A DNA stretch of 64,000 bases. Source: a virus. Its lineage: Duplodnaviria; Heunggongvirae; Uroviricota; Caudoviricetes. The DNA lies in the IMG/VR virus record IMGVR_UViG_2639762884_000001. The stretch is one strand, 5' to 3'. Within the stretch, counting starts at the first letter, position 1. The number at the start of each line of letters is the position of its first letter. The notes below the pieces were generated by a model. It worked only from the letters and a program-made list of their open reading frames with translations. It did no database searches and was not told where the DNA came from. Shown here piece by piece: positions 1 through 64,000 of this stretch. A program made the position numbers and the translations under genes.

Positions 1-2574
1 CGAGCATTAAAAACTGGTGAGGGTGTTAATTACGTATCTAACTCTGCCGGTGTTATTACTCACAAAGAGTCGAAGGCTGACATCGAAGCACGCCTGAAAA
101 AAAATCAGGAAGAGTATCAAAAGATAACCGGCACGATAGCTCTTGGTGACGGCGCTGTAGCAAAGCGTTTGGCTAAAGAGGCTGCCGAATCTCAGATTGA
201 GAAAATTCGAGCGGAAAACCAGATTTTTGCGGCAACATTCGTGAAAGCCCGGCAGGAGGCTCTGGACAAGATCCAGAAAATCAATGATGACGGTTCACTT
301 TCAGATGACGAAAAGAACAAGCTATTGGCACCGTTACGTGAAACGGTAAACAAAAGCTATCTGGAGCCTGCGCAAAAACTGGTTGATTCACTTTCTTCTC
401 GTAAGAATGCCACCGAGAAGCAAATAGCGACTCTTAATGATCAGCTTGAAAAAGCCAAAAAGGATGGAAATACCGAGCAAATCCAGAAACTGCAAGGCAG
501 TATCCGTGGTTATCAGGAGCATTTGGAAGCCGTTGCTCAGGAGCTGACTCAGGCAGAGTTCGAGAGAGATAACGCTGCCAAAACTGGTAAGGGCGTAATG
601 TCAAACCAGGGGACTGTTCTTGGGTTAGGTACAACTGATAAAGCTGCTCAGAAGGCGTTGGCGCAATATATGCGAAACCAGATGGATTCTGCGACTTATC
701 AGCGTACTTTGCCTGACGGCACTCCGATGATGGACTTCGAAGGTAAGCCGATTATTGGGCCTAAACAACTCAAGACGCAGCTTAATTTGCAGAAAGCATC
801 CAGCGCCAGCTCTCTGGAGAAAATGAGCGATGAAGAGCGTGCCGCAGCCATTGCTGCACTAACTAAAGCTCGTGAACAGGATGCAGCAGCTGCCGAGAAA
901 GCAGCCCAACGATCAGCTAACGCCTCGCAGCGTGCGGCCAAGAAGGAACAGGCAGCGCAACAGAAACTGGCAGCCGGATACCAGAAGGCTCTGGACAAAG
1001 CCGATCAGCTTATGGGGCAAATGGGTGAAAGCTCTAAGGCTACGGTATCGTTTGATCAGTCTCTTCGCGATACAACGAAATCGCTGACAGATTTGGCTAA
1101 TGCGGTTCCTAACGAGTTCATCACTCAAGAGATGATCGACAAGGCGAAAAAACGTCTTGAGGACCTCAAAAATGCGACACCTGAATATCGCGAGATGTTT
1201 AATCGCCGCAATGTTGAGCAGATGATCTCCACTTGGGCACCGGAGGCGGATTCCATTATTAGTGCTGGCTATACGCCGTCTCGCGAAGAGAAAGTTGCTG
1301 ATTTCGAAGACACCTACAACCGCAATCTCAAAGCGTTGATAGAACTTCGTGATAAGGCGTCTGATCCTAAAGTCGTGGCGCTTTATACAAAGAAAATCAA
1401 TCAACTGATTGCTGCTGGCAATACCGCGCTTATTAAAGAGACGGGGACTGCGACGCAGAAGTTGGCACTGGAATACGAAAACTTGGCAGAGCAGATCGAA
1501 AGCACCTGGACTGATTTGTTTAGTGGCTTAACTGATGTCCTGACTGATTTCGTTATTAACGGGAAGATGAGCTTCTCCAGCCTATCTCAGTCCATTTTGA
1601 AAGATATCACCAATATGGTCGTGAAGTCGCAAATCACGCTGCCTCTAATGAACATGTTGGGGATGGGAACCACCGCAGCTGGTAGTTCACAGAGTGGCAA
1701 TTTGCTCACTGGAGTTGCTTCTGCCGTTGCCAATCAAGGTGTACGAATGGGCAACACTGTTAATGGCGACAAGTCGGTAGGAGAAGCCACGAAGGAGACG
1801 TCCAGTTCGGTAACTGGATTGGGGCAAACAACACAGCAGACCACCAGCGCAATTGGCACAGCAACAAATGCGATTGGTAGCTGGGTATCGGGGCTATTTG
1901 ATAGCACCGAAGCCAAAGATGCTGAGACAAAAGCAGTGAAGGACTCCATCTTCTCGATGCAGAACCTCAGCTCTGTTACCGGCGCTCTGTCTGCCGCGTT
2001 TGCAATGCTTGGAGCTAATGCTTCCGGCTCTGGTAATAAGTGGTTGAATTTCGGCGCGACAGTTGCATCTGGTTTGGTTTCAGTATGGGCTGGTGGTGGA
2101 TTCGATGGATTGATGTCCGGTTCTTCTGGCTCAACTTCCGGGTTCAACAATCTGACCAGTTCTGCTGCCGATGGCACGAATGGTATTCCTGCAATTCCGA
2201 AGTTTGCAAATGGTGGCATATTCGGAAAAGACGGCGTGATCCCGCTCCGGGCATACCAGAAAGGCGGTATCGCCAACTCACCTCAATTGGCGTTGTTTGG
2301 GGAAGGCGATATGAATGAGGCGTATGTTCCATTGCCTGATGGTCGAACAATCCCTGTAACGCTCAGTACCGATGGTATGAGTGGAGGAGGAAATGTTCTT
2401 TCTCCGGTATCAATTGAGATCAACGTCCATAGTGACGGTAGCACAACTGAATCCGGCGATACAGAAAGCATATGGAACAATGCCGCTCAACGGATGAAAG
2501 CAATCGCGCTTGAGACTATCGCTCAAGAGAAACGCCCTGGCGGATCACTCAACCCAAACACTCAACGTAACTAA
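1..2574 (+). CDS. Tail tape measure protein, C-terminal part (5' end lies upstream of the window)
   Basis: Frame is open from base 1 with no stop before the track ORF at 169; long coiled-coil-like K/E/Q/A-rich region followed by Gly/Ser-rich C-terminus; sits immediately upstream of M-L-K-I-J-like genes as in lambda gpH. Confidence 0.75.
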   Translation, partial: RALKTGEGVNYVSNSAGVITHKESKADIEARLKKNQEEYQKITGTIALGDGAVAKRLAKEAAESQIEKIRAENQIFAATFVKARQEALDKIQKINDDGSLSDDEKNKLLAPLRETVNKSYLEPAQKLVDSLSSRKNATEKQIATLNDQLEKAKKDGNTEQIQKLQGSIRGYQEHLEAVAQELTQAEFERDNAAKTGKGVMSNQGTVLGLGTTDKAAQKALAQYMRNQMDSATYQRTLPDGTPMMDFEGKPIIGPKQLKTQLNLQKASSASSLEKMSDEERAAAIAALTKAREQDAAAAEKAAQRSANASQRAAKKEQAAQQKLAAGYQKALDKADQLMGQMGESSKATVSFDQSLRDTTKSLTDLANAVPNEFITQEMIDKAKKRLEDLKNATPEYREMFNRRNVEQMISTWAPEADSIISAGYTPSREEKVADFEDTYNRNLKALIELRDKASDPKVVALYTKKINQLIAAGNTALIKETGTATQKLALEYENLAEQIESTWTDLFSGLTDVLTDFVINGKMSFSSLSQSILKDITNMVVKSQITLPLMNMLGMGTTAAGSSQSGNLLTGVASAVANQGVRMGNTVNGDKSVGEATKETSSSVTGLGQTTQQTTSAIGTATNAIGSWVSGLFDSTEAKDAETKAVKDSIFSMQNLSSVTGALSAAFAMLGANASGSGNKWLNFGATVASGLVSVWAGGGFDGLMSGSSGSTSGFNNLTSSAADGTNGIPAIPKFANGGIFGKDGVIPLRAYQKGGIANSPQLALFGEGDMNEAYVPLPDGRTIPVTLSTDGMSGGGNVLSPVSIEINVHSDGSTTESGDTESIWNNAAQRMKAIALETIAQEKRPGGSLNPNTQRN

Positions 2575-2616
2575 CTATCGACTGCCCCGACCGGGGCAGT
2601 CTCACAAGGATGTGAG

Positions 2617-2952
2617 ATGGAAAGACAAACGTTTAATTGGTATCCAGATTACGAATCTGAAAAAAGCGTAAAACCGAATGTAACGGTACTTAATTTTGGT
2701 GATGACTACGAGCAGCGACAGGCTCAAGGTCTTAATCGTATTAAAGAAGAATGGTCGTTAACCTTTACCAGATCATACAACGAAATTAATGCAATCGATG
2801 ACTTCCTGACTGAGCGAGCAGGCGTTGAGTCGTTCTATTGGGTTAATCCAAGAGGAAAACGGATTGTAGTTGTATGTGACAGTCATACGGTCAAGCGATA
2901 TCAGGGGTACTGTGTCTTAACAGCTACATTCAGACAAGTATTTGAGGCTTAA
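2617..2952 (+). CDS. Minor tail protein, lambda gpM-like
   Basis: 111-aa ORF in the gpM position directly after the tape measure; size and synteny match lambda M. Confidence 0.65.
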   Translation: MERQTFNWYPDYESEKSVKPNVTVLNFGDDYEQRQAQGLNRIKEEWSLTFTRSYNEINAIDDFLTERAGVESFYWVNPRGKRIVVVCDSHTVKRYQGYCVLTATFRQVFEA

Positions 2953-3001
2953 GTATCTAGATAAGTAAGTACTAATTTACTATCATTGTGGCGCTGACAG
3001 G

Positions 3002-3733
3002 ATGTTAGCGCCTACTTATTTCAAGGATGAAACAATGGGAATTAAAGCTGATATTCAGAGCTTATCTCCCTCTGCACTCATTGAGTTGTTCGTACTGGAT
3101 ATGTCGAACACAACTTCAGGGGGGAAGCTATTCTTCCACGCCGGAACAAACGAACTGATGCAACCGGTCGTCTGGCAAGGAGTGACATACGAGCCGTGGC
3201 CAATCAAAGCATCAGGCTTTGACAAAACTGGCCAGGGAACGTTGCCACGTCCAAAAATTCAGGTATCGAACTTTGCCGGAACTGTCTCTGCGGAAGTTCA
3301 GGCAAACGACGATCTTGTTGGCTGCCGCATTATTCGCAAGATGACGCTGGCTCGCTTCCTCGATGCCGTTAATTTTAAAGACGGCAACCCAACAGCAGAT
3401 CCAAACCAACATTTCCCGGATGAAATGTGGTTTATCGAACAGAAAACTCTCGAAACTCATCAGGTTGTCGAGTTTGAATTGTCCAGTGTGTTCGATTTGA
3501 TGGGGGTGCAACTGCCGTATCGTCAGATCATTAAAAACACCTGCCCGTGGAAATACCGAGGGCCAGAATGCGGCTATACCGGTCCATATTTCGACAAAAA
3601 TAACCAGCAGACGTCTATGTCTGGTGCGGATTACTGCACAAAACGTTATGACGCCTGTAATGCGCGTCGGAATTATTTTGCCGACGGTGTGATCCATTTT
3701 GGCGGATTTATTGGAGCTACGCGGTATGGGTAA
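3002..3733 (+). CDS. Minor tail protein, lambda gpL-like
   Basis: 243 aa; C-terminal cysteine cluster (CPWKYRGPECGYTG...YCTKRYDACNARRNYF) as in the gpL Fe-S motif; synteny. Confidence 0.75.
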   Translation: MLAPTYFKDETMGIKADIQSLSPSALIELFVLDMSNTTSGGKLFFHAGTNELMQPVVWQGVTYEPWPIKASGFDKTGQGTLPRPKIQVSNFAGTVSAEVQANDDLVGCRIIRKMTLARFLDAVNFKDGNPTADPNQHFPDEMWFIEQKTLETHQVVEFELSSVFDLMGVQLPYRQIIKNTCPWKYRGPECGYTGPYFDKNNQQTSMSGADYCTKRYDACNARRNYFADGVIHFGGFIGATRYG

Positions 3734-4523
3734 TAAAGCAATCCCTGAGCTTGGCTCTGACGTTATGCAGCAAATCTATCTCTGCGCCATAAATCGCTAC
3801 CCTAATGAAGCGTGTGGCTTTCTGGTTAGAACTAATGGCGACAAATATCGCTTTATGGAAGCGCGGAATGTTTCGGAGAACCCGCAGAACACTTTTGTAA
3901 TGCACGTTGACGACATTATGGCGGCAGAGGATGCGGGTGATGTTATCGCAATCTGGCATTCACATACTGATGAATCAGCAGAAGCATCTGATGCCGATCG
4001 TGCAGGCTGCGAAGCGACGGAAGTTCCGTGGATGATTCTGGCTATTCGCAAGAATGTTGAGGGAGATGCCCCTTTCCATTTTAGCGAGATGAATGTGATC
4101 ACACCTGATGGTTTCGAAATGCCATACCTGGGCAGACCGTATGTATTTGGCGTATTCGATTGCTGGATGTTGTGTCGGGACTATTTGAAGCGTGAGTTTA
4201 ACGTCGAACTAAACCCGAACGCACACCTGCATATTCCATCGTGGTACACCGGCGATAACGACATTCTCGACCAGAACTACCGAAACGAAGGATTGGTACG
4301 GCTTGCGCCCGGAACAGAACCTCAACGTGGGGACATCTTCTTTATCCAATACGGGAAAATGCCCGACCACTGCGCGGTTTATATCGGCGATGGAATGATT
4401 CTTCATCACCAGATCGACCGCCTTAGTTGTCGTGCTTATTACGGCGGAATGTATCAGAAACATACGACGCATCACTTGCGTCACAGAGACTTGCTCAAGG
4501 GAGATGAGACGTGTCTGAGTTAG
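3699..4523 (+). CDS. Tail assembly protein, lambda gpK-like (JAMM/MPN plus NlpC/P60 domains)
   Basis: JAMM-like motif IWHSHTDESAEASDAD; downstream Cys/His pair (FDCWMLC ... HH) typical of NlpC/P60; overlaps L and I ORFs as in lambda. Confidence 0.75.
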   Translation: MADLLELRGMGNKAIPELGSDVMQQIYLCAINRYPNEACGFLVRTNGDKYRFMEARNVSENPQNTFVMHVDDIMAAEDAGDVIAIWHSHTDESAEASDADRAGCEATEVPWMILAIRKNVEGDAPFHFSEMNVITPDGFEMPYLGRPYVFGVFDCWMLCRDYLKREFNVELNPNAHLHIPSWYTGDNDILDQNYRNEGLVRLAPGTEPQRGDIFFIQYGKMPDHCAVYIGDGMILHHQIDRLSCRAYYGGMYQKHTTHHLRHRDLLKGDETCLS

Positions 4524-5104
4524 TTCATGTGCAGCTTGGCGGCCCTATGGCCAAACATTTTGGCCGCCACTGGCATCTAAAGGTGCGCAATACAAAACAG
4601 GCTCTGGATTTAATTGAGGCCAACAAGCCTGGGTTTAAAGCATGGATGAAGCGCAATATCAAAACCTATGACCGTTACCACATCCAGATCACCAATAAAC
4701 AGGGCCACAAGTGGTCTGTTGACGAAAGTGAATATCAGATGATGGGGCAGTCTGACAACATTGCCAAAATCCGCATTACACCTGTTCCGCGAGGAAGCGG
4801 TGGATCTGCTTTTGGGTGGTTTCAGACGGTAGTAGGGGCCGCTTTGTTGGTTGTATCGGCGGTAGTGATGCCTGCTTTAGCACCTCTCGGTTTGTCACTG
4901 ATGATGGGCGGCATATCACAAATCATATCGCCGCAAGCCACTAACGAAAGTGTGAGACAGGCAGATAACTCGAACTCTTATTATTTCGACGGCCCTCAAA
5001 ATACAGAAAACCAGGGCAACCCAGTACAACTTATCTATGGCGAGGAAATTCTGGTTGGCTCACAGGTTGTGAGTTCTTCAATCACGATTGACCAGCTAAT
5101 GTAA
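4511..5104 (+). CDS. Tail assembly protein, lambda gpI-like
   Basis: 197 aa with hydrophobic central segment, in the gpI position between K-like and J-like genes. Confidence 0.6.
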   Translation: MSELVHVQLGGPMAKHFGRHWHLKVRNTKQALDLIEANKPGFKAWMKRNIKTYDRYHIQITNKQGHKWSVDESEYQMMGQSDNIAKIRITPVPRGSGGSAFGWFQTVVGAALLVVSAVVMPALAPLGLSLMMGGISQIISPQATNESVRQADNSNSYYFDGPQNTENQGNPVQLIYGEEILVGSQVVSSSITIDQLM

Positions 5105-5115
5105 ACAAGGATTTT

Positions 5116-8100
5116 TTGAACATGGAACAGTTCAAGAAGAAAAAGCTACCGCTGTTTATTGCCGGTGCGGGTGGTAAAAAAAGCAGCAAAAGCTCCAGCC
5201 GTACACCGGTTGAAGCCGACGATACCGTAAATTCTCGTGCAATGGCCGCTATCCTCGATCTTCTTGGGGAAGGGGTAATTGGCGGCTTAGTAAATGGCGC
5301 AAGATCTATTTTTATCGACGATCTGCCGATTGTAAATGAAGACGGTTCCTCCAACTTCAGCGGAATCACATGGGATTTTCGCGACGGTTCGCAAGACCAA
5401 ACTCCAATGTCTGGCTTTGATTTCGTTGAAACGCCTAAATCCGTCAATATCCAGTTAAAAAAAACACATTATGTAACGGTTTCAATCGATAACGATGAAG
5501 CTGATCGGGTTCGTGTCATCATGAAGTTTCCTTCTTTGCGAAGCATAGATAAAAAAACTGGTGACACGAACGGTACGACTGTTGAGTACAAGTTCCAGAT
5601 AGCAAATGGCGACTCAACATTTGTAGATGTGGTCGCGGAAGGTGAAAAAAGCGTTGGCATTAAGCTAACAGCAAAGAAGACCGGCGTTTATTACCGTAGC
5701 TACGAGCTGAAGCTGCCTAAGCCTGGACGCGCATACAAGGTTCGTGTAGTCCGTATTACCGATGATAACAGTAGCCAGTATCTCTATAACGATACATGGG
5801 TGGATTCAATCGGGGAAATTGTCGATACACCGATGAACTATCCAAACTCTGTTTTGGTTGGATTGAAGGTAAACTCTGAGCAATTCGGCAGCACCATGCC
5901 ATCTCGCTCTTATCTGGTGCGTGGCCTAAAAATTCGAGTACCTTCAAACTATAACGAGTCCAGTAACACTTACGCTGGGGTATGGGATGGCACTTTTAAG
6001 CTGTTGTCTTCTTCGAACCCCGCGTGGATTCTCTTTGATTTGCTGACCAATGCTCGATATGGCCTTGGTCAGTATGTGTCGGAATCTATGATTGACCTTG
6101 GCCAGTTGTACCAGATTGGTCGATATTGTGACGAAGAGGTCGATGATGGCTTTGGTGGCAAAGAGAAACGCTTTGCAATCAATACGCAGATCACCAGTCG
6201 ACAGGACGCATACCGACTAATTCAGGATATTGCTGGAGCATTCCGCGGCATGGTGTTTTGGGCTGGTGGGATGGTTAACATCATGCAGGATAGCCCATCA
6301 GATCCGGTAATGATGTTTACCAACTCTAACGTCAAAGATGGATTGTTTACCTATAAAGGTTCTGCGCGTAAAGATCGCCCATCCGTTGCGCTCGTAACCT
6401 ACAACAACAAGGAGGACGGTTATAAGCAAAACATCGAGTACGTTGAAGATCAGGACGCAATGCGCCGTTATGGTGAGCGTAAGACAGAAGTCGTAGCATT
6501 TGGCTGTACAAGCCGAGGGCAGGCTCACCGAGTTGGTTTGTGGCTTTTATATACCGCCAGAATGGAGTCGGATGTAATTACATTTACTGCCGGCTTAGAC
6601 GCGTCATTTCTGATGCCTGGTGAAACCGTTCTGATTCAGAACAAATATCGCGCAGGCAAACGTAACTCAGGTCGAATTGTGGCGTTTACCAAAAACAGCG
6701 TCACACTCGATGCGCCTGTTTCGTTAGCCAAAGGCGGCTGCTTTATTCGAATACTGAATCAGGAAGGCAAAATCGTTGAACGCGATGTTCTTGAAACTGG
6801 CGAAAATATAACAAAAGTTACGTTTTCAAAATCCCTGTCTTCGGCTGAAACGCCTGTTTTGAACGGCGTCTGGACTATTACAGAACCAGACCTCGAACCT
6901 ATGCGCGTTCGCATCGTTAACATCGCGCAGGGGGAAACGCCGGGTAGCTTTGACATCACCGCTGTTGAGAACAATCCGTCTAAATATGAGGCGATCGACA
7001 ATGGTGCAACGCTTATCCCGCAAAATACGACGGTATTGGACCCGACTTACTCCAAGCCGTCTAATTTGCAAATCACCGAAGGGACTTATCTCTCAAGCCC
7101 TGGCAACCTGTCAGTAAAACTGACTGCAACATGGGAAGGGAAATCTCCAGAGTATTGGATCAGTTGGCGACGTTCTGATGAAAACAATGTATCGAACTGG
7201 CAATCGGCGCGTGTAACCGAAGAGCAATACGAAATCGTTAATGTTGCGGAGAATGGACGCTACGACTTCCAGCTGTATGCGGTTTCATTCAACGGTAAAA
7301 AAACAGAGATTATCAGTACCGTTTATCAGGTGCTGGGCACAATGACACCGCCAGATGCCCCAACGTCATTAACGGCCGTTGGAGACTATCGTAATGTGAT
7401 ACTGAATTGGGTTAATCCAGATTCGGTAGACCTTGATCACATTAATGTTTACGCATCCCAGACCAACAATCTGGATACGGCGAAACTGATCGCAGAGTCT
7501 GCAAGCACCACCTTTACACATGCTGGTCTTGGGGATAGCGAAACGTGGTATTACTGGGTTCGAGCATCGAACAAGCGAGGTATGTTAAGTCCTCCGAACT
7601 CAAACTTGGGTACAGAGGCGACAACTCGCGATGTACTGTCGTTCCTGACTGGCAAAATTACATCTTCCGAGCTTGGTCAGGCTCTGCTTGAGGACATCAA
7701 CAGCAAAGCCTCTCAAGAAGCAGTTGACGAGTTAAATGAGCATATCAACCAGAGCGTCGAATCTTTGGAGGGGTCGGTAAACGACGTTAAGGAAGATATA
7801 GCTGAATTAGATAAGCAGTTCAGCGATAACCTCGCGGATTTTGAAATAAAATTCAACGAGCGTAGCGATGCTTTGGAGAACGCACAAACCGAGCTTAAAG
7901 GTGAGGTTTCGGCAACGATCGACAAGGTCAATGAAGCGTTTGAAAAAATTGATGCTACTGATGCTGCAATTGTTGAAATCGAAAACACCGTATCTGAACA
8001 CGATAAAGCTCTCGCTAATACAGTCGAGGCAATAAAGGCTGCAAGAGATGAAGCGGCGGCTCTTATTGCTAAGGAAAGCGAGGCTCGTGTTGAAGGCGAT

Positions 8101-9849
8101 GCTGCAAACGCTAAACAACTGGAAGTGTTGCAGTCAACGGTAGAGGAAAGCTCCGCTGCCGTTGAAGAAATGAAAAAGACGGTTGCAGAGGTCGATCGTG
8201 CAAGTGCAGAACTGACTACGAACATTGAGGCGTTAGCCAAAACAAATATTGACCTGGCTCTTCGTCAAGATGAAGACCAGCACAAGCAGATGGTCAATAA
8301 CGCGAAGATCGCAACAACACAGAAAACCTTTGCTGATGATATGTCTGCAATGGCCACGAAGGTTGAGGAAATTCGCGTAGAAATTGGCGAAGACATTAAG
8401 GCCAGTATTCTGGAAGAGTCCACCGCTCGTGCCGATGGCGATGAAGCGTTGGCAAAGCGTGTCACTCAGCTGCAATCTAAGTTTGAAGGAGATATCAGCG
8501 CGGCGATTAGTACAGAGCAGGAGGCTCGTACATCTGCCGATGAAGCTCTGACGACACAGATCACTCAGCTTGAGTCGAAAGTAAGCAACGATATCGTCGC
8601 AGCTATTAAGGAAGAGCAAGAAGCCCGAGCAACGGAAGATTCGGCTCTGGCAAGCCAGATCACCCAACTTCAGGCAAAGGTTGATGATGATATTTCTGCT
8701 GCAATACGTAGTGAGCAGGAGGCCCGAGCAAGCGGGGACTCTGCGTTAGCCAAACAAATAAACCAGCTTCAGTCAAAGGTTGACGGTGATATATCCGCGG
8801 CCATCACTCAGGAGCAGGAGGCCAGAGCAAGTGCTGACCAGGCGCTCTCACGAGAAATTAACAGCCTGCGAGCACAAACCGGAACTGATATTGCCGCAGC
8901 GGTTGCTGTAGAGACAAAAGCAAGGACTGATGCCGATAGTGCATTGTCTACCCAGATTACGTCTCTTACAGCAAAAGCTAATGATCTCGAGGCGTCTCTT
9001 GCCAGAGAAACAACGGCTCGTGCAGATGGTGATACCGCTTTAACAAAAGAGGTTTCAAGTTTAAAAGCACAGACAGCGAAAGATATTAGTGCGGCCGTTG
9101 CAGTTGAAACGCAGGCTCGAACTGATGCTGACTCGGCGTTGTCGTCTCAGATCACCAAGCTGACCTCTCAATACAAAGAGGATATTAAAGCGGCTGTAGC
9201 AACCGAAACGAAAACGCGTACAGAGCAAGATGCTGCATTGGCGACTCAAATCACAAACTTAGAGTCTCAAACGGCAGCCAACATTTCCGCGGCGGTCACA
9301 ACTGAAACGACAGCGAGAACGCAGGCAGATAATGCTCTGAGTGGGCGAATCGATACTCTGAAAGCAGAGGTGGATGGAAATACCGCGACAATTCAACAGC
9401 AGGCAACAGCTATTGCTGATACCAACAAAAAAGTGTCAACCGCGTGGACGTTGAAAATGGAGACTTCAACGAGCGGAGGGCAGAAGTATGTTGCCGGTAT
9501 TGCGCTTGGTATTGACACCACTGGGCTATCTCAGTTTTTGGTTCAGGCGGACAGGTTTGGTTTGGTCAACTCTGTTAACGGGAAGATCACAACGCCATTT
9601 GTTATCGAAAACAGTATCGCCTATATGAATGGAGCGTATATCAAGGATGGCACAATCACCAATGCAAAAGTAGGCGATCTGCAATCTACCAATTTTGTTA
9701 GCGGTAGATCTGGATGGCGGTTCGGCAAAAATGGAACGCTTGAGATCAACGGTAATAGCGGCGGCAATGGGCGATTGGTTATAAATGGTCAGCGGATTGA
9801 CGTTTATGACGATAACAACGTCCTACGAGTAAGAATTGGCCGTCTGTGA
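5116..9849 (+). CDS. Central tail fibre / host specificity protein, lambda gpJ-like
   Basis: 1577-aa ORF following I; N-terminal region colinear with J-type tip proteins; contains a long internal tandem-repeat coiled-coil insertion. Confidence 0.8.
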   Translation: MNMEQFKKKKLPLFIAGAGGKKSSKSSSRTPVEADDTVNSRAMAAILDLLGEGVIGGLVNGARSIFIDDLPIVNEDGSSNFSGITWDFRDGSQDQTPMSGFDFVETPKSVNIQLKKTHYVTVSIDNDEADRVRVIMKFPSLRSIDKKTGDTNGTTVEYKFQIANGDSTFVDVVAEGEKSVGIKLTAKKTGVYYRSYELKLPKPGRAYKVRVVRITDDNSSQYLYNDTWVDSIGEIVDTPMNYPNSVLVGLKVNSEQFGSTMPSRSYLVRGLKIRVPSNYNESSNTYAGVWDGTFKLLSSSNPAWILFDLLTNARYGLGQYVSESMIDLGQLYQIGRYCDEEVDDGFGGKEKRFAINTQITSRQDAYRLIQDIAGAFRGMVFWAGGMVNIMQDSPSDPVMMFTNSNVKDGLFTYKGSARKDRPSVALVTYNNKEDGYKQNIEYVEDQDAMRRYGERKTEVVAFGCTSRGQAHRVGLWLLYTARMESDVITFTAGLDASFLMPGETVLIQNKYRAGKRNSGRIVAFTKNSVTLDAPVSLAKGGCFIRILNQEGKIVERDVLETGENITKVTFSKSLSSAETPVLNGVWTITEPDLEPMRVRIVNIAQGETPGSFDITAVENNPSKYEAIDNGATLIPQNTTVLDPTYSKPSNLQITEGTYLSSPGNLSVKLTATWEGKSPEYWISWRRSDENNVSNWQSARVTEEQYEIVNVAENGRYDFQLYAVSFNGKKTEIISTVYQVLGTMTPPDAPTSLTAVGDYRNVILNWVNPDSVDLDHINVYASQTNNLDTAKLIAESASTTFTHAGLGDSETWYYWVRASNKRGMLSPPNSNLGTEATTRDVLSFLTGKITSSELGQALLEDINSKASQEAVDELNEHINQSVESLEGSVNDVKEDIAELDKQFSDNLADFEIKFNERSDALENAQTELKGEVSATIDKVNEAFEKIDATDAAIVEIENTVSEHDKALANTVEAIKAARDEAAALIAKESEARVEGDAANAKQLEVLQSTVEESSAAVEEMKKTVAEVDRASAELTTNIEALAKTNIDLALRQDEDQHKQMVNNAKIATTQKTFADDMSAMATKVEEIRVEIGEDIKASILEESTARADGDEALAKRVTQLQSKFEGDISAAISTEQEARTSADEALTTQITQLESKVSNDIVAAIKEEQEARATEDSALASQITQLQAKVDDDISAAIRSEQEARASGDSALAKQINQLQSKVDGDISAAITQEQEARASADQALSREINSLRAQTGTDIAAAVAVETKARTDADSALSTQITSLTAKANDLEASLARETTARADGDTALTKEVSSLKAQTAKDISAAVAVETQARTDADSALSSQITKLTSQYKEDIKAAVATETKTRTEQDAALATQITNLESQTAANISAAVTTETTARTQADNALSGRIDTLKAEVDGNTATIQQQATAIADTNKKVSTAWTLKMETSTSGGQKYVAGIALGIDTTGLSQFLVQADRFGLVNSVNGKITTPFVIENSIAYMNGAYIKDGTITNAKVGDLQSTNFVSGRSGWRFGKNGTLEINGNSGGNGRLVINGQRIDVYDDNNVLRVRIGRL
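8380..9400 (+). repeat. About 12 tandem copies of an ~84-nt (28-aa) repeat inside the J-like gene
   Basis: Protein repeats of the form EQEAR(A/T)SADxAL(S/A)xQITQLQSKVDxDISAAI recur with fixed spacing. Confidence 0.6.
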
Positions 9850-9942
9850 TGGTGGAAAAAAAATTTTATATCGGTAAAAATAGGTAAGTATTTACTTAGT
9901 TGCGGACAAGGATAACCCGCCAAATCAAGGAGCATATTCAAC

Positions 9943-12900
9943 ATGTGGTACAGGGAAGGTACTATCACATTTACACAGGGTAGCAATACTCTGGTTGGGG
10001 CAGGGACAGCCTGGAACGTAACAGCTAATGGTGTGTTGCCGGGGATGATCGTCATTGGCCCCGACAATAAGCTGTATGAGATCAAGCGCGTAATAAGCGA
10101 TACGAATATTGTTCTCTCAGAACCTTATACCGGCGAAACTCAGTCTGAGGTTCCGTGCCGAATCATTACGACCTATGAAGGCGACTTAACACAGTTTAGC
10201 GCGCGCTTTACTGCGCTAATGTCGCGTATGTCGGCTGATTCCAAGTCCATGCGCAGTTGGTTGACTGCGCTGGATGAGGTGACAATCGAGCGTGAAGACG
10301 GTACAGAAGTGACCGTTAAGCCGCTGATACAGATTGTCAACGAGCACAACGAAAACGTTGAGTGGTATAAAAATAACACCGACGCGATTGACGCTGCTGG
10401 CGACAAAGCTCGTGAGGCGGCGGCCAGTGCTGCCGCAGCAGCAGAAAGCGCCAATACCGCTGGAGAAAAAGCCTCTCAAGCGTCTCAAAGTGCATCCGCT
10501 GCAGAGTCCTCAAAAAGCGCGGCGGCCACCAGTGCCGGTGCCGCGAAAACGTCTGAAACGAATGCTGCAGCGTCACAAAAATCTGCAGCCACTTCTGCAT
10601 CCACCGCGACCACGAAGGCGTCAGAAGCTGCCACCTCAGCCCGGGATGCGGCGGCCTCAAAAGAGGCAGCGAAATCATCAGAAACGAGCGCAGCCTCGAG
10701 CGCCAGTAATGCCGCTTCCTCGGCAACGGCGGCAGGAAATTCCGCGAAGGCGGCAAAAACGTCCGAGACGAACGCCAGGTCTTCTGAAACGGCAGCGGGA
10801 CAGAGCGCCTCAGCTGCGGCAGGCTCAAAAACAGCGGCTGCATCATCTGCCAGTGCCGCGTCAACAAGTGCCGGGCAGGCCTCAGCCAGTGCCACCGCCG
10901 CCGGAAAATCGGCAGAAAGCGCCGCATCATCCGCTTCAACAGCCACAACGAAGGCTGGCGAAGCCACTGAACAGGCCAGCGCAGCAGCGAGGTCAGCTTC
11001 CGCAGCGAAGACATCCGAAACGAACGCGAAAGCGTCGGAAACCCGTGCAGAATCCTCAAAAACGGCAGCCGCATCGTCCGCCAGTTCGGCAGCGTCATCG
11101 GCATCATCTGCGTCTGCTTCAAAAGATGAGGCGACCAGACAGGCGTCAGCAGCGAAGGGCAGCGCCACGACGGCATCCACGAAAGCAACAGAGGCGGCAG
11201 GCAGTGCGACGGCAGCATCTCAGAGCAAAACTGCTGCTGAATCCGCTGCGACCCGTGCGGAAGCTGCTGCTGATCGTGCTGAAGAGATTGCCGGTGCAGT
11301 TGCGATGGAAGACGCAAGCCTTACAACTAAAGGTGTTGTGAAACTTAGCAGTGCTGTCGATAGCACCAGTGAATCGCTGGCCGCAACGCCAAAAGCAGTT
11401 AAGGCCGCATATGATAATGCTGAAAAAAGACTACAGAAGGATCAGAATGGTGCTGATATCCCAGACAAGGGCCGCTTCCTGAGTAACATTAATGTTTACA
11501 GCAAAGGTGAAGTGGATAAGAAAAAGGGGATGCGAAAATACACTTTCTCTGCTCCTGCAAATGCAGTAAGCGGTAAGTGGTATCCTGTAGTCTTTCGCCG
11601 AACTGGTGGTGGCACAGATGAATTAGCCTCACGAGTGGTTATCACCACTTATTCCTCAGCTGGCGGATACGCTATGAATAATTGTGAGTTTAATGGTTTT
11701 GTTATGCCGGGCGGTTGGTCTGATCGCGGTTCATATGCTGTTGGTTTTTTCTCAATATATTCAACCGTTGAACGATCTATACACTCGATTATCGCAAGCG
11801 TGAAAGATGATGATTTGTGTAGTGTATTTTACGTTGAGACAAGAGCATTCCCTATCCAGATTTTTGCTGAGGAAGGATTAAATGTGATTGTTCCAACGGC
11901 TGATTATGCAGTTGGTCAAACCACTTATAAGTGGGGGGCCACTGATCCTTTATCAGAAAGTACGAATGCACAGATAATTTTGGACTTTAAAAATGGACGA
12001 GGTTATTACTGTTCACATCCATTTATTTCAAGTCTTTCAGGAAATGCTGCTACAGCAACGAAATTACAGACGGCAAGATCTATCGGTGGAGTTGGTTTCG
12101 ACGGTTCTGCCAATATTAATCTTCCAGGTGTAAACACTACGGGTAATCAGAACACCACTGGTAATGCCGCAACTGCTACAAAACTACAGACGGCAAGAAC
12201 TATCGGCGGCGTGAGCTTTGATGGTACTGCAAATATTAATTTGCCAGGTGTTAATACGACTGGTAATCAGAATACAACAGGTAATGCGGCTACTGCTACG
12301 AAGTTGCAGACTGCGCGTACTATTAATGGGGTGTCGTTTGACGGTTCGGCAAATATTTCCTTGTCACCAGCAAATATAGGTTGCCCAGCATCTCCTACTG
12401 GTTGGTTAACTACAGGAAGTAATGGCGGAGCAATAACAACAGCCCAGTTAGTGACGTTATTGCAAAATAATGGAGCCTTTAACACAAAGGCATGGATTGC
12501 TCGATGTGCGTGGGCCTATGCCAATAGCGCAACCATACCAAATAGTGAAACTGGTTGTGGCGTTATTCCATTGGCAGGAGCTGTTATAGAAGTATTTAAT
12601 AACGGTAGTAGTTCAAATAATTATACGATCCGCATAACAACGGCCACAACGACAAGTGTTTCCGGTGCTCTCACTAATGCGGAGTTTATCTATGTATTTA
12701 ATGGCACAGATTATTCTCCAGGATGGCGAAGAGTATATAACACGAAAAACAAACCAACAGCCTCTGATGTCGGTGCATTACCTCTTACCGGTGGTACATT
12801 ATCTGGAGGTTTGACATCTTCTGGCGAGATCATTTCAAAATATGCAAATGGTTTCCGCATTGCTTACGGTAGCTTTGGGTTCTTTATCCGTAATGATGGA

Positions 12901-13980
12901 TCGAACACATATTTCATGCTAACAGCATCAGGAGACACATTAGGTTCATGGAACGGTTTGCGACCTATTACAATTAATAATACCAGCGGTGCTGTATCAA
13001 TTGGTAATGGACTAAATGTGACTGGTGGCGTAAATGGTAGTTTGAACGGTAATGCTTCAACAGCTACGAAGTTGCAAACAGCGAGAAACATCAATGGTGT
13101 TAAGTTTGATGGCTCAGGCGATATCAACATTAATACATTGGTATCTCGTGGCCGAGTTACGGCGTTAAGCGGTTCTACTCAAGGTACTGCTGGCATTCAA
13201 ATGTACGAGGCGTACAACAATAGCTACCCGACCACGTATGGCAACGTATTGCACATGAAAGGTGCGAGTGCTGCTGGTGAGGGCGAGTTGCTTATTGGCT
13301 GGAGTGGTACGAGCGGTGCACATGCGCCGGTTTTCATTCGCTCCAGAAGAGATACCACTGATGCGGCATGGTCAGCGTGGGCGCAGGTATATACCGCTAA
13401 GGATTCAATCCCTGGTGTGAATACAACCGGTAATCAGAATACTACTGGTAATGCCGCAACAGCCACAAAATTGCAGACAGCAAGGAAAATTGCTGGTGTG
13501 GCGTTTGATGGCTCTGCCGATATAACTTTGACTGCGGCTAACCTTAATGCTTACACGAAAACAGAGGTAACAAACCTTCTAAGTTCCTATGTGAAGAGCA
13601 GTGCTCTTCCAAGCATGACTGTGCGAACTTCCTCTGTTTCAGGTGGGGATATGGGCATGAGCTTGTCCGCATTCATTAGCCACCTAAAATCAAATGGGGC
13701 GTTTAGCAAAAGTTATTGGATTGGCTTTGGCGATGCTATGGGATTCAATGCTGGCAGTATCAACAATATAACGGGATTTGGTGCTGTAGAATTAGCAGAA
13801 TCTATAATCGAAGTTTTTAATCTACCTAACGGTGATTATACAATTCGTTTAACAACGTCACATAAAGCTGACTACGGTGGAGTTACAAACGCAATCCTCG
13901 TTTATCACTACCGTAGTAATAGAAGTCCGTCAGGTCAATGGCTGAAATTTGCAGGTACTGTTGGGGCAACAAGTAACTGA
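9943..13980 (+). CDS. Side tail fibre protein, Stf-like
   Basis: 1345 aa; Ala/Ser/Thr-rich low-complexity N-terminal third with SETNA(K/R)(A/S)SE-type repeats like lambdoid Stf; repeated GNAATATKLQTAR modules; good RBS (caaggag) before ATG. Confidence 0.75.
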   Translation: MWYREGTITFTQGSNTLVGAGTAWNVTANGVLPGMIVIGPDNKLYEIKRVISDTNIVLSEPYTGETQSEVPCRIITTYEGDLTQFSARFTALMSRMSADSKSMRSWLTALDEVTIEREDGTEVTVKPLIQIVNEHNENVEWYKNNTDAIDAAGDKAREAAASAAAAAESANTAGEKASQASQSASAAESSKSAAATSAGAAKTSETNAAASQKSAATSASTATTKASEAATSARDAAASKEAAKSSETSAASSASNAASSATAAGNSAKAAKTSETNARSSETAAGQSASAAAGSKTAAASSASAASTSAGQASASATAAGKSAESAASSASTATTKAGEATEQASAAARSASAAKTSETNAKASETRAESSKTAAASSASSAASSASSASASKDEATRQASAAKGSATTASTKATEAAGSATAASQSKTAAESAATRAEAAADRAEEIAGAVAMEDASLTTKGVVKLSSAVDSTSESLAATPKAVKAAYDNAEKRLQKDQNGADIPDKGRFLSNINVYSKGEVDKKKGMRKYTFSAPANAVSGKWYPVVFRRTGGGTDELASRVVITTYSSAGGYAMNNCEFNGFVMPGGWSDRGSYAVGFFSIYSTVERSIHSIIASVKDDDLCSVFYVETRAFPIQIFAEEGLNVIVPTADYAVGQTTYKWGATDPLSESTNAQIILDFKNGRGYYCSHPFISSLSGNAATATKLQTARSIGGVGFDGSANINLPGVNTTGNQNTTGNAATATKLQTARTIGGVSFDGTANINLPGVNTTGNQNTTGNAATATKLQTARTINGVSFDGSANISLSPANIGCPASPTGWLTTGSNGGAITTAQLVTLLQNNGAFNTKAWIARCAWAYANSATIPNSETGCGVIPLAGAVIEVFNNGSSSNNYTIRITTATTTSVSGALTNAEFIYVFNGTDYSPGWRRVYNTKNKPTASDVGALPLTGGTLSGGLTSSGEIISKYANGFRIAYGSFGFFIRNDGSNTYFMLTASGDTLGSWNGLRPITINNTSGAVSIGNGLNVTGGVNGSLNGNASTATKLQTARNINGVKFDGSGDININTLVSRGRVTALSGSTQGTAGIQMYEAYNNSYPTTYGNVLHMKGASAAGEGELLIGWSGTSGAHAPVFIRSRRDTTDAAWSAWAQVYTAKDSIPGVNTTGNQNTTGNAATATKLQTARKIAGVAFDGSADITLTAANLNAYTKTEVTNLLSSYVKSSALPSMTVRTSSVSGGDMGMSLSAFISHLKSNGAFSKSYWIGFGDAMGFNAGSINNITGFGAVELAESIIEVFNLPNGDYTIRLTTSHKADYGGVTNAILVYHYRSNRSPSGQWLKFAGTVGATSN
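10400..11300 (+). repeat. Low-complexity Ala/Ser/Thr-rich degenerate repeat region in the side fibre gene
   Basis: About 300 aa dominated by A/S/T/K/E with recurring AAKTSETNA and SASAA units; generates long spurious ORFs in other frames and on the opposite strand. Confidence 0.6.
12040..12340 (+). repeat. Three tandem ~120-nt modules (GNAATATKLQTAR-IGGV-FDGSANINLPGVNTTGNQNTT) in the side fibre gene
   Basis: Near-identical peptide modules seen three times in tandem, with further copies near 13040 and 13440. Confidence 0.6.
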
Positions 13981-13998
13981 TTTAGACATTATTTATAT

Positions 13999-14030
13999 GG
14001 CTGTGAGGTTTAAAATGCGATCTCACAGCC
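13999..14030 (+). terminator. Hairpin after the fibre gene (possible terminator)
   Basis: 9-bp stem ggctgtgag / ctcacagcc with 14-nt loop; no clear U-tract. Confidence 0.3.
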
Positions 14031-14170
14031 GCAATCATAGGGATATATTAGTGAGTTACTAGATACGAATTTGAACAGCCGTTAAACGGCATATGCATAG
14101 ATAGGTAAGTATGTACCTATAATTGAAAGGAGAAGTGTGATATAAATCCGCCATCCCGATTTGACTTTTC

Positions 14171-14506
14171 ATGGAGGAAAATATGTCGAACGAGATGGCG
14201 GGCGTTACAACAGAGCAAGTTGAGCGTATTGCCGCGATCGTTGCTCGGGAGGTTGTTGGTAAATTAGGTAAAGAGCTACGTGAAGAAATTGGCCAGGAGG
14301 TCAATGATCAGCTGAAAACCTACTTTGGTGATATGACCCCGGCGCAACATAGTATTCAACACTCCAATCTGGACAAACTCCTTAACCGGTTAGATTCCAT
14401 CTCCAGTGGGTTCTTTGGCGGCATTGTTTCTAAAATAACGTCGTTCATTATTACTGCACTGCTTTTGGGGTTAGCCGCGTATGGCGTAAAAAATGGACTG
14501 CAATAA
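14171..14506 (+). CDS. Putative holin-like protein with a single C-terminal transmembrane helix
   Basis: 111 aa, hydrophobic C-terminal segment ITSFIITALLLGLAAYGV; first gene of the apparent lysis cassette; call is positional only. Confidence 0.3.
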   Translation: MEENMSNEMAGVTTEQVERIAAIVAREVVGKLGKELREEIGQEVNDQLKTYFGDMTPAQHSIQHSNLDKLLNRLDSISSGFFGGIVSKITSFIITALLLGLAAYGVKNGLQ

Positions 14507-15212
14507 CAGGAGATCAAGGATGAAGACTCCGAGAGGCATTCGTAATAATAACCCCGGTAATCTTGATAAAGGATCACCGTGGCAAGGTCTGGTTGCGAAT
14601 CCAGACGAACCGCGCTTTTGCACGTTTAAAGACCCTGTTTGGGGGATTCGTGCGCTGGCGGTGACTCTAATTACCTACCACGACAAACGTCGCGCAAAAG
14701 ACGGCTCAAGTATCGATACCATTCGTGAAGTTATTGAACGTTGGGCACCGCCGAATGAAAACAATACTGACGCCTACATTAATGAGGTGTCTAAAGCCGT
14801 TGGTGTAACCGCAGACATGATCATCGATCTGCATGATTACGACATCCTTCGACCTTTGGTTGAGGCAATCATTCGCCATGAGAATGGGCGAGGTCCGCTA
14901 AAAACGCTGAACACCTGGTATGCGGCAGAAGTTATTGAGGAAGGTCTGCGTCGAGCTGGCGTCGTTAAGCCGGTGAAAACCGTGAAGGCTGTTCCTGTAA
15001 CTAAAGAAACCGCAGGCGCAACTGTCACAGCAGGTATTGGTCTGGCGCAGCTGGCCGATGTTATGCAGCAGGTTTCCGCTGCTATGGATAAAGCACAAGG
15101 TCATATCTCTAGCGGGGATACAGTACGCATCATCTTCGGTATTGCCACTATTGTTGTGGCAGGATTCATTGCCTGGTCGCAGGTAAGAAAACACCAGAAA
15201 GGGATGGTCTAA
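14493..15212 (+). CDS. Putative lysis protein / cell-wall hydrolase with C-terminal membrane anchor
   Basis: 239 aa with N-terminal GIRNNNPGNL motif and C-terminal TM helix IIFGIATIVVAGFIAWSQV; lies between the holin-like gene and the spanin pair; catalytic family not assignable by eye. Confidence 0.35.
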   Translation: MDCNNRRSRMKTPRGIRNNNPGNLDKGSPWQGLVANPDEPRFCTFKDPVWGIRALAVTLITYHDKRRAKDGSSIDTIREVIERWAPPNENNTDAYINEVSKAVGVTADMIIDLHDYDILRPLVEAIIRHENGRGPLKTLNTWYAAEVIEEGLRRAGVVKPVKTVKAVPVTKETAGATVTAGIGLAQLADVMQQVSAAMDKAQGHISSGDTVRIIFGIATIVVAGFIAWSQVRKHQKGMV

Positions 15213-15213
15213 T

Positions 15214-15465
15214 ATGCTAGGCAGCCTGATGACAAAGCTAAAAGTTGCTTTGATTACGCTGGCTGCCGTTCTTTTCGTTCTTGTCGGCGCTTACACGATG
15301 GGCGGAAATGCGGCGCGACGAGCAATGGAAGAGAAGGCAAAACAGGAAGACAGAAAACGACTTCAAAGCACAGTGGATGTCAAAAATGAAACGGTTAATG
15401 AAGTGCGGCAAAAAGATGCCTCTGGTGTTCATCGCGAGCTGTTTGATAAATGGGTGCGTGATTAA
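15214..15465 (+). CDS. Inner-membrane spanin (Rz-like)
   Basis: 83 aa with N-terminal TM helix followed by a charged helical region; an o-spanin-like ORF is embedded in a different frame. Confidence 0.5.
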   Translation: MLGSLMTKLKVALITLAAVLFVLVGAYTMGGNAARRAMEEKAKQEDRKRLQSTVDVKNETVNEVRQKDASGVHRELFDKWVRD

Positions 15466-15613
15466 GACGCAGGCTCCAGGCGTGCTATTCTGCGATGCTG
15501 CAAATCCTATCTATGTGAGTAGAGAGGATTTTATGACTGAGGAAACGGAGCGACAGTTGCTTATCCACAATACGATAGGTGAAAGGCTGTGTGAGTGGGG
15601 GCACCTGAACTGA
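15377..15613 (+). CDS. Outer-membrane lipoprotein spanin (Rz1-like), embedded in and overlapping the i-spanin gene
   Basis: Internal start gives MSKMKRLMKCGKKMPLVFIASC with lipobox IASC; start could also be 15386, 15398 or 15416; the long N-terminal extension of the track ORF (from 15281) is probably not translated. Confidence 0.45.
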   Translation: MSKMKRLMKCGKKMPLVFIASCLINGCVIKTQAPGVLFCDAANPIYVSREDFMTEETERQLLIHNTIGERLCEWGHLN

Positions 15614-15837
15614 GTCGATGATTGATGAGTGGTCTCAGTTTACCTTTTATCCTAAAGATGGCATCTTCACTCATATACACGCCTGTTCACTCAAGCTCAT
15701 GTTGAATCATTTAGTAATTTGATGTAGATTTATTAGGCATCCACGTAAGTGGACACATACAGGCTACGCATCCTCGTAGCCTTCAACCCCGAGAGGGGTG
15801 CCGCAATGACACTTGTGTTAACGGCTAAGGTGGACAC

Positions 15838-16221
15838 ATGCTGAACGAGAAACGTTCTATACAAACTATTCGCGATTGCACGAGTATTATCGAGACTCAT
15901 GTGCTGAATCAGCACAAGCTTGAAGTACGTAAGCTCAATAATGACGCTATTGAACCGGAAGACTCACGCTTCATCGTTACCTTCAAAGACGATGTTGAGC
16001 GCGCTGGTGCAAGCGTGAAGCCATTAGCTGAAGCAATTTACCTGAATGGTCGTGTTCGTTTTGTAGTCAAGCCAGCTAAACAGTACCCTGAGCTGTCTCG
16101 TTTTATCGAGGCTTTTTCGGAGGTTATTGAACATTCTATTCGCCGCTTCTTACGCAATCATGGTAGCATTGTCAGCACGGTTAAGGCTGATGATTCTGCT
16201 ACAAAATGGCTCCTACACTAG
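15838..16221 (+). CDS. Hypothetical protein
   Basis: 127-aa ORF in operon context; no recognisable motif. Confidence 0.35.
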   Translation: MLNEKRSIQTIRDCTSIIETHVLNQHKLEVRKLNNDAIEPEDSRFIVTFKDDVERAGASVKPLAEAIYLNGRVRFVVKPAKQYPELSRFIEAFSEVIEHSIRRFLRNHGSIVSTVKADDSATKWLLH

Positions 16222-16958
16222 ATAGCGCATATTCAAAAGATCTAAGCGAGTTTCCTCATAAAGGGGAGACTCGTGTTGTTCGTTTTGGCTTTCTTATCAA
16301 TGAAGCCTCCCTCTATAAAATCTCAGAAATTGAAATCATTGAACCAGAAGATGACATTTGCCTGTATGTCTCTATGGAACGTGTAGGTGCGCGCGACCAA
16401 GGCGACCTGAGCGAATTCATCTTAGATCGAGCGGATGAAGATGCCCCTGAAGAAGAGATTATCAAAGAGGTGCTCCAGTCCGGGCTTCTGGACGAAAACA
16501 AAAATACGATCGCTGGTAGGATAGCTCTGCGTGAATATAGTTTTGTTGAAGACGGTAATGAGATCGAATGTTACCAGGTAGCCGGTGTCGAAACTGTCAG
16601 AGAGCGTCGTCAGCGAGGATTGTGTCACCGTACCTATCTCTTTCTTCTTCATTGGTATGAGCATTTAGTCTGCGACGATACACAAACCATTCCTGGTGCT
16701 AAGATCTGGGCAGGGCCTCTCATGCGAACCGGCGATGTGCGTATATACAATGCCAAAACAGAAACGTTCGAGGATGTGTTAGGTGAGTACGGGATGGGGA
16801 AAGAAACCGGATTTTTGCCGTGGAACAGAGGATTGTTGCTTGATGCAGAGTTAAGCTCTTGGCTCCCAAACAAAGTGCAAGTTAACGTTCAGAAATTTAT
16901 CGTACTTATCATCTCCCGCAAAACAAGAACTCCAGTAGGTTTATACCTAAAAGATTAA
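16206..16958 (+). CDS. Hypothetical protein
   Basis: 250-aa ORF overlapping the previous stop; followed by a clear intrinsic terminator. Confidence 0.4.
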   Translation: MAPTLDSAYSKDLSEFPHKGETRVVRFGFLINEASLYKISEIEIIEPEDDICLYVSMERVGARDQGDLSEFILDRADEDAPEEEIIKEVLQSGLLDENKNTIAGRIALREYSFVEDGNEIECYQVAGVETVRERRQRGLCHRTYLFLLHWYEHLVCDDTQTIPGAKIWAGPLMRTGDVRIYNAKTETFEDVLGEYGMGKETGFLPWNRGLLLDAELSSWLPNKVQVNVQKFIVLIISRKTRTPVGLYLKD

Positions 16959-16964
16959 AAATCA

Positions 16965-16986
16965 GGCGACTTTGGTCGCCTTTTTG
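16965..16986 (+). terminator. Rho-independent terminator
   Basis: ggcgac-tttg-gtcgcc hairpin followed by TTTTT. Confidence 0.6.
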
Positions 16987-17133
16987 TTAACAGCCATTGA
17001 TTCTCGCCTAAAAATTCTAAGGCAGCACCTACCATTTAACCTTTACACCACAGCCGTAGGCATTTAGGCTATATCACATATAAGAAAACAAGTTGTTTCA
17101 GACGATAATTATATACGCAAAGGGAACTCTCCA

Positions 17134-17802
17134 ATGACCAAGATCTTTGTGGTTGGCGGCACAAAGGGCGGGCCTGGCAAATCCACCGTTGCCCAGCAAA
17201 TTGCCGTTTGCCTGAAAGTCAAAAAGAAGAAGAAGGTTTATATCACCGATATAGATATTCAGCGCACGACAACGAGCTGGTGTGAAGACCGTCGACAGAA
17301 CGAAGATCTTGAGCTGATTCCTTTTGCATACGTTCAAGATGACATCATTAAGCACCTAAAATCGCTTCAGGGTAGAGCTGAGTATGTAGTGGTAGATGCT
17401 GGTGGCTTTGACTCCGAAATTCAGCGACAAGCGATGCTGATGGCCGACGTTATCATTATCCCGCTGCGTCCTAAGCGTCGTGATTTGAAATCTTTACGTG
17501 ACATCGATCCTATTATCGACAATGTTCGCAATGTAAACGACAAAGTGAAAGTCCGCGCGGTCATGAACCAATGCCCGGCTTTGCCATCACAAGTGTCTCG
17601 CATTCTAGCGGCTAAAGAGATTGTCGAGACGTTTGGCATCGAGTCTGCGCCAGTCAATCTATATAACCGCAACGTCTATGATGATGCGGAAGAGTCTGGT
17701 CGTTCTATCTTTGAAATGACCGGTAGCGAGCGCGACAAAAAGGCGGAAGCCGAGTTTGAAGAATTTGTAGATTATCTGTTGAGTCTGGAGGAAGAAGAAT
17801 AA
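17134..17802 (+). CDS. parA: Partition ATPase ParA (type Ib, deviant Walker A)
   Basis: KIFVVGGTKGGPGKSTVA deviant Walker A (KGGxGKS/T); 222 aa without N-terminal HTH. Confidence 0.8.
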   Translation: MTKIFVVGGTKGGPGKSTVAQQIAVCLKVKKKKKVYITDIDIQRTTTSWCEDRRQNEDLELIPFAYVQDDIIKHLKSLQGRAEYVVVDAGGFDSEIQRQAMLMADVIIIPLRPKRRDLKSLRDIDPIIDNVRNVNDKVKVRAVMNQCPALPSQVSRILAAKEIVETFGIESAPVNLYNRNVYDDAEESGRSIFEMTGSERDKKAEAEFEEFVDYLLSLEEEE

Positions 17803-18161
17803 TGTCCATGAAAATGGGTGACCTAGCAAAGCGCAAAGAGCCTGATGCACCGGCTAAGAACACAACTCCTTTGCGCCAACCAATCAGACCACAGGGACGC
17901 CCGACTCGTGGCAAAGAGAAAATTAAAAGCCGCACGATGTCACTGGAAGACGAATACTTCGAACTGCTGGAGATGATGAAGTTCATCCCTCGCTTCGAGA
18001 AGTTCACCCGTTCTGACGTGATTCGCGCAGCCATTTTCCATCTGGCAGAGAAGTCACCGCAGGAAATCGAGGACATCGTGAAACTTAACGAGGCGATCAC
18101 TGCTGCCGATGTCACGATGCGTACCGATGAAATTAAACGCGAGTTAATGAAGAAAGGTTGA
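17802..18161 (+). CDS. Small centromere-binding partition protein (ParG/RHH-like)
   Basis: 119-aa ORF translationally coupled to parA (ATG overlaps the stop); basic disordered N-terminus and small helical C-terminal domain. Confidence 0.45.
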   Translation: MSMKMGDLAKRKEPDAPAKNTTPLRQPIRPQGRPTRGKEKIKSRTMSLEDEYFELLEMMKFIPRFEKFTRSDVIRAAIFHLAEKSPQEIEDIVKLNEAITAADVTMRTDEIKRELMKKG

Positions 18162-18170
18162 TATAAATCT

Positions 18171-18200
18171 CTAAGGCTGGTCTGCATTGGACAGCCTTAG
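18171..18200. terminator. Bidirectional hairpin between convergent genes
   Basis: Perfect 9-bp inverted repeat ctaaggctg / cagccttag with 12-nt loop, between the + strand partition genes and the minus-strand ORF ending at 18222. Confidence 0.45.
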
Positions 18201-18221
18201 AAATATTTCGTTCTATGAAAG

Positions 18222-19295
18222 CTATTCGTAGTTAAGCTCACCGAACAGACTGAACATCAAGTCACCATCCAAAATTTCAAAGGGCAACTCGACATACTCA
18301 TCCTTATGTCTCGGAATTGCGTTGCCGTCGTTAGGGGCATTCTTGGTATAACCTTTTACATGTTTACCGTTTTCTTTTGTATACGGCAGCACGACAATTC
18401 GACCGTGATTTTTTGAAATGATAGTTCCTTCTTTCCAGAGCGTATTGCCTCTTGAGGTGGTTTCGCTTTCGCTAGCAACTTTAACACTCCAACCTACCTG
18501 ATTTTTGTCCTCAAACCAGAAAACAAAGTTGCCAACAACCAGTACCTTTTGCCCATTCCTGAGAGCTTCATCCAGCATTCTTTTTACGCTGGCGAGTTGC
18601 AGTAACCGGTTAGCACGCGGCAGAAGCATTGAGCGAATAGTCGCTTTTGTTTTTCCCCAATGTGCAGCGCCTGATAAACCAAAACCTCTGGCTATGCGTT
18701 CTTGGTAGCAGATCTTCGCTGTCTTAGCTTTGTTGTTATATGAACATTCCCAAGTGTTAGGAGCAACGAGTTGAAGTGAAACTTGGAATTTGGGAAGAAA
18801 AACAAAATGTAAGTAAGGCATCTCGCTTAGCACGTCAAAAAGGGGTTGACGCAAAGTTTCGTAATCTGGGTTAATTATTAACTCATTTAATGTCACTCGC
18901 GGATCGTTGGCGTGTGCCTTAATTGCTTCGTTGAGCATTATATGCTCTTCATCCATGAGACGTGATTTGGCTTTGAGTGCTTTGTCAACTTTCAAACGCA
19001 ATGACTTCTTTTGAAACATAGATAGAGGAAGTTTTTCAATGTCAAAGCTCACGTTTTTATTCAGCTCTAATGCCGCTTTTCTTGCTTCAGGATAGTTATC
19101 GTAGTCGTCATCAAAAGCGTGGTTTGGCATACCACGATCAACATATCGCCGATACCAAGCAAGGGTTCCATCATTACGGAGTTTCAGACAGAACATCGAC
19201 CATTTATTCCGTTCATATTTAGGCTGAGGCCAAAAAGCCAGTTCGGGAAGGCCATATCCTGGAAGTCTATTCATGCGCATGGTGACAATATCCAC
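18222..19295 (-). CDS. Hypothetical protein encoded opposite to flanking operons
   Basis: 357-aa ORF; possible D...(E/D)xK-like segment (VLVVGNFVFWFEDK) but no secure family assignment. Confidence 0.4.
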   Translation of the reverse strand: MDIVTMRMNRLPGYGLPELAFWPQPKYERNKWSMFCLKLRNDGTLAWYRRYVDRGMPNHAFDDDYDNYPEARKAALELNKNVSFDIEKLPLSMFQKKSLRLKVDKALKAKSRLMDEEHIMLNEAIKAHANDPRVTLNELIINPDYETLRQPLFDVLSEMPYLHFVFLPKFQVSLQLVAPNTWECSYNNKAKTAKICYQERIARGFGLSGAAHWGKTKATIRSMLLPRANRLLQLASVKRMLDEALRNGQKVLVVGNFVFWFEDKNQVGWSVKVASESETTSRGNTLWKEGTIISKNHGRIVVLPYTKENGKHVKGYTKNAPNDGNAIPRHKDEYVELPFEILDGDLMFSLFGELNYE

Positions 19296-19560
19296 GAGGC
19301 TAAAACACTGATTCTAACATGATCTCCCTTGATAAATCTGTCAATGACATAGCATCTGGGGTTGGAGTCAAATTATGTTGTTCTTGGTATCCATTAGGAG
19401 CCTGTTTCTGTATATAAATAATAAGTAACTTATTAAATATATACGGAAGCAGGTCTTTTAAAAGACACCACCAGACCAACTCCCTTCCGTTTTCACTTCC
19501 AAAAACTGACACCAGTCGCTATCATCCGCTCATTGTGATAAGTAAGTAACTACCTACCAG

Positions 19561-29333: not shown

Positions 29334-29557
29334 ATACAACGATAAGATCATTACGGTTAATCGTCGTTCATGTGCACAATGACTGGTCGAAAGGTAGTGA
29401 TCTTACCGTTGTGGTGGATTCGCAGACTGATGCGATAGCTTTCTTGGATGTTAGGGAAATGCGGCCGCAAATCTTCCCTTTCGCGAGCGGTGATCGTCCG
29501 TAGTCCTAATTGGCTGCACCGTATGCCGGAGATTCAGTACCGGCTATCACAACGGCC

Positions 29558-29644
29558 GGAGAGTAGGGAGCATGGTGCTCAAGCGGTCTTGAAAACCGTC
29601 CCATTGCGCAAGCGATGATGGTTCGATTCCATTACTCTCCGCCA
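29558..29644 (+). tRNA. tRNA-Ser (anticodon TGA), type II
   Basis: Acceptor ggagagt/actctcc, anticodon region ggtCTTGAAAAccg closely resembling enterobacterial tRNA-Ser(UGA), long variable arm, T-loop ttcgatt, encoded CCA. Confidence 0.7.
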
Positions 29645-29800
29645 GACACAGCGTTGAGCGGTTTGGCCTTTTAATCAACTCGATTAAGACTCCGCTAACA
29701 TAAACCAGACCGCTCAACGCTGTGATAGACAATTACGGCAGACGTTCTTAACCATAGCTTGCTAACATCCTAGCAACACTTTTTTTTCAGCGCAAAATTC

Positions 29801-29823
29801 AAAGGGGCTTCGGCCCCTTTTTG
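29801..29823. terminator. Bidirectional rho-independent terminator
   Basis: aaa-ggggcttcggcccc-ttttt; A-tract on one side and T-tract on the other, at the 3' end of the minus-strand gene 29830-31050. Confidence 0.6.
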
Positions 29824-29829
29824 GCTGGG

Positions 29830-31050
29830 TTAATTAAAACCGAATGAATTAAGTTCTGCTTTGAATTTATCGACCATTTTTTCAACTTCGTTTACAATTG
29901 CGTGAATCTCTTCGTCTTTTCTCGGATTAGAATTGAGGTCAAAATATGCCTTATATAAGGCATATTTTGACAAGCTTCCTTCAATATTTTCAGAGAAAAT
30001 ATTGGTACGACCATCAGTTAATAAGATATCAGCAGATCGGGAATTTAAATTATATTTATAGTAAATCTTTATTAGTCTGCTTATCTCTTTTTCATTCTTG
30101 ATTACCCTCTGTCTTTTACCAGCAATATTAAGACTCCAGCCTACATAACTAGTCAGATCGGAATTAAACTTACACACTTCCGCATCAGCTTTTTCCATAT
30201 TTAGATTAATATTATTTCTCATGTGTAGCGGTAATTCGTTGAATTTTTGCTGTAAATGCTGTTTGCAGGGATTGTTGTAAGACCACAGAATTGCGAACGT
30301 AGCTCTTTGCATCCGGGTATTCAGATCGATGTTAAAGTTCTCACGATCACGAATCATTTCATCTACATAAAACTCTACAGCTTTTCGGTATTCTTTGTTA
30401 AAGATCTCGGTAACATACATTTCTAAATAATGGACTTTCGAGATTGCCTCATCAAAAAAAAGCTCACTCTCAAAGAAGTTGTATTTATTTAAGAGATTAG
30501 AAAGTCTACTTAAGTCATAGGTTTTATTATTTTCAATATTAAGACCAAAAATGGCAATTAACAGACTTACTTTATGATTAATACTGCTACGTAATTGAGC
30601 TATATAAATTCTCTTTTCATCTTCTGCTGATGACAGTAGATAAAACTCTTTATCTAAATAATTTAAAATTAGAATTATGTGATTTACATATTTAATGTAA
30701 ATAGGTTGTTTTGTTACATAATAATAAATGCTTTTGATGGAATTAATGCTCAATTTCGTATTAAACTCTTTGTCATTCAACAAAGTGTTATTTACGTCCT
30801 CAAGTAATTTATCATGTTGCTCTAGTAATATTCCGTACCATTCTTTAAAAGAGGCTTTTTTCATTTCAAGAAGTGAATCTGCCGTTAATTGTGTTGCCTT
30901 CATTGCAGCTTTTGCACTATTTCTTGCCTCATAAGCAGCCCAAGCAGTAACAAAAGTAGCAAGTGAACCTATAGCCTCTTTGTATTCTTTAGCCACATCC
31001 CAAAAAATAATAGTTATTACACACAATATGAGAATTAATATTAAAGGCAT
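29830..31050 (-). CDS. AT-rich membrane-anchored protein of unknown function (candidate accessory/defence gene)
   Basis: 406 aa; N-terminal TM helix PLILILILCVITIIFW then a helical N/K/Y/I-rich soluble domain; markedly lower GC than flanking DNA; opposite strand. Confidence 0.5.
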   Translation of the reverse strand: MPLILILILCVITIIFWDVAKEYKEAIGSLATFVTAWAAYEARNSAKAAMKATQLTADSLLEMKKASFKEWYGILLEQHDKLLEDVNNTLLNDKEFNTKLSINSIKSIYYYVTKQPIYIKYVNHIILILNYLDKEFYLLSSAEDEKRIYIAQLRSSINHKVSLLIAIFGLNIENNKTYDLSRLSNLLNKYNFFESELFFDEAISKVHYLEMYVTEIFNKEYRKAVEFYVDEMIRDRENFNIDLNTRMQRATFAILWSYNNPCKQHLQQKFNELPLHMRNNINLNMEKADAEVCKFNSDLTSYVGWSLNIAGKRQRVIKNEKEISRLIKIYYKYNLNSRSADILLTDGRTNIFSENIEGSLSKYALYKAYFDLNSNPRKDEEIHAIVNEVEKMVDKFKAELNSFGFN

Positions 31051-31256
31051 GTTATCTATATCGTTAGTTAATTTTGAACATAAATGATACTTAGTCCACC
31101 GCTAAATTTCATCAAATTTGATAATTTTCTTGACGATCATGTCTCAAAATTATTTATACTTGGCATATTTGAGATATATAATAATAGGTAATAACACACC
31201 TATCACATTTAAGCATCAACAAGATAAATTACGGACCCAGACCAGAAAGGAAACTA

Positions 31257-31505
31257 ATGAGAAATATACTTATCTACGGACGAGATAACTGCTCATACTG
31301 CAAACGTGCGGTCGAGCTGGCGAAGAAACTAAAGGGACATGGCTACGGTGATTATGAGTACATCGACATCACCACTGCCGGTATCGATAAGGAAAAACTT
31401 AGCGAAATTGTTGGTAAACCGGTAGAGACTATCCCCCAGGTGCTGATCGATGGCCAGCCGATTGGCGGATACACAGAACTGGCTGCATACGTCAGCACCC
31501 TCTGA
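31257..31505 (+). CDS. Glutaredoxin-like protein (NrdC/NrdH-type)
   Basis: 82 aa with CSYC redox motif near the N-terminus (YGRDNCSYCKRA) and glutaredoxin-like C-terminus (PQVLIDGQPIGGY). Confidence 0.7.
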   Translation: MRNILIYGRDNCSYCKRAVELAKKLKGHGYGDYEYIDITTAGIDKEKLSEIVGKPVETIPQVLIDGQPIGGYTELAAYVSTL

Positions 31506-31509
31506 TTTT

Positions 31510-31533
31510 AACGGCTCACAGGAGCCGTTTTTT
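31510..31533 (+). terminator. Rho-independent terminator
   Basis: acggctc-acag-gagccgt hairpin followed by TTTTTT. Confidence 0.6.
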
Positions 31534-31585
31534 ATTCCCACCAAACTCACACCTGTTTCCATTAAAATTCAAAAAACAACGCCTG

Positions 31586-31618
31586 AATGATTCCATACCT
31601 ACTATGTATGGAATCATT
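31586..31618. promoter_or_regulatory. Perfect 12-bp inverted repeat upstream of the recombinase gene (candidate operator/recombinase site)
   Basis: aatgattccata-N9-tatggaatcatt. Confidence 0.4.
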
Positions 31619-31716
31619 GCTGAAAATGAGTTACTTTTACTCTTGATCCTATAAGAATCTATGCCTAATATACTGTTTACTTATACAGTGCATCGGCGTA
31701 ACTCGGTGATTGTCAT

Positions 31717-32820
31717 ATGAAAAATAGCTTTGACAGAGCACGCGCTGCGGAGAACACCTCAAAAGAGGCGATAGAGTATCTCGAAAGAGCATCTCAAATG
31801 CAGGCCGTTATGATCTCCCAGGTCAGCAATGACATGAGATTCTCGGACGCATTCATGTTATTCACTCGCTTATCTCTGCTGATAACCAGACGTCGGCCAG
31901 AGATCGCTGTTCATTGTATTTTGATACATGTTTTGCCGCACATTGCCGATGTAAAAGTAAGTGACATTAATAGGTTCATGGTGAACCAACTGGTCAACCC
32001 ACTAATACTGGATGGCAAAATTGTTATGGGCCGCCGCGTTTTCTCTCTGATGAAGCAGTTCCTTAGCTGGTGCGCCTTCCAGGGGATGATAGACGTGTCA
32101 CCGTTAAACGATATGTCACTTAACAAAGTTGCCGGTGGCGCAAAGCCCACACCTCGCGAGCGGAAGCTGACCGACGCAGAGGTATGGGTGTTCTGGAATA
32201 TATGGGACTACTTCAATGTGTGTGCTGGTACAAAATGGGCGGCCAGGCTGTGTCTTGTATCAGCAAGACGACCTGACGAAGTACTGCGGGCTAAAAAAAG
32301 TGAGTTCAATCTTAAGCGTGGGGTTTGGAATCAAGGCAAGAGGAACAAATCTGCCCGTGAGCATTCTCTGCCTTTAAGCTCATTAATGCGCACTTGTATT
32401 GAAGAGTTGTTCGAATATGGTAAAGACAGCCAGTGGCTCGTGCCTTCGAATAAAAAAATCGGGAAAGACCTTCCTATGTCTAAAGTGGCAATAGCCCAGG
32501 CATTACGTCGTATTCTGGAACGACCAGAACTGATGGAGCTTGAGCCATTTACACCCCGAGATTTGCGCCGTACTGCGCGTAGTTACTTCCCAGCATTAGG
32601 CATAAGCCAGGAGGTATCACGTAAAATCATGAACCACAGTCTTGAGGGGATAGATCGGGTCTACGACCGGCACGATTATATGGACGAGATGCGAGACGCC
32701 TTAGAAAGTTTCTCGACGTACATCGCATCAATCGTAGAGCAACCGGATTTAGACGAAATTGACCACAAATTTAAGGGAGATCGTCTATCAACAGAGCTTA
32801 TTCGTGTAAATTTTTCATAG
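31717..32820 (+). CDS. Tyrosine recombinase (phage integrase family)
   Basis: C-terminal catalytic region: LVSARRPDEV (Arg box), PRDLRRT, NHSLEGIDRVYDRHDY with terminal Tyr; 367 aa. Confidence 0.65.
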   Translation: MKNSFDRARAAENTSKEAIEYLERASQMQAVMISQVSNDMRFSDAFMLFTRLSLLITRRRPEIAVHCILIHVLPHIADVKVSDINRFMVNQLVNPLILDGKIVMGRRVFSLMKQFLSWCAFQGMIDVSPLNDMSLNKVAGGAKPTPRERKLTDAEVWVFWNIWDYFNVCAGTKWAARLCLVSARRPDEVLRAKKSEFNLKRGVWNQGKRNKSAREHSLPLSSLMRTCIEELFEYGKDSQWLVPSNKKIGKDLPMSKVAIAQALRRILERPELMELEPFTPRDLRRTARSYFPALGISQEVSRKIMNHSLEGIDRVYDRHDYMDEMRDALESFSTYIASIVEQPDLDEIDHKFKGDRLSTELIRVNFS

Positions 32821-33201
32821 AGACTTTATGGCCTCAACAACCTTTTGTGATGCGCCTTTCTCTTTACCGAATCGCTCGTTATATGCAGCAAGAACCTGTT
32901 TTTCGTCCTCGTTAAGAGGAGCAGTGCCTTCTTTGTATAAAAATGCTGCGAGTTCGGGTTGGCGTTCTTCCAGCACCATCATCATAAGACGACTTGGCTC
33001 AATACCCAGTGCCAGCGCCAGCGGACGAACCTTATCGATAGGCAAAGGAATTTTGCCGCTTTTAATTAAAGAAAGGTTGTTGGCGTTTTTATACCCAATT
33101 GTTTTGGCTATCTGGGCCTGGCTCATAGGTGAGGATTCAATCAACCCTGCGATAAAAGCAGCGTAGCGACTTTCTATAAATTCAATCTTGTTATCAGACA
33201 T
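32815..33201 (-). CDS. XRE-family helix-turn-helix transcriptional regulator (repressor-like)
   Basis: HTH MSQAQIAKTIGYKNANNLSLIKSGK near N-terminus; 128 aa; convergent with the recombinase gene. Confidence 0.6.
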   Translation of the reverse strand: MSDNKIEFIESRYAAFIAGLIESSPMSQAQIAKTIGYKNANNLSLIKSGKIPLPIDKVRPLALALGIEPSRLMMMVLEERQPELAAFLYKEGTAPLNEDEKQVLAAYNERFGKEKGASQKVVEAIKSL

Positions 33202-33231
33202 GGTTACAACCTTTGCGCGTTCAATTCTCTC

Positions 33232-33245
33232 TGGTAAGTGCTTAC
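33232..33245. promoter_or_regulatory. Palindrome ggtaagtgcttacc in the promoter region of the XRE regulator (copy of the dispersed motif core)
   Basis: Located about 30 bp upstream of the regulator start codon on the minus strand. Confidence 0.4.
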
Positions 33246-33452
33246 CGATATTACATCAAAGGTTAGGGTTGTAAAGCTATTATCATTTTTTTCGATAGGC
33301 ACTTAAAAGACCGGTTAAAGGCCATTGCACGGAGAAAAATTAGCCCAAAACAGGTAAGAAAATCAACTTGCATATGATATGTATGTATTCAGTATTGATA
33401 CAAATTTTAGTAGTATTCCTTACCATAGTATAAGTTAGAATGGATTGATTGA

Positions 33453-33665
33453 ATGAACACCACTATTTCCAGCCTAATCGCTCTTGAGATCGGACACGTA
33501 CAGAAATTAGCTGATGAGTGTGTAGCTGACATCCTCACCGATCTACCGAATGAGCAGATTCAGGTTGGTGTGAATGACACAACTGGATTTATATTCGAAC
33601 TTAACAACAAACGCTTCACGCTTCTCAATACCGGCTCCGGGTCTTTAGCCGTCAGAATCTGTTAA
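33453..33665 (+). CDS. Hypothetical small protein
   Basis: 70-aa ORF. Confidence 0.3.
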   Translation: MNTTISSLIALEIGHVQKLADECVADILTDLPNEQIQVGVNDTTGFIFELNNKRFTLLNTGSGSLAVRIC

Positions 33666-33763
33666 CCCCTCTTCTCCCTGCGCGAATGGCTTAGTTCCCT
33701 GTTCGCGCAGTGCTACATTAAACACACTAGTAAATAATTTGTTTTCATAACAAAGGATTAGCC

Positions 33764-35872
33764 ATGTCTAAAAAACGTTCCATCAAAGAGGTTCAGGACT
33801 TCCGTGACAGTGTAAAACGAGTAGTCGCTCTCCTTTCAGGTAAAAACATCCCTGTTGCAGAACGAGGGGACGACGCTTATGTACGCTATAACGATGATGG
33901 AGAGCCAATTCTCGTAAACATCCCATCAATCCCGGATAACGCAACACCGGCATTGATGAATGCTGTGCGCGGATTTCTCGATCATGAGGTTGCTCACATT
34001 TTGTTTACCGATATTCGTGTGTCCAACAAAATGAGAGAAAAAGGACGCGTTCCTTCCTGGTCGCTATGGAATGCCTTAGAAGACGTGTTCATCGAGCGAA
34101 AAATGGGTCAGGTCTTTAACGGAACAAGACGTAATCTGATGGCAACTCAGCGCCTTATAATCGAAAAAGTCTTTAAACCAAAGGCTTCAGAGGCTATTGC
34201 TTATTGTGGCAAAGATCAGCGCGCGCTTTTTCTAAACTTCTTTCTCTGTCCGGTTGTAAGAGCCTGGGATGGCCAAGCACCGTTCGTAGATTTCATGGAT
34301 GAATATTGGCCTGTCATTGAGAAACCAATTTCATTATTAAAAGAACATGGTATCGATGTGGCCGTGCGTAACATGTCTTGCACCGAGGATTGTGTAAAGG
34401 TGGCTGCGACCATAGCTAAGATCCTCAAAGACACTGAAAGTGAAAGCAAAGGTAAGGAGTCAGCTCCGGGAAAAACTTCCGATCCTTCAGACGCTGACCA
34501 GACGGATGCCTCTGGAGAAAACAATGAAGACAACGAAGATCATGAGACACCCTCAGCGTTAGATAATCACAAATCTATCAAATCAGAATCACACAGTAAG
34601 CACAAACATGATAATAACGACAGTGATGATTCAGATAATTCTGAATCATCAGAAACAATATTCGATGATACAGAAAATGATAAAGAGGTATCAGATTCTG
34701 ATGCTTCTGATAACGCGGTGTCAGAATCATTTACCGCTGACCACGAAAAAAGAAAAACGACAGAAGACGGCTCTTCAGATATTCCAACTCCGTCAAAAAT
34801 GAGTCTGGAAGAGGCTTTAGAGGAGCTGGATAGCATAGAAGATGAAGTCGGAGGCATGACAGAAGATGCTCTATCCGAAACGATTAAAAGCGAGTTAACA
34901 GAAAGCTCGAAAAGCGAATACAGGCCATACAATCGCTCATACGACTTCATCGGCTCGATTGATCAGGCAGAAGCCCATATCAAACGGCTTATTAAAACAT
35001 TCTCCGATATTGATTTAGGAGGATATCCAATCAGCCGCTATCGCATCGTTCCTGAAGGCAACCAGCTCTTCGACAAATATATTGAAAAGCATCTTTCGTC
35101 AGGTGTTTCGTCGACGCTGGCAAAAGACCTGGAGCGAGCAATAGCAAGCAGAAACAGAGTTCAGTTTATACCGGGCCAGCGTCGGGGGCGCATTCATGGT
35201 TCTAGTATCTACAGATTAGCAATGAATGATGATCGCGTGTTTCGTAAAAAAGAAGAATCTAAAGCCGTTAACGCCTGTGTTCAACAAGTGATTGATTTAT
35301 CAGGTTCAATGAGTGGTATAACGATACAATTGGCTCTTGCAAGTGCATATACCATCGCCGATGCCCTTGATCGAATAAATGTTCCCAACATTATCACCGG
35401 CTTCACTACATTTGGTAGTCATATGGCGGCAGGAGAACTTAAGGCTGTCAAGTATGAGTTCTCTCGCTTTGAATCTTTAATGCTACCTATCATCAAAAAT
35501 TGGAATGAAAAGGTAAATTCTCGCGAAGTTCGCTCACGTATGGGGTGCGTAGGCTACACATTCCCACTTCTTAATAACGTGGATGGTGAAAGCATAGCCA
35601 GCCTTGCATCGTTATTTTCCGGTCGCATGGAGGACAGGAAGATCATGCTTGTTCTGAGTGATGGCGCGCCGTGGGCTGTTGGGAGAGGTTTTGACGCTCA
35701 TTTGCGTTCGGTTGCGAAGCAAATTGAAACGCAGACTGACATTGATTTGATGGCAATTGGCATCATGACTGACGCACCGGAGAGATTTTACTCAAATCAT
35801 GCCCTGGTAACGAGCGTTGATAGTCTTGGTTCATCTGTAGTTACTGAACTATCTCGTATCATTTTAAAGTGA
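33764..35872 (+). CDS. von Willebrand factor A (VWA) domain protein, CobT-like
   Basis: MIDAS motif VIDLSGSMSG in the C-terminal half; long acidic Asp/Ser/Glu-rich low-complexity linker (about aa 240-350); paired with a CobS-like AAA+ gene. Confidence 0.6.
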   Translation: MSKKRSIKEVQDFRDSVKRVVALLSGKNIPVAERGDDAYVRYNDDGEPILVNIPSIPDNATPALMNAVRGFLDHEVAHILFTDIRVSNKMREKGRVPSWSLWNALEDVFIERKMGQVFNGTRRNLMATQRLIIEKVFKPKASEAIAYCGKDQRALFLNFFLCPVVRAWDGQAPFVDFMDEYWPVIEKPISLLKEHGIDVAVRNMSCTEDCVKVAATIAKILKDTESESKGKESAPGKTSDPSDADQTDASGENNEDNEDHETPSALDNHKSIKSESHSKHKHDNNDSDDSDNSESSETIFDDTENDKEVSDSDASDNAVSESFTADHEKRKTTEDGSSDIPTPSKMSLEEALEELDSIEDEVGGMTEDALSETIKSELTESSKSEYRPYNRSYDFIGSIDQAEAHIKRLIKTFSDIDLGGYPISRYRIVPEGNQLFDKYIEKHLSSGVSSTLAKDLERAIASRNRVQFIPGQRRGRIHGSSIYRLAMNDDRVFRKKEESKAVNACVQQVIDLSGSMSGITIQLALASAYTIADALDRINVPNIITGFTTFGSHMAAGELKAVKYEFSRFESLMLPIIKNWNEKVNSREVRSRMGCVGYTFPLLNNVDGESIASLASLFSGRMEDRKIMLVLSDGAPWAVGRGFDAHLRSVAKQIETQTDIDLMAIGIMTDAPERFYSNHALVTSVDSLGSSVVTELSRIILK

Positions 35873-35967
35873 ACAAAACAGCCTTAACGATAAGTAACCA
35901 CTTACGATAGATAATGATATATTTATATAAGAAGTTGAACGCTCATTAGAAAACAAAGGAAAAACGC

Positions 35968-37203
35968 ATGACTACTACTGCACTGCAAAATGAAAAAAAT
36001 CCTTCTGATTACCTTGTTTGCAAGTGGTGCGGAAAATCATTTCACTATTTTAAGTCCCATGTAGCCAATGGTAATTGCGAGGGCATTCCTGAGTCAGTAA
36101 AAGATGCCGATCCTGACACCGTACTGAAAATGTACACAACACAGTTTCCAGATGAGCCAACGCTATCGAAAAAGGCACTTGATGCAATTCAAGCTAAACG
36201 TGCCGAGCAAAAAAGCGAAATGGCCAAATCATCTGGCGTGACCAGTAGCCCAGGCTACACAGGCACAGTTGAGTACAAGACAGATCTGGTCGCAGCTCAC
36301 GAACTGCTAAATGTAACGGTGAAAGAACTCGGAACAAAACGTGGGACGCCGCTCATGGTTAGCGTCAACGTCAATACGCCGTTTCCAGAGTTCGTTCCAG
36401 AAGTGAAGAAGGGATACGTATATGGCGACTTCGAACTGATCAAAGACATTTTCATGATGCTTGAACTTGGCATACCTGGCTATTTGTGGGGTCATGCAGG
36501 AACAGGCAAATCTTCATTGCCTACACAACTATGTGCTTTGCTCAATCGTCCGTTAATCCGTGCCCAACATACAGCATCAATGGAAGAGGCTCATGTTACG
36601 GGACAAATTCTGGCGCGTGATGGCTCTACGTATTTCGAGCCTGGCTTGCTTGCGCTCGCAATGAAGCATGGCTGGGTTTACCTCGCGGATGAATACGACT
36701 TTGCGTTTCCACAGATTCTTGGCGTGTATCAGCCAGTGCTGGAAGGTGAAGCGTTGGTCATCAAAGAGGCGACTCCAGAATGGCGTCGCATTACTCCGCA
36801 TGAACGGTTTGCTTTCATTGGCACTGGCAACACGAACGGATCTGGTGATGAAACCGGCTTGTACCAGGGTACAAACATCCAGAACGCCGCGAACTTTTCG
36901 CGTTTTGGCATCGTTTCGAATGTGAAATACATGAGCAAAGAGGCAGAGATCAACATGTTGATAAATGCCGGTATCGTGGATGAATACGCAGAAAAGATGG
37001 TTAAGTTTGCCGGTATCGTTCGCGATGGATACGAAGAACACCTTATCAGTCAGCCAATTGGCCCTCGTGAACTTTTGTTGTCGGCCAAGATTGGAATGAT
37101 GCGAGGCGACTTTGTGACAGGTATTGAGCGTTCTTTCATTAACAAACTCCCTTCAGCTTCTGCACAAGCGGCTCGTGAAGTTGTTCAAAAAATATTTGGT
37201 TGA
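35968..37203 (+). CDS. AAA+ ATPase, CobS/MoxR-like
   Basis: Walker A GHAGTGKSS, Walker B VYLADEYDF; N-terminal Cys/His cluster CKWCGKSFHYFKSH...C. Confidence 0.6.
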   Translation: MTTTALQNEKNPSDYLVCKWCGKSFHYFKSHVANGNCEGIPESVKDADPDTVLKMYTTQFPDEPTLSKKALDAIQAKRAEQKSEMAKSSGVTSSPGYTGTVEYKTDLVAAHELLNVTVKELGTKRGTPLMVSVNVNTPFPEFVPEVKKGYVYGDFELIKDIFMMLELGIPGYLWGHAGTGKSSLPTQLCALLNRPLIRAQHTASMEEAHVTGQILARDGSTYFEPGLLALAMKHGWVYLADEYDFAFPQILGVYQPVLEGEALVIKEATPEWRRITPHERFAFIGTGNTNGSGDETGLYQGTNIQNAANFSRFGIVSNVKYMSKEAEINMLINAGIVDEYAEKMVKFAGIVRDGYEEHLISQPIGPRELLLSAKIGMMRGDFVTGIERSFINKLPSASAQAAREVVQKIFG

Positions 37204-37409
37204 TCGTGCGTAAAGGATGTTTCGGCTCTCTTATCGCTGCTTCTGAAACTGGTAAGGCTTGTCTGGTGTGTCCAGACAAGCCCGATTGTCACCAGTCAGC
37301 AAAAGAAGTTGCGATTTCGATGCATGGGAAGTTCGTAGGCTTCCCCAATGACAAAATCAAAAAAACCAGAAAGGTAAAAACACATGAAGGCACTGATGGT
37401 TCGAACTGA
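37200..37409 (+). CDS. Small cysteine-rich (zinc-ribbon-like) protein
   Basis: 69 aa with CLVCPDKPDC. Confidence 0.3.
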   Translation: MIVRKGCFGSLIAASETGKACLVCPDKPDCHQSAKEVAISMHGKFVGFPNDKIKKTRKVKTHEGTDGSN

Positions 37410-40400
37410 CTTCTCACTTGGGGAGTCGGCTCTAAAAGCAGAAAACGCGGTGAAGATTGCCAGAGAAGCTGGCTACACCGCTGTAATTTCAGCAGATAGC
37501 ATGAATATTGCGAGCGTTATTCCACTACAACGTGCCGCTGGTGACGACATGGCGGTTATTTGTGGTGTGAAACTAAACATTGTTGATGATCCCACATACG
37601 AGCACCGGGCTAAACTTGCTAAAGAATCTATGAGATGTATGGAATCATTAGAGCGGGGACGTAACTACTCGTTTACCGCTCTAATTAAAAATGAGCAAGG
37701 ATATCGCGACATCTGCGAACTAATGACGGTGGCCAACACACGAGAACAGTTCTACTTTGTACCGCGTCTCTCGCTCGAACAGTTGGTTTCTACATATGCC
37801 AAAGGCAACATCATCCTGCTCACTTCCGACATCGGTAGCGTGTTCCAACGCAACGATTTTGCAAAAATCATAAGCTCACTGATTACAGCGGGCGGGAAAG
37901 ACAACTTCTATAGCGTGGTTTATCCGCACCCTACCCCATTCTACGACCAGATTAACGTCCGAGCGATGAAAGTAGCCAGCGCACTGAAAATAGAGCCAGT
38001 AGCGTTCTATCCCGCTTATTACGAATCGATCGACGATGCAGACATTAAAGACATTGCGCACATGGTTACGAACAACATAAAAATCGACCAGCCGCATCGT
38101 CTGCGTATCCCCCACCAGCGAGATAACGCCGTCAATGGTCGCCGCCATCTCCTTGAGGCGCTTAAAGCCTTCTCCGTTCGCATGGATGTGCCGGTAACAG
38201 CTGCAATGGCCTCAACAACGCAGGACTCCATTATCGAAGCCTGTACATGGCGCTGGCATGAATTGCCACCAGCACTGCCCAAGATGGCAGACGACGAGCC
38301 TGCAACGCTGATGAAACTGGCTGTTGCAGGGCTGCGCAAACGTCTTACCACAAAAGAGTTTGGCTACACACCACCGGCTTCTGAGAACAGGGTTTATGTT
38401 GAGCGACTTAAGTACGAAATGGACACGCTTACTCGCCTGGGATTTTGTGGTTACTTCCTGATGGTACGCGATCTGATGAATCACAGCCGTGAAACTGGCA
38501 TTCCTGTCGGGCCTGGTCGTGGTTCCTCCGCTGGCTCTTTGGTGGCATGGTGCATAGGCATAACCAACGTCGACCCTATCCGTCACGGTCTTCTGTTTGA
38601 ACGTTTCATCAACCCTGAGCGTCTCGACTTGCCAGATGCGGATTTGGACTTCAGCCAGGCACGTCGCCATGAGGTGATCGAGTATCTGAATGAACGATAC
38701 GGCGAAGATTACGTTGCGGGTATTCCGAACTTCACATATCTGGGCGCAGCCTCTGCACTACGTGACACCGCTCGTATTTATGGTGTGGAGTCCGCAGATA
38801 TGGCGGTATCAAAAGAACTGAAGAACGTCGAGGATGATAGCCTTCCATTGGAAGAGCTGCGCGAACAACTGGCAAGTCTCGACAAATACGCGACAAAATA
38901 TCCTGATGCATTCAATGCAGCCTGCAAGTTACAAAGCCTTATGCGTGGCTTTGGTAGACATGCGGCAGGGATGATCGTAGCAGGTGTTCCTCTGACAGAA
39001 CGTACACCGGTTGAGCGCCGTGGTGACGCGCGTTGTATCGCATTTGACAAGCGTTACTGCGAGGCTATGGGCCTAATTAAGCTGGACGTACTTGGCCTAG
39101 CAACTCTCGATTTGCTTGATAGTGCAAAACGCTACATTAAAGAGAACACAGGTGAAGATATCAATCTTGATGCCATTTCTCTTGAAGATCGCAAGGTGCT
39201 GGATGGTTTTGCTGCTGGGTACACTCAAGGTGTTTTCCAGCTTGAATCAGGCCCAATGCGCAAGCTGCTTAAAGATTTAGGTGGTGGAATTGAGCCAATG
39301 AGCTTTAAAACGGTCGTCGCTACGACTGCGCTCTTCCGGCCGGGGCCAATTCAGTCAGGCATGTTGGATGACTATGTTTCTGTCGCCAAAGGCTTTATGA
39401 CGCCGGAATCATTACACCCCGTTCTTGATGAACTTACCGCGGAAACAAATGGCGTGATTCTCTATCAGGAACAGACGATGAACGCGACTCGATTGCTTGC
39501 CGGCTTCACAATGGCTGAAGCTGACGCTGTGCGTTCCGCAATCGGTAAGAAGAACATGGAAAAAATGAAGAGCATGGGCGAGAAGTTCATCGTTCAGGCT
39601 CAAGCTGGCTGGATAGACGTTGAGCTGGAAGATGGCACTACACAGCGCATTCACCGTGCGGAACATTTTAAATGCGAAGACGGAACTCTGAAAACTGTCG
39701 AAGAGGCACTTGAGCACGGCGCAAAACTACCTATAAACGCAGTACGCGTTACAGCGTCACATCCAGGGCTATCAGAGATGAAAGCGAAGGAGATCTGGAC
39801 CGCATTCGAAAAAAATGGTGCCTACCAGTTCAACAAATCACACTCTGTTGCTTACTCCTTGATCAGTTATCAATCTATGTGGTTGAAAACTCATTATCCC
39901 GCAGAGTTTTTCGCTGCTGCTCTCACTATTCTTGGCGAAGATAAACACCAGGGGCTGGTTAAAGATGCGCTGACCTATGGTATTCGCGTATTGCCACCAG
40001 ACGTTAACGTGTCATCCAACCGAATCGAGATCCGCACGCTTGAAGATGGCAGCCAGGTGCTGTATGCGCCCTTCTCTGCTGTGAAGGGGTGTTCTGAGAA
40101 TGGCTGCCAAGCCATCATGAGAGCGCGAGAAAAAGTTGGCGGCAAATTCGAGTCACTGGCGCAATTCGAAGAAGCTGTCGAGAAACGTGCCTGTAATAGT
40201 CGAGTGCGCGAATCGCTGCAAAAAGTAGGGGCGTTTGCATCCATCGAGCCAGGTAGTCTGCCAGCAACTGATCCAGAGCGCCTACGCGACCAGGCTGAAT
40301 TGATGGGAAACCTTGTCATAGACGCAGTTAAAGCCTCACGTCCGTTTGAGATGAACCCCAAACGTTCGGCTGAGATTAACGTGCTCATGACACGGATGGC

Positions 40401-40902
40401 GGCTGAAATGGGCTTAGGTGATGAACTAATCCGCCCCAGCATTGGTATTAAGCCGAAAATCATGATCATTCTGGACAATGCGAACGGCAATGATGCTCGA
40501 ACCGGTTACTTTATGGAGAACGGATACGACGATTTTAAGGCCAAGCTATTGACGGCTGGAGATTTACGCATGGGCGATCTGTATGTCACAGGCGTTTGCA
40601 AAAAGGTGAAAGACAAAGAAAAGGACTACACCAAAGACGAGATCGGCCAGTTCACCGACTTTATGCGTGAAGAGATCAATCTGGTACGTCCGACCTATGT
40701 GCTGACGTGTGGCAGCCGGGCGACGTCGCTCTTCAACAACAAGATCAAACCATCCGACCTGGTTGGACGCAAAGAGTATCTGCCGGAGCTGGATGTGACT
40801 GTTTTCTACGGATTTAACCCGAATATTTTGTACTTTCGCCCAGAGGAAGGCGAAAAGCTGGAAGCAATTCTTGCAGAGGTAGCGGAGACTATTAGCAAAT
40901 GA
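37384..40902 (+). CDS. DNA polymerase III alpha-type (DnaE-like) replicative polymerase with C-terminal UDG-like domain
   Basis: DnaE palm signature GFCGYFLMVRDLMNHSRETGIPVGPGRGSSAGSLVAWCIGITNVDPIRHGLLFERFINPERLDLPDADLDF; N-terminal PHP-like region; C-terminal ~200 aa with UDG-superfamily-like pattern. Confidence 0.8.
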   Translation: MKALMVRTDFSLGESALKAENAVKIAREAGYTAVISADSMNIASVIPLQRAAGDDMAVICGVKLNIVDDPTYEHRAKLAKESMRCMESLERGRNYSFTALIKNEQGYRDICELMTVANTREQFYFVPRLSLEQLVSTYAKGNIILLTSDIGSVFQRNDFAKIISSLITAGGKDNFYSVVYPHPTPFYDQINVRAMKVASALKIEPVAFYPAYYESIDDADIKDIAHMVTNNIKIDQPHRLRIPHQRDNAVNGRRHLLEALKAFSVRMDVPVTAAMASTTQDSIIEACTWRWHELPPALPKMADDEPATLMKLAVAGLRKRLTTKEFGYTPPASENRVYVERLKYEMDTLTRLGFCGYFLMVRDLMNHSRETGIPVGPGRGSSAGSLVAWCIGITNVDPIRHGLLFERFINPERLDLPDADLDFSQARRHEVIEYLNERYGEDYVAGIPNFTYLGAASALRDTARIYGVESADMAVSKELKNVEDDSLPLEELREQLASLDKYATKYPDAFNAACKLQSLMRGFGRHAAGMIVAGVPLTERTPVERRGDARCIAFDKRYCEAMGLIKLDVLGLATLDLLDSAKRYIKENTGEDINLDAISLEDRKVLDGFAAGYTQGVFQLESGPMRKLLKDLGGGIEPMSFKTVVATTALFRPGPIQSGMLDDYVSVAKGFMTPESLHPVLDELTAETNGVILYQEQTMNATRLLAGFTMAEADAVRSAIGKKNMEKMKSMGEKFIVQAQAGWIDVELEDGTTQRIHRAEHFKCEDGTLKTVEEALEHGAKLPINAVRVTASHPGLSEMKAKEIWTAFEKNGAYQFNKSHSVAYSLISYQSMWLKTHYPAEFFAAALTILGEDKHQGLVKDALTYGIRVLPPDVNVSSNRIEIRTLEDGSQVLYAPFSAVKGCSENGCQAIMRAREKVGGKFESLAQFEEAVEKRACNSRVRESLQKVGAFASIEPGSLPATDPERLRDQAELMGNLVIDAVKASRPFEMNPKRSAEINVLMTRMAAEMGLGDELIRPSIGIKPKIMIILDNANGNDARTGYFMENGYDDFKAKLLTAGDLRMGDLYVTGVCKKVKDKEKDYTKDEIGQFTDFMREEINLVRPTYVLTCGSRATSLFNNKIKPSDLVGRKEYLPELDVTVFYGFNPNILYFRPEEGEKLEAILAEVAETISK

Positions 40903-41050
40903 ACAAAGAGAACACCATGAAGGTGGCCAGAGAGAAAAGAGTTTATGGAAGTAAACAAGATTGGCGATGTAAGACAGTACAGGCTGAAGTGCCAAACCAG
41001 AGTCTCGCTATCCAACATTCTTGGTAAGAAGGTCGCTTAATATAATAAAC

Positions 41051-41077
41051 AGGCCCGTTATATAACGGGCCTTTTAG
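41051..41077. terminator. Bidirectional rho-independent terminator
   Basis: aggcccgtta-tata-acgggcct followed by TTTT; between the polymerase operon and the convergent minus-strand gene. Confidence 0.55.
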
Positions 41078-42058
41078 TTAACAAATTCTATTATTAACTA
41101 GTATAGTATGGAGTTTATTATTTATAGGGGAATACGGATCGAAATCACTCATCATGACACTATTTGATTCGCACGCCTGTTCAAAGGCATACATAATTAT
41201 AGGCATATAGCGCTCATGACATTTTTTAAGTGATTTAACTTCCTCTGATAGATACTCTAGTCGATTGTTACCTCTAATAGCCAATTCCACCTCATCATAT
41301 GAGTACAACAAATCGTTTAAATCACAGAAAAAATTAAAATTTGGTAGTCCATGTTTTAAATCCCCGTCCACAATTGTTTCTTCAAAGAATTCCCCTAATG
41401 CAGTAATGTTTCTCTCAATACCTTCGCATCGTTCAATGATCTTCAGATCTTCACTAGATAGCCATAATCTAAGCCATTTCTCTCTATCCCTTGGAGATTT
41501 CAGATATTGGTCTTCGTTAAATGTTACTGATGTACTTCCTGAGTTATTGTAATCCGCTGTACTTGATAACGATGCGATGGTTTGTTTGTCTAAATGCCGC
41601 CAGTAAATATCTGGCTCTTCATGCTTATTATCTTCGTTTAGACAAATTAAAACGATCACTATAGGGAAATCGCATTCCCCCCAATACTTTAAATTTTTAT
41701 AGGGGATCTGTACTCCTAGACTACTACTCATTGTGCGTGAGGTGGTTTTTACCTGAACGCCAATAAACATACCGGTAGAAAGTTCATTTTCATAGATTTC
41801 AACCTGTGCATCCAACCCCATATCAATATCCAGCAGTCGACAAGGCCATTTGAAATAACGGGAAATCCAATAAGCAAATAAGTACTCACCAGCGTGTCCT
41901 TCTGCACTGGTCTTCGGATATGTCATGCCTTCAGTTTTATTTTTTTCTGCTGCTGACCTCGCAGACTTAACTTTTGGGGGTGGGGACAGTTCTTTAGTCG
42001 GCACAGGCTTTTCTGCTTTTGCTTGATTGTTAGCTTTATTCATTGATTTTATTCTCAC
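41078..42058 (-). CDS. AT-rich PD-(D/E)xK nuclease-like protein (DUF4365-like) of unknown function (candidate defence gene)
   Basis: 326 aa; after a Lys/Pro-rich N-terminus: AEGHAGEYLFAYWI ... LLDIDMGLDAQVEIY ... FIGVQVKTT, a D...E...(Q)VK arrangement of restriction-endonuclease-like folds; low GC; opposite strand. Confidence 0.5.
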   Translation of the reverse strand: MRIKSMNKANNQAKAEKPVPTKELSPPPKVKSARSAAEKNKTEGMTYPKTSAEGHAGEYLFAYWISRYFKWPCRLLDIDMGLDAQVEIYENELSTGMFIGVQVKTTSRTMSSSLGVQIPYKNLKYWGECDFPIVIVLICLNEDNKHEEPDIYWRHLDKQTIASLSSTADYNNSGSTSVTFNEDQYLKSPRDREKWLRLWLSSEDLKIIERCEGIERNITALGEFFEETIVDGDLKHGLPNFNFFCDLNDLLYSYDEVELAIRGNNRLEYLSEEVKSLKKCHERYMPIIMYAFEQACESNSVMMSDFDPYSPINNKLHTILVNNRIC

Positions 42059-42186
42059 TTTGTTCTGTTCGCTTTATGCCCTGATTCTGCCCTTTAGCTC
42101 CCATACTGTCTACCGCTAATCATAGCAGTAAAGCTCTTTTTATTTGATATAATCAAATACACAAAATTAAGTTGGAACCTATCAAA

Positions 42187-42618
42187 ATGAGTGCAGATAT
42201 CTACGAAAAAATAATGTCCGATCTTGAATTCGACCGCGACAATCTGGAGGAAGTCTGGCGTCAGCAACCGCGCTTGTTGATGGAGTATGGCTCAAAACTC
42301 GCTCATGCAGAAAGAAGTGTCGCAGAGGCAAAACTTAACCTTGAAGCTGTTGAAGCAAAGCTATACGACACAGAGCGTAAGAACTTGAGTATGAACGGCA
42401 TTAAGTTCAACGAGTCTGTACTGGACGCTAAGGTTAAAACAAACCCACAGTATCTATCTAAACGTCAGAAGTTGGATGACGCACGGCACATAGCAGACAT
42501 ATACAAACATGCTGTCGCCGCCTTTTCGCATCGCCGAGACATGATCGTTCAGGCGTCAAAGATGGCCATCGTTGAATTAAAGCGATTAGGCTCTGAACGC
42601 TTTATTACTCCCCGTTAA
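42187..42618 (+). CDS. Hypothetical protein
   Basis: ORF track uses a TTG at 42172; first ATG at 42187; helical protein with no clear family. Confidence 0.35.
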   Translation: MSADIYEKIMSDLEFDRDNLEEVWRQQPRLLMEYGSKLAHAERSVAEAKLNLEAVEAKLYDTERKNLSMNGIKFNESVLDAKVKTNPQYLSKRQKLDDARHIADIYKHAVAAFSHRRDMIVQASKMAIVELKRLGSERFITPR

Positions 42619-42735
42619 TTTTTGATAGATAATAAGTAAGTACTGATCTATCATTTAACAGCTCGAAAGAGCCACGAATGAACGAAAGCCCAACGCGCAT
42701 AGCGCCATCGGCCAAATCACAACAAGGAGAAACAC

Positions 42736-43764
42736 ATGTCTAAGACATTACTTGATTTGCTTAACAAAACTCGTGAAGACATTGCCGCCAAACGTGGTAA
42801 CAACGTTGATCTGACTCGCTTAAAAGACGGCGTTAACTATATCCGCATCTTCCCGAATAAAGACGACCCAAACGGTAAGTTCTTCCAGACTTTCGGTATG
42901 CACTACGTTAAGTATCAGAACGAGGAAGGTAAAGAAGCAACCAACGCTTATATTTGTGAGCAACATACTCACGGTCGCGCTTGTCAGCTATGCGAAATGG
43001 TGATGGAAGGTCGCGCTCGTCACAAGGGTAACAAAGCAATGGAAGAACGCATCGGTCAAATGCGTGCCACTCCTCGCTACCTGGTCAACGGCATTCTTTC
43101 TGCTCGTGAGGATTTCGCAGATGCTGAGAAATGCCAGTTAATCGAGCTGCCGTCTACTGTATTCGATGATATCTGCAAAGCAATCACCGAAGACATCGCT
43201 GATGATATCGGCAATCCACTGAGCAAAGAGGAAGGCTACGCATTCCTGATTAAACGTACTGGCTCTGGTCGCGATACCAAATATGACGTCTCGCCTAAGC
43301 GTAAAGTCTACAAAGGCGATATCGAAGATAAATTCTGGAACACCCAGCATGATCTGATCGCATACGCAAATCAGGCTGATGAAACTCGTCTTCTGTCGAC
43401 AGTTCGCACTATGGGTCGTCTGATTGGCATCGCTGCACCAACTGCCGCAGCATCTGCACCAGCAATTTCCTCAACCGCGAAAACATCGGCTGCGGCACTA
43501 CCTGGATTTGGCTCTGTCACTGGTCATACAGAAGGAGCGACGGCTGTAGCAACCGCGCACACACCGGCTTCTGAACCAACCAGTCTGGTTGATGAAGAAA
43601 TCCTCCGTGCCGTTGAAACTGAATTTAAACCAGAGGCAAGTTCCGCTGCCGTTGCCGTATCAGTCAAAGAGTCTGAAGCAGTCGCAGCGACATCTGTAGC
43701 AACCGCATCTGCGACGGAAGATGAAGGTCTGGATGACCTACTGAGAGAGCTGGACTCTCTGTAA
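42736..43764 (+). CDS. Single-stranded DNA-binding protein, T4 gp32-like
   Basis: Zinc-binding pattern C-x2-H-x5-C-x2-C (CEQHTHGRACQLC) in an OB-fold-sized N-terminal domain; acidic C-terminal tail (EDEGLDDLLRELDSL). Confidence 0.6.
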   Translation: MSKTLLDLLNKTREDIAAKRGNNVDLTRLKDGVNYIRIFPNKDDPNGKFFQTFGMHYVKYQNEEGKEATNAYICEQHTHGRACQLCEMVMEGRARHKGNKAMEERIGQMRATPRYLVNGILSAREDFADAEKCQLIELPSTVFDDICKAITEDIADDIGNPLSKEEGYAFLIKRTGSGRDTKYDVSPKRKVYKGDIEDKFWNTQHDLIAYANQADETRLLSTVRTMGRLIGIAAPTAAASAPAISSTAKTSAAALPGFGSVTGHTEGATAVATAHTPASEPTSLVDEEILRAVETEFKPEASSAAVAVSVKESEAVAATSVATASATEDEGLDDLLRELDSL

Positions 43765-43780
43765 TCCCATTACGTGACCA

Positions 43781-43809
43781 GTAAGGCGTCTACGGACGCC
43801 TTACTTTTT
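43781..43809 (+). terminator. Rho-independent terminator
   Basis: gtaaggcgtc-tacg-gacgccttac followed by TTTTT; overlaps the annotated 5' end of the next track ORF. Confidence 0.55.
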
Positions 43810-43827
43810 GGAAGGAATGTACCGGTG

Positions 43828-44769
43828 AATTATCTCTTCGTAGATGGCAATAGCCTGGGTTATTACCACCAACAATCTGACAAATTGCACAACGGCGAAA
43901 TGGAAGTACAGGCTGCTTTCGGCTTTGTTAAGAACGTCCGTCGTTATGCCTCCATCCTCCATGCCCGACCTATGATTCTTTGGGATGGATTTAGTGACAA
44001 GCGTCGCGACTTTTACCCGGACTACAAAGCAAATCGCGACGACGATCCTGATATGAAAAAGATGAAGGAAGGCTTTGCTATCCAGAAGCCATACATCCTC
44101 AAAATGATGACCGCGCTTGGAGTTACCCAACTCATTGCAAAAGATGCAGAAGCGGATGATCTGGCCGGGCTGCTGGTATCCCGCATGGCACCGCAGCCAA
44201 CCGTTGAACACATCTATCTGTTAACAGGCGATAGCGACTGGCTTCAGTTAGTTCGTGAAAACGTAAGCTGGGTAAGCCTGCGTGAAGACGCCAAAAACAA
44301 GCAGGTTAATTTTGAGCAATTTGCGGAGCTGACAGGATTCGCCACGCCTCGCGCATTTTTGGAAGCAAAAGCATTACAAGGCGATAACTCGGACAACATT
44401 AGCGGTGTTGGTGGCATTGGTGCTGGCGGTGCGAAAGAGCTGCTGCATGAATGGGGAAGTGTCGCAACGATGGTACGCGGCATCAACGACGGCTCAATCG
44501 TGGTTAATAAAGGGCGTCATAAGACCGCCTTCAACAAACTAGCGAAGAATGCCTTCAACGAGAAAACAGGCTGTCGAATGCTCGAAGCGTTCAAGAGAAA
44601 CATCACGCTAATGAACCTGATTGAGACGAAGTTTCCGCCTACCGAAATCGAAACAATCAAAGGCAATCGTGACGTGAAAGCATTCGAGCAACTGTGCTAC
44701 GAGCTGAATTTCCGTTCGTTCCTTGAAGACCTTGAAGTGTTTGTTCTTCCATTCGAAAGGTATTGCTAA
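43828..44769 (+). CDS. 5'-3' exonuclease / flap endonuclease (Pol I N-terminal-domain family)
   Basis: LFVDGNSLGYY ... ILWDG ... DYKANRD ... KDAEADDL motifs; start moved to GTG at 43828 (RBS ggaagga) because the track ATG at 43774 lies inside the upstream terminator; start uncertain. Confidence 0.7.
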   Translation, partial: NYLFVDGNSLGYYHQQSDKLHNGEMEVQAAFGFVKNVRRYASILHARPMILWDGFSDKRRDFYPDYKANRDDDPDMKKMKEGFAIQKPYILKMMTALGVTQLIAKDAEADDLAGLLVSRMAPQPTVEHIYLLTGDSDWLQLVRENVSWVSLREDAKNKQVNFEQFAELTGFATPRAFLEAKALQGDNSDNISGVGGIGAGGAKELLHEWGSVATMVRGINDGSIVVNKGRHKTAFNKLAKNAFNEKTGCRMLEAFKRNITLMNLIETKFPPTEIETIKGNRDVKAFEQLCYELNFRSFLEDLEVFVLPFERYC

Positions 44770-45035
44770 TGCTTAAATCGATTATCAATGGCGCTACAAC
44801 CACCCCTGCCCAACTGGCAAAAGAGATTGTCTTTTATCACGGTGAGTACGCTGTCATCGCACTGCCGTCAATTCTAGGCGCTGCCGGAATGAAAGCGACA
44901 GATCGCGAGTTTGGATTAGTCAGCGAGCAGGTCGTAAAAATCCTCGCTCGTGTATCCAGACTCCTTAACCACGATGCGATTGTATTCGATGAATCCGCCG
45001 CTTTAAAACGAATCAACGAAACAAAAGGAGCCTGA
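44763..45035 (+). CDS. Hypothetical protein
   Basis: 90-aa ORF between exonuclease and recA-like genes. Confidence 0.3.
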   Translation: MLMLKSIINGATTTPAQLAKEIVFYHGEYAVIALPSILGAAGMKATDREFGLVSEQVVKILARVSRLLNHDAIVFDESAALKRINETKGA

Positions 45036-45037
45036 TC

Positions 45038-46111
45038 ATGGCAAAAGGAAAATCCGCACTGGCACTTGCTCTGAAAAAGAAAATCGGTAGCAACGACGAA
45101 ATTCAGAAAGTAACTCATTGGATTGATACAGGCTTTCCACCGTTAAACAAAGCTATTTCTGGTCGTTACGATGGCGGCTTCCCATGTGGTCGTATCGTCG
45201 AAGTATTCGGTCCTCCAAGTGCAGGGAAAACGTTCCTTGCAACAGCAGCGATGATCTCCGCTCAAAAACAAGATGGTCTGGCGGTATTCCTCGATCATGA
45301 AAACAGTTTTGACGTTGGCCTGGCTGTAGCCAATGGCCTGAACGCAGATGAGGATGACGGTCAGTGGGTATACAAGCAGCCAGATACCTTCGAAGACTCT
45401 GTAGAGTTGATCGGCACAATACTTAAATTGGTTCGTGATGAAGAGCTTATCCCCGAATCAGCACCTATCTGTATCGTGGCTGACTCTCTTGCGTCTATGG
45501 TTCCGAACTCCAAAGCTGAGAAGTTCGAAAAGATGGCTGAAGGCACTGCCAAAGACAAAGATCAGCTAAACATGAACGACAATACGGCACTGGCTCGTGC
45601 GACGAGTGCGAACTTCCCTACTCTGGCTTTGTGGGCACGCAAATACAACGCCTGCATCATCTTCTTGAATCAGGTTCGCACAAAAATCGGTGTAATGTTT
45701 GGCGACCCTACTACGTCGCCAGGTGGAGATTCACCGAAGTTCTACGCTTCTGTACGTATCCGTCTTGGTGCATCGGTGATGAAGGATGGTAAAGAGAAGA
45801 TCGGCCAGGACGTAGGCGCAGAATGCATCAAAAACAAAGTTGCACCACCGTATGGCAAATGCACCTGGAAATTCTACTTCGATCCTACTCGTGGCCTCGA
45901 CGTTATCGAATCGCTCGTCGAGTACATGCTGGAAGAAGGATACCTGCCAAAGAACGCCAGCGGGCGAGTTGAAATTGGTGACAAGAAATACACCAAATCG
46001 CAGATCGTCGAGATGTATCGGGAGAAGCCACTGGCTGAAATCATTGCGGCTTTGCAGGCAATCGACGACCGAAGAGCAAAAGACAACCCCACCGAGTCAG
46101 TAGAAGAGTAA
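45038..46111 (+). CDS. recA: RecA-like recombinase
   Basis: Walker A GPPSAGKT; IIFLNQVRTKIGVMFGDPTTSPGGDSPKFYASVRIRLG closely resembles the RecA core. Confidence 0.8.
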   Translation: MAKGKSALALALKKKIGSNDEIQKVTHWIDTGFPPLNKAISGRYDGGFPCGRIVEVFGPPSAGKTFLATAAMISAQKQDGLAVFLDHENSFDVGLAVANGLNADEDDGQWVYKQPDTFEDSVELIGTILKLVRDEELIPESAPICIVADSLASMVPNSKAEKFEKMAEGTAKDKDQLNMNDNTALARATSANFPTLALWARKYNACIIFLNQVRTKIGVMFGDPTTSPGGDSPKFYASVRIRLGASVMKDGKEKIGQDVGAECIKNKVAPPYGKCTWKFYFDPTRGLDVIESLVEYMLEEGYLPKNASGRVEIGDKKYTKSQIVEMYREKPLAEIIAALQAIDDRRAKDNPTESVEE

Positions 46112-46117
46112 ACACAA

Positions 46118-46141
46118 GGCGTCCACAGGACGCCTTTTTTA
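46118..46141 (+). terminator. Rho-independent terminator
   Basis: ggcgtcc-acag-ggacgcc followed by TTTTTT. Confidence 0.65.
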
Positions 46142-46203
46142 TCTCTTGAAAATATATAAGTGCTTACTTATTATTTTCGCATAACAACCACATAGGAAAA
46201 CAC

Positions 46204-46404
46204 ATGATCAAAATCTATCTATTGGCAGTAGCCACAGGCCTTTCAGTGGCTCTCATCTACGGTTTACTGGTTCCGTCGCTGATTTCTACCAAGAGTGATT
46301 TAGCCGTCATGTTTGGAGTTATCGTTGGTTTTGGTGCTCCTGTAATCGGTCTTATTGCTGGTCGTAAGTTTATCAACTCATTAATCAAAGCAAAGGGGAA
46401 ATAA
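46204..46404 (+). CDS. Small membrane protein
   Basis: 66 aa, two hydrophobic segments. Confidence 0.4.
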   Translation: MIKIYLLAVATGLSVALIYGLLVPSLISTKSDLAVMFGVIVGFGAPVIGLIAGRKFINSLIKAKGK

Positions 46405-46407
46405 GTA

Positions 46408-47238
46408 ATGAAGAAAGGTTTACTTGCAGTTGCTCTGGCGGCTATTTGCACAATGGGTCTTACTGGCTGCGATCGCGTGGAGCCTGGATACGTTGGCATC
46501 AAAGTAAACAAATTAGGTGAAGACAAAGGGATTGGTGAAGTGGTTGGCGTTGGTCGCCAATGGACAGGTCTTAACACCGAACTTTACGTATTCCCGACCT
46601 TCAAACAAATGAAGACCTACGACGAGCCGTTCACATTCCAGATGAGTGACGGTACTGCTATTGGTCACAAAATTGGCGTTGCGTATCTGGTTAATCGTGA
46701 CAAGGTAACGACGGTGTTCCAGACCTATCGCAAAGGCGTAGACGATATCACCGAATCAGATCTGCGTCAGAAAATTGCCGACTCTCTAAACCGTTTGGCC
46801 AGCCGTATGACCACTGACTCATTTATCGACGGTGGTAAGGCACAATTGCTGGACAACGCACTGAAAGATATTCAGAAAGAGATGTCTCCGGTTGGTATTG
46901 AGGTACTGAGCCTGTCATGGGTTGGAAAGCCTGATTACCCAAAAACTGTCATTGAATCTATTAACGCCAAAGTAACGGCTAACCAGCGTACTCTGCAACG
47001 TCAGCAGGAAGTTGAACAACGTAAAGCTGAGGCGAATATGCTACGTGAACAGGCTAATGGTGAAGCTGATGCTATCCGTGCTCGTGCGCAAGCAGAAGCA
47101 GACGCCATTCGTCTGCGCGGTGAAGCTCTGCGTCAAAACCCGAACGTTATGGAACTGGAAGCCATCAATAAATGGAATGGCCAGTTACCGCAGTACATGA
47201 CTCAAGGGGCTAACACTCCTTTCATTACAGTGAAATAA
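46408..47238 (+). CDS. SPFH/band-7 (prohibitin-like) domain lipoprotein
   Basis: Lipoprotein signal MKKGLLAVALAAICTMGLTGC; SPFH-like core followed by a coiled-coil Ala/Glu/Arg-rich segment. Confidence 0.6.
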   Translation: MKKGLLAVALAAICTMGLTGCDRVEPGYVGIKVNKLGEDKGIGEVVGVGRQWTGLNTELYVFPTFKQMKTYDEPFTFQMSDGTAIGHKIGVAYLVNRDKVTTVFQTYRKGVDDITESDLRQKIADSLNRLASRMTTDSFIDGGKAQLLDNALKDIQKEMSPVGIEVLSLSWVGKPDYPKTVIESINAKVTANQRTLQRQQEVEQRKAEANMLREQANGEADAIRARAQAEADAIRLRGEALRQNPNVMELEAINKWNGQLPQYMTQGANTPFITVK

Positions 47239-47254
47239 CTCCCCTAAAAAGTTC

Positions 47255-47280
47255 AGGCGTCCAGTTGGACGCCTTTTTTA
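47255..47280 (+). terminator. Rho-independent terminator
   Basis: aggcgtcc-agtt-ggacgcct followed by TTTTT; stem sequence nearly identical to the terminator at 46118. Confidence 0.65.
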
Positions 47281-47329
47281 TCGCAATTATCTTATTAAGA
47301 AAACAATTTGTTTAAAAGGATAAGAAAAC

Positions 47330-47755
47330 ATGGCAGCTATTAAGAAACTCTACGATGCCGCAAACGTGGCTCTGGATGTTATTGATGATGAAGTAGCAAA
47401 AGGCTTTCCTGAACCTGATTGGGCGCATCAGCTACGAAACGCTATCGCAGAAATGACCCCACCAGATCCAACCCCCGACGAGACAGACTGGCAGCGATTC
47501 ATCCGTATGTACGCTCAGGAAATAGGTCCAACGCCAACGGCAGAGCAGGCAATGCTGCTGAAATACTTCAAAGAGGCGGGAGAGGATTTACCAATTGATG
47601 ACTCAGCATATTGGTTCCACTGCGCATGGCGTAAGTATGACGTGATATTCACACAAGGCATGGGAAGCAAAGATATGGTTGTGTGGCATCTACTCCATAT
47701 AGACACAGCCGTTGACAGAGTTATTGAACAGTTTTTCCCTAAACAAGAAGATTGA
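47330..47755 (+). CDS. Hypothetical protein
   Basis: 141-aa ORF. Confidence 0.35.
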   Translation: MAAIKKLYDAANVALDVIDDEVAKGFPEPDWAHQLRNAIAEMTPPDPTPDETDWQRFIRMYAQEIGPTPTAEQAMLLKYFKEAGEDLPIDDSAYWFHCAWRKYDVIFTQGMGSKDMVVWHLLHIDTAVDRVIEQFFPKQED

Positions 47756-47810
47756 TCGCCTATTCATAACTAACAAAATAAGTAAACACTAACCACAAAA
47801 GGAAAAACAC

Positions 47811-48086
47811 ATGAGAGTTTTAGTTCGAATCGTTACCAGCACTGTCTATGACGTGTTTCCGCTTTTTATGGTCAAAGCCGATGGCCTTAACGACGAAGAA
47901 ACTGACGCGCTGATCCAGCGTATTCTCGTTGAATATACAGGTCATGACGCTGATTCAGTGATGGTTGATGATGATGGTGTTTGTTGGCATAACGGCAACT
48001 GTTGGTACGTAGAAGAGACTCAACAAATCAGTGATGAAGATGCCGCACATCTTGAGCGTATTTTAAGCATCAGCACTTTTGAGTGA
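47811..48086 (+). CDS. Hypothetical protein
   Basis: 91-aa ORF preceded by the conserved ggaaaaacacATG initiation region. Confidence 0.35.
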   Translation: MRVLVRIVTSTVYDVFPLFMVKADGLNDEETDALIQRILVEYTGHDADSVMVDDDGVCWHNGNCWYVEETQQISDEDAAHLERILSISTFE

Positions 48087-48301
48087 GTTTACAGTAAAAT
48101 TTATATAAGTTAGTATCTACCTATCATGAAGATTTTTATTGAATACTTGTTACTCATCGTTTCAATAGCTTTTGTCATCGACTGCATTTTCACCGGTGTC
48201 ATTCGTAAAGTCTTTTCCCCGGTGAACGACGTAGTCATAAACGCTTTGGCTATCGTGCTCGTATTTAATTCAGCATTTGATGTAATCAAAGAGGTGGCAG
48301 C

Positions 48302-48637
48302 ATGAAGGCCATCCCATTCGCGCTGTTGTTCCTTTCTTCGATCGTTGTGGCCGACACCACTGTTTATCAGTGTGAAATGTCTGTAGCCGACGTTAAGAAT
48401 GGCGCTCTTACCGACGTCATAAAAGCACCATATGGCGCGATGGTCGTAGACAGCGGCGACCAGTTCTATGTTGTGCGAGACGATCGAGTATTGTCATCCC
48501 CATATCTCACAAACCGTAATGGCAAATTAACCGGCGTCGGAGAAGACCACTTCGTATACAACAAATACAAGGGCTTCTATGGCGTTCACGCTTCTCAGCA
48601 AAGCTACCTTTTCGATGACTGCAAGGAGGTTGGATAA
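48302..48637 (+). CDS. Secreted hypothetical protein
   Basis: Signal peptide MKAIPFALLFLSSIVVA; 111 aa. Confidence 0.4.
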   Translation: MKAIPFALLFLSSIVVADTTVYQCEMSVADVKNGALTDVIKAPYGAMVVDSGDQFYVVRDDRVLSSPYLTNRNGKLTGVGEDHFVYNKYKGFYGVHASQQSYLFDDCKEVG

Positions 48638-48849
48638 TGGCATTAACACTGGCAGGTCTGGAAATCGAGAAAACAAGCGGATACTGGCGTGCTAAGGGTT
48701 TCAAGCAGCCTGGCATTCTTGAGCGTCTGGAACGTGAAGATGGGTATATCGTCCACCAGCGGCGTGAATGGCGTATGTACGATCCAGAAACAGGAAAACT
48801 GACTACAAAAGCCGGAACACTTTGGGGTCTGTTGAAGAAAATACACTAA
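48637..48849 (+). CDS. Hypothetical small protein
   Basis: 70-aa ORF, overlapping start/stop with the previous gene. Confidence 0.3.
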   Translation: MALTLAGLEIEKTSGYWRAKGFKQPGILERLEREDGYIVHQRREWRMYDPETGKLTTKAGTLWGLLKKIH

Positions 48850-48895
48850 ATGCAAACTGACTGCGGCACGTTCCGCAGTCATATTTCATAGTCGT

Positions 48896-49429
48896 CACCG
48901 CTGACAGCATACACAATCAACTGCCGCTGATAGCATATCGAGAGTCTATCTCACCGCTCACAGCATACTTTACTCGATTTTTTACCGCTGACAGCATACT
49001 TAAGACATTGCATGAATAATGTGTACCGGTATGGGTATAACCAGAACAAAATTACCGCTGGCAGCATACGAAGGTCTGATATATGCCATTAATTACCGCT
49101 GATAGCATATCCAAACAAAAATTCCTCAATAAAACACCGCTGACAGCATACGTTCTATCAGGGAGCAGCAGGGAATAAATACCTTTCACTACAAGTAATC
49201 AGCGCAATGGGAATAGAATGTTAGTGAGCGCAAACCTATATGGAATGCACTCTTCGAGGTTAGTAACCACTGGGGAGGTATAAAAGAGCATTGAGTGGTG
49301 ATAGATGATTTACCGCTCACAGCATACGTTTATCTCACTATACCGCTGGTAGCATATCTTTAACCGTTCACAGCATACTTTTCAGAAAAATAGCCGCTGA
49401 TAGCATACATTTCACCGCTGACAGCATAT
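48896..49429. repeat. Iteron array downstream of repA: 12 copies of a 17-bp repeat (consensus YACCGCTGACAGCATAC) in two clusters
   Basis: Copies start at 48896, 48923, 48952, 48984, 49053, 49094, 49135 and at 49311, 49341, 49362, 49392, 49413; irregular spacing; 160-bp spacer between clusters. Confidence 0.8.
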
Positions 49430-50523
49430 CAAAGCAGTTTGAGACTATTGGAAAGGATCTCAATCATCTTGATATTTTCAGGCGTCAAATTCTGCGAAAG
49501 TTCAGTTATCTTGTTGATAATGTTCTGTTTAGCATCAATTTCCCCGGCTTTCTCATCTGGTTTTTTGGGTTCGATGTCTTCAGGTTTTGGCGGTGCGACT
49601 TTAAGTTTTGGATTGCGGCTGTGAATCTGGATATAGATCGACCGCCCTCGCTTAATCTCGCTGTATTCGAGATAGCCCAAATCTTGGAGAGCTTTTAAGC
49701 CGTTACGTATAGTCTGATTCTGCGAGCTTACATTCCTGCTACTCAAATTGAGTCGCGCACGCAATCGAGCAAGCGATACCGGCGCAGGCTTGGTTGGAAG
49801 ACTTTCGATGAAGGTGTACAGAGCCTGTGCTGTTTCTTTGCGTGGTAGCTTATTGATAACCTTTAACTGCAAAAGAACCTTATGGTCAAAGCGATATAGT
49901 TCGGCCAGCTTCGGTTCTGCATAGAACACCACCGTATCTTTCTGCTCGTTGTAGTCCACGCTATTGATGAGGTGCACCATCAGAAGCGAGATCTTGTTAG
50001 AGCCGTCGACGTTCTTTTCTTCATACGTTCTCTGGAAAGACAGAGTTGTACGCATGATCTTCAAAAGACTGTTTGTAAGCCGGTCGCGGAGTGTTTTGCG
50101 GATCTGTGACGATGGATAGCCACAAAACTTCGCAAATTTCGTGATGCTTAACTCGACACGACCGTTAGGTTCGCCGTATTCTGCCAGCGAACGCACAACG
50201 CCCACCCACGTTTTGAAATCATGATCCATGTCGAGACGAGGACCGGTTATCTTGATATCGGAATAGCCTTCAGAACGGGCTACTTCGAGCTGAACAAGCT
50301 CCTTTGAAGCATCGATCTCATTTGGCTTGTTACGCTTGCTGTATTTTGTCCCCTTGAGCGTGGGCACGAACAATCCCAGCCGCATCAACGCAATTGGTTG
50401 GACTGTATTGTTGCTATTAGGGACAAGTTCCCCTGTGTACAATTCAAGGGAACCTTCTTCAAAGTTGTCGAGATTATCTTCTACTTCTTTGTTATTTTTA
50501 CCTTTTTTATTTTTTGTGGACAT
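49429..50523 (-). CDS. repA: Plasmid-type replication initiator RepA
   Basis: ORF flanked on both sides by direct 17-bp iterons; start set at the internal ATG (MSTKNKKGKNNK) because the first 40 codons of the track ORF read through the upstream iterons; basic N-terminus and winged-helix-like C-terminal half. Confidence 0.65.
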   Translation of the reverse strand: MSTKNKKGKNNKEVEDNLDNFEEGSLELYTGELVPNSNNTVQPIALMRLGLFVPTLKGTKYSKRNKPNEIDASKELVQLEVARSEGYSDIKITGPRLDMDHDFKTWVGVVRSLAEYGEPNGRVELSITKFAKFCGYPSSQIRKTLRDRLTNSLLKIMRTTLSFQRTYEEKNVDGSNKISLLMVHLINSVDYNEQKDTVVFYAEPKLAELYRFDHKVLLQLKVINKLPRKETAQALYTFIESLPTKPAPVSLARLRARLNLSSRNVSSQNQTIRNGLKALQDLGYLEYSEIKRGRSIYIQIHSRNPKLKVAPPKPEDIEPKKPDEKAGEIDAKQNIINKITELSQNLTPENIKMIEILSNSLKLL

Positions 50524-50542
50524 GTGGACACCTTTGTCATTC

Positions 50543-50645
50543 AACCGCTGACAGCATACTTGATTTGCCGCTGACAGAATACCAAAAACAGTTGGCAGCA
50601 TACGGTGAACCGCTGACAGACTATCAATTACCGCTGACAGCATAC
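50543..50645. repeat. Iteron array upstream of repA (4-5 copies of the same 17-bp repeat)
   Basis: Copies at 50543, 50566, 50608 and 50629, plus a partial copy at 50591; overlaps the probable repA promoter. Confidence 0.75.
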
Positions 50646-50685
50646 ATGAACATGGCTTCAGACCAGTCGTGGCGCGGCTTACAGC

Positions 50686-50760
50686 GATCGGGGATCTTAT
50701 TTGATCTATACAAGGATCTATCTATGGATCTCTTTATTAGGATCTATCCTGTGGATATGT
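50686..50760. promoter_or_regulatory. Origin-like region: cluster of seven GATC sites plus a DnaA-box-like sequence
   Basis: GATC at 50686, 50693, 50703, 50715, 50727 and 50741 within 60 bp as reiterated (G)GATCTAT units; tgtggatat at 50751 matches the DnaA box consensus at 8 of 9 positions. Confidence 0.6.
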
Positions 50761-50844
50761 GAATAATTAAAACAGGCATTTACTACCTTCGGCGCACCTG
50801 GTGGGTTATCGTTGCCTCGGCTAACAATCACAGAAAAATGACAT

Positions 50845-51489
50845 ATGGATCTAAAACGCACGCGCTGGGTTCGTCGTCTTGAAGACGGCTCCTACACTAT
50901 CGAATCAAATTCCAACCTGAATAAGCAGAAGTTGCTTTGTGACATCTGCGGTATAGCGGCGAAGTGCCCGATCTACGAAACCAGAATTAAACTTGATAAG
51001 GCTGGTGTGAATTTTCATTTAAACAGTTGCATCAGGTACGTTCCATTACTCGCATTTCGTAAACCGATCATCGGATTGGATGCTCCCTACTTCAACACAC
51101 TCCGTTCAGGTGTGACGTGGCGAGATCGTTTATCACCAGACAAGCTGATTTGCCTCGTATCCGCAGACACAGGGAAAATCATCCGTTTTGGGAAAGTAGA
51201 CAAGGTTTACTCAGGCCCAGTAGACGAAATGTTGCGGAAACACAGCCGGTTTAATCATCTCTGTATGGGTGGTGAGAAAATCGAGAAGGTAGAAGAAGTG
51301 ATCCGCAAATCCTACGGACACTTTCTGACCAAAGATAGCCTGCTCACCGCAATCTACATCAGACATGTAAAACGTGAGTTCGACCTCGAATACCACAGCG
51401 AAGAAGAGCTTAACCTTGTTGACCCACGTCCAAAAGCTGGCGTCATAAGCATAAACGCAGCGCGTAAAAAGCCCACTGACGCGCTGTAA
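50845..51489 (+). CDS. Hypothetical protein
   Basis: 214-aa ORF immediately beyond the origin region. Confidence 0.35.
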   Translation: MDLKRTRWVRRLEDGSYTIESNSNLNKQKLLCDICGIAAKCPIYETRIKLDKAGVNFHLNSCIRYVPLLAFRKPIIGLDAPYFNTLRSGVTWRDRLSPDKLICLVSADTGKIIRFGKVDKVYSGPVDEMLRKHSRFNHLCMGGEKIEKVEEVIRKSYGHFLTKDSLLTAIYIRHVKREFDLEYHSEEELNLVDPRPKAGVISINAARKKPTDAL

Positions 51490-51743
51490 CCCTCCAGATC
51501 GTATATTGGCGTAGATAGAATCTACGCCCCCTCAAAATAGCTCTCATAGCGTTCTACAGTGATCCTGTCTTATTTTTAGTCATACAGACAAGCAAAGTTG
51601 CGCCACGATAAATAGGTATATACTTACTTATAAATTTTGTATATTAAGGCGCTCGTTTCATTCCTAACATACCGTTATGCATAGTTGTTTACCTCCTCAT
51701 TGCTCTTAGAATTTGTATCAAAATAACCACAAAGGAAAAATAC

Positions 51744-52829
51744 ATGACTTTGCCATACGGCGTCATTTCTGACTGCCACTACCACAAATGGGATGCGTTC
51801 TCCACGACGAACGCTGAGGGGCTTAACTCCAGACTTGAAATACAGTTGGAAGCAACGAAAGAAGCAGCCATCGCCATGAAGAAGGCCGGTTGTAAGTACA
51901 TGTTGGTTGCCGGTGATACATTTCACGTCCGAGGAACTGTGTCCCCTTCTGTTTTGCATTACGTAACTGAAACGTACAAGTGGATTATCAACGAGCTTGA
52001 TCTGACAGTAGTAATGCTGGCCGGTAATCACGATCTTGAAACCAACGATTCAGTATATAGCGCCAACGCAGCAGCATCGCTGAGTTCTATCGGCGTGGTA
52101 ATCGTATGTGGCAAGCGCCCACACTCAATAAAAATTGGTGATGTGACTGTCCACCTGATTAGCTGGCGTAACAATCATGCGGAACTTATCAGCGATCTGA
52201 AAGCATTACGTAAGAGCGTAGAAGGTGATAATCATGACGTTGTTATCCATACATCCATTAACAAAGCCATTCCAACAATGCCTGACGTCGGTATCGATGC
52301 GCAGGAGTTAAAGGATATCGGCTTTCGTCTCGTGCTTAGTGGGCATTACCACAACCACAAAGAGGTCATTCCTGGAGTTATCAGTGTCGGTGCACTGACT
52401 CATCAAAATTGGGGAGATGTTGGATCTCTGGCTGGCTACATGATCGTAAACCCGGACGGCAGTTTCAGTCACTACGAAACCAGTGCGCCTAAATTCATTA
52501 ACCTGGAAGATGATGTTGCTGATGACCAAATTCGCGGCAACTACGTGCGTTTCCGCGCCGTAATTGAGAACGATGAAGAAGGCATTAAGTACCAGAACAT
52601 CCTCAAAACAATGGGTGCAAAAGGTGTCGTGTGCAACTTCATCCGTAAGTCATCAATGATGGAAGGGACAGCCAGCACAACTGAAACCAGCAAAATCGAT
52701 AGCCTAGGAGAGTCGGTATCTGCTTATTGCAAGATTGTCCACGATACTGACGGCGGATTTGATCTGAGCAAATTGGATATTTTGTGTCAGGAAATCCTCA
52801 CCGAAGCGGAGAGTTCGGAGGCTGTGTGA
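51744..52829 (+). CDS. SbcD/Mre11-like metallophosphoesterase nuclease
   Basis: Phosphoesterase motifs: GVISDCHYH, VAGDTFH, LAGNHD, GHYH; upstream of an SbcC/Rad50-like gene. Confidence 0.65.
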   Translation: MTLPYGVISDCHYHKWDAFSTTNAEGLNSRLEIQLEATKEAAIAMKKAGCKYMLVAGDTFHVRGTVSPSVLHYVTETYKWIINELDLTVVMLAGNHDLETNDSVYSANAAASLSSIGVVIVCGKRPHSIKIGDVTVHLISWRNNHAELISDLKALRKSVEGDNHDVVIHTSINKAIPTMPDVGIDAQELKDIGFRLVLSGHYHNHKEVIPGVISVGALTHQNWGDVGSLAGYMIVNPDGSFSHYETSAPKFINLEDDVADDQIRGNYVRFRAVIENDEEGIKYQNILKTMGAKGVVCNFIRKSSMMEGTASTTETSKIDSLGESVSAYCKIVHDTDGGFDLSKLDILCQEILTEAESSEAV

Positions 52830-53058
52830 AGCAAAGTCGTTATGGGAGCTTTCGAGACTTTGCCATCACGATGAAAAGACTTGAACGAGGCCAGACGGTG
52901 ATGTTTCACAAGCCCTACCCGCCACAAGGAAATCCCGTAGCGTTTTATCTTGGAAGGTTAACAAGAAAAGGCGTATTGAGGCGCAGATCCTTCCCGGCGC
53001 ATACGGAGTTCAGATTGAAAGAAGGCCAAAAGCTAACACACGGTATCAGAGGTGTTAT

Positions 53059-54975
53059 ATGAAGTTTTTAAAGCTCCAGGTTGAGAATTTTATGGCTATC
53101 GCCAGCGCGGAGGTCGAGTTAGATCAGCGTGGTTTAGTGCTCATTCAGGGTGTTAATAGTGATGATAGTTCCGCATCAAGTAATGGCTCTGGAAAGTCAA
53201 CTCTAATGAATAGCCTGATGTGGTGTCTTTATGGCGAAACAGCTCATGGTGTGAAGGGTGACGATGTGTTGTCTACCGACCATGAAAAGAACTGTCGTGT
53301 TGCAGTAACCATCGAGGATGAAGGCAAGAGATACGCAATCATTCGTCACCGTAAACACAAAGAGTTCAAAAATCGTCTTATCGTTCGTGGTGAAGATGGC
53401 GATATGACGAAAGGCAAAGATGCGCTGACGCAGGAGTTCGTCGAGCGTCTGATCGGTGCATCTAAAGAGGTTTTCATGGCTTCCATCTATGCGAGCCAAG
53501 AAGCTATGCCAGATTTACCTGGAATGTCCGACAAAAACCTCAAAACCATCGTAGAAGAAGCCGCTGGCGTTGACAGACTGACACGCGCCTACGCTATTGC
53601 TCGTGAGCGAGCTAATGCAGCTGCCGCACGTATGGATGTGGTTAAAACCAAATTGGAGTCGACAATCTCGACCATTGAGGCAACACAGTCAGAAATTGAG
53701 TCAGCGAAAGCCTCCTCTGAATCATGGGAGCAAGAGCGTTCTAAACGTTATGACGATGCCCTGGCTGGGCTGGCCAGTGCCGAAGTTGAGTTAACGGAAG
53801 TTGAACTTGAGATCCGCACTCTTCCCGAACAGATACGTGATACCGAGAAGGCAATCGAAAGTGAGCGCAAAAAGTTAGCCTCAAAAGAAGAACATGACGC
53901 CAAGTTGCTCAAAGTTCGTGGTGCGATAACTGATATTCGGGCAAGCATCAACGCTACAGAAAATAGTCAGGCTGATGCAATGAACCGCGCGCGTAATTTT
54001 AAGACCAAAGCAGAAGAGGTTGGTACTAAAGTGGGATCACCATGCCCTACTTGTGGCAAAGCCTACTGCGAAGAAGATCTATCAACGGTGAAGGAGAATT
54101 TCATTGAACAAGCACGTCAGGAAATTGGTCAGGCGAAGACACTTGCAGAGGCAATGGCTAAACACAAAACGAATCTTGAGAAAGCGTTAAGCATTGAGTC
54201 TGCCCTTGTTAAAACGACACCTGATGTAACGGCTATCATTGCCCGGATTGAAGAGCTTACGAAACAACTCTCATCTTTGCGTCATCGTGAGAAGGAGGTT
54301 GTTGCTATTGAGTCTCTTGTGACTCGTGCTCGTACTGAGGTCGATCGTATATCAAAAGAGATTAATCCGTTTATTGCTCTTATCGCCAGACACGAAGATA
54401 ACTTGGTATCCAGTAAGTCTACCTTCAAGTCCTTAAAAGATGAGTTGAAGGCTATTCAGGAACAAACGTTGCTATTGGAAAAAGCTCGTCAGGTCTACTC
54501 TCCTGCCGGGGTGCGTTCTCATATTTTGACGTCTGTTACGCCTTTCCTGAATACACGCACTGCCGAGTATCTCAATACGTTGTCTGACGGGAATATTACT
54601 GCTGAGTGGTCGACGATGGATGTCACTAAAAAAGGTGAGTATCGCGACAAATTCAACATTAGTGTGCAGAAGAAAGGTTCAAGTAAGTCGTTCCAGACCC
54701 TCTCTGGTGGTGAGAAGCGGAAGGTTCGCATTGCGTGTTCTTTGGCATTGCAGGATCTGGTTAGTAACCGGGCGAGTAAAAACATCGATTTGTTTATCGG
54801 CGACGAAATTGACGATGCACTCGATACAGCCGGTCTTGAACGCCTCATGGGTATTCTGGAGTCCAAAGCTCGCGAGCGAGGTACTGTGCTGATTATCTCC
54901 CATAAAGAGATGAAGTCATGGTTCCGGGAAACTATTACGCTGGAAGTTAAAGAGGGGCGCAGCTATGTCGTTTAA
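53059..54975 (+). CDS. SbcC/Rad50-like SMC-family ATPase
   Basis: Walker A NGSGKST, central coiled coil with CPTCGK zinc-hook-like motif, signature LSGGEKRKV, Walker B LFIGDEIDDALD. Confidence 0.7.
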   Translation: MKFLKLQVENFMAIASAEVELDQRGLVLIQGVNSDDSSASSNGSGKSTLMNSLMWCLYGETAHGVKGDDVLSTDHEKNCRVAVTIEDEGKRYAIIRHRKHKEFKNRLIVRGEDGDMTKGKDALTQEFVERLIGASKEVFMASIYASQEAMPDLPGMSDKNLKTIVEEAAGVDRLTRAYAIARERANAAAARMDVVKTKLESTISTIEATQSEIESAKASSESWEQERSKRYDDALAGLASAEVELTEVELEIRTLPEQIRDTEKAIESERKKLASKEEHDAKLLKVRGAITDIRASINATENSQADAMNRARNFKTKAEEVGTKVGSPCPTCGKAYCEEDLSTVKENFIEQARQEIGQAKTLAEAMAKHKTNLEKALSIESALVKTTPDVTAIIARIEELTKQLSSLRHREKEVVAIESLVTRARTEVDRISKEINPFIALIARHEDNLVSSKSTFKSLKDELKAIQEQTLLLEKARQVYSPAGVRSHILTSVTPFLNTRTAEYLNTLSDGNITAEWSTMDVTKKGEYRDKFNISVQKKGSSKSFQTLSGGEKRKVRIACSLALQDLVSNRASKNIDLFIGDEIDDALDTAGLERLMGILESKARERGTVLIISHKEMKSWFRETITLEVKEGRSYVV

Positions 54976-55708
54976 ATTAAGCCGCTCGCAGTTTTTGCAG
55001 GTATTTGCAGTGATGCAGTCGATAAAACTGATCAATGGGCATACTTCCAATGGTGCGGCTCCACGTATTCTGTGGGGCAGCAACAATATTGACGGAGTAC
55101 AATTCGCCGCGTTGCTTGGTCTAATATCCGAGACGCCATTGATGCAAAGTTTGAAATCACTACCACCTGGATGTATTGCGCCGATCCTGATTAATCCTTT
55201 TGTTGAGGGGGGATATCTTCCCAACGTCGGGCCTGGGTTTATTGCATCCCATGAAACTGAAGATCTTAACATTAATAGCGAAGGGTTCTTTGGGGGAATG
55301 GGTGCGCATCACTGTATGGCTTTCACGAACCTTATTCGACTTGCCAATAAGCGGGTGGATAGTTTGGCATCGCCAGGTGATGCTTTTACTGGTTTCCTTA
55401 TCCAAAGGAGGGATAAAAAGTACAGTGCGGACAAACTACAGTTTGTTGGTAAGTATGGAGAAATGGTAGAAATCGAACTTCAGCTCCCTCATGTTTTAGC
55501 AAACGATAGTGCAGACAGTCGGAGGCTGTTGGGCATCATGCGTCATTTCATAGCAAGTGGTGTTAAACATGCCGCAGATAAACGTGTCACGCAGGAAAAT
55601 GAGTATTCAGACTTTGCAAACTATCCCCAACCAACGTTGCAAACGGCAATAGTAGCCAATTCGTTGGAGGCGAGATTATTGGAAAACCCTATATGGGGAA
55701 CATGGTAA
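54965..55708 (+). CDS. Hypothetical protein
   Basis: 247-aa ORF overlapping the preceding stop. Confidence 0.35.
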   Translation: MSFKLSRSQFLQVFAVMQSIKLINGHTSNGAAPRILWGSNNIDGVQFAALLGLISETPLMQSLKSLPPGCIAPILINPFVEGGYLPNVGPGFIASHETEDLNINSEGFFGGMGAHHCMAFTNLIRLANKRVDSLASPGDAFTGFLIQRRDKKYSADKLQFVGKYGEMVEIELQLPHVLANDSADSRRLLGIMRHFIASGVKHAADKRVTQENEYSDFANYPQPTLQTAIVANSLEARLLENPIWGTW

Positions 55709-55717
55709 GGAGACTAT

Positions 55718-56287
55718 ATGAGTAAAAAAATCAGCGTAGTTGGTGTTGATCCCTCAATGAGCAACTTTGGGCTTGCTGTGGGCACTTTAGACCTTGAGAC
55801 GGACGAACTTGAGATTCACGGCCTTACTCTTGTTGAGACTAAAGCGGGGAGTAACAAAAAGACCGTTCGTGTGAACAGTGACGATCTGCGCCGAGCCAGT
55901 GAAATATGGCGTGTTGCGAAGCCAATCATTGATAAGGCAAATATGGTTTTTTGTGAGCTACCGGTTGGGAGCCAAAACTCTCGTTCGCAGACGTCTTACG
56001 GTATTTGTATCGGTGTACTTGCGTGTGTGGATAAGCCATTGATCCAGGTTACTCCAAACGAAATCAAGCATTTTGTCGGCAATAAACTTACTACATCGAA
56101 AGAAGAGATTATCCAGTGGGCTACGAAAAAACACCCTAAAGCACCGTGGCTGCGTCGTAAGCAATCTGGACAGGATGTTCTCGTGAACAAAAACGAACAT
56201 TTGGCTGATGCGGTGGCTGCCATCCATACCGGTATGCAAACAGATCAGTTCCGCCAGGTGCGCGATGTTCTTAAGTCTCTCATTTGA
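55718..56287 (+). CDS. RuvC-like Holliday junction resolvase
   Basis: VVGVDPSMSNFGLAV (catalytic Asp region), FCELP (Glu), EHLADAVAAIHTG (C-terminal acidic/His motif) in RuvC order; 189 aa. Confidence 0.55.
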   Translation: MSKKISVVGVDPSMSNFGLAVGTLDLETDELEIHGLTLVETKAGSNKKTVRVNSDDLRRASEIWRVAKPIIDKANMVFCELPVGSQNSRSQTSYGICIGVLACVDKPLIQVTPNEIKHFVGNKLTTSKEEIIQWATKKHPKAPWLRRKQSGQDVLVNKNEHLADAVAAIHTGMQTDQFRQVRDVLKSLI

Positions 56288-56360
56288 TTTCATTGATAGG
56301 TAAGTGCTTATCTATTAACATGGGCCACTATATTTAGTGGCCCTCTTTATTTGGTGATAC

Positions 56361-64000: not shown

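What the first reader, a model, noticed from the sequence alone, without database searches (positions are those of the whole stretch)
29801..31250. AT-rich opposite-strand gene for a membrane-anchored 406-aa protein beside the tRNA cluster and recombinase module
Gene 29830-31050 has much lower GC than the surrounding genome, is transcribed against its neighbours, ends at a bidirectional terminator (29801-29823) and has its own AT-rich promoter region (31051-31250). The product has one N-terminal TM helix and a large helical N/K/Y/I-rich domain with no motif recognisable by eye. Its position next to tRNAs and a tyrosine recombinase is a typical hot spot for acquired cargo such as abortive-infection or exclusion proteins.
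Basis: partly seen in the sequence, partly recalled or inferred. Interest (0 to 1): 0.7.

Follow-up and report, generated by a model that had tools for sequence, protein, structure and literature searches.

The report
Divergent AbiC/AbiP-like membrane protein moron
A low-GC, backwards-facing gene in a swappable slot of an SSU5-type phage-plasmid encodes a membrane-anchored protein that is a distant, so far unrecognised relative of the lactococcal AbiC/AbiP abortive-infection proteins, so it is most likely a stand-alone anti-phage gene, though this is untested.

Summary
ORF 29830-31050(-) encodes 406 aa and has the lowest GC of 57 ORFs in the window (31.1% against a mean of 46.4%, z = -4.5). 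It is convergent with a tRNA operon, abuts a GC-rich hairpin (29803-29822) and has a 28.6%-GC upstream region. The window is an SSU5-supergroup phage-plasmid of E. coli.

The segment 29826-31269 is swapped in near-identical relatives. They carry other genes there, one of them a defence-type HNH nuclease, or a 76%-identical allele.

The protein has no direct Pfam, PADLOC or NCBIfam hit and no informative fold match. Its family is rare: 85 representatives among 1.84 billion proteins. A family profile is homologous over its full length (hhalign E 5e-39) to enterobacterial proteins that pass Pfam PF16872 putAbiC. Those proteins link to the lactococcal AbiC/AbiP group only through a ~60-aa core.

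Homologues sit as lone opposite-strand morons in the Orf30 slot of a P2-like prophage and in a lambdoid prophage. Each carries the same ~75-nt promoter block.

Best reading: a single-gene, membrane-anchored abortive-infection or exclusion protein, with a conserved N-terminal module and a variable C-terminal half. It is a divergent variant, because about ten core residues, mostly polar, are replaced. Function and mechanism remain inferred.

The parts
29830..31050 (-). CDS of the 406-aa membrane-anchored protein (divergent putAbiC / AbiC-AbiP-like)
   Evidence: ORF. GC 31.1%, lowest of 57 ORFs. dN/dS is 0.15-0.23 against distant alleles, so it is a real gene under purifying selection. The family profile matches PF16872-bearing proteins with hhalign E 5e-39 over 394 columns.
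31000..31047 (-). Codons for aa 2-17, the strongly hydrophobic N-terminal transmembrane helix (PLILILILCVITIIFW)
   Evidence: Kyte-Doolittle 19-residue mean is 2.7. The segment is conserved as MPxLLILILGTVMIIFWD in relatives.
30931..30975 (-). Codons for aa 26-40, a second hydrophobic segment rich in small residues (AIGSLATFVTAWAAY). It is probably TM2 of a hairpin and is 4 aa shorter than in most relatives.
   Evidence: Alignment A1 shows the 4-residue gap. Hydropathy over a 15-residue window peaks at 1.3 here, against 1.4-1.9 (19-residue window) for the longer segment in relatives. It lies in one of the best-conserved blocks of the close family.
30811..30930 (-). Codons for aa 41-80: conserved juxtamembrane helix (EARNSAKAAMKATQLTADSLLEMKK.SFKEW) ending in the LLEQH motif
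   Evidence: Majority fraction is 0.78-0.88 in A1. F68, L75, L76, Q78 and H79 are also near-invariant in remote putAbiC proteins.
30466..30702 (-). Codons for aa 117-195: region equivalent to the Pfam PF16872 putAbiC core
   Evidence: The close relative P0075 matches PF16872 at aa 132-207 with 22.7 bits. Remote relatives match at the equivalent place with 24-37 bits. Y121, L129, Y149, R154, S155, I157, F192, F193 and E194 are retained, while S119I, R123N, Y126I, H127L, K130N, N159H, D160K, N168F, Y183L and H195S are replaced.
29833..30450 (-). Codons for aa 201-406: variable C-terminal half (helices plus a small beta element), the candidate sensing or specificity module
   Evidence: Majority fraction is only 0.44-0.61 in close relatives and about 0.2 in the wider family. 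The model has pLDDT mostly above 85, with strands at aa 306-309, 342-345 and 350-352.
31051..31125 (-). Upstream block that travels with the gene: -35-like ATGAAA (31107-31112), -10 TATCAT (31084-31089), A-rich leader CAAAATTAAC, and no Shine-Dalgarno sequence
   Evidence: The block is conserved in nine alleles from SSU5-like phage-plasmids, a P2-like prophage, a lambdoid prophage and two chromosomal sites. Sequence further upstream differs with context. The hexamers are also listed.
31051..31256 (.). AT-rich divergent intergenic region between the gene and grxA
   Evidence: GC 28.6%. A promoter-like site on the + strand, TTTATA-18-TATAAT at 31153-31182, faces grxA.
29803..29822 (.). GC-rich hairpin usable as a terminator in both directions. 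It is a backbone feature that ends the tRNA operon and abuts the stop codon of the gene.
   Evidence: Sequence and fold. It is present in relatives that lack the gene: homology runs to 29825/29831.
29826..31269 (.). The exchangeable segment (cargo cassette): the gene, its promoter region and the first codons of grxA
   Evidence: Homology to Cyrano and pECAZ162_2 stops at 29825/29831 and resumes at 31270/31271. In pWP4-S18-ESBL-07_2 the flanks are 97-98% identical but the gene is only 76% identical.
29938..29971 (.). Perfect 34-bp palindrome inside the CDS (aa 360-371, SKYALYKAYFD). Its role is unknown.
   Evidence: It is the longest perfect palindrome in the 64-kb window. None of 2000 shuffles of the gene exceeds an arm of 11. 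It is absent from the 96%-identical allele. A 70% copy lies at 31141-31170.

Best explanation
The gene is a self-contained 'moron': a cargo gene with its own promoter, carried by an SSU5-supergroup phage-plasmid. It most likely protects the lysogen against other phages.

Proposed mechanism, by analogy with the AbiC/AbiP group. An N-terminal hydrophobic hairpin (aa 2-17 and 26-40) anchors the protein in the inner membrane. The basic stretch EARNSAKAAMK after the second segment places the ~350-aa helical body in the cytoplasm. The conserved module (aa 41-200: juxtamembrane helix, LLEQH motif and putAbiC-like core) would be the effector. The fast-evolving C-terminal half (aa 201-406) would recognise a phage product. 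On infection the protein would arrest phage development after DNA entry, as reported for its distant relatives. AbiP binds RNA in preference to ssDNA, blocks phage DNA replication and the early-to-late transcription switch, and is triggered by a major tail protein. AbiC lowers major capsid protein production.

What is shown: the gene, its outlier composition, the exchangeable slot, purifying selection, the conserved promoter block, full-length homology to PF16872 proteins, and carriage by three kinds of temperate phage.

What is inferred: the topology, the division into effector and sensor, and the anti-phage phenotype itself.
For: - Cargo status. GC is lowest of 57 ORFs (z = -4.5). The segment 29826-31269 is swapped between backbones that are 95-99% identical. 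Alternative occupants of the slot include an HNH/CBASS-effector-like nuclease (PDC-M68A, 6e-25). Only about 17 of 208 E. coli genomes with the flank carry the family. SSU5 lacks the whole interval.
- Homology. A profile of 34 close relatives finds only 85 representatives among 1.84 billion proteins. 49 of the 56 aligned extended-family members match PF16872 at E <= 0.01, best 1.2e-13. All 10 sampled remote members pass the 22-bit gathering cut-off at the equivalent position. hhalign of the close family against the remote family gives probability 99.96% and E 5e-39 over 394 columns. Nine remote members match PADLOC AbiC (1.3e-6) and six match AbiP (1.1e-4). The remote family against the lactococcal AbiC-like family gives probability 91% and E 1e-6 over the 60-column core.
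- Architecture. It agrees with the published description of the AbiC/P group: one or two N-terminal TM helices plus a helical body with no assignable fold (PMC13064643).
- Moron behaviour. A 55%-identical homologue sits in the Orf30 slot (between S and V) of a P2-like prophage. A 45%-identical one sits between the replication and nin/Q genes of a lambdoid prophage. All are opposite-strand, low in GC (31-38%), and carry the same ~75-nt promoter block.
- Conservation pattern. The N-terminal half is conserved and the C-terminal half variable, as expected for an effector-plus-sensor defence protein.
- Literature. Genes of unknown function in phage defence hot spots are often defensive (PMC13586616).
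Against: - The window protein itself has no hit in Pfam, PADLOC or NCBIfam.
- Its family profile does not match the lactococcal AbiC-like family directly (E 0.076). The link to experimentally studied proteins is therefore two steps long and rests on a ~60-aa core.
- Ten residues that are near-invariant in canonical enterobacterial putAbiC proteins are replaced, mostly polar ones: S119I, R123N, Y126I, H127L, K130N, N159H, D160K, N168F, Y183L, H195S. The biochemical activity may therefore differ.
- None of the papers read here reports a tested enterobacterial putAbiC protein. A lactococcal AbiC-like protein 38% identical to AbiC gave no resistance in one screen (PMC11381338).
- The mechanism of the AbiC/P group itself is unresolved.
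- The soluble body is not basic: net charge is about 0 and pI about 7. This gives no support to nucleic-acid binding.
- Expression in the lysogen was not examined.
Confidence: 0.55

Rival explanations
1. Superinfection-exclusion protein. This would be a prophage-encoded inner-membrane protein that blocks DNA entry of incoming phages, in the manner of P22 SieA, T4 Imm or HK97 gp15. It would not abort an infection that is already established.
For: - It has an N-terminal membrane anchor, and the membrane-proximal sequence rich in small residues is very strongly conserved.
- It is carried by three types of temperate phage as an autonomous gene with its own promoter.
- The polar residues of the putAbiC core are lost, which allows a changed activity.
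Against: - There is no sequence or profile similarity to any named exclusion family. Pfam gives nothing, and PHROGs gives only the unknown-function family phrog_18168.
- The characterised relatives act after DNA entry: AbiP on replication and transcription, AbiC on capsid protein production.
- Most of the protein, about 350 aa, is predicted to be soluble, and its variable half is far from the membrane.
Confidence: 0.15
2. Lysogenic-conversion membrane protein with a role unrelated to phage defence. Examples would be envelope modification, stress tolerance or host colonisation, or a regulator of the element's own lysis or lysogeny.
For: - It is a moron with its own promoter, and no function has been shown.
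- Neighbouring cargo includes grxA, and phoH in relatives, which are physiological genes.
- No match to a validated defence model.
Against: - Full-length homology to the putAbiC family.
- The slot also holds a defence-type nuclease in relatives.
- Rapid allele replacement and a variable C-terminal half are typical of conflict genes.
- Patchy presence, about 8% of E. coli elements, argues against a role in the element's own life cycle.
Confidence: 0.12
3. Membrane-toxic protein that serves plasmid maintenance (post-segregational killing), or simple selfish cargo.
For: - The element is maintained as a plasmid.
- A YafO toxin gene lies in the same variable interval, between grxA and the integrase, in an Enterobacter relative.
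- The missing Shine-Dalgarno sequence could reflect a need for low expression.
Against: - No partner antitoxin ORF lies in the cassette. The only other ORF in 31051-31256 is a 56-aa TTG ORF that overlaps grxA.
- Homologues also occur in integrated prophages and as lone chromosomal genes, where addiction makes little sense.
Confidence: 0.05
4. Spurious or decaying ORF in AT-rich junk DNA.
For: The composition is extreme and databases give only 'hypothetical protein'.
Against: - 75 homologues are intact at full length or nearly so.
- dN/dS is 0.15-0.23 at dS of about 1.
- The structure model is confident, with pLDDT 83.
- A promoter block is conserved with the gene.
Confidence: 0.01

Closest known systems
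Enterobacterial 'putative phage abortive infection protein' family (Pfam PF16872 putAbiC; 430-480 aa; chromosomes of Pectobacterium, Dickeya, Yersinia, Klebsiella, Proteus and others)
   Same: - Homologous over the full length: hhalign E 5e-39 over 394 columns.
- Same architecture: N-terminal hydrophobic hairpin, LLEQH motif, putAbiC core at about aa 120-200, and a long variable C-terminal half.
- Shared residues: F68, L75, L76, Q78, H79, Y121, L129, Y149, R154, S155, I157, F192, F193 and E194.
   Different: - Sequence identity is only 15-23%.
- The window protein does not reach the Pfam model.
- Ten near-invariant residues of the core, mostly polar, are replaced.
- The window's branch is mostly carried by phage-plasmids and prophages rather than chromosomes.
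- None of the papers read here reports a tested member of either branch.
Lactococcal AbiC and AbiP (the 'AbiC/P group', PMC13064643)
   Same: - Single-gene systems on mobile elements.
- One (AbiP) or two (AbiC) N-terminal TM helices, followed by a helical body with no assignable fold (here).
- Remote relatives of the window protein match the PADLOC AbiC and AbiP models.
- Those relatives also match a lactococcal AbiC-like family over the ~60-aa core: probability 91%, E 1e-6.
   Different: - No direct profile match between the window's family and the lactococcal family.
- In the lactococcal AbiC-like proteins compared here (about 295-360 aa) the core lies near the C-terminus, at aa ~190-250 of 338. 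They lack the 200-aa variable C-terminal half.
- Host phylum and target phages differ.
- The properties of AbiP (RNA/ssDNA binding, tail-protein trigger) and of AbiC (less capsid protein) are known only for those two proteins.
P2 Orf30 and other temperate-phage morons and defence hot-spot cargo (P2 old, tin and fun(Z), recalled from memory; P2/P4 defence hot spots, PMC13586616)
   Same: - Same geometry: a nonessential, AT-rich, opposite-strand gene placed just after the terminator of an upstream operon.
- A 55%-identical homologue of the window protein occupies exactly the P2 Orf30 slot, between S and V, in a P2-like prophage.
- The slot is rapidly swapped between near-identical backbones.
   Different: - The similarity to Orf30 is positional only. 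No sequence comparison with P2 Orf30 was made.
- The slot here lies in a phage-plasmid, between a tRNA cluster and grxA/integrase.
Abi_C domain (PF14355; AbiJ/SadR HEPN RNases)
   Same: Only the name.
   Different: - It is a different family, a HEPN RNase with an R-polar-x3-5-H motif (PMC13590631).
- No Pfam match to it in the window protein or its relatives.
- It is listed here to prevent confusion.

Membership tests
Pfam PF16872 putAbiC | The protein scores above the curated gathering cut-off (22 bits) against the family HMM | tested here: not met
   The window protein has no PF16872 hit even at E <= 10. Among 34 close relatives, 10 give hits at E <= 10; of the ten scanned individually only P0075 passes the cut-off, at 22.7 bits.
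Pfam PF16872 putAbiC | Homology to proteins that are bona fide members (profile-profile) | tested here: met
   The A1 profile retrieves remote proteins at E 1e-36 to 1e-5 from 1.84 billion representatives. 49 of 56 aligned members match PF16872, and 10 of 10 sampled pass the cut-off. hhalign A1 against A3 gives probability 99.96% and E 5e-39.
Pfam PF16872 putAbiC | Conserved residues of the core motif (Y-M-R-x-L-Y-H-L-L-K ... R-S-x-I-R-N-D ... A-V-N ... F-F-E-H) | tested here: not met
   Y121, L129, R154, S155, I157, F192, F193 and E194 are kept. Replaced are S119I, R123N, Y126I, H127L, K130N, N159H, D160K, N168F, Y183L and H195S.
AbiC/P group (lactococcal AbiC, AbiP) | N-terminal membrane anchor of one or two helices followed by a helical extramembrane body | tested here: met
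   Hydropathy shows a strong helix at aa 2-17 and a weaker second segment at aa 26-40. The AlphaFold2 model is mostly helical with pLDDT 83. The group is described in PMC13064643.
AbiC/P group (lactococcal AbiC, AbiP) | Detectable sequence homology to the lactococcal proteins | tested here: inconclusive
   Direct test: A1 against the lactococcal AbiC-like family A4 gives E 0.076, not significant. Indirect test: A3 against A4 gives probability 91% and E 1e-6 over 60 core columns. PADLOC AbiC and AbiP models hit 9 and 6 remote relatives but not the window protein. A p275A 'AbiC-like' protein and its relatives were used instead.
AbiC/P group (lactococcal AbiC, AbiP) | Single gene sufficient; autonomous transcription unit on a mobile element | tested here: met
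   There is no partner ORF in the cassette. The promoter block is conserved with the gene in five kinds of context. Sufficiency for a phenotype was not tested.
AbiC/P group (lactococcal AbiC, AbiP) | Confers phage resistance with abortive-infection characteristics; AbiP-type nucleic-acid binding | not testable with these tools
   This needs phage challenge, survival assays at high multiplicity of infection, and EMSA with the soluble domain. The net charge of the body is about 0, which gives no hint either way.
Named superinfection-exclusion and other phage membrane families (Pfam, PHROGs) | Profile match to an annotated exclusion, holin or immunity family | tested here: not met
   Pfam gives no match. 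PHROGs gives only phrog_18168, 'unknown function', at 1.3e-130.
Alpha-helical pore-forming toxins (ClyA, colicin Ia and similar) | Significant structural match | tested here: not met
Abi_C / AbiJ HEPN RNases (PF14355) | Abi_C domain with the R-polar-x3-5-H motif | tested here: not met
   No Pfam hit to PF14355 in the window protein or in 34 + 56 relatives. One relative gave a HEPN hit at E 0.5, which is noise.

The most novel reading that the evidence does not exclude
The phage-borne branch to which this protein belongs is a functionally distinct, unrecognised family of single-protein anti-phage effectors. It keeps the membrane hairpin and scaffold of putAbiC proteins but has replaced their invariant polar core residues. 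It would therefore act through a different effector chemistry. One possibility is oligomerisation of the small-residue-rich TM2 and juxtamembrane helix to breach the membrane, triggered through the hypervariable C-terminal half. It would spread as a promoter-plus-gene cassette among SSU5-like phage-plasmids, P2-like phages and lambdoid phages.
Probability: 0.2. Interest if true: 0.6.

Novelty: new variant of a known kind. Interest (0 to 1): 0.4.

Why it matters
SSU5-type phage-plasmids are common in clinical E. coli, Shigella, Salmonella and Klebsiella. The one genomic survey read here (bioRxiv 10.1101/2025.09.12.675607) reports defence systems as less frequent in them than in P1-like elements.

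This gene shows that at least part of their unannotated cargo belongs to a defence-associated superfamily that PADLOC does not detect here. That cargo can shape which phages, including therapeutic ones, can infect the carrier strain.

The gene also offers an E. coli-based entry point into the AbiC/P group, whose mechanism is still unknown more than 30 years after its discovery in lactococci. It is a compact single gene with natural allelic series (96%, 69% and 55% identical). Its conserved and variable halves are clearly separated, which suits domain swaps and mapping of the phage trigger.

Tried and rejected
- **Direct family searches with the window protein.** Pfam, PADLOC and NCBIfam gave no hits. 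PHROGs gave only an unknown-function family.
- **tblastn against 50,697 phage records.** No match, so the gene is absent from deposited phage genomes, including close relatives of this element.
- **Profile search of PDB sequences.** Only noise, E >= 0.037.
- **HEPN RNase idea.** Rejected: no motif, and only one E 0.5 hit in one relative. The literature 'Abi_C' domain is a different family.
- **Mobility signature.** I looked for direct or inverted repeats bracketing the cassette, such as att or attC-like sites. Only short, weak matches typical of AT-rich DNA were found. The swap is better explained by homologous recombination in the conserved flanks.
- **Hexamer scan as proof of a promoter.** Not above chance, so it was replaced by the phylogenetic footprint.
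- **Direct profile comparison with lactococcal AbiC-like proteins.** Not significant.
- **Nucleic-acid binding hinted by charge.** The body is neutral, so there is no support.
- **Elevated dN/dS (0.81) between the two closest alleles.** It rests on only 26 substitutions, so it was not used as evidence of positive selection.
Full report
**1. What is in the sequence**

The window is part of an SSU5-supergroup phage-plasmid of E. coli.
- Around the finding it is about 98% identical to Escherichia phages CMS-2020a and Cyrano.
- It also matches non-mobilizable plasmids of about 108 kb.
- Its CobT/CobS-like genes are 72% identical at the DNA level to Salmonella phage SSU5.

The protein is identical to WP_049592666.1, a 'hypothetical protein' of a chicken E. 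coli plasmid.

Composition is a strong outlier. I took 57 non-overlapping ORFs of at least 80 aa from the window. Their mean GC is 46.4% with sd 3.4. This ORF has 31.1% GC and 28.5% GC3, the lowest on both measures (z = -4.5).

The orientation claim also holds. 49 of the 57 ORFs are on the + strand, and both neighbours of this gene are too. These are a cluster of four tRNAs (Asn, Tyr, Thr, Ser) at 29087-29644 and grxA at 31257-31505.

**2. Signals at the two ends**

*Downstream end.* Seven bases past the stop codon lies the hairpin AAAGGGGC-TTCG-GCCCCTTT (29803-29822).
- It is followed by a T-run on the + strand and by UUUGAAUUUUG on the minus strand.
- It folds at -12.8 to -14.1 kcal/mol.
- The simple terminator scan missed it, probably because the A-T extension of the stem uses up the T-run.
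- The hairpin belongs to the backbone. Relatives without the gene keep it, and homology with them ends at 29825/29831.

*Upstream end.* The region 31051-31256 is 28.6% GC. Promoter-like hexamers are not more frequent than chance.

A phylogenetic footprint gives better evidence. I aligned the upstream DNA of nine alleles from five kinds of context: SSU5-like plasmids of E. coli, Enterobacter and Salmonella; a P2-like prophage; a lambdoid prophage; and two chromosomal sites.
- About 75 nt before the ATG are conserved in all nine.
- The block contains a -10 TATCAT (window 31084-31089), a -35-like hexamer 17 nt upstream (31107-31112) and an A-rich leader, CAAAATTAAC.
- There is no Shine-Dalgarno sequence.
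- Further upstream the sequences are unrelated.

The gene therefore moves together with its own promoter.

**3. It sits in an exchangeable slot**

Two E. coli relatives lack the gene, phage Cyrano and plasmid pECAZ162_2. Against them, 95-99% identity stops at 29825/29831 and resumes at 31270/31271. The slot is filled differently in different elements:

| Element | Contents of the slot |
|---|---|
| Cyrano | a gp49-family gene |
| pECAZ162_2 | a 184-aa ORF, a 262-aa protein and a phoH remnant |
| Enterobacter and Salmonella relatives | a homologue of the target gene, followed by phoH and other genes |
| SSU5 | nothing: only 165 bp between tRNA-Asn and CobT, so the whole block from tRNA-Tyr to the HTH repressor is absent |

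The N-terminal domain of the 262-aa protein in pECAZ162_2 matches defence-type HNH nucleases (PADLOC PDC-M68A at 6e-25, plus CBASS effector models).

In E. coli plasmid pWP4-S18-ESBL-07_2 the flanks are 97-98% identical to the window, but the gene is only 76% identical. That is allelic replacement, not vertical divergence.

Among complete E. coli genomes, 208 carry the conserved flank but only about 17 carry a member of this family. No bracketing repeats suggest site-specific insertion.

**4. It is a real gene under selection**
- 75 homologues were found, almost all intact.
- dN/dS is 0.15-0.23 against alleles at dS of about 1.
- All homologues are low in GC (31-38%), whatever the host.
- The N-terminal 21-80 and central 121-200 residues are well conserved, and the C-terminal half (aa 201-406) is variable.

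**5. What the protein is**

Direct searches fail:
- Pfam, PADLOC and NCBIfam give no hit.
- PHROGs gives only phrog_18168, of unknown function.
- tblastn finds nothing in 50,697 phage records.
- An AlphaFold2 model is confident (pLDDT 83, pTM 0.75) and mostly helical, with a small beta element.

The link came from profiles, in three steps.

*Step 1: weak direct signal.* When 34 close relatives were scanned one by one, 10 gave weak hits to Pfam PF16872 'putAbiC, putative phage abortive infection protein'. One of them, P0075, reached the gathering cut-off: 22.7 against 22 bits at aa 132-207, equivalent to aa ~117-195 here.

*Step 2: remote relatives are true family members.* A profile of the 34 was searched against 1.84 billion representative proteins and found only 85.
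- Of 56 aligned members of this extended family, 49 match PF16872, best 1.2e-13.
- All 10 remote members examined pass the cut-off at the equivalent position.
- NCBI names such proteins 'putative phage abortive infection protein'.
- A profile-profile comparison of the close family against 41 remote members gives probability 99.96% and E 5e-39 over 394 columns. The relationship therefore covers the whole architecture, not only the core.
- Nine remote members also match the PADLOC AbiC model (1.3e-6) and six match the AbiP model (1.1e-4).

*Step 3: link to lactococcal proteins.* I retrieved a lactococcal AbiC-like protein from plasmid p275A and built its family.
- The remote enterobacterial family matches it over the ~60-residue core: probability 91%, E 1e-6.
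- The window's own family does not match it directly: E 0.076.

So the connection to experimentally studied Abi proteins is real but two steps long.

**6. How it compares with the AbiC/P group**

- AbiP binds RNA in preference to ssDNA and needs its TM segment.
- AbiP stops phage DNA replication and the switch-off of early transcripts, and is triggered by a major tail protein.
- AbiC reduces major capsid protein production.

The window protein has a strongly hydrophobic helix at aa 2-17. It also has a second segment rich in small residues at aa 26-40, four residues shorter than in most relatives. The basic stretch EARNSAKAAMK follows this segment, which fits a hairpin with the body in the cytoplasm. 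That topology is inferred, not shown.

There are clear differences from canonical putAbiC proteins. Of about 32 positions that are near-invariant in them, the window protein keeps the scaffold and the QH motif: F68, L75, L76, Q78, H79, Y121, L129, Y149, R154, S155, I157, F192, F193 and E194. It replaces ten positions, mostly polar: S119I, R123N, Y126I, H127L, K130N, N159H, D160K, N168F, Y183L and H195S. The body is electrically neutral. The effector chemistry may therefore have changed.

**7. Context elsewhere**
- A 55%-identical homologue lies on the opposite strand between the tail genes R/S and the baseplate gene V of a P2-like prophage. In P2 itself that interval holds the nonessential, opposite-strand Orf30, directly after the O-operon terminator. 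The geometry is the same as here.
- A 45%-identical homologue lies on the opposite strand between the replication genes and ninG/rusA/Q of a lambdoid prophage.
- Two others are lone chromosomal genes with long intergenic flanks.

One promoter-plus-gene cassette is thus shared by three types of temperate phage. A recent study reports that genes of unknown function in P2/P4 defence hot spots frequently prove defensive and are swapped between near-identical elements (PMC13586616).

**8. Interpretation**

The most likely reading (confidence about 0.55) is a single-gene, membrane-anchored anti-phage protein of the AbiC/P type, expressed from the resident phage-plasmid. It would have a conserved membrane-proximal effector module and a variable C-terminal specificity module.

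| Rival reading | Confidence |
|---|---|
| True superinfection exclusion at the membrane | 0.15 |
| Lysogenic-conversion function unrelated to defence | 0.12 |
| Maintenance toxin | 0.05 |
| Spurious ORF (excluded by the selection data) | 0.01 |

**9. Novelty and value**

The gene is annotated 'hypothetical' everywhere, is missed by PADLOC, and lies outside the current Pfam model. It is nevertheless homologous to a known but mechanistically unsolved Abi superfamily, so I rate it a new variant of a known kind.

A specialist would not be surprised to find a defence-like moron in such a slot, so interest is moderate (0.4). Its value is practical: it is a compact candidate in E. coli, with natural allelic series, for working out how AbiC/P-type proteins act. 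It also points to unrecognised defence cargo in clinically common SSU5-type phage-plasmids (bioRxiv 10.1101/2025.09.12.675607).

**10. Loose ends**

A perfect 34-bp palindrome (29938-29971) lies inside the coding region. It is the longest in the window, is absent from the 96%-identical allele, and was not reached by any of 2000 shuffles. A 70% copy lies in the promoter region. I have no explanation for it.

Noticed in passing
window 29938-29971 (and 31141-31170): A perfect 34-bp palindrome, GTCAAAATATGCCTTAT|ATAAGGCATATTTTGAC, lies inside the CDS (aa 360-371). It is the longest in the whole 64-kb window and is specific to this allele. Relatives have only 7-nt arms at the same centre, and none of 2000 shuffles exceeds an arm of 11. 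A 70%-identical copy lies in the gene's upstream region. It might be an operator or a hairpin site, or a coincidence of the KYALYKAYF codons.
   Followed up: partly
window 41078-42058 (-), with hairpin 41051-41072: This is a second low-GC (37.3%) opposite-strand gene, of 326 aa. It has a DUF4365 domain (2.3e-16) and matches the PADLOC model Aga_REase-PNTD1-PNTD2 (2.2e-10), that is, a restriction-endonuclease-like, defence-associated fold. It ends at a 22-bp GC-rich palindrome. It is probably another cargo or defence moron with the same geometry.
   Followed up: partly
window 22949-24139 (-): An opposite-strand 396-aa protein made of Sel1/TPR repeats (Pfam Sel1, 1.5e-53), with GC 41.4%. Its role in a phage-plasmid is unknown.
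   Followed up: no
L003 5836-6624 (+) (E. coli pECAZ162_2, same slot as the target gene): The alternative occupant of the slot is a 262-aa protein whose N-terminal ~125 aa match defence-type HNH endonuclease models: PDC-M68A at 5.7e-25, plus CBASS effector, SAVED-HNH and SduA models. It is preceded by an unannotated 184-aa ORF. It is probably another unclassified defence cassette.
   Followed up: partly
window 29647-29724: A 20-nt inverted repeat, 95% complementary with a 38-nt spacer (CACAGCGTTGAGCGGTTTGG / CCAGACCGCTCAACGCTGTG), begins three bases after tRNA-Ser and lies upstream of the terminator hairpin. It is part of the conserved backbone. Its function is unknown.
   Followed up: no
window 29087-29644 compared with L001 3592-3839 and L015 7526-7597: The tRNA cluster itself varies between related elements. 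This window has Asn-Tyr-Thr-Ser, phage Cyrano has Asn-Thr-Ser, and SSU5 has Asn only and goes straight on to CobT. SSU5 thus lacks grxA, the integrase and the HTH repressor.
   Followed up: partly
window 31153-31270: The homology break with relatives falls at 31270, inside the first codons of grxA. The grxA promoter-like site (TTTATA-18-TATAAT, 31153-31182) and the grxA start are therefore part of the swapped segment, not of the backbone.
   Followed up: no
window 31051-31083: There is no Shine-Dalgarno sequence before the ATG of the target gene. Instead, an A-rich leader (CAAAATTAAC...) is conserved in all alleles. This could mean deliberately weak or unusual translation initiation.
   Followed up: no
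L007 20612-21245 and L005 1671-3521: Near two homologues of the target gene lie AAA_15/AAA_21 (OLD/ABC-like) ATPase genes. One is at the end of the P2-like prophage locus and one is in the Pectobacterium chromosomal region. They are possibly further defence cargo.
   Followed up: no

What the first reader, a model, noticed from the sequence alone, without database searches (positions are those of the whole stretch)
31586..33245. Recombinase and XRE-regulator module with flanking inverted repeats
A tyrosine recombinase (31717-32820) converges on an XRE-family HTH regulator (32815-33201). Upstream of the recombinase is a perfect 12-bp inverted repeat (aatgattccata-N9-tatggaatcatt, 31586-31618); the regulator promoter carries the dispersed-motif core and nested palindromes (ttacaacc ... 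ggttgtaa). In a plasmid-borne prophage the recombinase may resolve multimers (Cre/lox-like) rather than integrate; alternatively the nearby tRNAs could provide an attachment site.
Basis: partly seen in the sequence, partly recalled or inferred. Interest (0 to 1): 0.55.

Follow-up and report, generated by a model that had tools for sequence, protein, structure and literature searches.

The report
Plasmid recombinase with its own palindromic site
A recombinase gene on an SSU5-type phage-plasmid sits next to a 33-bp palindrome that follows it through about 930 plasmids and never appears on a chromosome, so it is most likely a Cre/lox-like system that keeps the plasmid as single copies, not a phage integrase.

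Summary
The window is an E. coli SSU5-like phage-plasmid. It has a 367-aa tyrosine recombinase (31717-32820), a convergent HTH regulator (32815-33201), and a palindrome at 31586-31618, better described as 13-bp arms around a 7-bp AT-rich spacer.

- **The palindrome is the recombinase's own site.** All 77 family members retrieved by protein similarity carry one 44-118 bp upstream (one displaced by an insertion, one degenerate).
- **Arms co-vary with the protein.** They change symmetrically as the protein diverges (TGATTCCATAC to TGACTCCAGAC), while spacers drift and even flip.
- **The pair travels without the regulator.** It occurs alone on Pantoea, Rahnella and Erwinia megaplasmids.
- **The protein looks like a simplified integrase.** It derives from P4-type integrases, lacks their arm-binding domain and keeps its catalytic residues.
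- **It is plasmid-only.** All 255 E. coli copies are on plasmids, and no Xer site is detectable.

Best reading: a Cre/loxP-like multimer-resolution module (about 0.6), untested experimentally.

New here: a conserved LexA box on the int promoter, three strongly conserved single half-sites up to 6 kb away (unexplained), and a cargo hotspot ending at the palindrome. The tRNA-attachment idea and the "dispersed motif" in the regulator promoter are not supported.

The parts
31586..31598 (+). Left arm of the core site, AATGATTCCATAC
   Evidence: Perfect complement of the right arm. The inner 12 nt were invariant in the pattern-retrieved loci by construction. The independent test is that 64 of 77 protein-retrieved relatives carry the identical 12-nt arm.
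31599..31605 (.). 7-bp AT-rich asymmetric spacer CTACTAT, the presumed crossover region
   Evidence: At least 12 spacer variants among relatives with identical arms. Reverse-complement pairs exist in otherwise identical contexts, e.g. L053 against L002.
31606..31618 (-). Right arm of the core site, GTATGGAATCATT
   Evidence: Arm changes in diverged relatives are always mirrored in both arms.
31564..31576 (.). Semi-conserved A/T-rich tract (a.atTt.aaaaaa), 10-23 bp left of the palindrome; possible accessory or bending element
   Evidence: It is the only conserved feature among at least 30 unrelated left flanks. Backbone homology with relatives resumes at 31568-31586.
31643..31671 (+). Inferred sigma-70 promoter of int: TTGATC (31643-31648), 17 nt, TAATAT (31666-31671)
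   Evidence: My reading of the sequence. Conserved in all lineages with int at 82% identity or more. It matches 8 of 12 consensus positions, below the scan threshold, so one search does not list it.
31671..31690 (.). LexA (SOS) box TACTGTTTACTTATACAGTG overlapping the -10/+1 of the int promoter
   Evidence: It is the only exact TACTGT-N8-ACAGT in the window. CTGT/ACAG is kept, with a few lineages degenerate at one position, at a fixed offset of +52 to +55 from the palindrome, while the central 8 nt vary across lineages. It is absent in group B and class 2.
31717..32820 (+). Tyrosine recombinase (Int), 367 aa, P4-integrase lineage without an arm-binding domain
   Evidence: R185, R284 and Y316 are invariant; K211, R281 and H307 are at least 90% conserved in 90 sequences.
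32815..33201 (-). HTH (XRE-like) regulator, 128 aa, convergent with int; probable prophage repressor. An SSU5 backbone gene, not part of the recombination module.
   Evidence: The Cyrano orthologue CYRAN_45 is listed as putative repressor and is expressed in the lysogen (PMC9928086). It is absent next to int on megaplasmids.
33233..33275 (-). Regulator promoter (TTTACA-16-TAATAT, 33275..33248) followed by the conserved palindrome GGTAAGTGCTTACC (33233-33246), a likely operator
27872..27886 (+). Single half-site a, ATGATTCCATACATC, on the start codon of a small membrane-protein gene (27872-28024)
   Evidence: Conserved at the nucleotide level across lineages while neighbouring codons diverge.
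28884..28898 (+). Single half-site b, ATGATTCCATACATC, intergenic, about 190 bp upstream of the tRNA cluster
37634..37648 (-). Single half-site c, ATGATTCCATACATC, inside the dnaE-like gene (codons C-M-E-S-L), pointing back toward the palindrome
   Evidence: In 23 distinct sequences, 4 of 5 third-codon positions inside the motif are invariant, against 95% variable outside it.
29827..31585 (.). Variable cargo region, here a 406-aa ORF of unknown function plus glutaredoxin. It is bounded on the left by the terminator of a conserved structured element and on the right by the palindrome.

Best explanation
Int and the 33-bp palindrome form a self-contained, Cre/loxP-like site-specific recombination module that serves plasmid maintenance.

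- **Binding.** Two Int monomers bind the two 13-bp arms.
- **Reaction.** Two such sites on a plasmid dimer synapse. The conserved tyrosine (Y316) cuts and exchanges strands at the edges of the 7-bp spacer, turning the dimer back into monomers so that the low-copy phage-plasmid segregates faithfully.
- **Origin.** The enzyme descends from P4-type integrases but has lost the N-terminal arm-binding domain. It therefore works on a simple site without arm-type sites.
- **Regulation.** In the E. coli/Klebsiella/Yersinia lineage the gene is read from a promoter 25 bp downstream of the site that carries a LexA box. Expression would be low in the lysogen and would rise with DNA damage.
- **The neighbouring regulator.** The HTH gene is a separate backbone gene, the probable prophage repressor, that merely converges on int.

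Shown here: the anatomy of the site, the strict co-occurrence and co-variation of site and enzyme, conservation of the catalytic residues, the plasmid-only distribution, and conservation of the LexA box.

Inferred: binding, the cleavage positions, resolution of multimers, and SOS control.
For: 1. **Co-occurrence.** All 105 pattern-retrieved loci that hold int have the palindrome 44-101 bp upstream of it. In a retrieval by protein similarity alone, 77 of 77 family members (47-100% identity) have a 12+7+12 palindrome upstream. One is displaced 2 kb by an insertion and one is degenerate. Two P4-like outgroups have none.
2. **Co-variation.** Relatives at 44-50% identity carry GTGACTCCAGAC-N7-GTCTGGAGTCAC, with two arm positions changed in both arms. 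The outermost arm position also changes symmetrically: ATG/CAT, GTG/CAC, TTG/CAA.
3. **Independence from the regulator and from phage genes.** Lone int plus site sit among metabolic genes on Rahnella (723 kb), Pantoea (508 kb) and Erwinia (106 kb) plasmids and on a Chimaeribacter 169-kb contig.
4. **Geometry.** 13-bp arms with a 7-bp AT-rich asymmetric spacer match loxP/FRT/dif-type core sites (general knowledge). Spacers vary, and flip, between close relatives. That is tolerable for recombination between identical sister copies but not for a fixed attB.
5. **Enzyme.** R185, R284 and Y316 are invariant and K211, R281 and H307 at least 90% conserved. The roughly 65-aa Arm-DNA-bind_3 domain of the nearest relatives is missing. 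In the AlphaFold model (pLDDT 87) the N-terminus is helical.
6. **Distribution.** 252 of 5,426 complete E. coli genomes carry it: 255 places, all on plasmids, none on chromosomes. The family is in 933 PLSDB plasmids, 900 of them non-mobilizable. No cluster has a contig over 0.9 Mb.
7. **No alternative system.** Int is the only site-specific recombinase annotated on pECOH89. No dif/cer-like XerCD site scores better than in shuffled sequence.
Against: - No experiment exists, and the held literature says nothing about this Int or its site.
- By sequence and fold the protein belongs with integrases. Lambda Int is the top fold match at E=2e-6; Cre reaches only E of about 0.04.
- Simple integrases without an arm-binding domain do exist and do integrate, e.g. 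mycobacteriophage Brujita Int, which is among the fold hits (its biology is from my own knowledge).
- A LexA-repressed promoter is unexpected for a housekeeping resolvase.
- One plasmid carries an IS between the site and int and evidently persists.
- Chromosomal absence was tested at nucleotide level only in E. coli.
- The three conserved single half-sites have no role in a plain Cre/lox scheme.
Confidence: 0.6

Rival explanations
1. Int is a true integrase and the palindrome is the core of an attP. The phage-plasmid, or its ancestors, can insert into a chromosomal or plasmid attB, possibly when SOS induces int.
For: The nearest relatives outside the family are P4-type integrases (26-34% identity). 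The best fold matches are lambda Int, Tn1549 Int and IntI. SOS-induced int expression would fit a life-cycle switch. From memory, integration of Y. pestis pMT1/pFra into the chromosome has been reported, but I recall it being attributed to IS elements.
Against: None of the 255 E. coli copies is chromosomal, and no part of 31560-32820 matches any E. coli chromosome. All 16 contigs read for a Citrobacter orthologue, including three of 0.2-0.9 Mb, share the same neighbours around int. A scan of 185,579 species genomes for the two-armed site found it only next to int. The spacer differs between close relatives. There is no arm-binding domain and no recognisable excisionase nearby. The tRNA genes lie 2 kb away, and the repeat search of 31400-33500 and the chromosome search turned up no attachment-site-like match.
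Confidence: 0.08
2. The palindrome and the single half-sites are operators, and Int acts mainly as a DNA-binding regulator. This would resemble the recombinase-like repressors of SPbeta/phi3T-type phages: it would repress its own promoter and modulate neighbouring replication and tRNA genes, with little or no recombination.
For: Three single half-sites identical to the arms are kept under nucleotide-level selection at fixed backbone positions. They occur nowhere else in the 111.7-kb pECOH89. In the 57-61% identity lineages the site abuts the int promoter, with a -10-like TATGCT 13 nt downstream, so that the -35 would fall in the right arm (my reading). There is a weak fold hit to the phi3T SroF recombinase-like repressor (rank 36).
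Against: The full catalytic set, including the nucleophilic tyrosine, is conserved across 90 diverse sequences. That is not expected if catalysis were dispensable. Class-2 elements and megaplasmids have the palindrome but no single half-sites within 6-8 kb on either side. In the main lineage the site lies 25 bp upstream of the -35, not over the core promoter.
Confidence: 0.1
3. The site is an integron-like or module-exchange platform. Int captures or swaps cargo genes at the palindrome, which would explain the hypervariable region immediately to its left.
For: Backbone homology with 12 of 13 relatives resumes at 31568-31586, that is, at the palindrome or up to 18 bp to its left; the thirteenth (L032) aligned only within int. 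At least 30 unrelated left contexts carry toxin-antitoxin, colicin, Ail/Lom, AraC-type and unknown genes. Resistance-gene insertions in SSU5-type elements map to the PhoH/ligase neighbourhood (PMC9600943). The LexA control is shared with integron integrases (general knowledge).
Against: The cargo is not flanked by a second full or half site. Its left boundary is the terminator of a conserved structured element. Half-sites a and b are not homology breakpoints. The homology break often lies 18-24 bp left of the arm, not in the spacer. There are no attC-like repeats. Mosaic breakpoints also occur elsewhere: in L014 and L057 the site-to-int interval has diverged while the int protein is 98% identical.
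Confidence: 0.1

Closest known systems
Cre/loxP of phage-plasmid P1
   Same: A plasmid prophage with a single tyrosine recombinase gene next to a single site. The site has two 13-bp inverted arms around a short asymmetric AT-rich spacer. No arm-type sites are apparent. The proposed role is resolution of plasmid multimers.
   Different: There is no specific relationship beyond the superfamily. The PDB sequence search found nothing, and the Cre fold match reaches only E of about 0.04, against 2e-6 for lambda Int. The spacer is 7 bp rather than 8. The promoter carries a LexA box. Conserved single half-sites lie kilobases away. The site is about 43 kb from the terminase genes in pECOH89, so a role in cyclising incoming DNA is less likely than for P1.
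P4-type (CP4-57/IntS-like) heterobivalent integrases
   Same: They are the closest sequence relatives outside the family, at 26-34% identity, with the same core-binding (Phage_int_M) and catalytic domains and the same ...DLRRT... and ...YDRHDY motifs.
   Different: The N-terminal Arm-DNA-bind_3 domain is absent. No tRNA-linked attachment and no chromosomal copies were found. The site is a symmetric palindrome. The first residue of the HxLR motif is Arg instead of His.
Plasmid and transposon tyrosine resolvases with adjacent sites (F ResD/rfsF, Tn4430 TnpI/IRS)
   Same: The recombinase gene lies beside its own site on a plasmid. In Tn4430 extra copies of the arm motif act as accessory sites (from my knowledge of the literature).
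   Different: Here the extra arm copies are single, lie 2.7-6 kb away on both sides, and all point toward the core, instead of forming a compact accessory array within about 100 bp. No homology to these enzymes was tested.
Integron integrase IntI / attI
   Same: A tyrosine recombinase whose promoter is LexA-controlled (general knowledge), with variable cargo next to its site. IntI is among the fold matches.
   Different: No attC-type sites flank the cargo, and no integron signature was seen in the family searches. The site is a plain double-stranded palindrome.

Membership tests
Tyrosine recombinase superfamily | Catalytic domain with the R-K-H/R-R-H/W-Y residues | tested here: met
   PF00589 at 2.9e-10. 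R185, R284 and Y316 are invariant; K211, R281 (in place of the first His) and H307 are at least 90% conserved in 90 sequences. The fold matches lambda Int, Xer and Cre.
P4/lambda-type heterobivalent phage integrases | N-terminal arm-binding domain (Arm-DNA-bind_3 / DUF4102) | tested here: not met
   No Pfam hit. The alignment shows the roughly 65 N-terminal residues of P4-like relatives are missing. Residues 1-57 are helical in the model.
P4/lambda-type heterobivalent phage integrases | Integrated copies in host chromosomes with attL/attR, typically at a tRNA 3' end | tested here: not met
   None of 255 places in 5,426 complete E. coli genomes is chromosomal. No contig over 0.9 Mb occurs among 120 clusters. 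This was tested at nucleotide level only for E. coli.
Cre/loxP-type simple recombination systems | A single site of two roughly 13-bp inverted arms around a 6-8-bp asymmetric spacer, adjacent to the recombinase gene | tested here: met
   13+7+13 at 31586-31618, 98 bp upstream of int. Conserved in 77 of 77 relatives.
Cre/loxP-type simple recombination systems | Homology to Cre | tested here: not met
   No PDB sequence hit at E of 1 or less. The Cre fold match is E=0.04-0.2, well behind lambda Int, Tn1549 Int, IntI and Xer.
Cre/loxP-type simple recombination systems | Recombination between two sites without accessory factors; resolution of plasmid dimers | not testable with these tools
   This needs in vivo deletion or inversion assays and plasmid-stability assays.
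XerCD-dependent plasmid resolution (cer/psi/dif-like sites) | An 11-bp XerC arm, a 6-8-bp spacer and an 11-bp XerD arm | tested here: not met
   The best matches in the window and in pECOH89 have 5-6 mismatches out of 22, the same as in shuffled sequence.
Integrons | Cargo cassettes bounded by attC sites next to attI/intI | tested here: not met
   No further copies of the palindrome or its arms flank the cargo. The left cargo boundary is a terminator.
Recombinase-like phage repressors (SPbeta MrpR / phi3T SroF type) | Recombinase fold that has lost catalytic residues and binds dispersed sites | tested here: not met
   The catalytic residues are conserved. The extra sites number only three and cluster within 10 kb. 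The fold hit is weak.
LexA (SOS) regulon | A CTGT-N8-ACAG box at a promoter, conserved across lineages | tested here: met
   TACTGTTTACTTATACAGTG at 31671-31690. The half-sites are kept (a few lineages degenerate at one position) and the centre varies in all lineages with int at 82% identity or more. LexA binding itself was not tested.

The most novel reading that the evidence does not exclude
Int may have a second job besides recombination. Monomers would bind three single half-sites (ATGATTCCATACATC) that are under strong nucleotide-level selection: on the start codon of a small membrane-protein gene, upstream of the tRNA cluster, and antisense inside dnaE. All three point toward the core site and together bracket the roughly 10-kb tRNA/cargo/int/repressor island. 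An SOS-induced recombinase would then double as a local regulator or architectural protein. It could control replication or tRNA genes, or build a long-range topological filter that biases recombination toward resolution. SOS-driven int transcription running into the convergent repressor gene may also help induction.
Probability: 0.25. Interest if true: 0.7.

Novelty: new member of a known kind. Interest (0 to 1): 0.45.

Why it matters
- **Scale.** SSU5-type phage-plasmids are among the commonest plasmids of Enterobacteriaceae. The family is in 933 PLSDB plasmids, including 63 Yersinia records (among them the 101-kb Y. pestis KIM10+ plasmid), Salmonella 107-kb plasmids and carriers of resistance genes.
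- **Annotation.** Their single recombinase is uniformly annotated as an 'integrase'.
- **What is gained.** Defining its cognate site and showing that it is plasmid-restricted re-labels the gene as a probable maintenance function. It also explains one fixed edge of the main cargo and resistance hotspot.
- **SOS link.** The LexA box ties the module to the DNA-damage response.
- **Possible tools.** There are two naturally diverged enzyme/site pairs (TGATTCCATAC and TGACTCCAGAC arms). These are candidates for new orthogonal recombinase tools.
- **Open question.** The single half-sites are a concrete, testable puzzle.

Tried and rejected
- **GGTTGTAA/TTACAACC as a dispersed motif or operator.** It is not enriched and the arm is not conserved.
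- **A genome-wide asymmetric operator like P1 C1.** The half-site occurs only 5 times in the whole 111.7-kb pECOH89, all within 9.5 kb of int.
- **Inversion between half-sites a and c.** They share a 20-bp inverted identity in this window. In other lineages the sequences following the arm differ, and gene order is never inverted.
- **Half-sites a and b as mosaic breakpoints.** The backbone alignments run straight through them.
- **Half-sites as promoters.** I found no consistent -35/-10 geometry (my reading).
- **An RNA-level role for the palindrome.** It lies between the grx terminator and the int promoter, and Rfam finds only tRNAs in 27000-38500.
- **A host Xer site.** None was found.
- **A second site flanking the cargo.** None was found.
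- **Records with two matches as possible dimers or duplicated sites.** One is an ISKox3 insertion between site and int. The other showed nothing unusual.
- **PDB sequence search with Int.** No hits.
- **Literature.** Searches for the Int function and for the site sequences found nothing relevant.
- **Spacer flips as proof of recombinase action.** I did not accept this. Loop inversion by template switching within a perfect hairpin is an equally good explanation (general knowledge).
Full report
**What is there**

The window is an E. coli SSU5-like phage-plasmid. Region 31200-33700 is 98-99% identical to phage Cyrano (the pLF82 plasmid) and to pECOH89-type plasmids, and it matches 741 PLSDB records.

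The gene order is: DNA ligase, small membrane-protein genes, four tRNAs, a 406-aa ORF on the opposite strand, glutaredoxin, the palindrome, int, an HTH regulator on the opposite strand, a 70-aa ORF, CobT-like, CobS-like, dnaE-like.

- **int (31717-32820).** It is a tyrosine recombinase (PF00589 2.9e-10; PHROG integrase 4.8e-47).
- **The regulator (32815-33201, minus).** It overlaps the end of int by 6 nt. It is an HTH regulator by PHROG 8 (1.3e-11) and by RefSeq naming; Pfam support is weak.
- **The repeat at 31586-31618.** It has 13-bp perfect arms (AATGATTCCATAC) around a 7-bp spacer (CTACTAT). The window holds only one other perfect inverted repeat of 13 bp or more with a short spacer. Simulated sequences give 0.02 per window.

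**The palindrome belongs to Int**

- **Pattern retrieval.** An exact search for ATGATTCCATAC-N7-GTATGGAATCAT returned 7 loci from 185,579 species genomes and 101 viral contigs. In all 105 loci that hold int, the site lies 44-101 bp upstream of it, even where the protein is only 57% identical.
- **Protein retrieval.** That test is biased by the pattern, so I also retrieved relatives by protein similarity only. All 77 family members (47-100% identity) have a 12+7+12 palindrome upstream. One is pushed 2 kb away by an insertion and one is degenerate. Two P4-like outgroups at 31% identity have none.
- **Arm co-variation.** In relatives at 44-50% identity (Xenorhabdus, Providencia, Erwinia, Rahnella, Pantoea) the arms read GTGACTCCAGAC, with two positions changed in both arms. 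The outermost arm position also varies symmetrically: ATG/CAT, GTG/CAC, TTG/CAA.
- **Independence from the regulator.** On Rahnella (723 kb), Pantoea (508 kb) and Erwinia (106 kb) plasmids and on a Chimaeribacter 169-kb contig, int and its palindrome sit alone among metabolic genes. There is no HTH neighbour and there are no phage genes.

The unit is therefore int plus site. The regulator is a separate SSU5 backbone gene.

**What kind of enzyme**

- **A tight, plasmid-sized family.** Members are 44-100% identical, all from Enterobacterales, and mostly on contigs of 100-120 kb.
- **Nearest relatives.** These are P4-type integrases at 26-34% identity, which carry the Arm-DNA-bind_3 domain. This family lacks those roughly 65 N-terminal residues.
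- **Model.** In the AlphaFold model (pLDDT 87) residues 1-57 are helical.
- **Catalytic residues.** R185, R284 and Y316 are invariant. K211, H307 and R281 (in place of the usual first His) are at least 90% conserved in 90 sequences.
- **Fold neighbours.** The best are lambda Int (E=2e-6), Tn1549 Int, IntI and the Xer proteins. Cre is much weaker.

So the protein groups with integrases by descent, but it has the domain make-up of a simple recombinase.

**Where it lives**

- Of 5,426 complete E. coli genomes, 252 carry it. There are 255 places, all on plasmids and none on a chromosome.
- A protein-level search finds the family on 933 PLSDB plasmids, 900 of them non-mobilizable.
- No cluster has a contig longer than 0.9 Mb.
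- All 16 contigs read for a Citrobacter orthologue share the same neighbours around int.
- pECOH89 has no other annotated site-specific recombinase.
- Neither pECOH89 nor the window has a dif/cer-like Xer site better than shuffled sequence.

**Spacer behaviour**

At least 12 spacers occur with identical arms, and they track int lineages.

Four reverse-complement pairs exist: CTACTAT/ATAGTAG, CTATTAA/TTAATAG, TCTATAG/CTATAGA, and in class 2 TTAATAG/CTATTAA. In one case (L053 against L002) the two flanks are the same.

So the orientation of the asymmetric spacer relative to int is not fixed. That fits a site with no orientation-dependent accessory sequences, used between identical sister copies. 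It does not fit a fixed attP/attB pair. The flips could arise by template switching in the hairpin, so they do not prove recombinase action.

**Regulation**

- **Main lineage (int at 82% identity or more).** The site is followed by a conserved TTGATC-17-TAATAT (my reading; below the scan threshold). A LexA box, TACTGTTTACTTATACAGTG, lies at 31671-31690. Its CTGT/ACAG halves are kept at a fixed offset (a few lineages degenerate at one position) while the centre varies.
- **Other LexA boxes.** This is the only exact box in the window. pECOH89 has one other strong box, in front of an S24 peptidase gene.
- **Other lineages.** Those at 57-61% identity, and class 2, have no LexA box. In the 57-61% group the promoter would overlap the right arm.
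- **Published context.** Cyrano is induced by ciprofloxacin. In the lysogen its regulator orthologue is expressed, and int is not among the expressed genes listed (PMC9928086).
- **The regulator's own promoter.** It is TTTACA-16-TAATAT, followed by a conserved palindrome GGTAAGTGCTTACC.

**Unexpected extras**

- **Three single half-sites.** The arm sequence plus ATC (ATGATTCCATACATC) occurs three more times, at 27872 (+), 28884 (+) and 37634-37648 (-). It occurs nowhere else in the window or in the whole 111.7-kb pECOH89.
- **They are conserved.** The same three positions hold the motif in diverged lineages.
- **Selection at nucleotide level.** Inside dnaE, 4 of 5 third-codon positions within the motif are invariant in 23 distinct sequences, while 95% of third positions outside it vary.
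- **What they are not.** They are absent from class-2 elements and are not homology breakpoints. I cannot explain them. Int monomer binding is the simplest guess.

**Cargo hotspot**

- Alignments with 13 relatives show the backbone resuming at 31568-31586 in 12 of them. The left edge of the variable segment is the terminator of a conserved 182-nt structured element at 29645-29826.
- At least 30 unrelated sequences abut the site. They share only an A/T-rich tract 11-23 bp to its left.
- The cargo includes toxin-antitoxin, colicin, Ail/Lom, AraC-type and unknown genes.
- No second site flanks the cargo, so cassette-type capture is not supported.
- Exchange by one crossover at the site plus one homologous crossover in the conserved element is possible but untested.

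**Verdict**

The most likely function is Cre/loxP-like resolution of plasmid multimers by a P4-lineage recombinase that has lost its arm-binding domain (confidence about 0.6).

- Chromosomal integration (about 0.08) is disfavoured by the distribution.
- A purely regulatory role (about 0.1) is disfavoured by the conserved catalytic residues.
- An integron-like capture platform (about 0.1) is disfavoured by the anatomy.

I found nothing in the held literature on this Int's function or on its site.

It is a new member of a known kind, of moderate interest, with one real puzzle: the single half-sites.

Noticed in passing
window 27872-27886 (+), 28884-28898 (+), 37634-37648 (-): Three single copies of the Int arm plus ATC (ATGATTCCATACATC). 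All point toward the palindrome. They are conserved at homologous positions in diverged lineages, including wobble positions inside dnaE and on the start codon of a small membrane-protein gene. They are absent elsewhere in the 111.7-kb pECOH89 and absent from class-2 relatives. Function unknown.
   Followed up: yes
window 31671-31690: A LexA box over the int promoter, conserved in the lineages with int at 82% identity or more. pECOH89 has one other strong box (TACTGTATATGCATACAGTA) just upstream of an S24 peptidase gene (L113, about 33900).
   Followed up: partly
window 29645-29826 (+): A conserved 182-nt non-coding element after the tRNA array. It has a 20-bp stem with compensatory changes between lineages and ends in an intrinsic terminator (RNA fold z=-6.5). 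It is better conserved (80-94%) than the surrounding backbone (72-76%), has no Rfam match, and marks the left edge of the cargo hotspot. It may be a small RNA.
   Followed up: partly
window 29938-29971: A perfect 34-bp palindrome (GTCAAAATATGCCTTAT|ATAAGGCATATTTTGAC) inside the 406-aa cargo ORF (29830-31050, minus; phrog_18168, no Pfam or NCBIfam hit). It is the only other perfect long inverted repeat in the window.
   Followed up: no
window 33233-33246; also 56299-56312, 9883, 14104, 42874: A conserved palindrome, GGTAAGTGCTTACC, just downstream of the regulator's promoter. There is a 1-mismatch copy at 56299 and 2-mismatch copies elsewhere: 5 matches against 1.3 expected. These may be operators of the HTH repressor.
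   Followed up: partly
window 32815-33057: int and the regulator converge with overlapping stop codons. The only terminator-like hairpin after int (33041-33057, + strand) lies inside the regulator gene. SOS-induced int transcripts would therefore be antisense to about 240 nt of the repressor mRNA.
   Followed up: no
L002 vs L053; L008/L055; L186 vs L188; L119 vs L123: The 7-bp spacer of the site is found in both orientations relative to int (four reverse-complement pairs), once with identical flanks on both sides.
   Followed up: partly
L204 (NZ_CP061531.1) 6752-7972; L173 about 1000-3000: Mobile-element insertions lie between the palindrome and int. One is an ISKox3 in an E. coli plasmid, cutting at the LexA box. 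The other is a roughly 2-kb insertion in a Klebsiella-type contig.
   Followed up: no
L121 12481-14802 (Xenorhabdus plasmid): The CobS-like AAA_5 gene is 773 aa instead of 411 and carries a LAGLIDADG_3 domain. This suggests an intein or homing-endonuclease insertion.
   Followed up: no
window 29087-29644 and 28385-28487: The tRNA cluster is Asn, Tyr, Thr, Ser. Cyrano lacks the Tyr gene. There is a weak tRNA-like Rfam hit at 28385-28487 (E=0.048).
   Followed up: no

What the first reader, a model, noticed from the sequence alone, without database searches (positions are those of the whole stretch)
33764..37409. CobT-like VWA protein with a long acidic disordered linker plus CobS-like AAA+ ATPase, co-transcribed upstream of the DnaE-type polymerase
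A 702-aa VWA protein (MIDAS motif DLSGSMSG) and a 411-aa AAA+ ATPase form a CobT/CobS-like or MoxR-VWA-like pair followed by a small zinc-ribbon ORF and then the polymerase gene, all on one strand with short or overlapping junctions. The VWA protein carries about 110 residues of Asp/Ser/Glu-rich low complexity (DNA about 34480-34760). A chaperone-like pair encoded in the replication operon is unlikely to act in cobalamin synthesis here; a role in polymerase or replisome assembly is a testable alternative.
Basis: partly seen in the sequence, partly recalled or inferred. Interest (0 to 1): 0.5.

Follow-up and report, generated by a model that had tools for sequence, protein, structure and literature searches.

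The report
Phage CobT/CobS-like motor-adaptor-protease pair
An E. coli phage-plasmid carries, at the head of its lytic replication operon, a well-known but functionally unsolved "cobalt chelatase-like" gene pair that looks like an ATP-driven motor, probably DNA-tethered, joined to a protease-bearing adaptor, not a vitamin B12 enzyme.

Summary
The window is an SSU5-like E. coli phage-plasmid, 96% identical to phages PhiR41_1 and Cyrano. ORFs 33764-35872 (702 aa) and 35968-37203 (411 aa) are homologues of cobaltochelatase CobT and CobS. A Cys4 mini-ORF and DnaE follow on the same strand.

The pair has been annotated for years, and the cobST cluster is known to be widespread in tailed viruses. 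What it does is unknown.

Evidence against a B12 role:
- Neither protein reaches the NCBIfam equivalog cut-offs.
- No CobN is encoded in the element, and E. coli makes no B12 de novo.
- Gene order is reversed relative to cellular cobS-cobT.
- The phage CobT keeps an intact zincin motif (HExxH...E) in about 98% of family representatives. Three cellular CobTs have lost it.

The acidic linker is a canonical CobT feature. All MIDAS and AAA+ catalytic residues are intact.

In the DnaE-linked lineage, CobS carries an N-terminal zinc finger of Ros/MucR type. The order CobT-CobS-DnaE held in 53 of 53 related viral contigs. T4-like phages place the pair beside clamp genes or structural genes instead. 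In the Cyrano lysogen the three genes are transcriptionally silent.

Best reading: an early-lytic AAA+ motor with a VWA adaptor and protease that acts on a DNA-associated client. It is not DnaE-specific, and the client is unknown.

The parts
32815..33201 (-). HTH repressor gene, divergent from the operon (context)
   Evidence: Homologue of Cyrano CYRAN_45 'putative repressor'. It is the expressed gene of this region in the lysogen, at 95.8 counts. Related prophages have an HTH gene in the same position.
33202..33452 (.). Divergent regulatory region containing the perfect palindrome GGTAAGTGCTTACC at 33233-33246
   Evidence: Sequence read; repeats; pattern search. The consensus scan placed no clear + strand promoter here.
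33453..33665 (+). First small ORF of the operon (70 aa, PHROG 2627, function unknown)
   Evidence: A small ORF holds the same position in relatives.
33764..35872 (+). CobT-like adaptor (702 aa): zincin N-domain, acidic linker, shaft, VWA/MIDAS domain
   Evidence: Pfam CobT and CobT_C. PDB CobT chains 21vt and 9uka. PHROG 1576, E 7.5e-301.
33764..34426 (+). CobT N-domain (aa 1-221), M48-like zincin fold. HEVAH at aa 74-78 (DNA 33983-33997). N103..E106 D107..E111 at DNA 34070-34096.
34427..34903 (+). Acidic, Ser-rich, low-hydrophobicity linker (aa 222-380)
   Evidence: Composition. Linker length ranges from 89 to 335 aa across the family. The equivalent linker is disordered in Brucella CobT.
35147..35269 (+). 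Predicted 'shaft' segment (aa ~462-502), basic and conserved, just before the VWA domain
   Evidence: Position inferred from the alignment to 9uka_G (query 434-697 against chain 345-616) and the Brucella shaft Q373-R413. G471, G475, L482 and F493 are conserved.
35270..35869 (+). VWA domain. MIDAS residues: DxSxS at aa 511-515 (DNA 35294-35308), NNVDGES at aa 604-610, LSDGAP at aa 631-636.
   Evidence: All MIDAS residues are conserved in 120 of 120 representatives.
35968..37203 (+). CobS-like AAA+ ATPase (411 aa)
   Evidence: Pfam AAA_5. PDB 9ujv CobS, E 1.8e-25, covering aa 141-411. PHROG 249. Catalytic residues are invariant.
36019..36078 (+). Ros/MucR-type zinc-finger motif in the N-terminal extension of CobS (C18, C21, H31, then N36/C37)
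37206..37409 (+). Cys4 mini-ORF (67 aa from GTG), translationally coupled to CobS and overlapping DnaE
   Evidence: It matches the N-terminal Cys motif of the 170-190 aa protein that precedes DnaE in relatives.
37384..40902 (+). DnaE-type DNA polymerase III alpha subunit (1172 aa)
   Evidence: Pfam PHP, DNA_pol3_alpha, finger and HHH_6 domains.
41051..41072 (.). Bidirectional GC-rich hairpin terminator; probable end of the operon

Best explanation
The two proteins form a motor-adaptor machine of the CobS/CobT (MoxR-VWA) type. CobS-like subunits would make an ATP-hydrolysing hexameric ring. CobT-like would dock on the ring through its N-domain, insert its basic 'shaft' into the pore, and hold a client protein through its MIDAS site.

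The phage adaptor differs from the cobaltochelatase adaptor in keeping an intact zincin active site (HExxH plus a downstream Glu). The likely output is therefore ATP-driven remodelling coupled to cleavage of the client, not metal insertion into a corrin.

In this lineage the motor also carries a Ros/MucR-type zinc finger. The genes are the first large genes of the repressor-controlled early operon, which continues into DnaE. I therefore infer that the client is a DNA-associated protein, of host or phage origin, that has to be removed or processed when lytic replication begins.

Shown: homology, intact motifs, fold, conserved synteny, and silence in the lysogen. Inferred: complex formation, proteolysis, DNA tethering, and the nature of the client.
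For: Homology and intact machinery:
- CobS aligns to Brucella CobS with all ATPase residues conserved.
- CobT has the canonical layout of N-domain, disordered linker, shaft and VWA, with all MIDAS residues at 100%.

Protease features:
- H74, E75 and H78 are conserved in 118-119 of 120 cluster representatives; E106 and D107 in 119; E111 in 120.
- HExxH is present in 42 of 44 and 15 of 17 full-length CobT ORFs in the two groups of viral contigs.
- Three cellular CobTs read DSMALRK, DAFALRR and DAAALQH at the same place.

DNA link:
- The zinc finger matches Ros/MucR.
- CxxC-x9-H occurs in 35 of 52 CobS ORFs in DnaE-linked contigs and in 0 of 25 in T4-like contigs.

Timing and context:
- The order repressor(-)/small ORF/CobT/CobS/.../DnaE/gp32/exonuclease/RecA holds down to 35% amino-acid identity.
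- No terminator occurs before 41051.
- The genes are silent in the lysogen.

Not a B12 enzyme:
-.
- cobS behaves as a single-copy core gene in myo-cyanophages (PMC9983427).
Against: - No client has been identified, and no experiment exists for any phage CobST.
- The HExxH motif could serve only to bind metal.
- One sublineage, the Nickievirus type (phiK7B1), reads SEISK instead of HExxH. Proteolysis is therefore dispensable there.
- Synteny within one phage lineage may be inherited rather than functional.
- In some T4-like contigs the pair lies beside virion genes.
- In Brucella the helix that carries HExxH here also contacts the CobS small domain. Access to the active site in the assembled complex is untested.
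Confidence: 0.4

Rival explanations
1. Anti-defence or host-takeover protease unrelated to DNA replication. As the first large genes expressed after derepression or infection, the pair would recognise a host immunity or regulatory protein through MIDAS and destroy it.
Against: PADLOC gives only one marginal hit, DrmE at E 0.0014. A single conserved host target is hard to reconcile with hosts ranging from cyanobacteria to enterobacteria and haloarchaea. The zinc finger and the fixed place next to DnaE remain unexplained.
Confidence: 0.2
2. One reading: a non-proteolytic chaperone dedicated to folding, metal loading or assembly of the phage DnaE polymerase or its replisome.
For: CobT-CobS lies upstream of DnaE in 53 of 53 related viral contigs, and a conserved Cys4 protein lies between them. 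MoxR-VWA pairs are known activases or metal-insertion chaperones, for example NorQD and CbbQO (discussion of the bioRxiv paper). In cyanomyoviruses the pair sits immediately upstream of the clamp gp45 and the clamp loader gp44.
Against: The same pair occurs in phages that use PolA (ICP2-like) or T4-type gp43, so DnaE cannot be the general client. The near-universal retention of HExxH...E is not explained by a pure chaperone role. Some T4-like contigs place the pair beside structural genes.
Confidence: 0.15
3. Virion-assembly chaperone with peptidolytic processing of structural proteins, as proposed for the MoxR plus metallopeptidase-vWA pair of T4-like jumbo phages (Iyer et al. 2021, PMC7824862).
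For: That proposal rests on the ATV tail-development precedent. In contigs L092 and L091 the pair lies next to sheath, tube and portal genes or next to gp5 and gp25.
Against: In this window the pair is about 20 kb from the tail and lysis genes, which end near 17 kb. It sits in the early operon with DnaE. In 53 of 53 related contigs and in most cyanophage contigs it is embedded in replication or recombination genes.
Confidence: 0.08
4. Genuine auxiliary metabolic gene: the pair hijacks a host CobN to make more cobalamin for nucleotide synthesis (Seed 2011, PMC3037004; Liu 2021, PMC8651126).
For: True homology to CobS and CobT, with all elements of the CobSTN assembly present. This is the published interpretation.
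Against: E. coli makes no B12 de novo, and Salmonella uses the CbiK route (PMC8123684). No CobN is encoded in the element. Scores are far below the equivalog cut-offs: 70.8 against 759 bits, and 84.8 against 559 bits. HExxH is retained here but lost in cellular CobT. The element's ribonucleotide reductase is annotated as NrdA/NrdB, a class that by general knowledge needs no B12.
Confidence: 0.05

Closest known systems
Aerobic cobaltochelatase subunits CobS and CobT (Brucella melitensis CobSTN; PDB 9ujv and 9uka; bioRxiv 10.64898/2026.07.21.739949)
   Same: An AAA+ CobS with the same catalytic residues and C-terminal helices. A CobT with an M48-like N-domain, a disordered acidic linker, a shaft and a VWA domain with a full MIDAS site.
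   Different: About 25-30% identity and far below the equivalog cut-offs. No CobN partner is present. Gene order is cobT then cobS, not cobS then cobT. The adaptor keeps HExxH, which cellular CobT has lost. The motor has an extra N-terminal region of about 100 aa with a zinc finger.
The cobST two-gene cluster of tailed viruses (SSU5 'porphyrin biosynthesis proteins', ICP2 ORF41/42, cyanophage cobS plus 'peptidase', haloarchaeal viruses)
   Same: This window is a member of that cluster: 100% identical to Cyrano CobS and 81% DNA identity to SSU5. Pairing and order are the same.
   Different: Nothing essential differs. The literature treats the cluster as a B12 gene, and cobT/cobS are sometimes confused with the unrelated Salmonella CobT and CobS enzymes.
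MoxR-VWA motor-adaptor pairs (CbbQ-CbbO, NorQ-NorD, RavA-ViaA), and the MoxR plus metallopeptidase-vWA pair noted in T4-like jumbo phages (PMC7824862)
   Same: An AAA_5/CbbQ_C-type ATPase next to a MIDAS-VWA partner. The jumbo-phage pair also has an N-terminal metallopeptidase on the vWA protein.
   Different: The clients of the cellular systems are known enzymes, whereas here no client is known. The jumbo-phage proposal is virion assembly, which the genomic context here does not favour.
M48 and other zincin metalloproteases (ZMPSTE24/Ste24, BepA, BlaR1; also ArdC, Spartan/Wss1)
   Different: The domain is soluble and is tethered to a VWA domain and an AAA+ ring. Its activity is untested.
Ros/MucR prokaryotic Cys2His2 zinc-finger DNA-binding domain
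   Same: The family consensus C-x2-C-x9-H-x4-H and the flanking residues match. ROS_MUCR hits 30 of 71 relatives, and hhalign gives E 1.2e-5.
   Different: Here the finger is fused to an AAA+ ATPase rather than to an oligomerisation domain. The window copy is degenerate at the last ligand, and its DNA-contact residues are only partly kept.

Membership tests
Cobaltochelatase CobS (TIGR01650 equivalog) | AAA+ core with Walker A, Walker B, sensor-1, arginine finger and sensor-2, alignable to CobS end to end | tested here: met
   Aligns to 9ujv residues 38-315, E 1.8e-25. The catalytic residues are invariant in six phage lineages.
Cobaltochelatase CobS (TIGR01650 equivalog) | Score at or above NCBIfam's curated equivalog cut-off (558.55 bits) | tested here: not met
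   84.8 bits.
Cobaltochelatase CobT (TIGR01651 equivalog) | Architecture of N-domain, disordered linker, shaft and VWA with a complete MIDAS site | tested here: met
Cobaltochelatase CobT (TIGR01651 equivalog) | Score at or above the curated cut-off (759.05 bits) | tested here: not met
   70.8 bits.
Cobaltochelatase CobNST holoenzyme | A CobN catalytic subunit available in the element or the host | tested here: not met
   No CobN appears among the 126 annotated features of the near-identical Cyrano genome. E. coli is a B12 salvager only (PMC8123684). The host genome itself was not searched.
Cobaltochelatase CobNST holoenzyme | Cobalt insertion into hydrogenobyrinic acid a,c-diamide | not testable with these tools
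   This needs a biochemical assay.
MoxR-class AAA+ with VWA adaptor | An AAA_5/CbbQ_C-type ATPase encoded next to a MIDAS-containing VWA protein | tested here: met
   CbbQ_C is found in 56 of 71 family members. The two genes are adjacent in every locus with enough flank.
Zincin (M48-like) metallopeptidase | HExxH plus a downstream Glu ligand on a zincin fold | tested here: met
Zincin (M48-like) metallopeptidase | Zinc binding and peptide-bond hydrolysis | not testable with these tools
   This needs purified protein.
Ros/MucR zinc finger (PF05443) | A C-x2-C-x9-H-x3/4-H ligand set and a profile match | tested here: inconclusive
SSU5-like phage-plasmids | Near-identity and synteny with SSU5, Cyrano and pHCM2-type elements | tested here: met
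   95-97% DNA identity to PhiR41_1, CMS-2020a and Cyrano, and 81% to SSU5. Gene order is the same.

The most novel reading that the evidence does not exclude
Phage-type CobT/CobS would be a previously unrecognised kind of AAA+ protease. In it the protease sits on the VWA adaptor rather than on the motor. In the DnaE-linked lineage the motor would be anchored to DNA by a Ros/MucR zinc finger. The machine would strip or cleave DNA-bound proteins, such as nucleoid silencers, repressors or roadblocks, to license phage replication. The cellular cobaltochelatase CobT would then be a derived pseudo-protease version of this machine.
Probability: 0.2. Interest if true: 0.8.

Novelty: new variant of a known kind. 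Interest (0 to 1): 0.55.

Why it matters
cobS and cobT are among the most widespread "auxiliary metabolic genes" reported in phages. They are core genes in marine cyanomyoviruses and are present in thousands of clinical Enterobacteriaceae phage-plasmids. They are routinely counted as vitamin B12 genes in virome studies, although nobody knows what they do.

If the pair is instead an early-acting motor-adaptor-protease, those ecological annotations are wrong and a new phage-host interaction mechanism becomes testable. E. coli phage-plasmids such as this one would be a tractable model, because the host lacks CobN. The contrast between an intact HExxH in the phage type and its loss in three cellular CobTs also bears on how the cobaltochelatase evolved.

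Tried and rejected
- **phmmer of the N-domain alone against PDB sequences.** It gave only chance hits.
- **The search for homologous proteins with full-length CobT.** It returned only close SSU5-like relatives. The exhaustive representative search gave the diversity, but cellular CobTs did not appear among its 150 listed hits. I fetched them from plasmid and chromid records through a Brucella fragment read.
- **PADLOC.** It gave no credible defence-system match.
- **A shared small partner ORF across lineages.** None was found. The ORFs after CobS in P-RSM4 and ICP2-like phage lack the Cys4 motif.
- **The consensus promoter scan.** It did not place a convincing promoter in front of the operon.
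- **DNA tandem repeats in the linker.** They are negligible: one 9-nt repeat, 2.6 copies. The low complexity lies in composition, not in repeats.
- **A 2026 preprint on phage-plasmid heteroresistance.** It could not be read.
Full report
**What the window is.** An 8-kb query around the finding (window 33000-41000) is 95-97% identical to Escherichia phages PhiR41_1, CMS-2020a and Cyrano, and 81% identical to Salmonella phage SSU5. The window is therefore part of an SSU5-like phage-plasmid of E. coli. The Cyrano annotation gives the layout: virion and lysis genes come first, then plasmid partition genes, helicase, primase and ligase, then tRNAs and an integrase. A divergent HTH repressor follows, and then the operon in question. 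After that come a T4-like recombination and nucleotide-metabolism set: UvsY, a gp32-type SSB, an exonuclease, RecA, RepA, SbcCD, NrdAB, ThyX and DHFR.

**Checking the observation.** The ORFs are exactly as described.
- The 702-aa protein matches Pfam CobT at aa 9-294 (E 1.8e-27) and CobT_C/VWA at aa 492-701 (E 1.3e-82). It also matches PDB CobT chains.
- DLSGSMSG lies at aa 511-518.
- The 411-aa protein matches AAA_5. Its closest solved relative is Brucella CobS (9ujv, E 1.8e-25), aligned from aa 141 to the C-terminus.
It spans aa 222-380, with 50 D+E and 28 S in 159 residues, and hydrophobic content of 11% against 36% elsewhere.
- The mini-ORF has four cysteines. It probably starts at GTG 37206, two bases after the CobS stop, and it overlaps the DnaE start by 26 nt.
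- No terminator-like hairpin occurs on the + strand between 33057 and the strong hairpin at 41051-41072, just after DnaE. This is consistent with one transcript but does not prove it.

**The pair is already known as a gene pair.**
- The exact proteins belong to clusters of 3307 and 1077 member sequences. Sources name them "CobT-related", "porphyrin biosynthesis protein" or "AAA family ATPase".
- Seed et al. 2011 reported CobT/CobS in vibriophage ICP2.
- Liu et al. [quoted passage not shown]
- Fuchsman et al. 2023 found cobS at about one copy per myo-cyanophage genome, behaving as a core gene.
- The function is described as uncertain.
- Cyrano's labels, "dimethylbenzimidazole phosphoribosyltransferase" and "cobalamin synthetase", confuse these genes with the unrelated Salmonella CobT and CobS enzymes.

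**Comparison with the real cobaltochelatase.** A 2026 preprint describes Brucella CobSTN.
- CobS forms a hexameric ring.
- CobT has an M48C-like N-domain, a disordered linker of about 90 residues, a "shaft" that enters the ring, and a VWA domain with MIDAS residues D422, S424, S426, N518 and D546.
- CobN binds on the side of CobT facing away from the ring.

The phage proteins have every one of these parts. The ATPase residues are invariant. The MIDAS residues are conserved in 120 of 120 representatives. A basic, conserved segment sits where the shaft should be.

The acidic linker is therefore a canonical feature of the family and not a peculiarity of this element. Across 120 representatives it is 89-335 aa long (median 184) with a median of 38% D+E.

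**Why it is probably not a B12 enzyme here.**
- Both proteins score far below NCBIfam's equivalog cut-offs: 70.8 against 759 bits for CobT, and 84.8 against 559 bits for CobS.
- No CobN is annotated in the near-identical Cyrano genome.
- E. coli is only a B12 salvager, and Salmonella uses the CbiK chelatase (PMC8123684).
- Cellular loci have the order cobS then cobT. Every phage locus I examined has cobT then cobS.

**An intact protease motif.** The phage CobT carries HEVAH at aa 74-78 and N103..E106 D107..E111.
- An exhaustive search found 5077 clusters (at 50% identity) related to the protein. All of the best 150 score at or above 248 bits.
- Among 120 full-length representatives, H74, E75 and H78 are present in 118-119, and E111 in all 120.
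- In viral contigs HExxH is present in 42 of 44 full-length CobT ORFs of the DnaE-linked group and 15 of 17 of the T4-like group. Three of the four exceptions are truncated ORFs. The fourth is a Nickievirus-type sequence reading SEISK.
- Three cellular CobTs (Sinorhizobium, Cereibacter, Pandoraea) read DSMALRK, DAFALRR and DAAALQH at that position while keeping the downstream Glu.
- An AlphaFold2 model of aa 1-225 is confident (pLDDT 94.6). It has the topology reported for Brucella CobT_N.

Iyer et al. 2021 had noted a MoxR plus metallopeptidase-vWA pair in T4-like jumbo phages and suggested a role in virion assembly. The protease domain has therefore been noted before. I did not find the contrast with cellular CobT in the papers I read.

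**A zinc finger on the motor.** CobS-like has about 100 extra N-terminal residues.
- The family consensus there is C-x2-C-x9-H-x4-H.
- Pfam ROS_MUCR hits 30 of 71 family members, best E 1.4e-6. The window copy itself gives no hit.
- hhalign of the family against five genuine MucR proteins gives 81% probability and E 1.2e-5 over the finger.
- The AlphaFold2 model shows a beta-beta-alpha finger.
- CxxC-x9-H occurs in 35 of 52 CobS ORFs of DnaE-linked contigs and in 0 of 25 of T4-like contigs.
- The window copy has C18, C21 and H31, but N36/C37 at the last ligand position.
- A literature search found nothing connecting MucR fingers with phage CobS.

**Context survey.**
- In Pseudomonas phiK7B1, Rhizobium RHph_N1_10, an uncultured phage, and prophages of Ectothiorhodospira and Photobacterium, the order is: HTH repressor(-), small ORF, CobT, CobS, optional sigma-like and Cys4 proteins, DnaE, gp32, 5'-3' exonuclease, RecA.
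- Among 80 viral contigs, 53 belong to this lineage, with CobS identity from 35% to 100%. CobT is directly upstream in all 50 with enough flank. DnaE follows within 1.2-3.4 kb in 53 of 53.
- The Cys4 mini-ORF corresponds to the N-terminus of a 170-190 aa protein that precedes DnaE in the relatives.
- The remaining 27 contigs are T4-like. Most place the pair between gp47/gp46 and gp45/gp44.
- Contig L092 has sheath, tube and portal genes upstream of the pair. Contig L091 has gp5 and gp25 downstream.
- ICP2-like phage puts the pair upstream of a helicase and PolA.

Linkage to DnaE is thus fixed within one deep lineage. The pair itself is polymerase-agnostic and is not always in a replication module.

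**Expression.** In Misson et al. 2023 (S1 Table, overnight LB), the Cyrano repressor reads 95.8 normalised counts and the first small ORF 20.3. CobT reads 7.8, CobS 6.7 and DnaE 10.1. The paper lists the repressor at 10 times the local background. The operon is therefore silent in the plasmid state. This argues against a role in plasmid maintenance and for a lytic role.

**Interpretation.** The shown facts are these:
- a complete CobS/CobT-type motor-adaptor pair;
- an intact zincin site on the adaptor;
- a Ros/MucR-like finger on the motor in this lineage;
- the first position in a repressor-controlled operon that ends with DnaE;
- silence in lysogeny;
- no CobN available.

I infer an ATP-driven remodeller and protease that acts on a DNA-associated client at the onset of lytic replication (confidence about 0.4). 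The rivals are:
- an anti-defence or host-takeover protease (0.2);
- a DnaE or replisome chaperone (0.15);
- a virion-assembly chaperone (0.08);
- a true B12 function (0.05).

The client is unknown and none of these readings has experimental support.

**Verdict.** The feature is a long-annotated gene pair, and it is best described as a variant of the CobST/MoxR-VWA kind. Its interest is moderate. It lies in the unsolved function of a very widespread phage gene pair and in the concrete, testable mechanism suggested by the protease motif and the zinc finger.

Noticed in passing
window 33233-33246; also 56299-56312, 9883-9896, 14104-14117, 42874-42887: The perfect palindrome GGTAAGTGCTTACC lies just upstream of the repressor gene. 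Copies with 1-2 mismatches lie in intergenic gaps directly upstream of nrdA (56361), the tail-fibre gene (9943) and the holin-region ORF (14171). There are 5 matches against 1.3 expected, and 0 of 100 shuffles reached 5. It may be an operator or a promoter element.
   Followed up: partly
window 41078-42058 (- strand): A 326-aa DUF4365 protein sits just after the DnaE terminator. Cyrano carries HicA/HicB at that spot and SSU5 carries an AlpA-like regulator. This looks like a variable cargo slot.
   Followed up: no
window 29830-31050 (- strand), within 30001-32000: A 406-aa ORF with no Pfam hit lies in the lowest-GC part of the window (35.6% against about 46%), between the tRNA region and the integrase. 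Cyrano has a different gene there, CYRAN_43 (185 aa), expressed at 723 times background. It is probably acquired cargo.
   Followed up: no
L001 (Cyrano) 18693 onward; L010 18375-20435; window 45038-46111: RecA is 357 aa in the window. It is about 780 aa in Cyrano and 686 aa, with an intein hit, in the Ectothiorhodospira prophage. The intein is present or absent among close relatives.
   Followed up: no
L009 12387-15809, L010 12440-15808, L011 11657-15013: The DnaE of distant relatives gives an additional Pfam UDG (uracil-DNA glycosylase) hit. This hit was not found in the window's DnaE.
   Followed up: no
L004 10209-10844, L009 11182-11856, L010 11254-11877: A sigma-70 region-2-like gene lies between CobS and the Cys4 protein in many relatives. 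It is absent at this position in the SSU5-like enterobacterial elements.
   Followed up: partly
L012 1015-4666, L013 1-4660: In Sinorhizobium and Cereibacter the genuine cobS-cobT genes lie next to a BolA-family gene and a J-domain protein gene, not next to other cob genes.
   Followed up: no
L001 6765-10204 (Cyrano CYRAN_47/48): The public annotation calls these genes 'dimethylbenzimidazole phosphoribosyltransferase' and 'cobalamin synthetase'. Those are the unrelated Salmonella CobT and CobS enzymes, so this is a name-collision error. The same error recurs in several virome papers.
   Followed up: yes
L092 11-10792; L091 9-12425: These T4-like viral contigs have larger proteins (CobT 808 aa, CobS 476 aa), and the pair lies beside sheath/tube/portal genes or gp5/gp25 baseplate genes. 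This is a different genomic context from cyanophages and SSU5-like elements.
   Followed up: partly

What the first reader, a model, noticed from the sequence alone, without database searches (positions are those of the whole stretch)
37384..40902. DnaE-type polymerase carrying a C-terminal uracil-DNA-glycosylase-like domain
Residues about 1-960 match Pol III alpha (PHP domain and the strongly conserved palm signature). The last ~200 residues (from about IMIILDNANGNDARTGYF to VFYGFNPNILYF) follow the pattern of UDG-superfamily folds, suggesting a fused uracil-sensing or repair module.
Basis: inference. Interest (0 to 1): 0.5.

Follow-up and report, generated by a model that had tools for sequence, protein, structure and literature searches.

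The report
Phage-plasmid DnaE with degenerate UDG-fold tail
The replicative DNA polymerase of this E. coli phage-plasmid does end in a domain with the uracil-DNA-glycosylase fold, but this fusion was described years ago and the domain has lost the residues that normal enzymes of this family use to recognise and cut out uracil.

Summary
ORF 37384-40902 (+) encodes an 1172-aa DnaE-type polymerase with PHP, palm, fingers and (HhH)2 domains up to residue 955. [quoted passage not shown] Support: hhalign 99.7%, E 3e-25; AlphaFold pLDDT 87.8; Foldseek E about 1e-10 and TM 0.64-0.78 to 1L9G, 4ZBX and 1UI0.

The fusion is already known. Timinskas et al. 2014 describe this DnaE variant from Yersinia and Salmonella plasmids, with the OB and C-terminal domains replaced by an archaeal-type UDG. 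Public records carry the label too. The window is an SSU5-like phage-plasmid, 100% identical over the stretch compared (40243-42100) to 108-kb E. coli plasmids. The same fusion occurs in Pseudomonas and Rhizobium phages and in about 150 metagenomic clusters.

The "uracil repair" reading is weak:
- Motif A GE[AG]PG reads LDNAN.
- The catalytic His of motif B is Asn.
- The uracil-binding Asn is Gly.
- All four Fe-S cysteines are gone.
- These losses hold across the whole clade.

The domain is nevertheless under purifying selection as strong as the palm (dN/dS 0.01-0.03). Most likely it is a non-catalytic DNA-binding or processivity module placed after a probable clamp-binding motif, as proposed for the inactive UDG domain of N4-like PolA. 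A divergent glycosylase activity is not excluded. Interest is low.

The parts
37384..40902 (+). dnaE-type C-family DNA polymerase gene, 1172 aa including the C-terminal UDG-like domain
   Evidence: ORF list. TIGR00594 630.7 bits, above its cut-off of 434. PHROG 405 'DNA polymerase' matches full length 4-1171. 96% nt identity to Escherichia phage PhiR41_1 and 85.5% to Salmonella phage SSU5 'DNA polymerase III alpha subunit'.
37399..37908 (+). PHP domain (residues 6-175)
   Evidence: Pfam PF02811, E 6.5e-13. The N-terminus reads LMVRTDFS where metal-binding PHP domains have an H-x-H motif (sequence; the comparison is from my own knowledge).
38308..39603 (+). Polymerase core: palm/NTPase (309-571) and fingers (574-740)
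   Evidence: Pfam PF07733, E 1.3e-73, and PF17657, E 7.8e-44.
39613..39786 (+). Variable insert in the fingers (about residues 744-801), at the position where many relatives are split into two genes
   Evidence: It is not covered by any Pfam model. It has the lowest conservation in the gene, 37% aa identity to phage Cyrano against 92-100% elsewhere. About 35 homologue clusters of 372-422 aa begin at the equivalent of residues about 793-800.
39979..40248 (+). (HhH)2 / clamp-binding domain (residues 866-955)
   Evidence: Pfam PF14579 HHH_6, E 1.7e-16.
40291..40305 (+). Probable beta-clamp-binding motif Q970-A-E-L-M974
   Evidence: It is conserved as DQxEL[LM]PGL in 89 relatives, directly after the HhH domain. 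Position and pattern fit the QL[S/D]LF consensus, in which positions 1, 4 and 5 matter most (PMC3919608). Binding itself is inferred.
40357..40899 (+). Diverged family-4 UDG-fold domain (residues about 992-1172), replacing the OB fold and tau-binding C-terminal domain of ordinary DnaE
   Evidence: AF2 pLDDT is above 90 over most of 992-1172. Foldseek to 1L9G, 1VK2, 4ZBX and 1UI0 gives E 5e-11 to 3e-10. hhalign gives 99.7%. TIGR00758 E 1.1e-8. dN/dS is 0.009-0.032.
40471..40488 (+). Motif A equivalent: L1030-D-N-A-N-G1035 in place of G-E-[A/G]-P-G
   Evidence: Alignments with classical family-4 UDGs. Across relatives the second position is Asp in 103 of 119.
40591..40593 (+). G1070, at the position of the uracil-binding Asn (N80 of Tth UDGa)
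   Evidence: Alignment VYITN vs LYVTG. Relatives have S, G, A or T here, and Asn in only 2 of 119. The role of N80 is from PMC5387724.
40813..40824 (+). Motif B equivalent: F-N1145-P-N in place of [TY]-H-P-[SA]
   Evidence: Alignments. Relatives have N 70, S 28, T 13, and His only in the 5 rows with Glu at the E41 position. H155S lowers k2 more than 1000-fold in Tth UDGa.

Best explanation
This is the replicative C-family (DnaE-type) polymerase of an SSU5-like phage-plasmid. The PHP, palm, fingers and (HhH)2 core is intact. [quoted passage not shown] That domain keeps the alpha/beta UDG fold but has lost the iron-sulfur cluster ligands, the catalytic histidine and the uracil-specific asparagine. 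I therefore infer that it no longer excises uracil in the canonical way. Instead it probably serves as a DNA-binding, processivity or scaffold module. It is tethered just after a probable beta-clamp-binding motif, roughly where the OB fold would hold single-stranded template. This would let the phage polymerase work without the host tau/clamp-loader contact. Shown here: the gene, the domain order, homology and fold, loss of signature residues across the clade, strong purifying selection, and the fusion (or a two-gene split that keeps the UDG-like domain on the C-terminal half) in all closer relatives. Inferred: the lack of glycosylase activity, DNA binding, clamp binding, and the position of the domain on the template.
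For: Homology to family-4 UDG rests (hhalign 99.7%, E 3.3e-25). The fold rests, with phage UDGs and UDG-PolA fusions as the nearest viral structures. The pocket residues E41/G42/E47/F54/N80/H155 of Tth UDGa map to D/N/D/M/G/N here. The His position is N, S or T and the Asn position is S, G, A or T in the fused clade, so these positions are variable as well as changed. The Cys ligands are absent. dN/dS of the domain is 0.009-0.032, equal to the palm, so the domain is functional and not decaying. The motif Q-x-E-L-[LM] directly after HhH is conserved in 89 relatives. For precedent, N4-like PolA carries a family-4 UDG domain with unconserved catalytic residues, proposed to act as a processivity module (PMC10201439). 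Vaccinia UDG has a catalysis-independent role in the processivity factor (abstract of PMC1936997). Replacement of the OB and C-terminal domains in this DnaE variant is stated in PMC3919608.
Against: No activity was or could be measured. Some pocket-lining positions stay conserved: Asp at the E41 position in 87% of relatives, Glu/Asp at the E47 position in 94%, and Pro of motif B in 116 of 119. That is more than a pure scaffold would need. From my own knowledge, family-2 MUG/TDG enzymes work with Asn instead of His in motif B, so His loss alone does not prove inactivity. Other phage UDG-polymerase fusions (SPO1-like, SP15-like) are active and excise dU ahead of the fork (bioRxiv 10.1101/2025.03.26.645540). 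The AF2 alignment contained family-4 UDG sequences, so the model is not fully independent of them. I could not obtain coordinates, so pocket geometry and the placement of the domain on the polymerase are untested.
Confidence: 0.6

Rival explanations
1. The domain is an active DNA glycosylase with divergent motifs (D-x-P and [NST]-P). It would remove uracil or another aberrant or modified base from the template or nascent strand during replication, as in the SPO1-like and SP15-like UDG-PolA fusions. The phage's own 5'-3' exonuclease and ligase would complete repair.
For: The UDG fold is intact at high confidence. Purifying selection is strong. Asp is nearly invariant at the E41 position, Glu/Asp is conserved at the E47 position, and Pro of motif B is retained. 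Active UDG-PolA fusions read dU ahead of the fork. A 5'-3' exonuclease lies nearby at 43774-44769, and a DNA ligase is annotated in the syntenic part of SSU5.
Against: The catalytic His equivalent is Asn here and varies among N, S and T in relatives. The uracil-binding Asn equivalent is Gly and varies among S, G, A and T. In Tth UDGa, H155S lowers k2 more than 1000-fold and N80A lowers k2/Km about 40-fold, and even E41D is reported to reduce activity substantially. The domain fails the curated family thresholds. No AP endonuclease was noticed near the gene.
Confidence: 0.25
2. The domain is mainly a protein-protein interaction module. It would replace the tau-binding C-terminal domain and couple the polymerase to phage replisome partners (DnaB-like helicase, primase, gp32-like SSB) or to the host clamp, with no direct role on DNA.
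For: It occupies the place of the tau-binding C-terminal domain. The phage-plasmid encodes its own helicase, primase, gp32-like SSB, 5'-3' exonuclease and RecA-like protein in the same region. Vaccinia UDG acts through binding A20. In split relatives the domain always stays with the HhH/clamp-binding half.
Against: No partner is identified. The conserved positions include Lys residues in the beta2 region (K71 and K74 of alignment A1) and former pocket residues, which points towards nucleic acid. This rival overlaps with the best explanation, since both are non-catalytic.
Confidence: 0.14
3. The UDG resemblance is a chance or compositional similarity, and the C-terminus has an unrelated fold.
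For: A single-sequence Pfam hit of only E 0.0023-0.024, below the gathering score.
Against: hhalign gives 99.7%, E 3.3e-25. The profile search hits PF03167 proteins. All top PDB sequence and structure hits are family-4 UDG or UdgX.
Confidence: 0.01

Closest known systems
[quoted passage not shown] 2014, PMC3919608, citing Aravind and Koonin 2000). Phage examples are SSU5, PhiR41_1, Cyrano and Klebsiella phage pJN2-26.
   Same: It is the same protein family and the same architecture. Nucleotide identity to these phage-plasmids is 80-96%, and the C-terminal domain is 92-98% identical at the amino-acid level. This is what the window encodes.
   Different: Nothing essential differs. The window copy differs mainly in the variable insert at 744-801 and in the accessory gene downstream.
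Family-4 uracil-DNA glycosylase (UDGa; T. thermophilus 1UI0, T. maritima 1L9G, S. tokodaii 4ZBX)
   Same: Same fold and clear common ancestry. Shared structural motifs include the KP-x-V-I-V-x-x-G strand and the Pro of motif B.
   Different: Differences: no [4Fe-4S] cysteines; GE[AG]PG reads LDNAN; N80 is Gly; H155 is Asn. It is fused to a polymerase instead of free-standing. It scores below the TIGR00758 and PF03167 cut-offs.
[quoted passage not shown] 2023, PMC10201439)
   Same: Both are phage replicative polymerases fused to a family-4-derived UDG fold whose catalytic residues are not conserved, with a proposed processivity role. Such PolA fusions are among the nearest viral structural matches.
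   Different: The polymerase family differs (A versus C). The domain is N-terminal there and C-terminal here, and the fusion events are probably independent.
SPO1-like and SP15-like UDG-PolA (YerA41, phiLo; bioRxiv 10.1101/2025.03.26.645540)
   Same: A UDG domain built into a phage replicase. This gives a mechanistic model in which the domain reads the template ahead of the fork.
   Different: Those domains keep motifs UDG-A and UDG-B and are demonstrably active. The phages have hypermodified thymidine. They are family-A polymerases.
Poxvirus D4 UDG as part of the polymerase processivity factor
   Same: A UDG fold used in replication independently of catalysis (abstract of PMC1936997).
   Different: It is a family-1-like UDG, a separate polypeptide bound through A20, and still catalytically active.

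Membership tests
C-family DNA polymerase, DnaE type (Pol III alpha) | PHP domain, Pol3 core (palm, thumb, fingers) and tandem (HhH)2, in that order | tested here: met
   Pfam PF02811, PF07733, PF17657 and PF14579 are all above their gathering scores and in the canonical order. TIGR00594 scores 630.7 bits against a cut-off of 434.
C-family DNA polymerase, DnaE type (Pol III alpha) | Beta-clamp-binding motif (QL[S/D]LF-like) directly after (HhH)2 | tested here: inconclusive
   Q970-A-E-L-M974 is at the right place and is conserved as Q-x-E-L-[LM] in 89 relatives. It fits positions 1 and 4 and has a hydrophobic residue at position 5 (consensus). Binding was not tested.
Chromosomal replicative DnaE1 (E. 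coli-type Pol III alpha) | C-terminal OB fold and tau-binding C-terminal domain; score above the equivalog cut-off | tested here: not met
   NF004226 scores 678.6 bits against a cut-off of 1002 and matches only 4-743. Residues 992-1172 are a UDG fold instead. PMC3919608 states that the OB and C-terminal domains are replaced in this variant.
UDG superfamily (PF03167 clan) | Alpha/beta UDG fold and detectable profile homology | tested here: met
   Foldseek E 5e-11, TM 0.69-0.78 to 1L9G. hhalign 99.7%. The profile search hits PF03167 proteins at E down to 1.8e-13.
Family-4 UDG (UDGa, TIGR00758) | Score above the curated family cut-off | tested here: not met
   TIGR00758 scores 34.9 bits against 125.3. 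PF03167 scores 18.5 bits against 24.3.
Family-4 UDG (UDGa, TIGR00758) | Motif A G-E-[A/G]-P-G | tested here: not met
   It reads L-D-N-A-N at 1030-1034. The clade consensus is D-x-P-[NTS].
Family-4 UDG (UDGa, TIGR00758) | Motif B H-P-[S/A] with the catalytic His (H155 of Tth UDGa) | tested here: not met
   N1145-P-N. Relatives have N, S or T.
Family-4 UDG (UDGa, TIGR00758) | Uracil-specific Asn (N80 of Tth UDGa) | tested here: not met
   G1070. Relatives have S, G, A or T.
Family-4 UDG (UDGa, TIGR00758) | Four Cys ligands of the [4Fe-4S] cluster | tested here: not met
   The four Cys columns of the classical sequences (three at 90% or more in A3; consensus) align to non-Cys residues in the window protein. 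The third-Cys position is Cys in only 11 of 119 relatives.
Family-4 UDG (UDGa, TIGR00758) | Uracil excision activity on ssDNA and dsDNA | not testable with these tools
   This needs a glycosylase assay.
UdgX (covalent uracil-DNA binding protein) | Family model TIGR03914; R-loop KRRIH with the cross-linking His; GEQPG motif | tested here: not met
   TIGR03914 gives E 0.15 and 11.6 bits against a cut-off of 189.95. No GEQPG motif is present. The motifs are described in the abstract of PMC10359453. UdgX structures match only at the fold level.

The most novel reading that the evidence does not exclude
The D-x-P / [NST]-P clade of UDG-fold domains fused to phage C-family polymerases might be a new functional family of the UDG superfamily. 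It could be a glycosylase with a new base specificity. It could also be a non-cleaving 'read-ahead' sensor that flips out and inspects template bases ahead of a bacterial-type replicase. That would be the C-family counterpart of the SP15-like UDG-PolA mechanism and of uracil read-ahead in archaeal family-B polymerases.
Probability: 0.15. Interest if true: 0.6.

Novelty: already known. Interest (0 to 1): 0.2.

Why it matters
This polymerase replicates a widespread group of phage-plasmids. The same dnaE C-terminus was found on plasmids in 242 of 5426 complete E. coli genomes, and SSU5-like relatives occur in Salmonella and Klebsiella. The domain is strongly conserved but nobody appears to have tested what it does. 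Active UDG-PolA fusions have now been shown to repair dU ahead of the fork, so the C-family equivalent is a reasonable biochemical target. As a genome-scan finding, however, it restates a published and database-annotated architecture. The only addition here is the clade-wide loss of the family-4 catalytic and cofactor residues.

Tried and rejected
- The single-sequence word-indexed search with the C-terminal 219 aa found only 6 close fragments. It was replaced by the exhaustive representative search and a profile search.
- Aravind and Koonin 2000 (PMC15025) is not held in the library, so its statements are cited only through Timinskas 2014.
- I did not run a full-length AlphaFold model, because the tools return no coordinates and domain placement could not have been read from it.
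- I compared the small ORF upstream of dnaE (37200-37409) with the small ORF that overlaps the dnaE start in Rhizobium phage RHEph10. There was no similarity, so a conserved accessory subunit is not supported.
- I considered whether the split relatives are split-intein genes. This was rejected because the C-terminal halves start about 25-30 residues before the FNKSHS motif and show no intein-like C-terminal block (intein features are from my own knowledge).
- UdgX-like covalent capture was rejected.
- Chance similarity was rejected.
- A literature search for experimental work on the SSU5-type DnaE found nothing: none of the 12 listed papers (of 320 holding at least two of the three terms) contains the term 'SSU5'.
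Full report
**1. The observation**

The window holds an uninterrupted ORF at 37384-40902 on the + strand, 1172 aa. Pfam finds four domains in canonical DnaE order:
- PHP, residues 6-175
- Pol III alpha palm/NTPase, 309-571, E 1.3e-73
- fingers, 574-740
- HHH_6, 866-955

TIGR00594 passes its cut-off (630.7 vs 434). The equivalog model for chromosomal Pol III alpha does not (678.6 vs 1002), and it aligns only to residues 4-743.

**2. Is the C-terminus really UDG-like?**

With single-sequence models the signal is sub-threshold:
- PF03167: E 0.0023, 18.5 bits against 24.3.
- TIGR00758 (family 4): E 1.1e-8, 34.9 bits against 125.3.
- The four best PDB sequence hits are all family-4 UDGs, at E 0.02-0.18.

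An exhaustive HMMER search of 1.84 billion cluster representatives found 149 related clusters. A profile built from 35 of these domains (A1) hits free-standing PF03167 proteins at E 1.8e-13 to 1e-4 in a database of 5.8 billion sequences. hhalign of that profile against 24 classical family-4 UDGs gives 99.7% probability, E 3.3e-25, over 170 columns.

AlphaFold2 on residues 954-1172 with a 30-row alignment gives mean pLDDT 87.8 and pTM 0.80, with a confident alpha/beta domain from about residue 992. Foldseek against the PDB puts these first, at E 5e-11 to 3e-10 and TM 0.64-0.78:
- T. maritima UDG (1L9G, 1VK2)
- S. tokodaii family-4 UDG (4ZBX, 4ZBY)
- T. thermophilus UDG (1UI0)
- UdgX

Family 5 and TDG/MUG follow at E about 1e-5. 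Against viral models, the best matches are phage UDGs and UDG-PolA fusions, including the SP-15 DNA polymerase. One caveat applies. The AF2 alignment contained family-4 sequences, but the profile-level homology is independent of the model.

**3. What the element is**

The gene is 96% identical to Escherichia phage PhiR41_1, 85.5% to Salmonella phage SSU5 and about 80% to Klebsiella phage-plasmids. The 1858-bp stretch 40243-42100 is 100% identical to 108,475-bp plasmids of chicken E. coli. 242 of 5426 complete E. coli genomes carry the dnaE C-terminus, always on a plasmid. So the window is an SSU5-like phage-plasmid.

The gene sits in a replication module:
- DnaB-like helicase, 20354-21694
- primase, 21704-22957
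- CobT-like VWA protein and AAA_5 ATPase, 33764-37203
- dnaE
- gp32-like SSB, 42736-43764
- 5'-3' exonuclease, 43774-44769
- RecA-like protein, 45038-46111

**4. Fused or separate in relatives?**

The same C-terminal domain, at 25-30% identity, is fused to DnaE in Pseudomonas phages (nickie, Nican01, hairong) and Rhizobium phages (RHEph10 and relatives).

In the metagenomic representatives, 45 clusters are about 1080-1750 aa. Of these, about 40 (1077-1172 aa) are full-length fusions of the window's size; five are longer, and one (P0112, 1743 aa) matches only in short repeated stretches. About 35 clusters are 372-422 aa. Most of these begin with Met at a shared position equivalent to window residues about 793-800, so they are the C-terminal half of a two-gene DnaE. 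In every case the UDG-like domain stays attached to the HhH/clamp-binding part. A few proteins of 146-200 aa that start with Met may be stand-alone copies or fragments. I could not check their contigs.

**5. Is it likely to excise uracil?**

For T. thermophilus UDGa the uracil pocket is formed by E41, G42, E47, F54, N80 and H155. H155S lowers k2 by more than three orders of magnitude. N80A lowers k2/Km about 40-fold. Even conservative E41 substitutions reduce activity substantially (PMC5387724).

In the alignments these positions map as follows in the window protein:

| Tth UDGa residue | Window residue |
|---|---|
| E41 | D1031 |
| G42 | N1032 |
| E47 | D1037 |
| F54 | M1044 (with F1043 adjacent) |
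| N80 | G1070 |
| H155 | N1145 |

Motif A, GE[AG]PG, reads LDNAN. Motif B, HP[SA], reads NPN. The four cysteines of the Fe-S cluster align to non-Cys residues.

Across 119 homologues the pattern is:
- His position: N 70, S 28, T 13, and His in only 5 rows (the same number of rows have Glu at the E41 position).
- Asn80 position: S, G, A or T, with Asn in only 2.
- E41 position: Asp in 87%.
- E47 position: Glu or Asp in 94%.
- Motif-B Pro: 116 of 119.

So the two residues that matter most for uracil chemistry and specificity are both changed and variable. A few pocket-lining positions remain conserved.

The domain is not decaying. Against SSU5, pJN2-26 and Cyrano, its dN/dS is 0.009-0.032, the same as the palm at 0.00-0.03.

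**6. Mechanism**

Cellular DnaE has, after the (HhH)2 motif, a clamp-binding motif, an OB fold and a C-terminal domain (PMC3919608). Here the segment directly after HhH carries Q970-A-E-L-M974. It is conserved as DQxEL[LM]PGL in 89 relatives, which fits the QL[S/D]LF consensus at the positions reported to matter most.

Residues 977-984 are predicted with low confidence (pLDDT below 50) and probably form a flexible linker. The UDG fold follows.

My best reading, at about 0.6, is a non-catalytic module that binds DNA, or DNA plus partners, in place of the OB and C-terminal domains. Two precedents support this. N4-like PolA carries an inactive family-4 UDG domain that has been proposed to act as a processivity module. 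Vaccinia UDG has a catalysis-independent role in replication.

The main rival, at about 0.25, is a divergent but active glycosylase coupled to replication, as demonstrated for SP15-like UDG-PolA. It is kept alive by the conserved Asp and Glu/Asp positions. It is also helped by the fact, from my own knowledge, that MUG/TDG enzymes lack the motif-B His.

**7. Comparison with what is known, and novelty**

The architecture is published. Timinskas et al. [quoted passage not shown]

Public records already carry the label:
- The RHEph10 polymerase note lists "uracil-DNA glycosylase-like".
- NCBI names a 374-aa C-terminal fragment "uracil-DNA glycosylase".
- PGAP names a broken copy "uracil-DNA glycosylase family protein".

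The protein is a member of the DnaE family and of the UDG superfamily. It fails every sequence feature that defines a family-4 enzyme, so it should be called UDG-like, not a UDG. The verdict is already known and of low interest. The function of the domain is untested as far as I could find.

**8. Other things seen**

- **Variable insert.** Residues 744-801 form a variable insert at the site where relatives are split. Two NCBIfam half-length DnaE models (NF007079 and NF005616) also meet there.
- **PHP domain.** Its N-terminus lacks the H-x-H of metal-binding PHP domains.
- **Downstream hotspot.** The position downstream of dnaE holds variable accessory genes. Here it is a DUF4365 / Aga-REase-like gene on the minus strand, covered by only 10 of the 242 E. 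coli plasmid matches. Cyrano has HicAB there and pJN2-26 has a Csp gene.

Noticed in passing
window 39613-39786 (residues about 744-801 of the polymerase): A poorly conserved insert in the fingers (37% aa identity to phage Cyrano, against 92-100% for the rest of the protein). It lies where about 35 metagenomic relative clusters are split into two genes, with C-terminal halves of 372-422 aa starting 'MKVKS..DGMS..AE.LW..IE.FA.YSFNKSHS'. Two NCBIfam half-length DnaE models (NF007079 matching 86-774, NF005616 matching 815-956) also meet here. From memory, these are the split cyanobacterial DnaE models. No intein features were seen.
   Followed up: partly
window 41078-42058 (- strand): A 326-aa DUF4365 protein (Pfam E 2.3e-16; PADLOC Aga_REase-PNTD1-PNTD2 E 2.2e-10) sits directly downstream of dnaE. 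Only 10 of 242 E. coli plasmids with this dnaE match at least 80% of a query that spans it. The same slot holds HicAB in phage Cyrano, a Csp gene in pJN2-26 and an excisionase-like regulator in SSU5. It looks like an accessory or defence-gene hotspot.
   Followed up: partly
window 37384-37500 (polymerase residues 1-40): The PHP domain starts 'MKALMVRTDFSLGES', where metal-binding PHP domains have H-x-H (E. coli DnaE 'HLRVHSDYS', from memory). An intrinsic PHP exonuclease is therefore unlikely. I saw no epsilon-like proofreader in the replication module, so the source of proofreading is open.
   Followed up: no
window 37200-37409 (+): A 69-aa ORF (TTG start) with a Cys-rich stretch 'CLVCPDKPDCH' overlaps the dnaE start by 26 nt. 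SSU5 annotates an equivalent small gene (SSU5_051). It has no Pfam hit and no similarity to the small ORF that overlaps the dnaE start in Rhizobium phage RHEph10.
   Followed up: partly
window 33764-37203 (+): A CobT-like VWA protein (702 aa) and an AAA_5/CobS-like ATPase (411 aa) lie immediately upstream of dnaE. A cobS-like gene also lies two genes upstream of dnaE (one hypothetical gene between) in the distant Pseudomonas phage nickie. This conserved synteny suggests a link to replication and not to cobalamin synthesis.
   Followed up: no
whole window; L004 (PhiR41_1): The stretch 40243-42100 is 100% identical to 108,475-bp plasmids from chicken E. coli (for example NZ_OZ392465.1). 242 of 5426 complete E. 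coli genomes carry the dnaE C-terminus, always on plasmids, so this is an SSU5-like phage-plasmid.
   Followed up: yes
window 30001-32000; ORF 29830-31050 (-): GC content dips to 0.356 (window average about 0.46) around a 406-aa minus-strand ORF with no PADLOC hit. It lies upstream of the integrase-like gene at 31717-32820 and may be recently acquired cargo.
   Followed up: no
window 22949-24139 (-): A 396-aa minus-strand ORF after the primase gene has a weak PADLOC hit to the PtuA AAA ATPase (E 1.5e-5, short stretch only). PhiR41_1 has no counterpart at that position.
   Followed up: no

What the first reader, a model, noticed from the sequence alone, without database searches (positions are those of the whole stretch)
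48896..50760. P1-type iteron replicon inside a phage genome (repA flanked by 17-bp iterons, with a GATC-rich DnaA-box origin)
A rep gene (49429-50523, minus strand) is bracketed by about 17 direct copies of a 17-bp repeat (YACCGCTGACAGCATAC): 12 downstream in two clusters and 4-5 upstream over the probable promoter. Beyond the upstream iterons lie seven GATC sites in about 60 bp and a DnaA-box-like tgtggatat. This is the architecture of the P1 plasmid replicon (incC iterons, repA, incA iterons, Dam-methylated origin with DnaA boxes). Combined with parA and its small partner at 17134-18161 and the full set of tail, lysis and DNA-metabolism genes, the element looks like a prophage that replicates as a low-copy plasmid.
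Basis: partly seen in the sequence, partly recalled or inferred. Interest (0 to 1): 0.7.

Follow-up and report, generated by a model that had tools for sequence, protein, structure and literature searches.

The report
P1/RepFIB-type plasmid replicon of phage-plasmid
This 2-kb stretch is the plasmid-maintenance replicon of an SSU5-like E. coli phage-plasmid: a homologue of the P1 and F-RepFIB initiator flanked by 17 binding repeats, next to a Dam/DnaA origin.

Summary
There are 17 direct copies of a 16-17-bp repeat (repA-sense RTATGCTGTCAGCGGY). Twelve lie downstream of repA (7 + 5) and five upstream at 21-23-bp phasing. At 2 mismatches or fewer the window holds 16 copies against 0.15 expected. 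Beyond the upstream repeats come a GC-rich spacer, six (not seven) GATC sites in 59 bp, and two tandem DnaA boxes (not one).

RepA is a true homologue of P1 RepA (46% identity, E 4e-86), F RepFIB RepA (52%) and SSU5 RepA (49%). The DnaA-box/GATC/spacer half of the origin aligns base for base with P1 oriR (61%). The model has the RepE/pi/RctB winged-helix fold.

All full-length copies in 5,426 complete E. coli genomes lie on plasmids, mostly about 107-116 kb, and none on a chromosome. The backbone is that of SSU5-like phages (Cyrano, PhiR41_1). Plasmids typed IncFIB(H89-PhagePlasmid) in the literature carry this replicon at 98% identity.

It differs from P1 in four ways: all 12 control iterons are direct, RepA has an extra C-terminal helical domain, the ParA is small and not P1-like, and the phage backbone is unrelated. 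Function is inferred by homology and was not tested.

Verdict: already known, low interest.

The parts
48858..48881 (.). GC-rich hairpin with T-runs on both strands. It is a terminator-like boundary between the upstream gene (48637-48849) and the replicon cassette.
   Evidence: Homology with plasmids that carry the alternative replicon ends here, at about 48850-48866.
48896..49152 (-). Distal control array (incA-like, part 1): 7 direct iterons, with cores starting at 48897, 48923, 48953, 48984, 49054, 49095 and 49136.
   Evidence: Phage PhiR41_1 lacks exactly the 87 bp between the perfect cores at 48897 and 48984, which removes 3 iterons.
49311..49429 (-). Proximal control array (incA-like, part 2): 5 direct iterons, with cores starting at 49312, 49342, 49363, 49393 and 49414. 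The last core ends one base before the repA stop codon.
   Evidence: In P1, incA iteron 9 abuts the repA stop in the same way.
49429..50523 (-). repA, the iteron-binding replication initiator, 364 aa including a C-terminal two-helix extension (aa 331-363).
   Evidence: Pfam Rep3_N WH1, E 3.9e-9. 46% identical to P1 RepA, 49% to SSU5 RepA, 52% to F RepFIB RepA. The AlphaFold model matches RctB, RepE and pi.
50524..50541 (-). repA leader with a Shine-Dalgarno sequence (AAAGGTG, 5 nt before ATG 50523).
   Evidence: Sequence read. The RefSeq start at 50643 has no SD, and its extra 40 aa are encoded almost entirely by the five origin iterons.
50542..50646 (-). Origin iterons (incC-like): 5 direct copies at 23/21/21/21-bp phasing. 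The repA promoter is presumed to lie here, giving autoregulation.
   Evidence: Number and phasing match P1 incC. Only a weak sigma-70 candidate was found (TTGGTA-18-AAGTAT, 50585-50556, 7 of 12).
50647..50685 (-). GC-rich spacer (44% AT) between the iterons and the GATC repeats.
   Evidence: The conserved blocks GCCGCGCCACG and CTGG are shared with P1 oriR.
50686..50749 (-). Dam-site region: six GATC in 59 bp. Five sit in AGATCC/A heptamers at 10-14-bp spacing, in a 63% AT stretch. This is the presumed unwinding and SeqA-sequestration region.
   Evidence: It aligns with the five Dam sites of P1 oriR and with the same module in F RepFIB.
50750..50766 (-). Two tandem DnaA boxes (TTATTCACA and ATATCCACA on the repA-sense strand) at the outer edge of the origin.
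   Evidence: They occupy the same position as the tandem DnaA boxes of P1 oriR.
17134..17802 (+). Small ParA-type partition ATPase (222 aa). It is part of the plasmid life style but not of the replicon.
   Evidence: Pfam AAA_31, MipZ, CbiA and ParA. Not P1 ParA-like (E 0.022).
17802..18161 (+). 119-aa partner ORF, overlapping the parA stop codon by one base. It is a presumed centromere-binding adaptor.
   Evidence: ORF list. No Pfam match, and no clear centromere repeats nearby.

Best explanation
Window 48.85-50.85 kb is the prophage-state (plasmid) replicon of an SSU5/pHCM2-like siphovirus phage-plasmid of E. coli. It belongs to the P1 RepA / RepFIB family and is the type that PlasmidFinder calls IncFIB(H89-PhagePlasmid).

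Proposed mechanism, by homology with P1 oriR and RepFIB. RepA monomers bind the five phased origin iterons (50542-50646). Host DnaA binds the two boxes at 50750-50766. Together they open the adjacent AT-rich AGATCC-heptamer region (50686-50749) so that host DnaB can load. Dam methylation of the six GATC sites licenses the origin, and hemimethylation after firing allows sequestration. Because the origin iterons lie directly upstream of repA, RepA would also repress its own promoter. The 12 downstream iterons (48896-49429) would titrate RepA and pair with origin iterons ('handcuffing'), which holds copy number low and defines incompatibility. A separate small ParA system (17134-18161) would segregate the copies.

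Shown here: the anatomy, the protein and DNA homology, the fold, and exclusively extrachromosomal carriage. Inferred: binding, origin opening, autoregulation, handcuffing and Dam dependence.
For: - 17 iterons against 0.15 expected by chance.
- RepA has a Pfam Rep3_N WH1 domain.
- BLASTP identities: 46% to P1 RepA (E 4e-86), 52% to F RepFIB RepA (E 2e-110), 49% to SSU5 RepA (E 2e-106).
- AlphaFold model (pLDDT 71.7; 78-92 in the core, residues 71-210). The best PDB matches are the iteron initiators RctB, RepE and pi.
- The origin aligns with P1 oriR at 61%, with conserved DnaA boxes, AGATCC heptamers and GC spacer. F RepFIB has the same module.
- Iteron number, phasing and abutment to the repA stop codon mirror the annotated, experimentally defined P1 features.
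- Iteron sequence tracks RepA divergence. Klebsiella pJN2-26 (RepA about 85% identical) has the same iteron core. SSU5, the pLF82 type and P1 (RepA 46-49% identical) have different cores within the same architecture.
- In 5,426 complete E. coli genomes, 118 carry at least 80% of repA. All full-length hits are on plasmids; the 10 chromosomal places reported for the repA query appear to be short spacer-sized matches: the one listed and examined is a 33-nt CRISPR spacer.
- PLSDB holds 203 records, 196 of them non-mobilizable; the two records inspected are typed rep_cluster_488 as their only replicon.
- Plasmids reported as IncFIB(H89-PhagePlasmid), namely p47258-4 (110,844 bp) and p2-S1-NGR-02-A, are among the 98% hits.
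- The sister element Cyrano shares the backbone. It is kept at about 5.5 copies per chromosome and makes virions on ciprofloxacin induction (PMC9928086).
Against: - No experiment on this replicon type was found in the held literature. Every mechanistic step rests on homology.
- No convincing sigma-70 promoter was detected within the origin iterons; the best candidate scores 7 of 12.
- There is no DnaA box between the iterons and repA, where P1 has one.
- All 12 downstream iterons are direct, whereas six of P1's nine are inverted. The pairing geometry may therefore differ.
- Sequence search of the PDB found nothing, and fold matches have only modest TM-scores of 0.4-0.54.
- The element also encodes a DnaB-like helicase, a primase and a Pol III alpha-like protein. 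Dependence on host replication proteins is therefore not certain.
Confidence: 0.9

Rival explanations
1. The RepA/iteron origin is the lytic (vegetative) origin of the phage. Plasmid maintenance would rely on some other function.
For: The element also carries its own DnaB-like helicase, primase, ligase and Pol III alpha-like genes. This shows it invests heavily in replication. No experiment separates the two modes.
Against: The homologues in P1 and F RepFIB are plasmid-maintenance replicons; P1 uses a separate oriL/repL for lytic growth (established knowledge; P1 annotation). MOB-suite finds no other replicon in the two plasmids of this type whose typing was read. E. albertii derivatives of 62-64 kb with no annotated virion genes keep this replicon and persist as plasmids in several strains. 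A low-copy control array of 12 iterons makes little sense for run-away lytic replication.
Confidence: 0.04
2. The direct repeats are attachment-site or prophage-boundary repeats, as annotated in GenBank MZ779062. That record labels two copies attL and attR.
For: An automated annotation in the pJN2-26 record marks 20-bp repeats flanking repA as attL/attR.
Against: There are 17 copies, not 2, all within 1.75 kb around a Rep gene. No full-length copy is chromosomal in 5,426 genomes. The architecture matches that of the experimentally defined RepA iterons of P1.
Confidence: 0.01
3. The downstream arrays are mainly a partition centromere, or a site with some other structural role, rather than a copy-number control locus.
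For: No obvious centromere repeats were found next to the parA operon, so the centromere is unassigned.
Against: The downstream repeats have the same sequence as the origin iterons, so they should bind RepA rather than a ParB-like adaptor. Their position and abutment to the repA stop codon copy P1 incA. The number of downstream iterons varies among relatives: 12 here, 9 in PhiR41_1, 8 in pJN2-26. That is expected for a titrating locus.
Confidence: 0.04
4. The replicon is a relic that no longer functions.
For: None specific.
Against: The ORF is intact and 98-100% conserved in at least 118 complete genomes, with all 17 iterons retained in the two close relatives examined. It is the only replicon typed on the two plasmids of this type whose typing was read. 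69 RepA columns are invariant across 35 homologues.
Confidence: 0.01

Closest known systems
P1 plasmid replicon (oriR/incC - repA - incA), Punavirus P1
   Same: - RepA is homologous: 46% identity over almost the whole P1 protein.
- Five origin iterons at 21-22-bp phasing lie directly upstream of repA.
- A second iteron array starts at the repA stop codon.
- A GC-rich spacer of about 39 bp, GATC-containing AGATCC heptamers and two tandem DnaA boxes sit at the outer edge, alignable at 61% identity.
- Both elements are plasmid prophages.
   Different: - The iteron sequence differs: P1 GATGTGTGCTGGAGGGAAA against RTATGCTGTCAGCGGY here.
- There are 12 control iterons, all direct and in two clusters. 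P1 has 9, of which 6 are inverted.
- There are six GATC sites against five.
- There is no DnaA box between the iterons and repA.
- RepA is 78 aa longer, with an N-terminal Lys-rich tail and a C-terminal linker plus two-helix domain.
- parAB is adjacent and of the large type in P1. Here a small ParA lies 31 kb away.
- The phage backbone is unrelated (siphovirus SSU5-like against myovirus P1).
RepFIB replicon of F / P307 (IncFIB)
   Same: This was the closest characterised initiator tested: 52% identity, E 2e-110, including the C-terminal extension. It has the same origin plan, with a DnaA box, five GATC sites at about 11-bp spacing, then iterons, and more iterons downstream of repA. It shares the Pfam family PF01051 and the RefSeq name 'RepB family plasmid replication initiator'.
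   Different: The iteron core differs (ATAAGCTGTAGTCAG in F). F has fewer and mixed-orientation downstream iterons. RepFIB sits in conjugative multi-replicon F plasmids, whereas this is the sole typed replicon of a non-mobilizable phage-plasmid.
SSU5 / pHCM2 / pLF82 (phage Cyrano) replicon, PlasmidFinder IncFIB(pLF82-PhagePlasmid) or IncFIB(pHCM2)
   Same: It has the same phage backbone and the same genomic slot, between the 70-aa 'Cra/Cre-associated' gene and the 214-aa ORF. RepA is homologous (49%). The DnaA/GATC module is the same (66% identity).
   Different: The iteron core differs (ATCCACTGTAGAGAG). The layout also differs: five origin iterons, a gap of about 300 bp, about four more iterons near repA, and about 10-13 downstream in mixed orientation. 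The two are therefore predicted to be compatible specificity types.
IncFIB(H89-PhagePlasmid) replicon of pECOH89-like plasmids
   Same: Plasmids published under this type, p47258-4 (110,844 bp) and p2-S1-NGR-02-A, match the 2-kb replicon at 98% identity over the whole query or up to the record start. Size (about 110 kb) and phage-like content agree.
   Different: None detected. The reference pECOH89 (HG530657) itself was not in the collections, so identity to the type sequence is indirect.
RepE (F RepFIA), pi (R6K) and RctB (Vibrio chromosome 2) iteron initiators
   Same: They share the dual winged-helix fold (Foldseek E 9e-8 to 1.5e-2) and the iteron-binding logic.
   Different: There is no detectable sequence similarity: RepE BLASTP E 0.26, and no PDB sequence hit.

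Membership tests
P1 RepA / RepFIB-type iteron replicon | Initiator homologous to P1 RepA and RepFIB RepA (Pfam PF01051 Rep3_N) | tested here: met
   Pfam E 3.9e-9, above the gathering score. P1 RepA 46%, E 4e-86. F RepFIB RepA 52%, E 2e-110.
P1 RepA / RepFIB-type iteron replicon | Tandem winged-helix (WH1-WH2) fold of iteron initiators | tested here: met
   AlphaFold2 model, mean pLDDT 71.7 (core 78-92). Top PDB matches are RctB domains 2-3, RepE, the MSBI1.176 WH1 domain, pi and TrfA. TM-scores are modest (0.4-0.54).
P1 RepA / RepFIB-type iteron replicon | Cluster of directly repeated, helically phased iterons at the origin, immediately upstream of repA | tested here: met
   Five copies spaced 23/21/21/21 bp, ending 18 bp before the ATG. 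P1 spacing is 21/21/21/22.
P1 RepA / RepFIB-type iteron replicon | Second iteron array downstream of repA (incA-type control locus) | tested here: met
   12 copies in two clusters, the first abutting the stop codon. The orientation pattern differs from P1.
P1 RepA / RepFIB-type iteron replicon | AT-rich region with clustered Dam (GATC) heptamers, plus DnaA boxes at the outer edge of the origin | tested here: met
   Six GATC in 59 bp and two tandem DnaA boxes. The region aligns with P1 oriR at 61% identity, and F RepFIB has the same module.
P1 RepA / RepFIB-type iteron replicon | Autonomous replication, RepA-iteron binding, iteron-mediated incompatibility and copy control, Dam/DnaA dependence | not testable with these tools
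   These need cloning, EMSA and genetics. No experimental paper on this replicon type was found.
Plasmid prophage (phage-plasmid), SSU5/pHCM2-like group | Extrachromosomal carriage rather than integration | tested here: met
   For the 2-kb query, 0 chromosomal and 273 plasmid places. For repA alone, 120 plasmid places and 10 chromosomal places; the one chromosomal place listed and examined is a 33-nt CRISPR spacer.
Plasmid prophage (phage-plasmid), SSU5/pHCM2-like group | SSU5-like virion and DNA-metabolism backbone, with relatives shown to be phages | tested here: met
   Window 1-25000 is 97.6% identical to phage Cyrano and 80% to SSU5. The RefSeq twin carries tail, helicase, primase, ligase, tRNA and recombinase genes. 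PhiR41_1 is deposited as a phage on MG1655. Cyrano virions and a copy number of 5.5 are reported in PMC9928086.
PlasmidFinder IncFIB(H89-PhagePlasmid) | repA nucleotide identity to the reference pECOH89 (HG530657) above the typing threshold | tested here: inconclusive
   The reference is not in the collections. Indirectly met: two plasmids published with this type are 98% identical to the window replicon.
Phage P1 (Punavirus) itself | P1 backbone, with the P1-type large ParA/ParB/parS next to repA | tested here: not met
   Nucleotide searches hit SSU5-like phages, not P1. ParA here is 222 aa and unrelated to the 398-aa P1 ParA beyond the P-loop (E 0.022). It lies 31 kb from repA.

The most novel reading that the evidence does not exclude
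The H89-type replicon may be one of at least two interchangeable 'specificity cassettes' of about 2 kb occupying the same slot in near-identical SSU5-like phage backbones; the other is the pLF82/Cyrano type. The cassettes would be exchanged by recombination in the 98-100% identical flanks. Such a swap would let otherwise identical phage-plasmids escape replicon incompatibility. It would also let them escape host type I-E CRISPR spacers that target repA. Recombination between the all-direct iterons (for example the 3-iteron loss in PhiR41_1) would tune copy number, and so the dosage of cargo such as blaCTX-M-15.
Probability: 0.35. Interest if true: 0.35.

Novelty: already known. Interest (0 to 1): 0.15.

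Why it matters
The finding explains how a common E. coli phage-plasmid lineage persists as a low-copy plasmid. This replicon type is present in about 2% of complete E. coli genomes, and its relatives carry blaCTX-M-15. The analysis gives exact coordinates for the origin, the iterons and the control locus. These are useful for building mini-replicons, for predicting incompatibility, and for correcting database annotation: the RepA start is called 40 codons too early, and iterons are labelled attL/attR in one record. It does not change current understanding. It is a textbook P1/RepFIB-type replicon that is already in typing schemes.

Tried and rejected
- NCBIfam gave no family for RepA.
- A sequence search of the PDB gave nothing at E <= 1. 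Only the fold search worked.
- Rfam at E <= 1 found no RNA family in 48400-51200, so there is no evidence for an antisense-RNA control element.
- The promoter scan found no good sigma-70 site in the origin iterons. A relaxed scan gave only a 7-of-12 candidate.
- pECOH89 (HG530657) could not be fetched, so the PlasmidFinder type was assigned indirectly.
- The 2026 bioRxiv preprint on phage-plasmid heteroresistance mentions repA many times but could not be opened. Its relevance is unknown.
- The iteron-free spacers (48999-49053, 49153-49305) are not conserved in Klebsiella pJN2-26. I did not pursue them as functional elements.
- No centromere-like repeats were seen around parA.
- The attL/attR reading of the repeats and the 404-aa RepA start were considered and rejected (see the rival explanations and the full report).
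- Co-occurrence of the two replicon types in one genome could not be counted, because the hit lists are truncated.
Full report
**1. The observation**

I read 48600-51100 directly. An ORF of 364 aa runs on the minus strand from ATG 50523 to the stop at 49429-49431.

The core ACCGCTGACAGCATA occurs 16 times at 2 mismatches or fewer, and a 17th time (50588) at 3 mismatches. Every copy is on the + strand and lies between 48897 and 50644. Dinucleotide shuffles of the 64-kb window give a mean of 0.15 matches, and none of 100 shuffles reaches 16. The only other hits at 3 mismatches or fewer in the window are two isolated minus-strand sites.

Aligning the 17 copies shows information over 16-17 positions: RTATGCTGTCAGCGGY on the repA-sense strand.

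The layout is as follows.
- Seven copies at 48897-49150.
- A repeat-free gap of about 160 bp (176 bp between core starts).
- Five copies at 49312-49428, the last core ending one base before the repA stop codon.
- repA.
- Five copies at 50544-50644, spaced 23/21/21/21 bp, which is two helical turns.

Two corrections apply.
- The GATC cluster has six sites in 59 bp (50686-50744), not seven. It is nevertheless the densest 70-bp GATC window in the whole 64 kb.
- There are two abutting DnaA boxes, at 50750 and 50758, not one.

**2. What the protein is**

- Pfam places residues 118-239 in Rep3_N, the WH1 domain of iteron initiators (E 3.9e-9).
- A tblastn search against phage genomes finds P1 and P7 RepA (43.5% identity, E 2e-64) and SSU5 RepA (47.9%).
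- Pairwise BLASTP gives 46% identity over 278 aa to P1 RepA, covering P1 residues 20-284 of 286 (E 4e-86). It gives 49% to SSU5 RepA and 52% to the RepFIB initiator of plasmid F (E 2e-110).
- RepE of F (RepFIA) shows no sequence similarity (E 0.26), and a sequence search of the PDB is empty.
- An AlphaFold2 model built on 35 homologues has mean pLDDT 71.7, with 78-92 in the core (residues 71-210). Its best PDB matches are RctB domains 2-3, RepE, a WH1 domain, pi and TrfA, all of them iteron initiators with winged-helix domains.
- Relative to P1 RepA the protein has a disordered Lys-rich N-terminus. It also has a disordered Pro/Lys/Glu linker (309-329) followed by a confident two-helix domain (331-363). 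F RepFIB RepA shares that C-terminal extension.

**3. The origin is homologous to P1 oriR at the DNA level**

I wrote both origins on the repA-sense strand. The order of elements is the same in each:
- two tandem DnaA boxes;
- GGATAGATCC;
- further AGATCC heptamers;
- AGATCCCYGATCG;
- a GC-rich spacer holding GCCGCGCCACG..CTGG;
- the first iteron.

MAFFT gives 61% identity to P1, 66% to SSU5 and 78% to Klebsiella phage pJN2-26 over about 155 nt. F RepFIB has the same module.

The annotated P1 record supplies the experimentally defined reference. It has five incC iterons at 21-22-bp phasing carrying the repA promoter, five Dam sites, DnaA boxes, and nine incA iterons beginning at the repA stop codon. 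All of these have counterparts here.

There are differences.
- The iteron sequence differs.
- All 12 downstream iterons are direct. In P1, six of nine are inverted.
- P1 has a DnaA box between the iterons and repA. This window has none.

**4. Iterons co-vary with RepA**

A de novo search for the most repeated 15-mer in each relative gave these results.
- Klebsiella pJN2-26 (RepA about 85% identical): the same iteron core, arranged 5 + 8.
- SSU5 and the E. coli pLF82-type plasmid p20170902CC-1 (RepA about 48% identical): a different core, ATCCACTGTAGAGAG. There are five at the origin, about four nearer repA, and about 10-13 downstream in mixed orientation.
- P1 and F: different cores again.

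This is the pattern expected of a cognate initiator and its binding site.

**5. Which start codon**

RefSeq calls a 404-aa protein from ATG 50643. That ATG lies inside the outermost iteron and has no Shine-Dalgarno sequence. Its 40 extra residues are almost entirely the translation of the five iterons.

ATG 50523 is preceded by AAAGGTG at 5 nt. The GenBank record of PhiR41_1 uses it. It is also consistent with the alignments to P1, SSU5 and F RepFIB, which begin at residues 30-32. I take 364 aa as correct.

**6. What element this is**

The 2-kb region is 100% identical to a 108,475-bp plasmid of a chicken E. coli isolate (NZ_OZ392439 / NZ_JBVDMJ010000004). It is 99% identical to Escherichia phage PhiR41_1, which is deposited with MG1655 as host.

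The RefSeq twin encodes tape-measure and tail-tip proteins, a ParA-like ATPase, a DnaB-like helicase, a primase, a ligase, four tRNAs and a tyrosine recombinase. Window 1-25000 is 97.6% identical to phage Cyrano (pLF82) and 80% to Salmonella phage SSU5.

This is the SSU5/pHCM2-like phage-plasmid group, which is described in PMC7969092 and PMC8085198. Cyrano has been shown to sit at about 5.5 copies per chromosome and to make virions after ciprofloxacin treatment (PMC9928086).

**7. Always a plasmid**

In 5,426 complete E. coli genomes the 2-kb query has 273 places on plasmids and none on chromosomes. repA alone is present at 80% coverage or more in 118 genomes, always on plasmids, and those listed are mostly 107-116 kb. 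The query also reports ten chromosomal places; the only one listed is a 33-nt match, which I examined and found to be a CRISPR spacer.

PLSDB holds 203 records, 196 of them non-mobilizable; the two records inspected are typed rep_cluster_488 as their only replicon.

**8. The name**

Two plasmids are published as IncFIB(H89-PhagePlasmid): p47258-4 (110,844 bp, PMC12838234) and p2-S1-NGR-02-A (PMC11358271). Both are among the 98% hits: strain 47258 at 110,844 bp, and strain S1-NGR-02-A. The reference pECOH89 could not be fetched, so the assignment is indirect but strong.

**9. Mechanism (inferred)**

By homology with P1 and RepFIB, I propose these steps.
- RepA monomers bind the five origin iterons.
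- DnaA binds the two boxes, and the AGATCC-heptamer region (63% AT) opens.
- Dam methylation licenses the origin, and hemimethylation after firing sequesters it.
- RepA bound to the origin iterons represses repA.
- The 12 downstream iterons titrate RepA and handcuff the origin, which sets a low copy number and defines incompatibility.

None of these steps was tested here. I found no experimental paper on this replicon type. The promoter is weakly defined.

**10. Other points**

- Plasmids of the pLF82 type share flanks of 98-100% identity, up to window 48850 and from about 50855. Between those points they carry the other replicon. Each type occurs in about 120-130 complete genomes. PMC7969092 describes the same kind of allelic replicase swap for P1 (IncY against p0111).
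- PhiR41_1 has lost three distal iterons through recombination between two perfect cores.
- E. albertii plasmids of 62-64 kb keep the replicon and parA, have no annotated virion genes, and have acquired metG, apbC and hdeAB.
- ParA is a small 222-aa type unrelated to P1 ParA.

**Verdict**

The feature is a known replicon type of a known phage-plasmid family. Interest is low.

Noticed in passing
window 49961-49995 (inside repA): At least one, and probably ten (ten chromosomal places were reported, one inspected), complete E. coli chromosomes carry a type I-E CRISPR spacer identical to repA 49961-49992. The array is next to ygcE and has the repeat GAGTTCCCCGCGCCAGCGGGGATAAACCG. The protospacer has a canonical AAG PAM (CTT on the + strand at 49993-49995). 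PMC12736100 independently reports seven UPEC spacers matching PhiR41_1.
   Followed up: partly
window 48850-50855; L005/L006 (NZ_AP025215): The whole replicon behaves as a swappable cassette of about 2 kb. pLF82/Cyrano-type phage-plasmids are 98-100% identical on both flanks, but in the same slot they carry a 48%-identical RepA with different iterons. Each type is found in about 120-130 of 5,426 complete E. coli genomes.
   Followed up: partly
window 48897-48984; L002 (PhiR41_1) 6098: Phage PhiR41_1 lacks exactly 87 bp between two perfect iteron cores. That removes 3 of the 12 control iterons, leaving 14 in total. It is natural copy-number variation of the control locus by iteron-iteron recombination.
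   Followed up: partly
window 50524-50643; L008 (MZ779062) 2753-2772 and 4023-4042: There are two database annotation errors. RefSeq starts RepA 40 codons too early, inside the outermost iteron, so the extra residues are almost entirely translated iterons. The GenBank record of Klebsiella phage pJN2-26 labels two iterons as attL and attR.
   Followed up: yes
window 49429-49594 (RepA aa 310-364): RepA has a disordered Pro/Lys/Glu linker followed by a confidently modelled two-helix C-terminal domain. P1 RepA lacks this domain, but F RepFIB RepA has the extension, and the consensus of the 35 aligned homologues shows a conserved C-terminal motif. Its function is unknown.
   Followed up: partly
window 17134-18161: The partition ATPase is a small 222-aa ParA, unrelated to the 398-aa P1 ParA (E 0.022). 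Its 119-aa partner has no Pfam match. No centromere-like repeats were found nearby, so the centromere is unassigned.
   Followed up: partly
L003/L010/L011 (E. albertii NZ_CP034165, 63.8 kb): Several E. albertii strains carry derivatives of 62-64 kb with the same replicon (98.6% identity) and parA. In the one derivative inspected the helicase and primase genes are retained, no virion genes are annotated, and chromosomal-type cargo (metG, apbC, hdeAB) and IS elements have been gained. These are phage-plasmids decayed into plain plasmids.
   Followed up: partly
L008 (Klebsiella phage pJN2-26) 2750-4210: Klebsiella SSU5-like phage-plasmids have a RepA about 85% identical and the same iteron core, GTATGCTGTCAGCGGT, arranged 5 + 8. 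This predicts cross-incompatibility with the E. coli H89 type despite separate typing names.
   Followed up: no
window about 44066-47600; L002/L005 973-3312: In relatives (PhiR41_1, p20170902CC-1) the RecA-like gene upstream is 2.3 kb long and is annotated as a LAGLIDADG homing endonuclease, which suggests an intein. In NZ_CP025883 it is a plain 1.07-kb recA. BLAST shows a matching 1.26-kb insertion in p20170902CC-1 relative to the window at about 45229.
   Followed up: no
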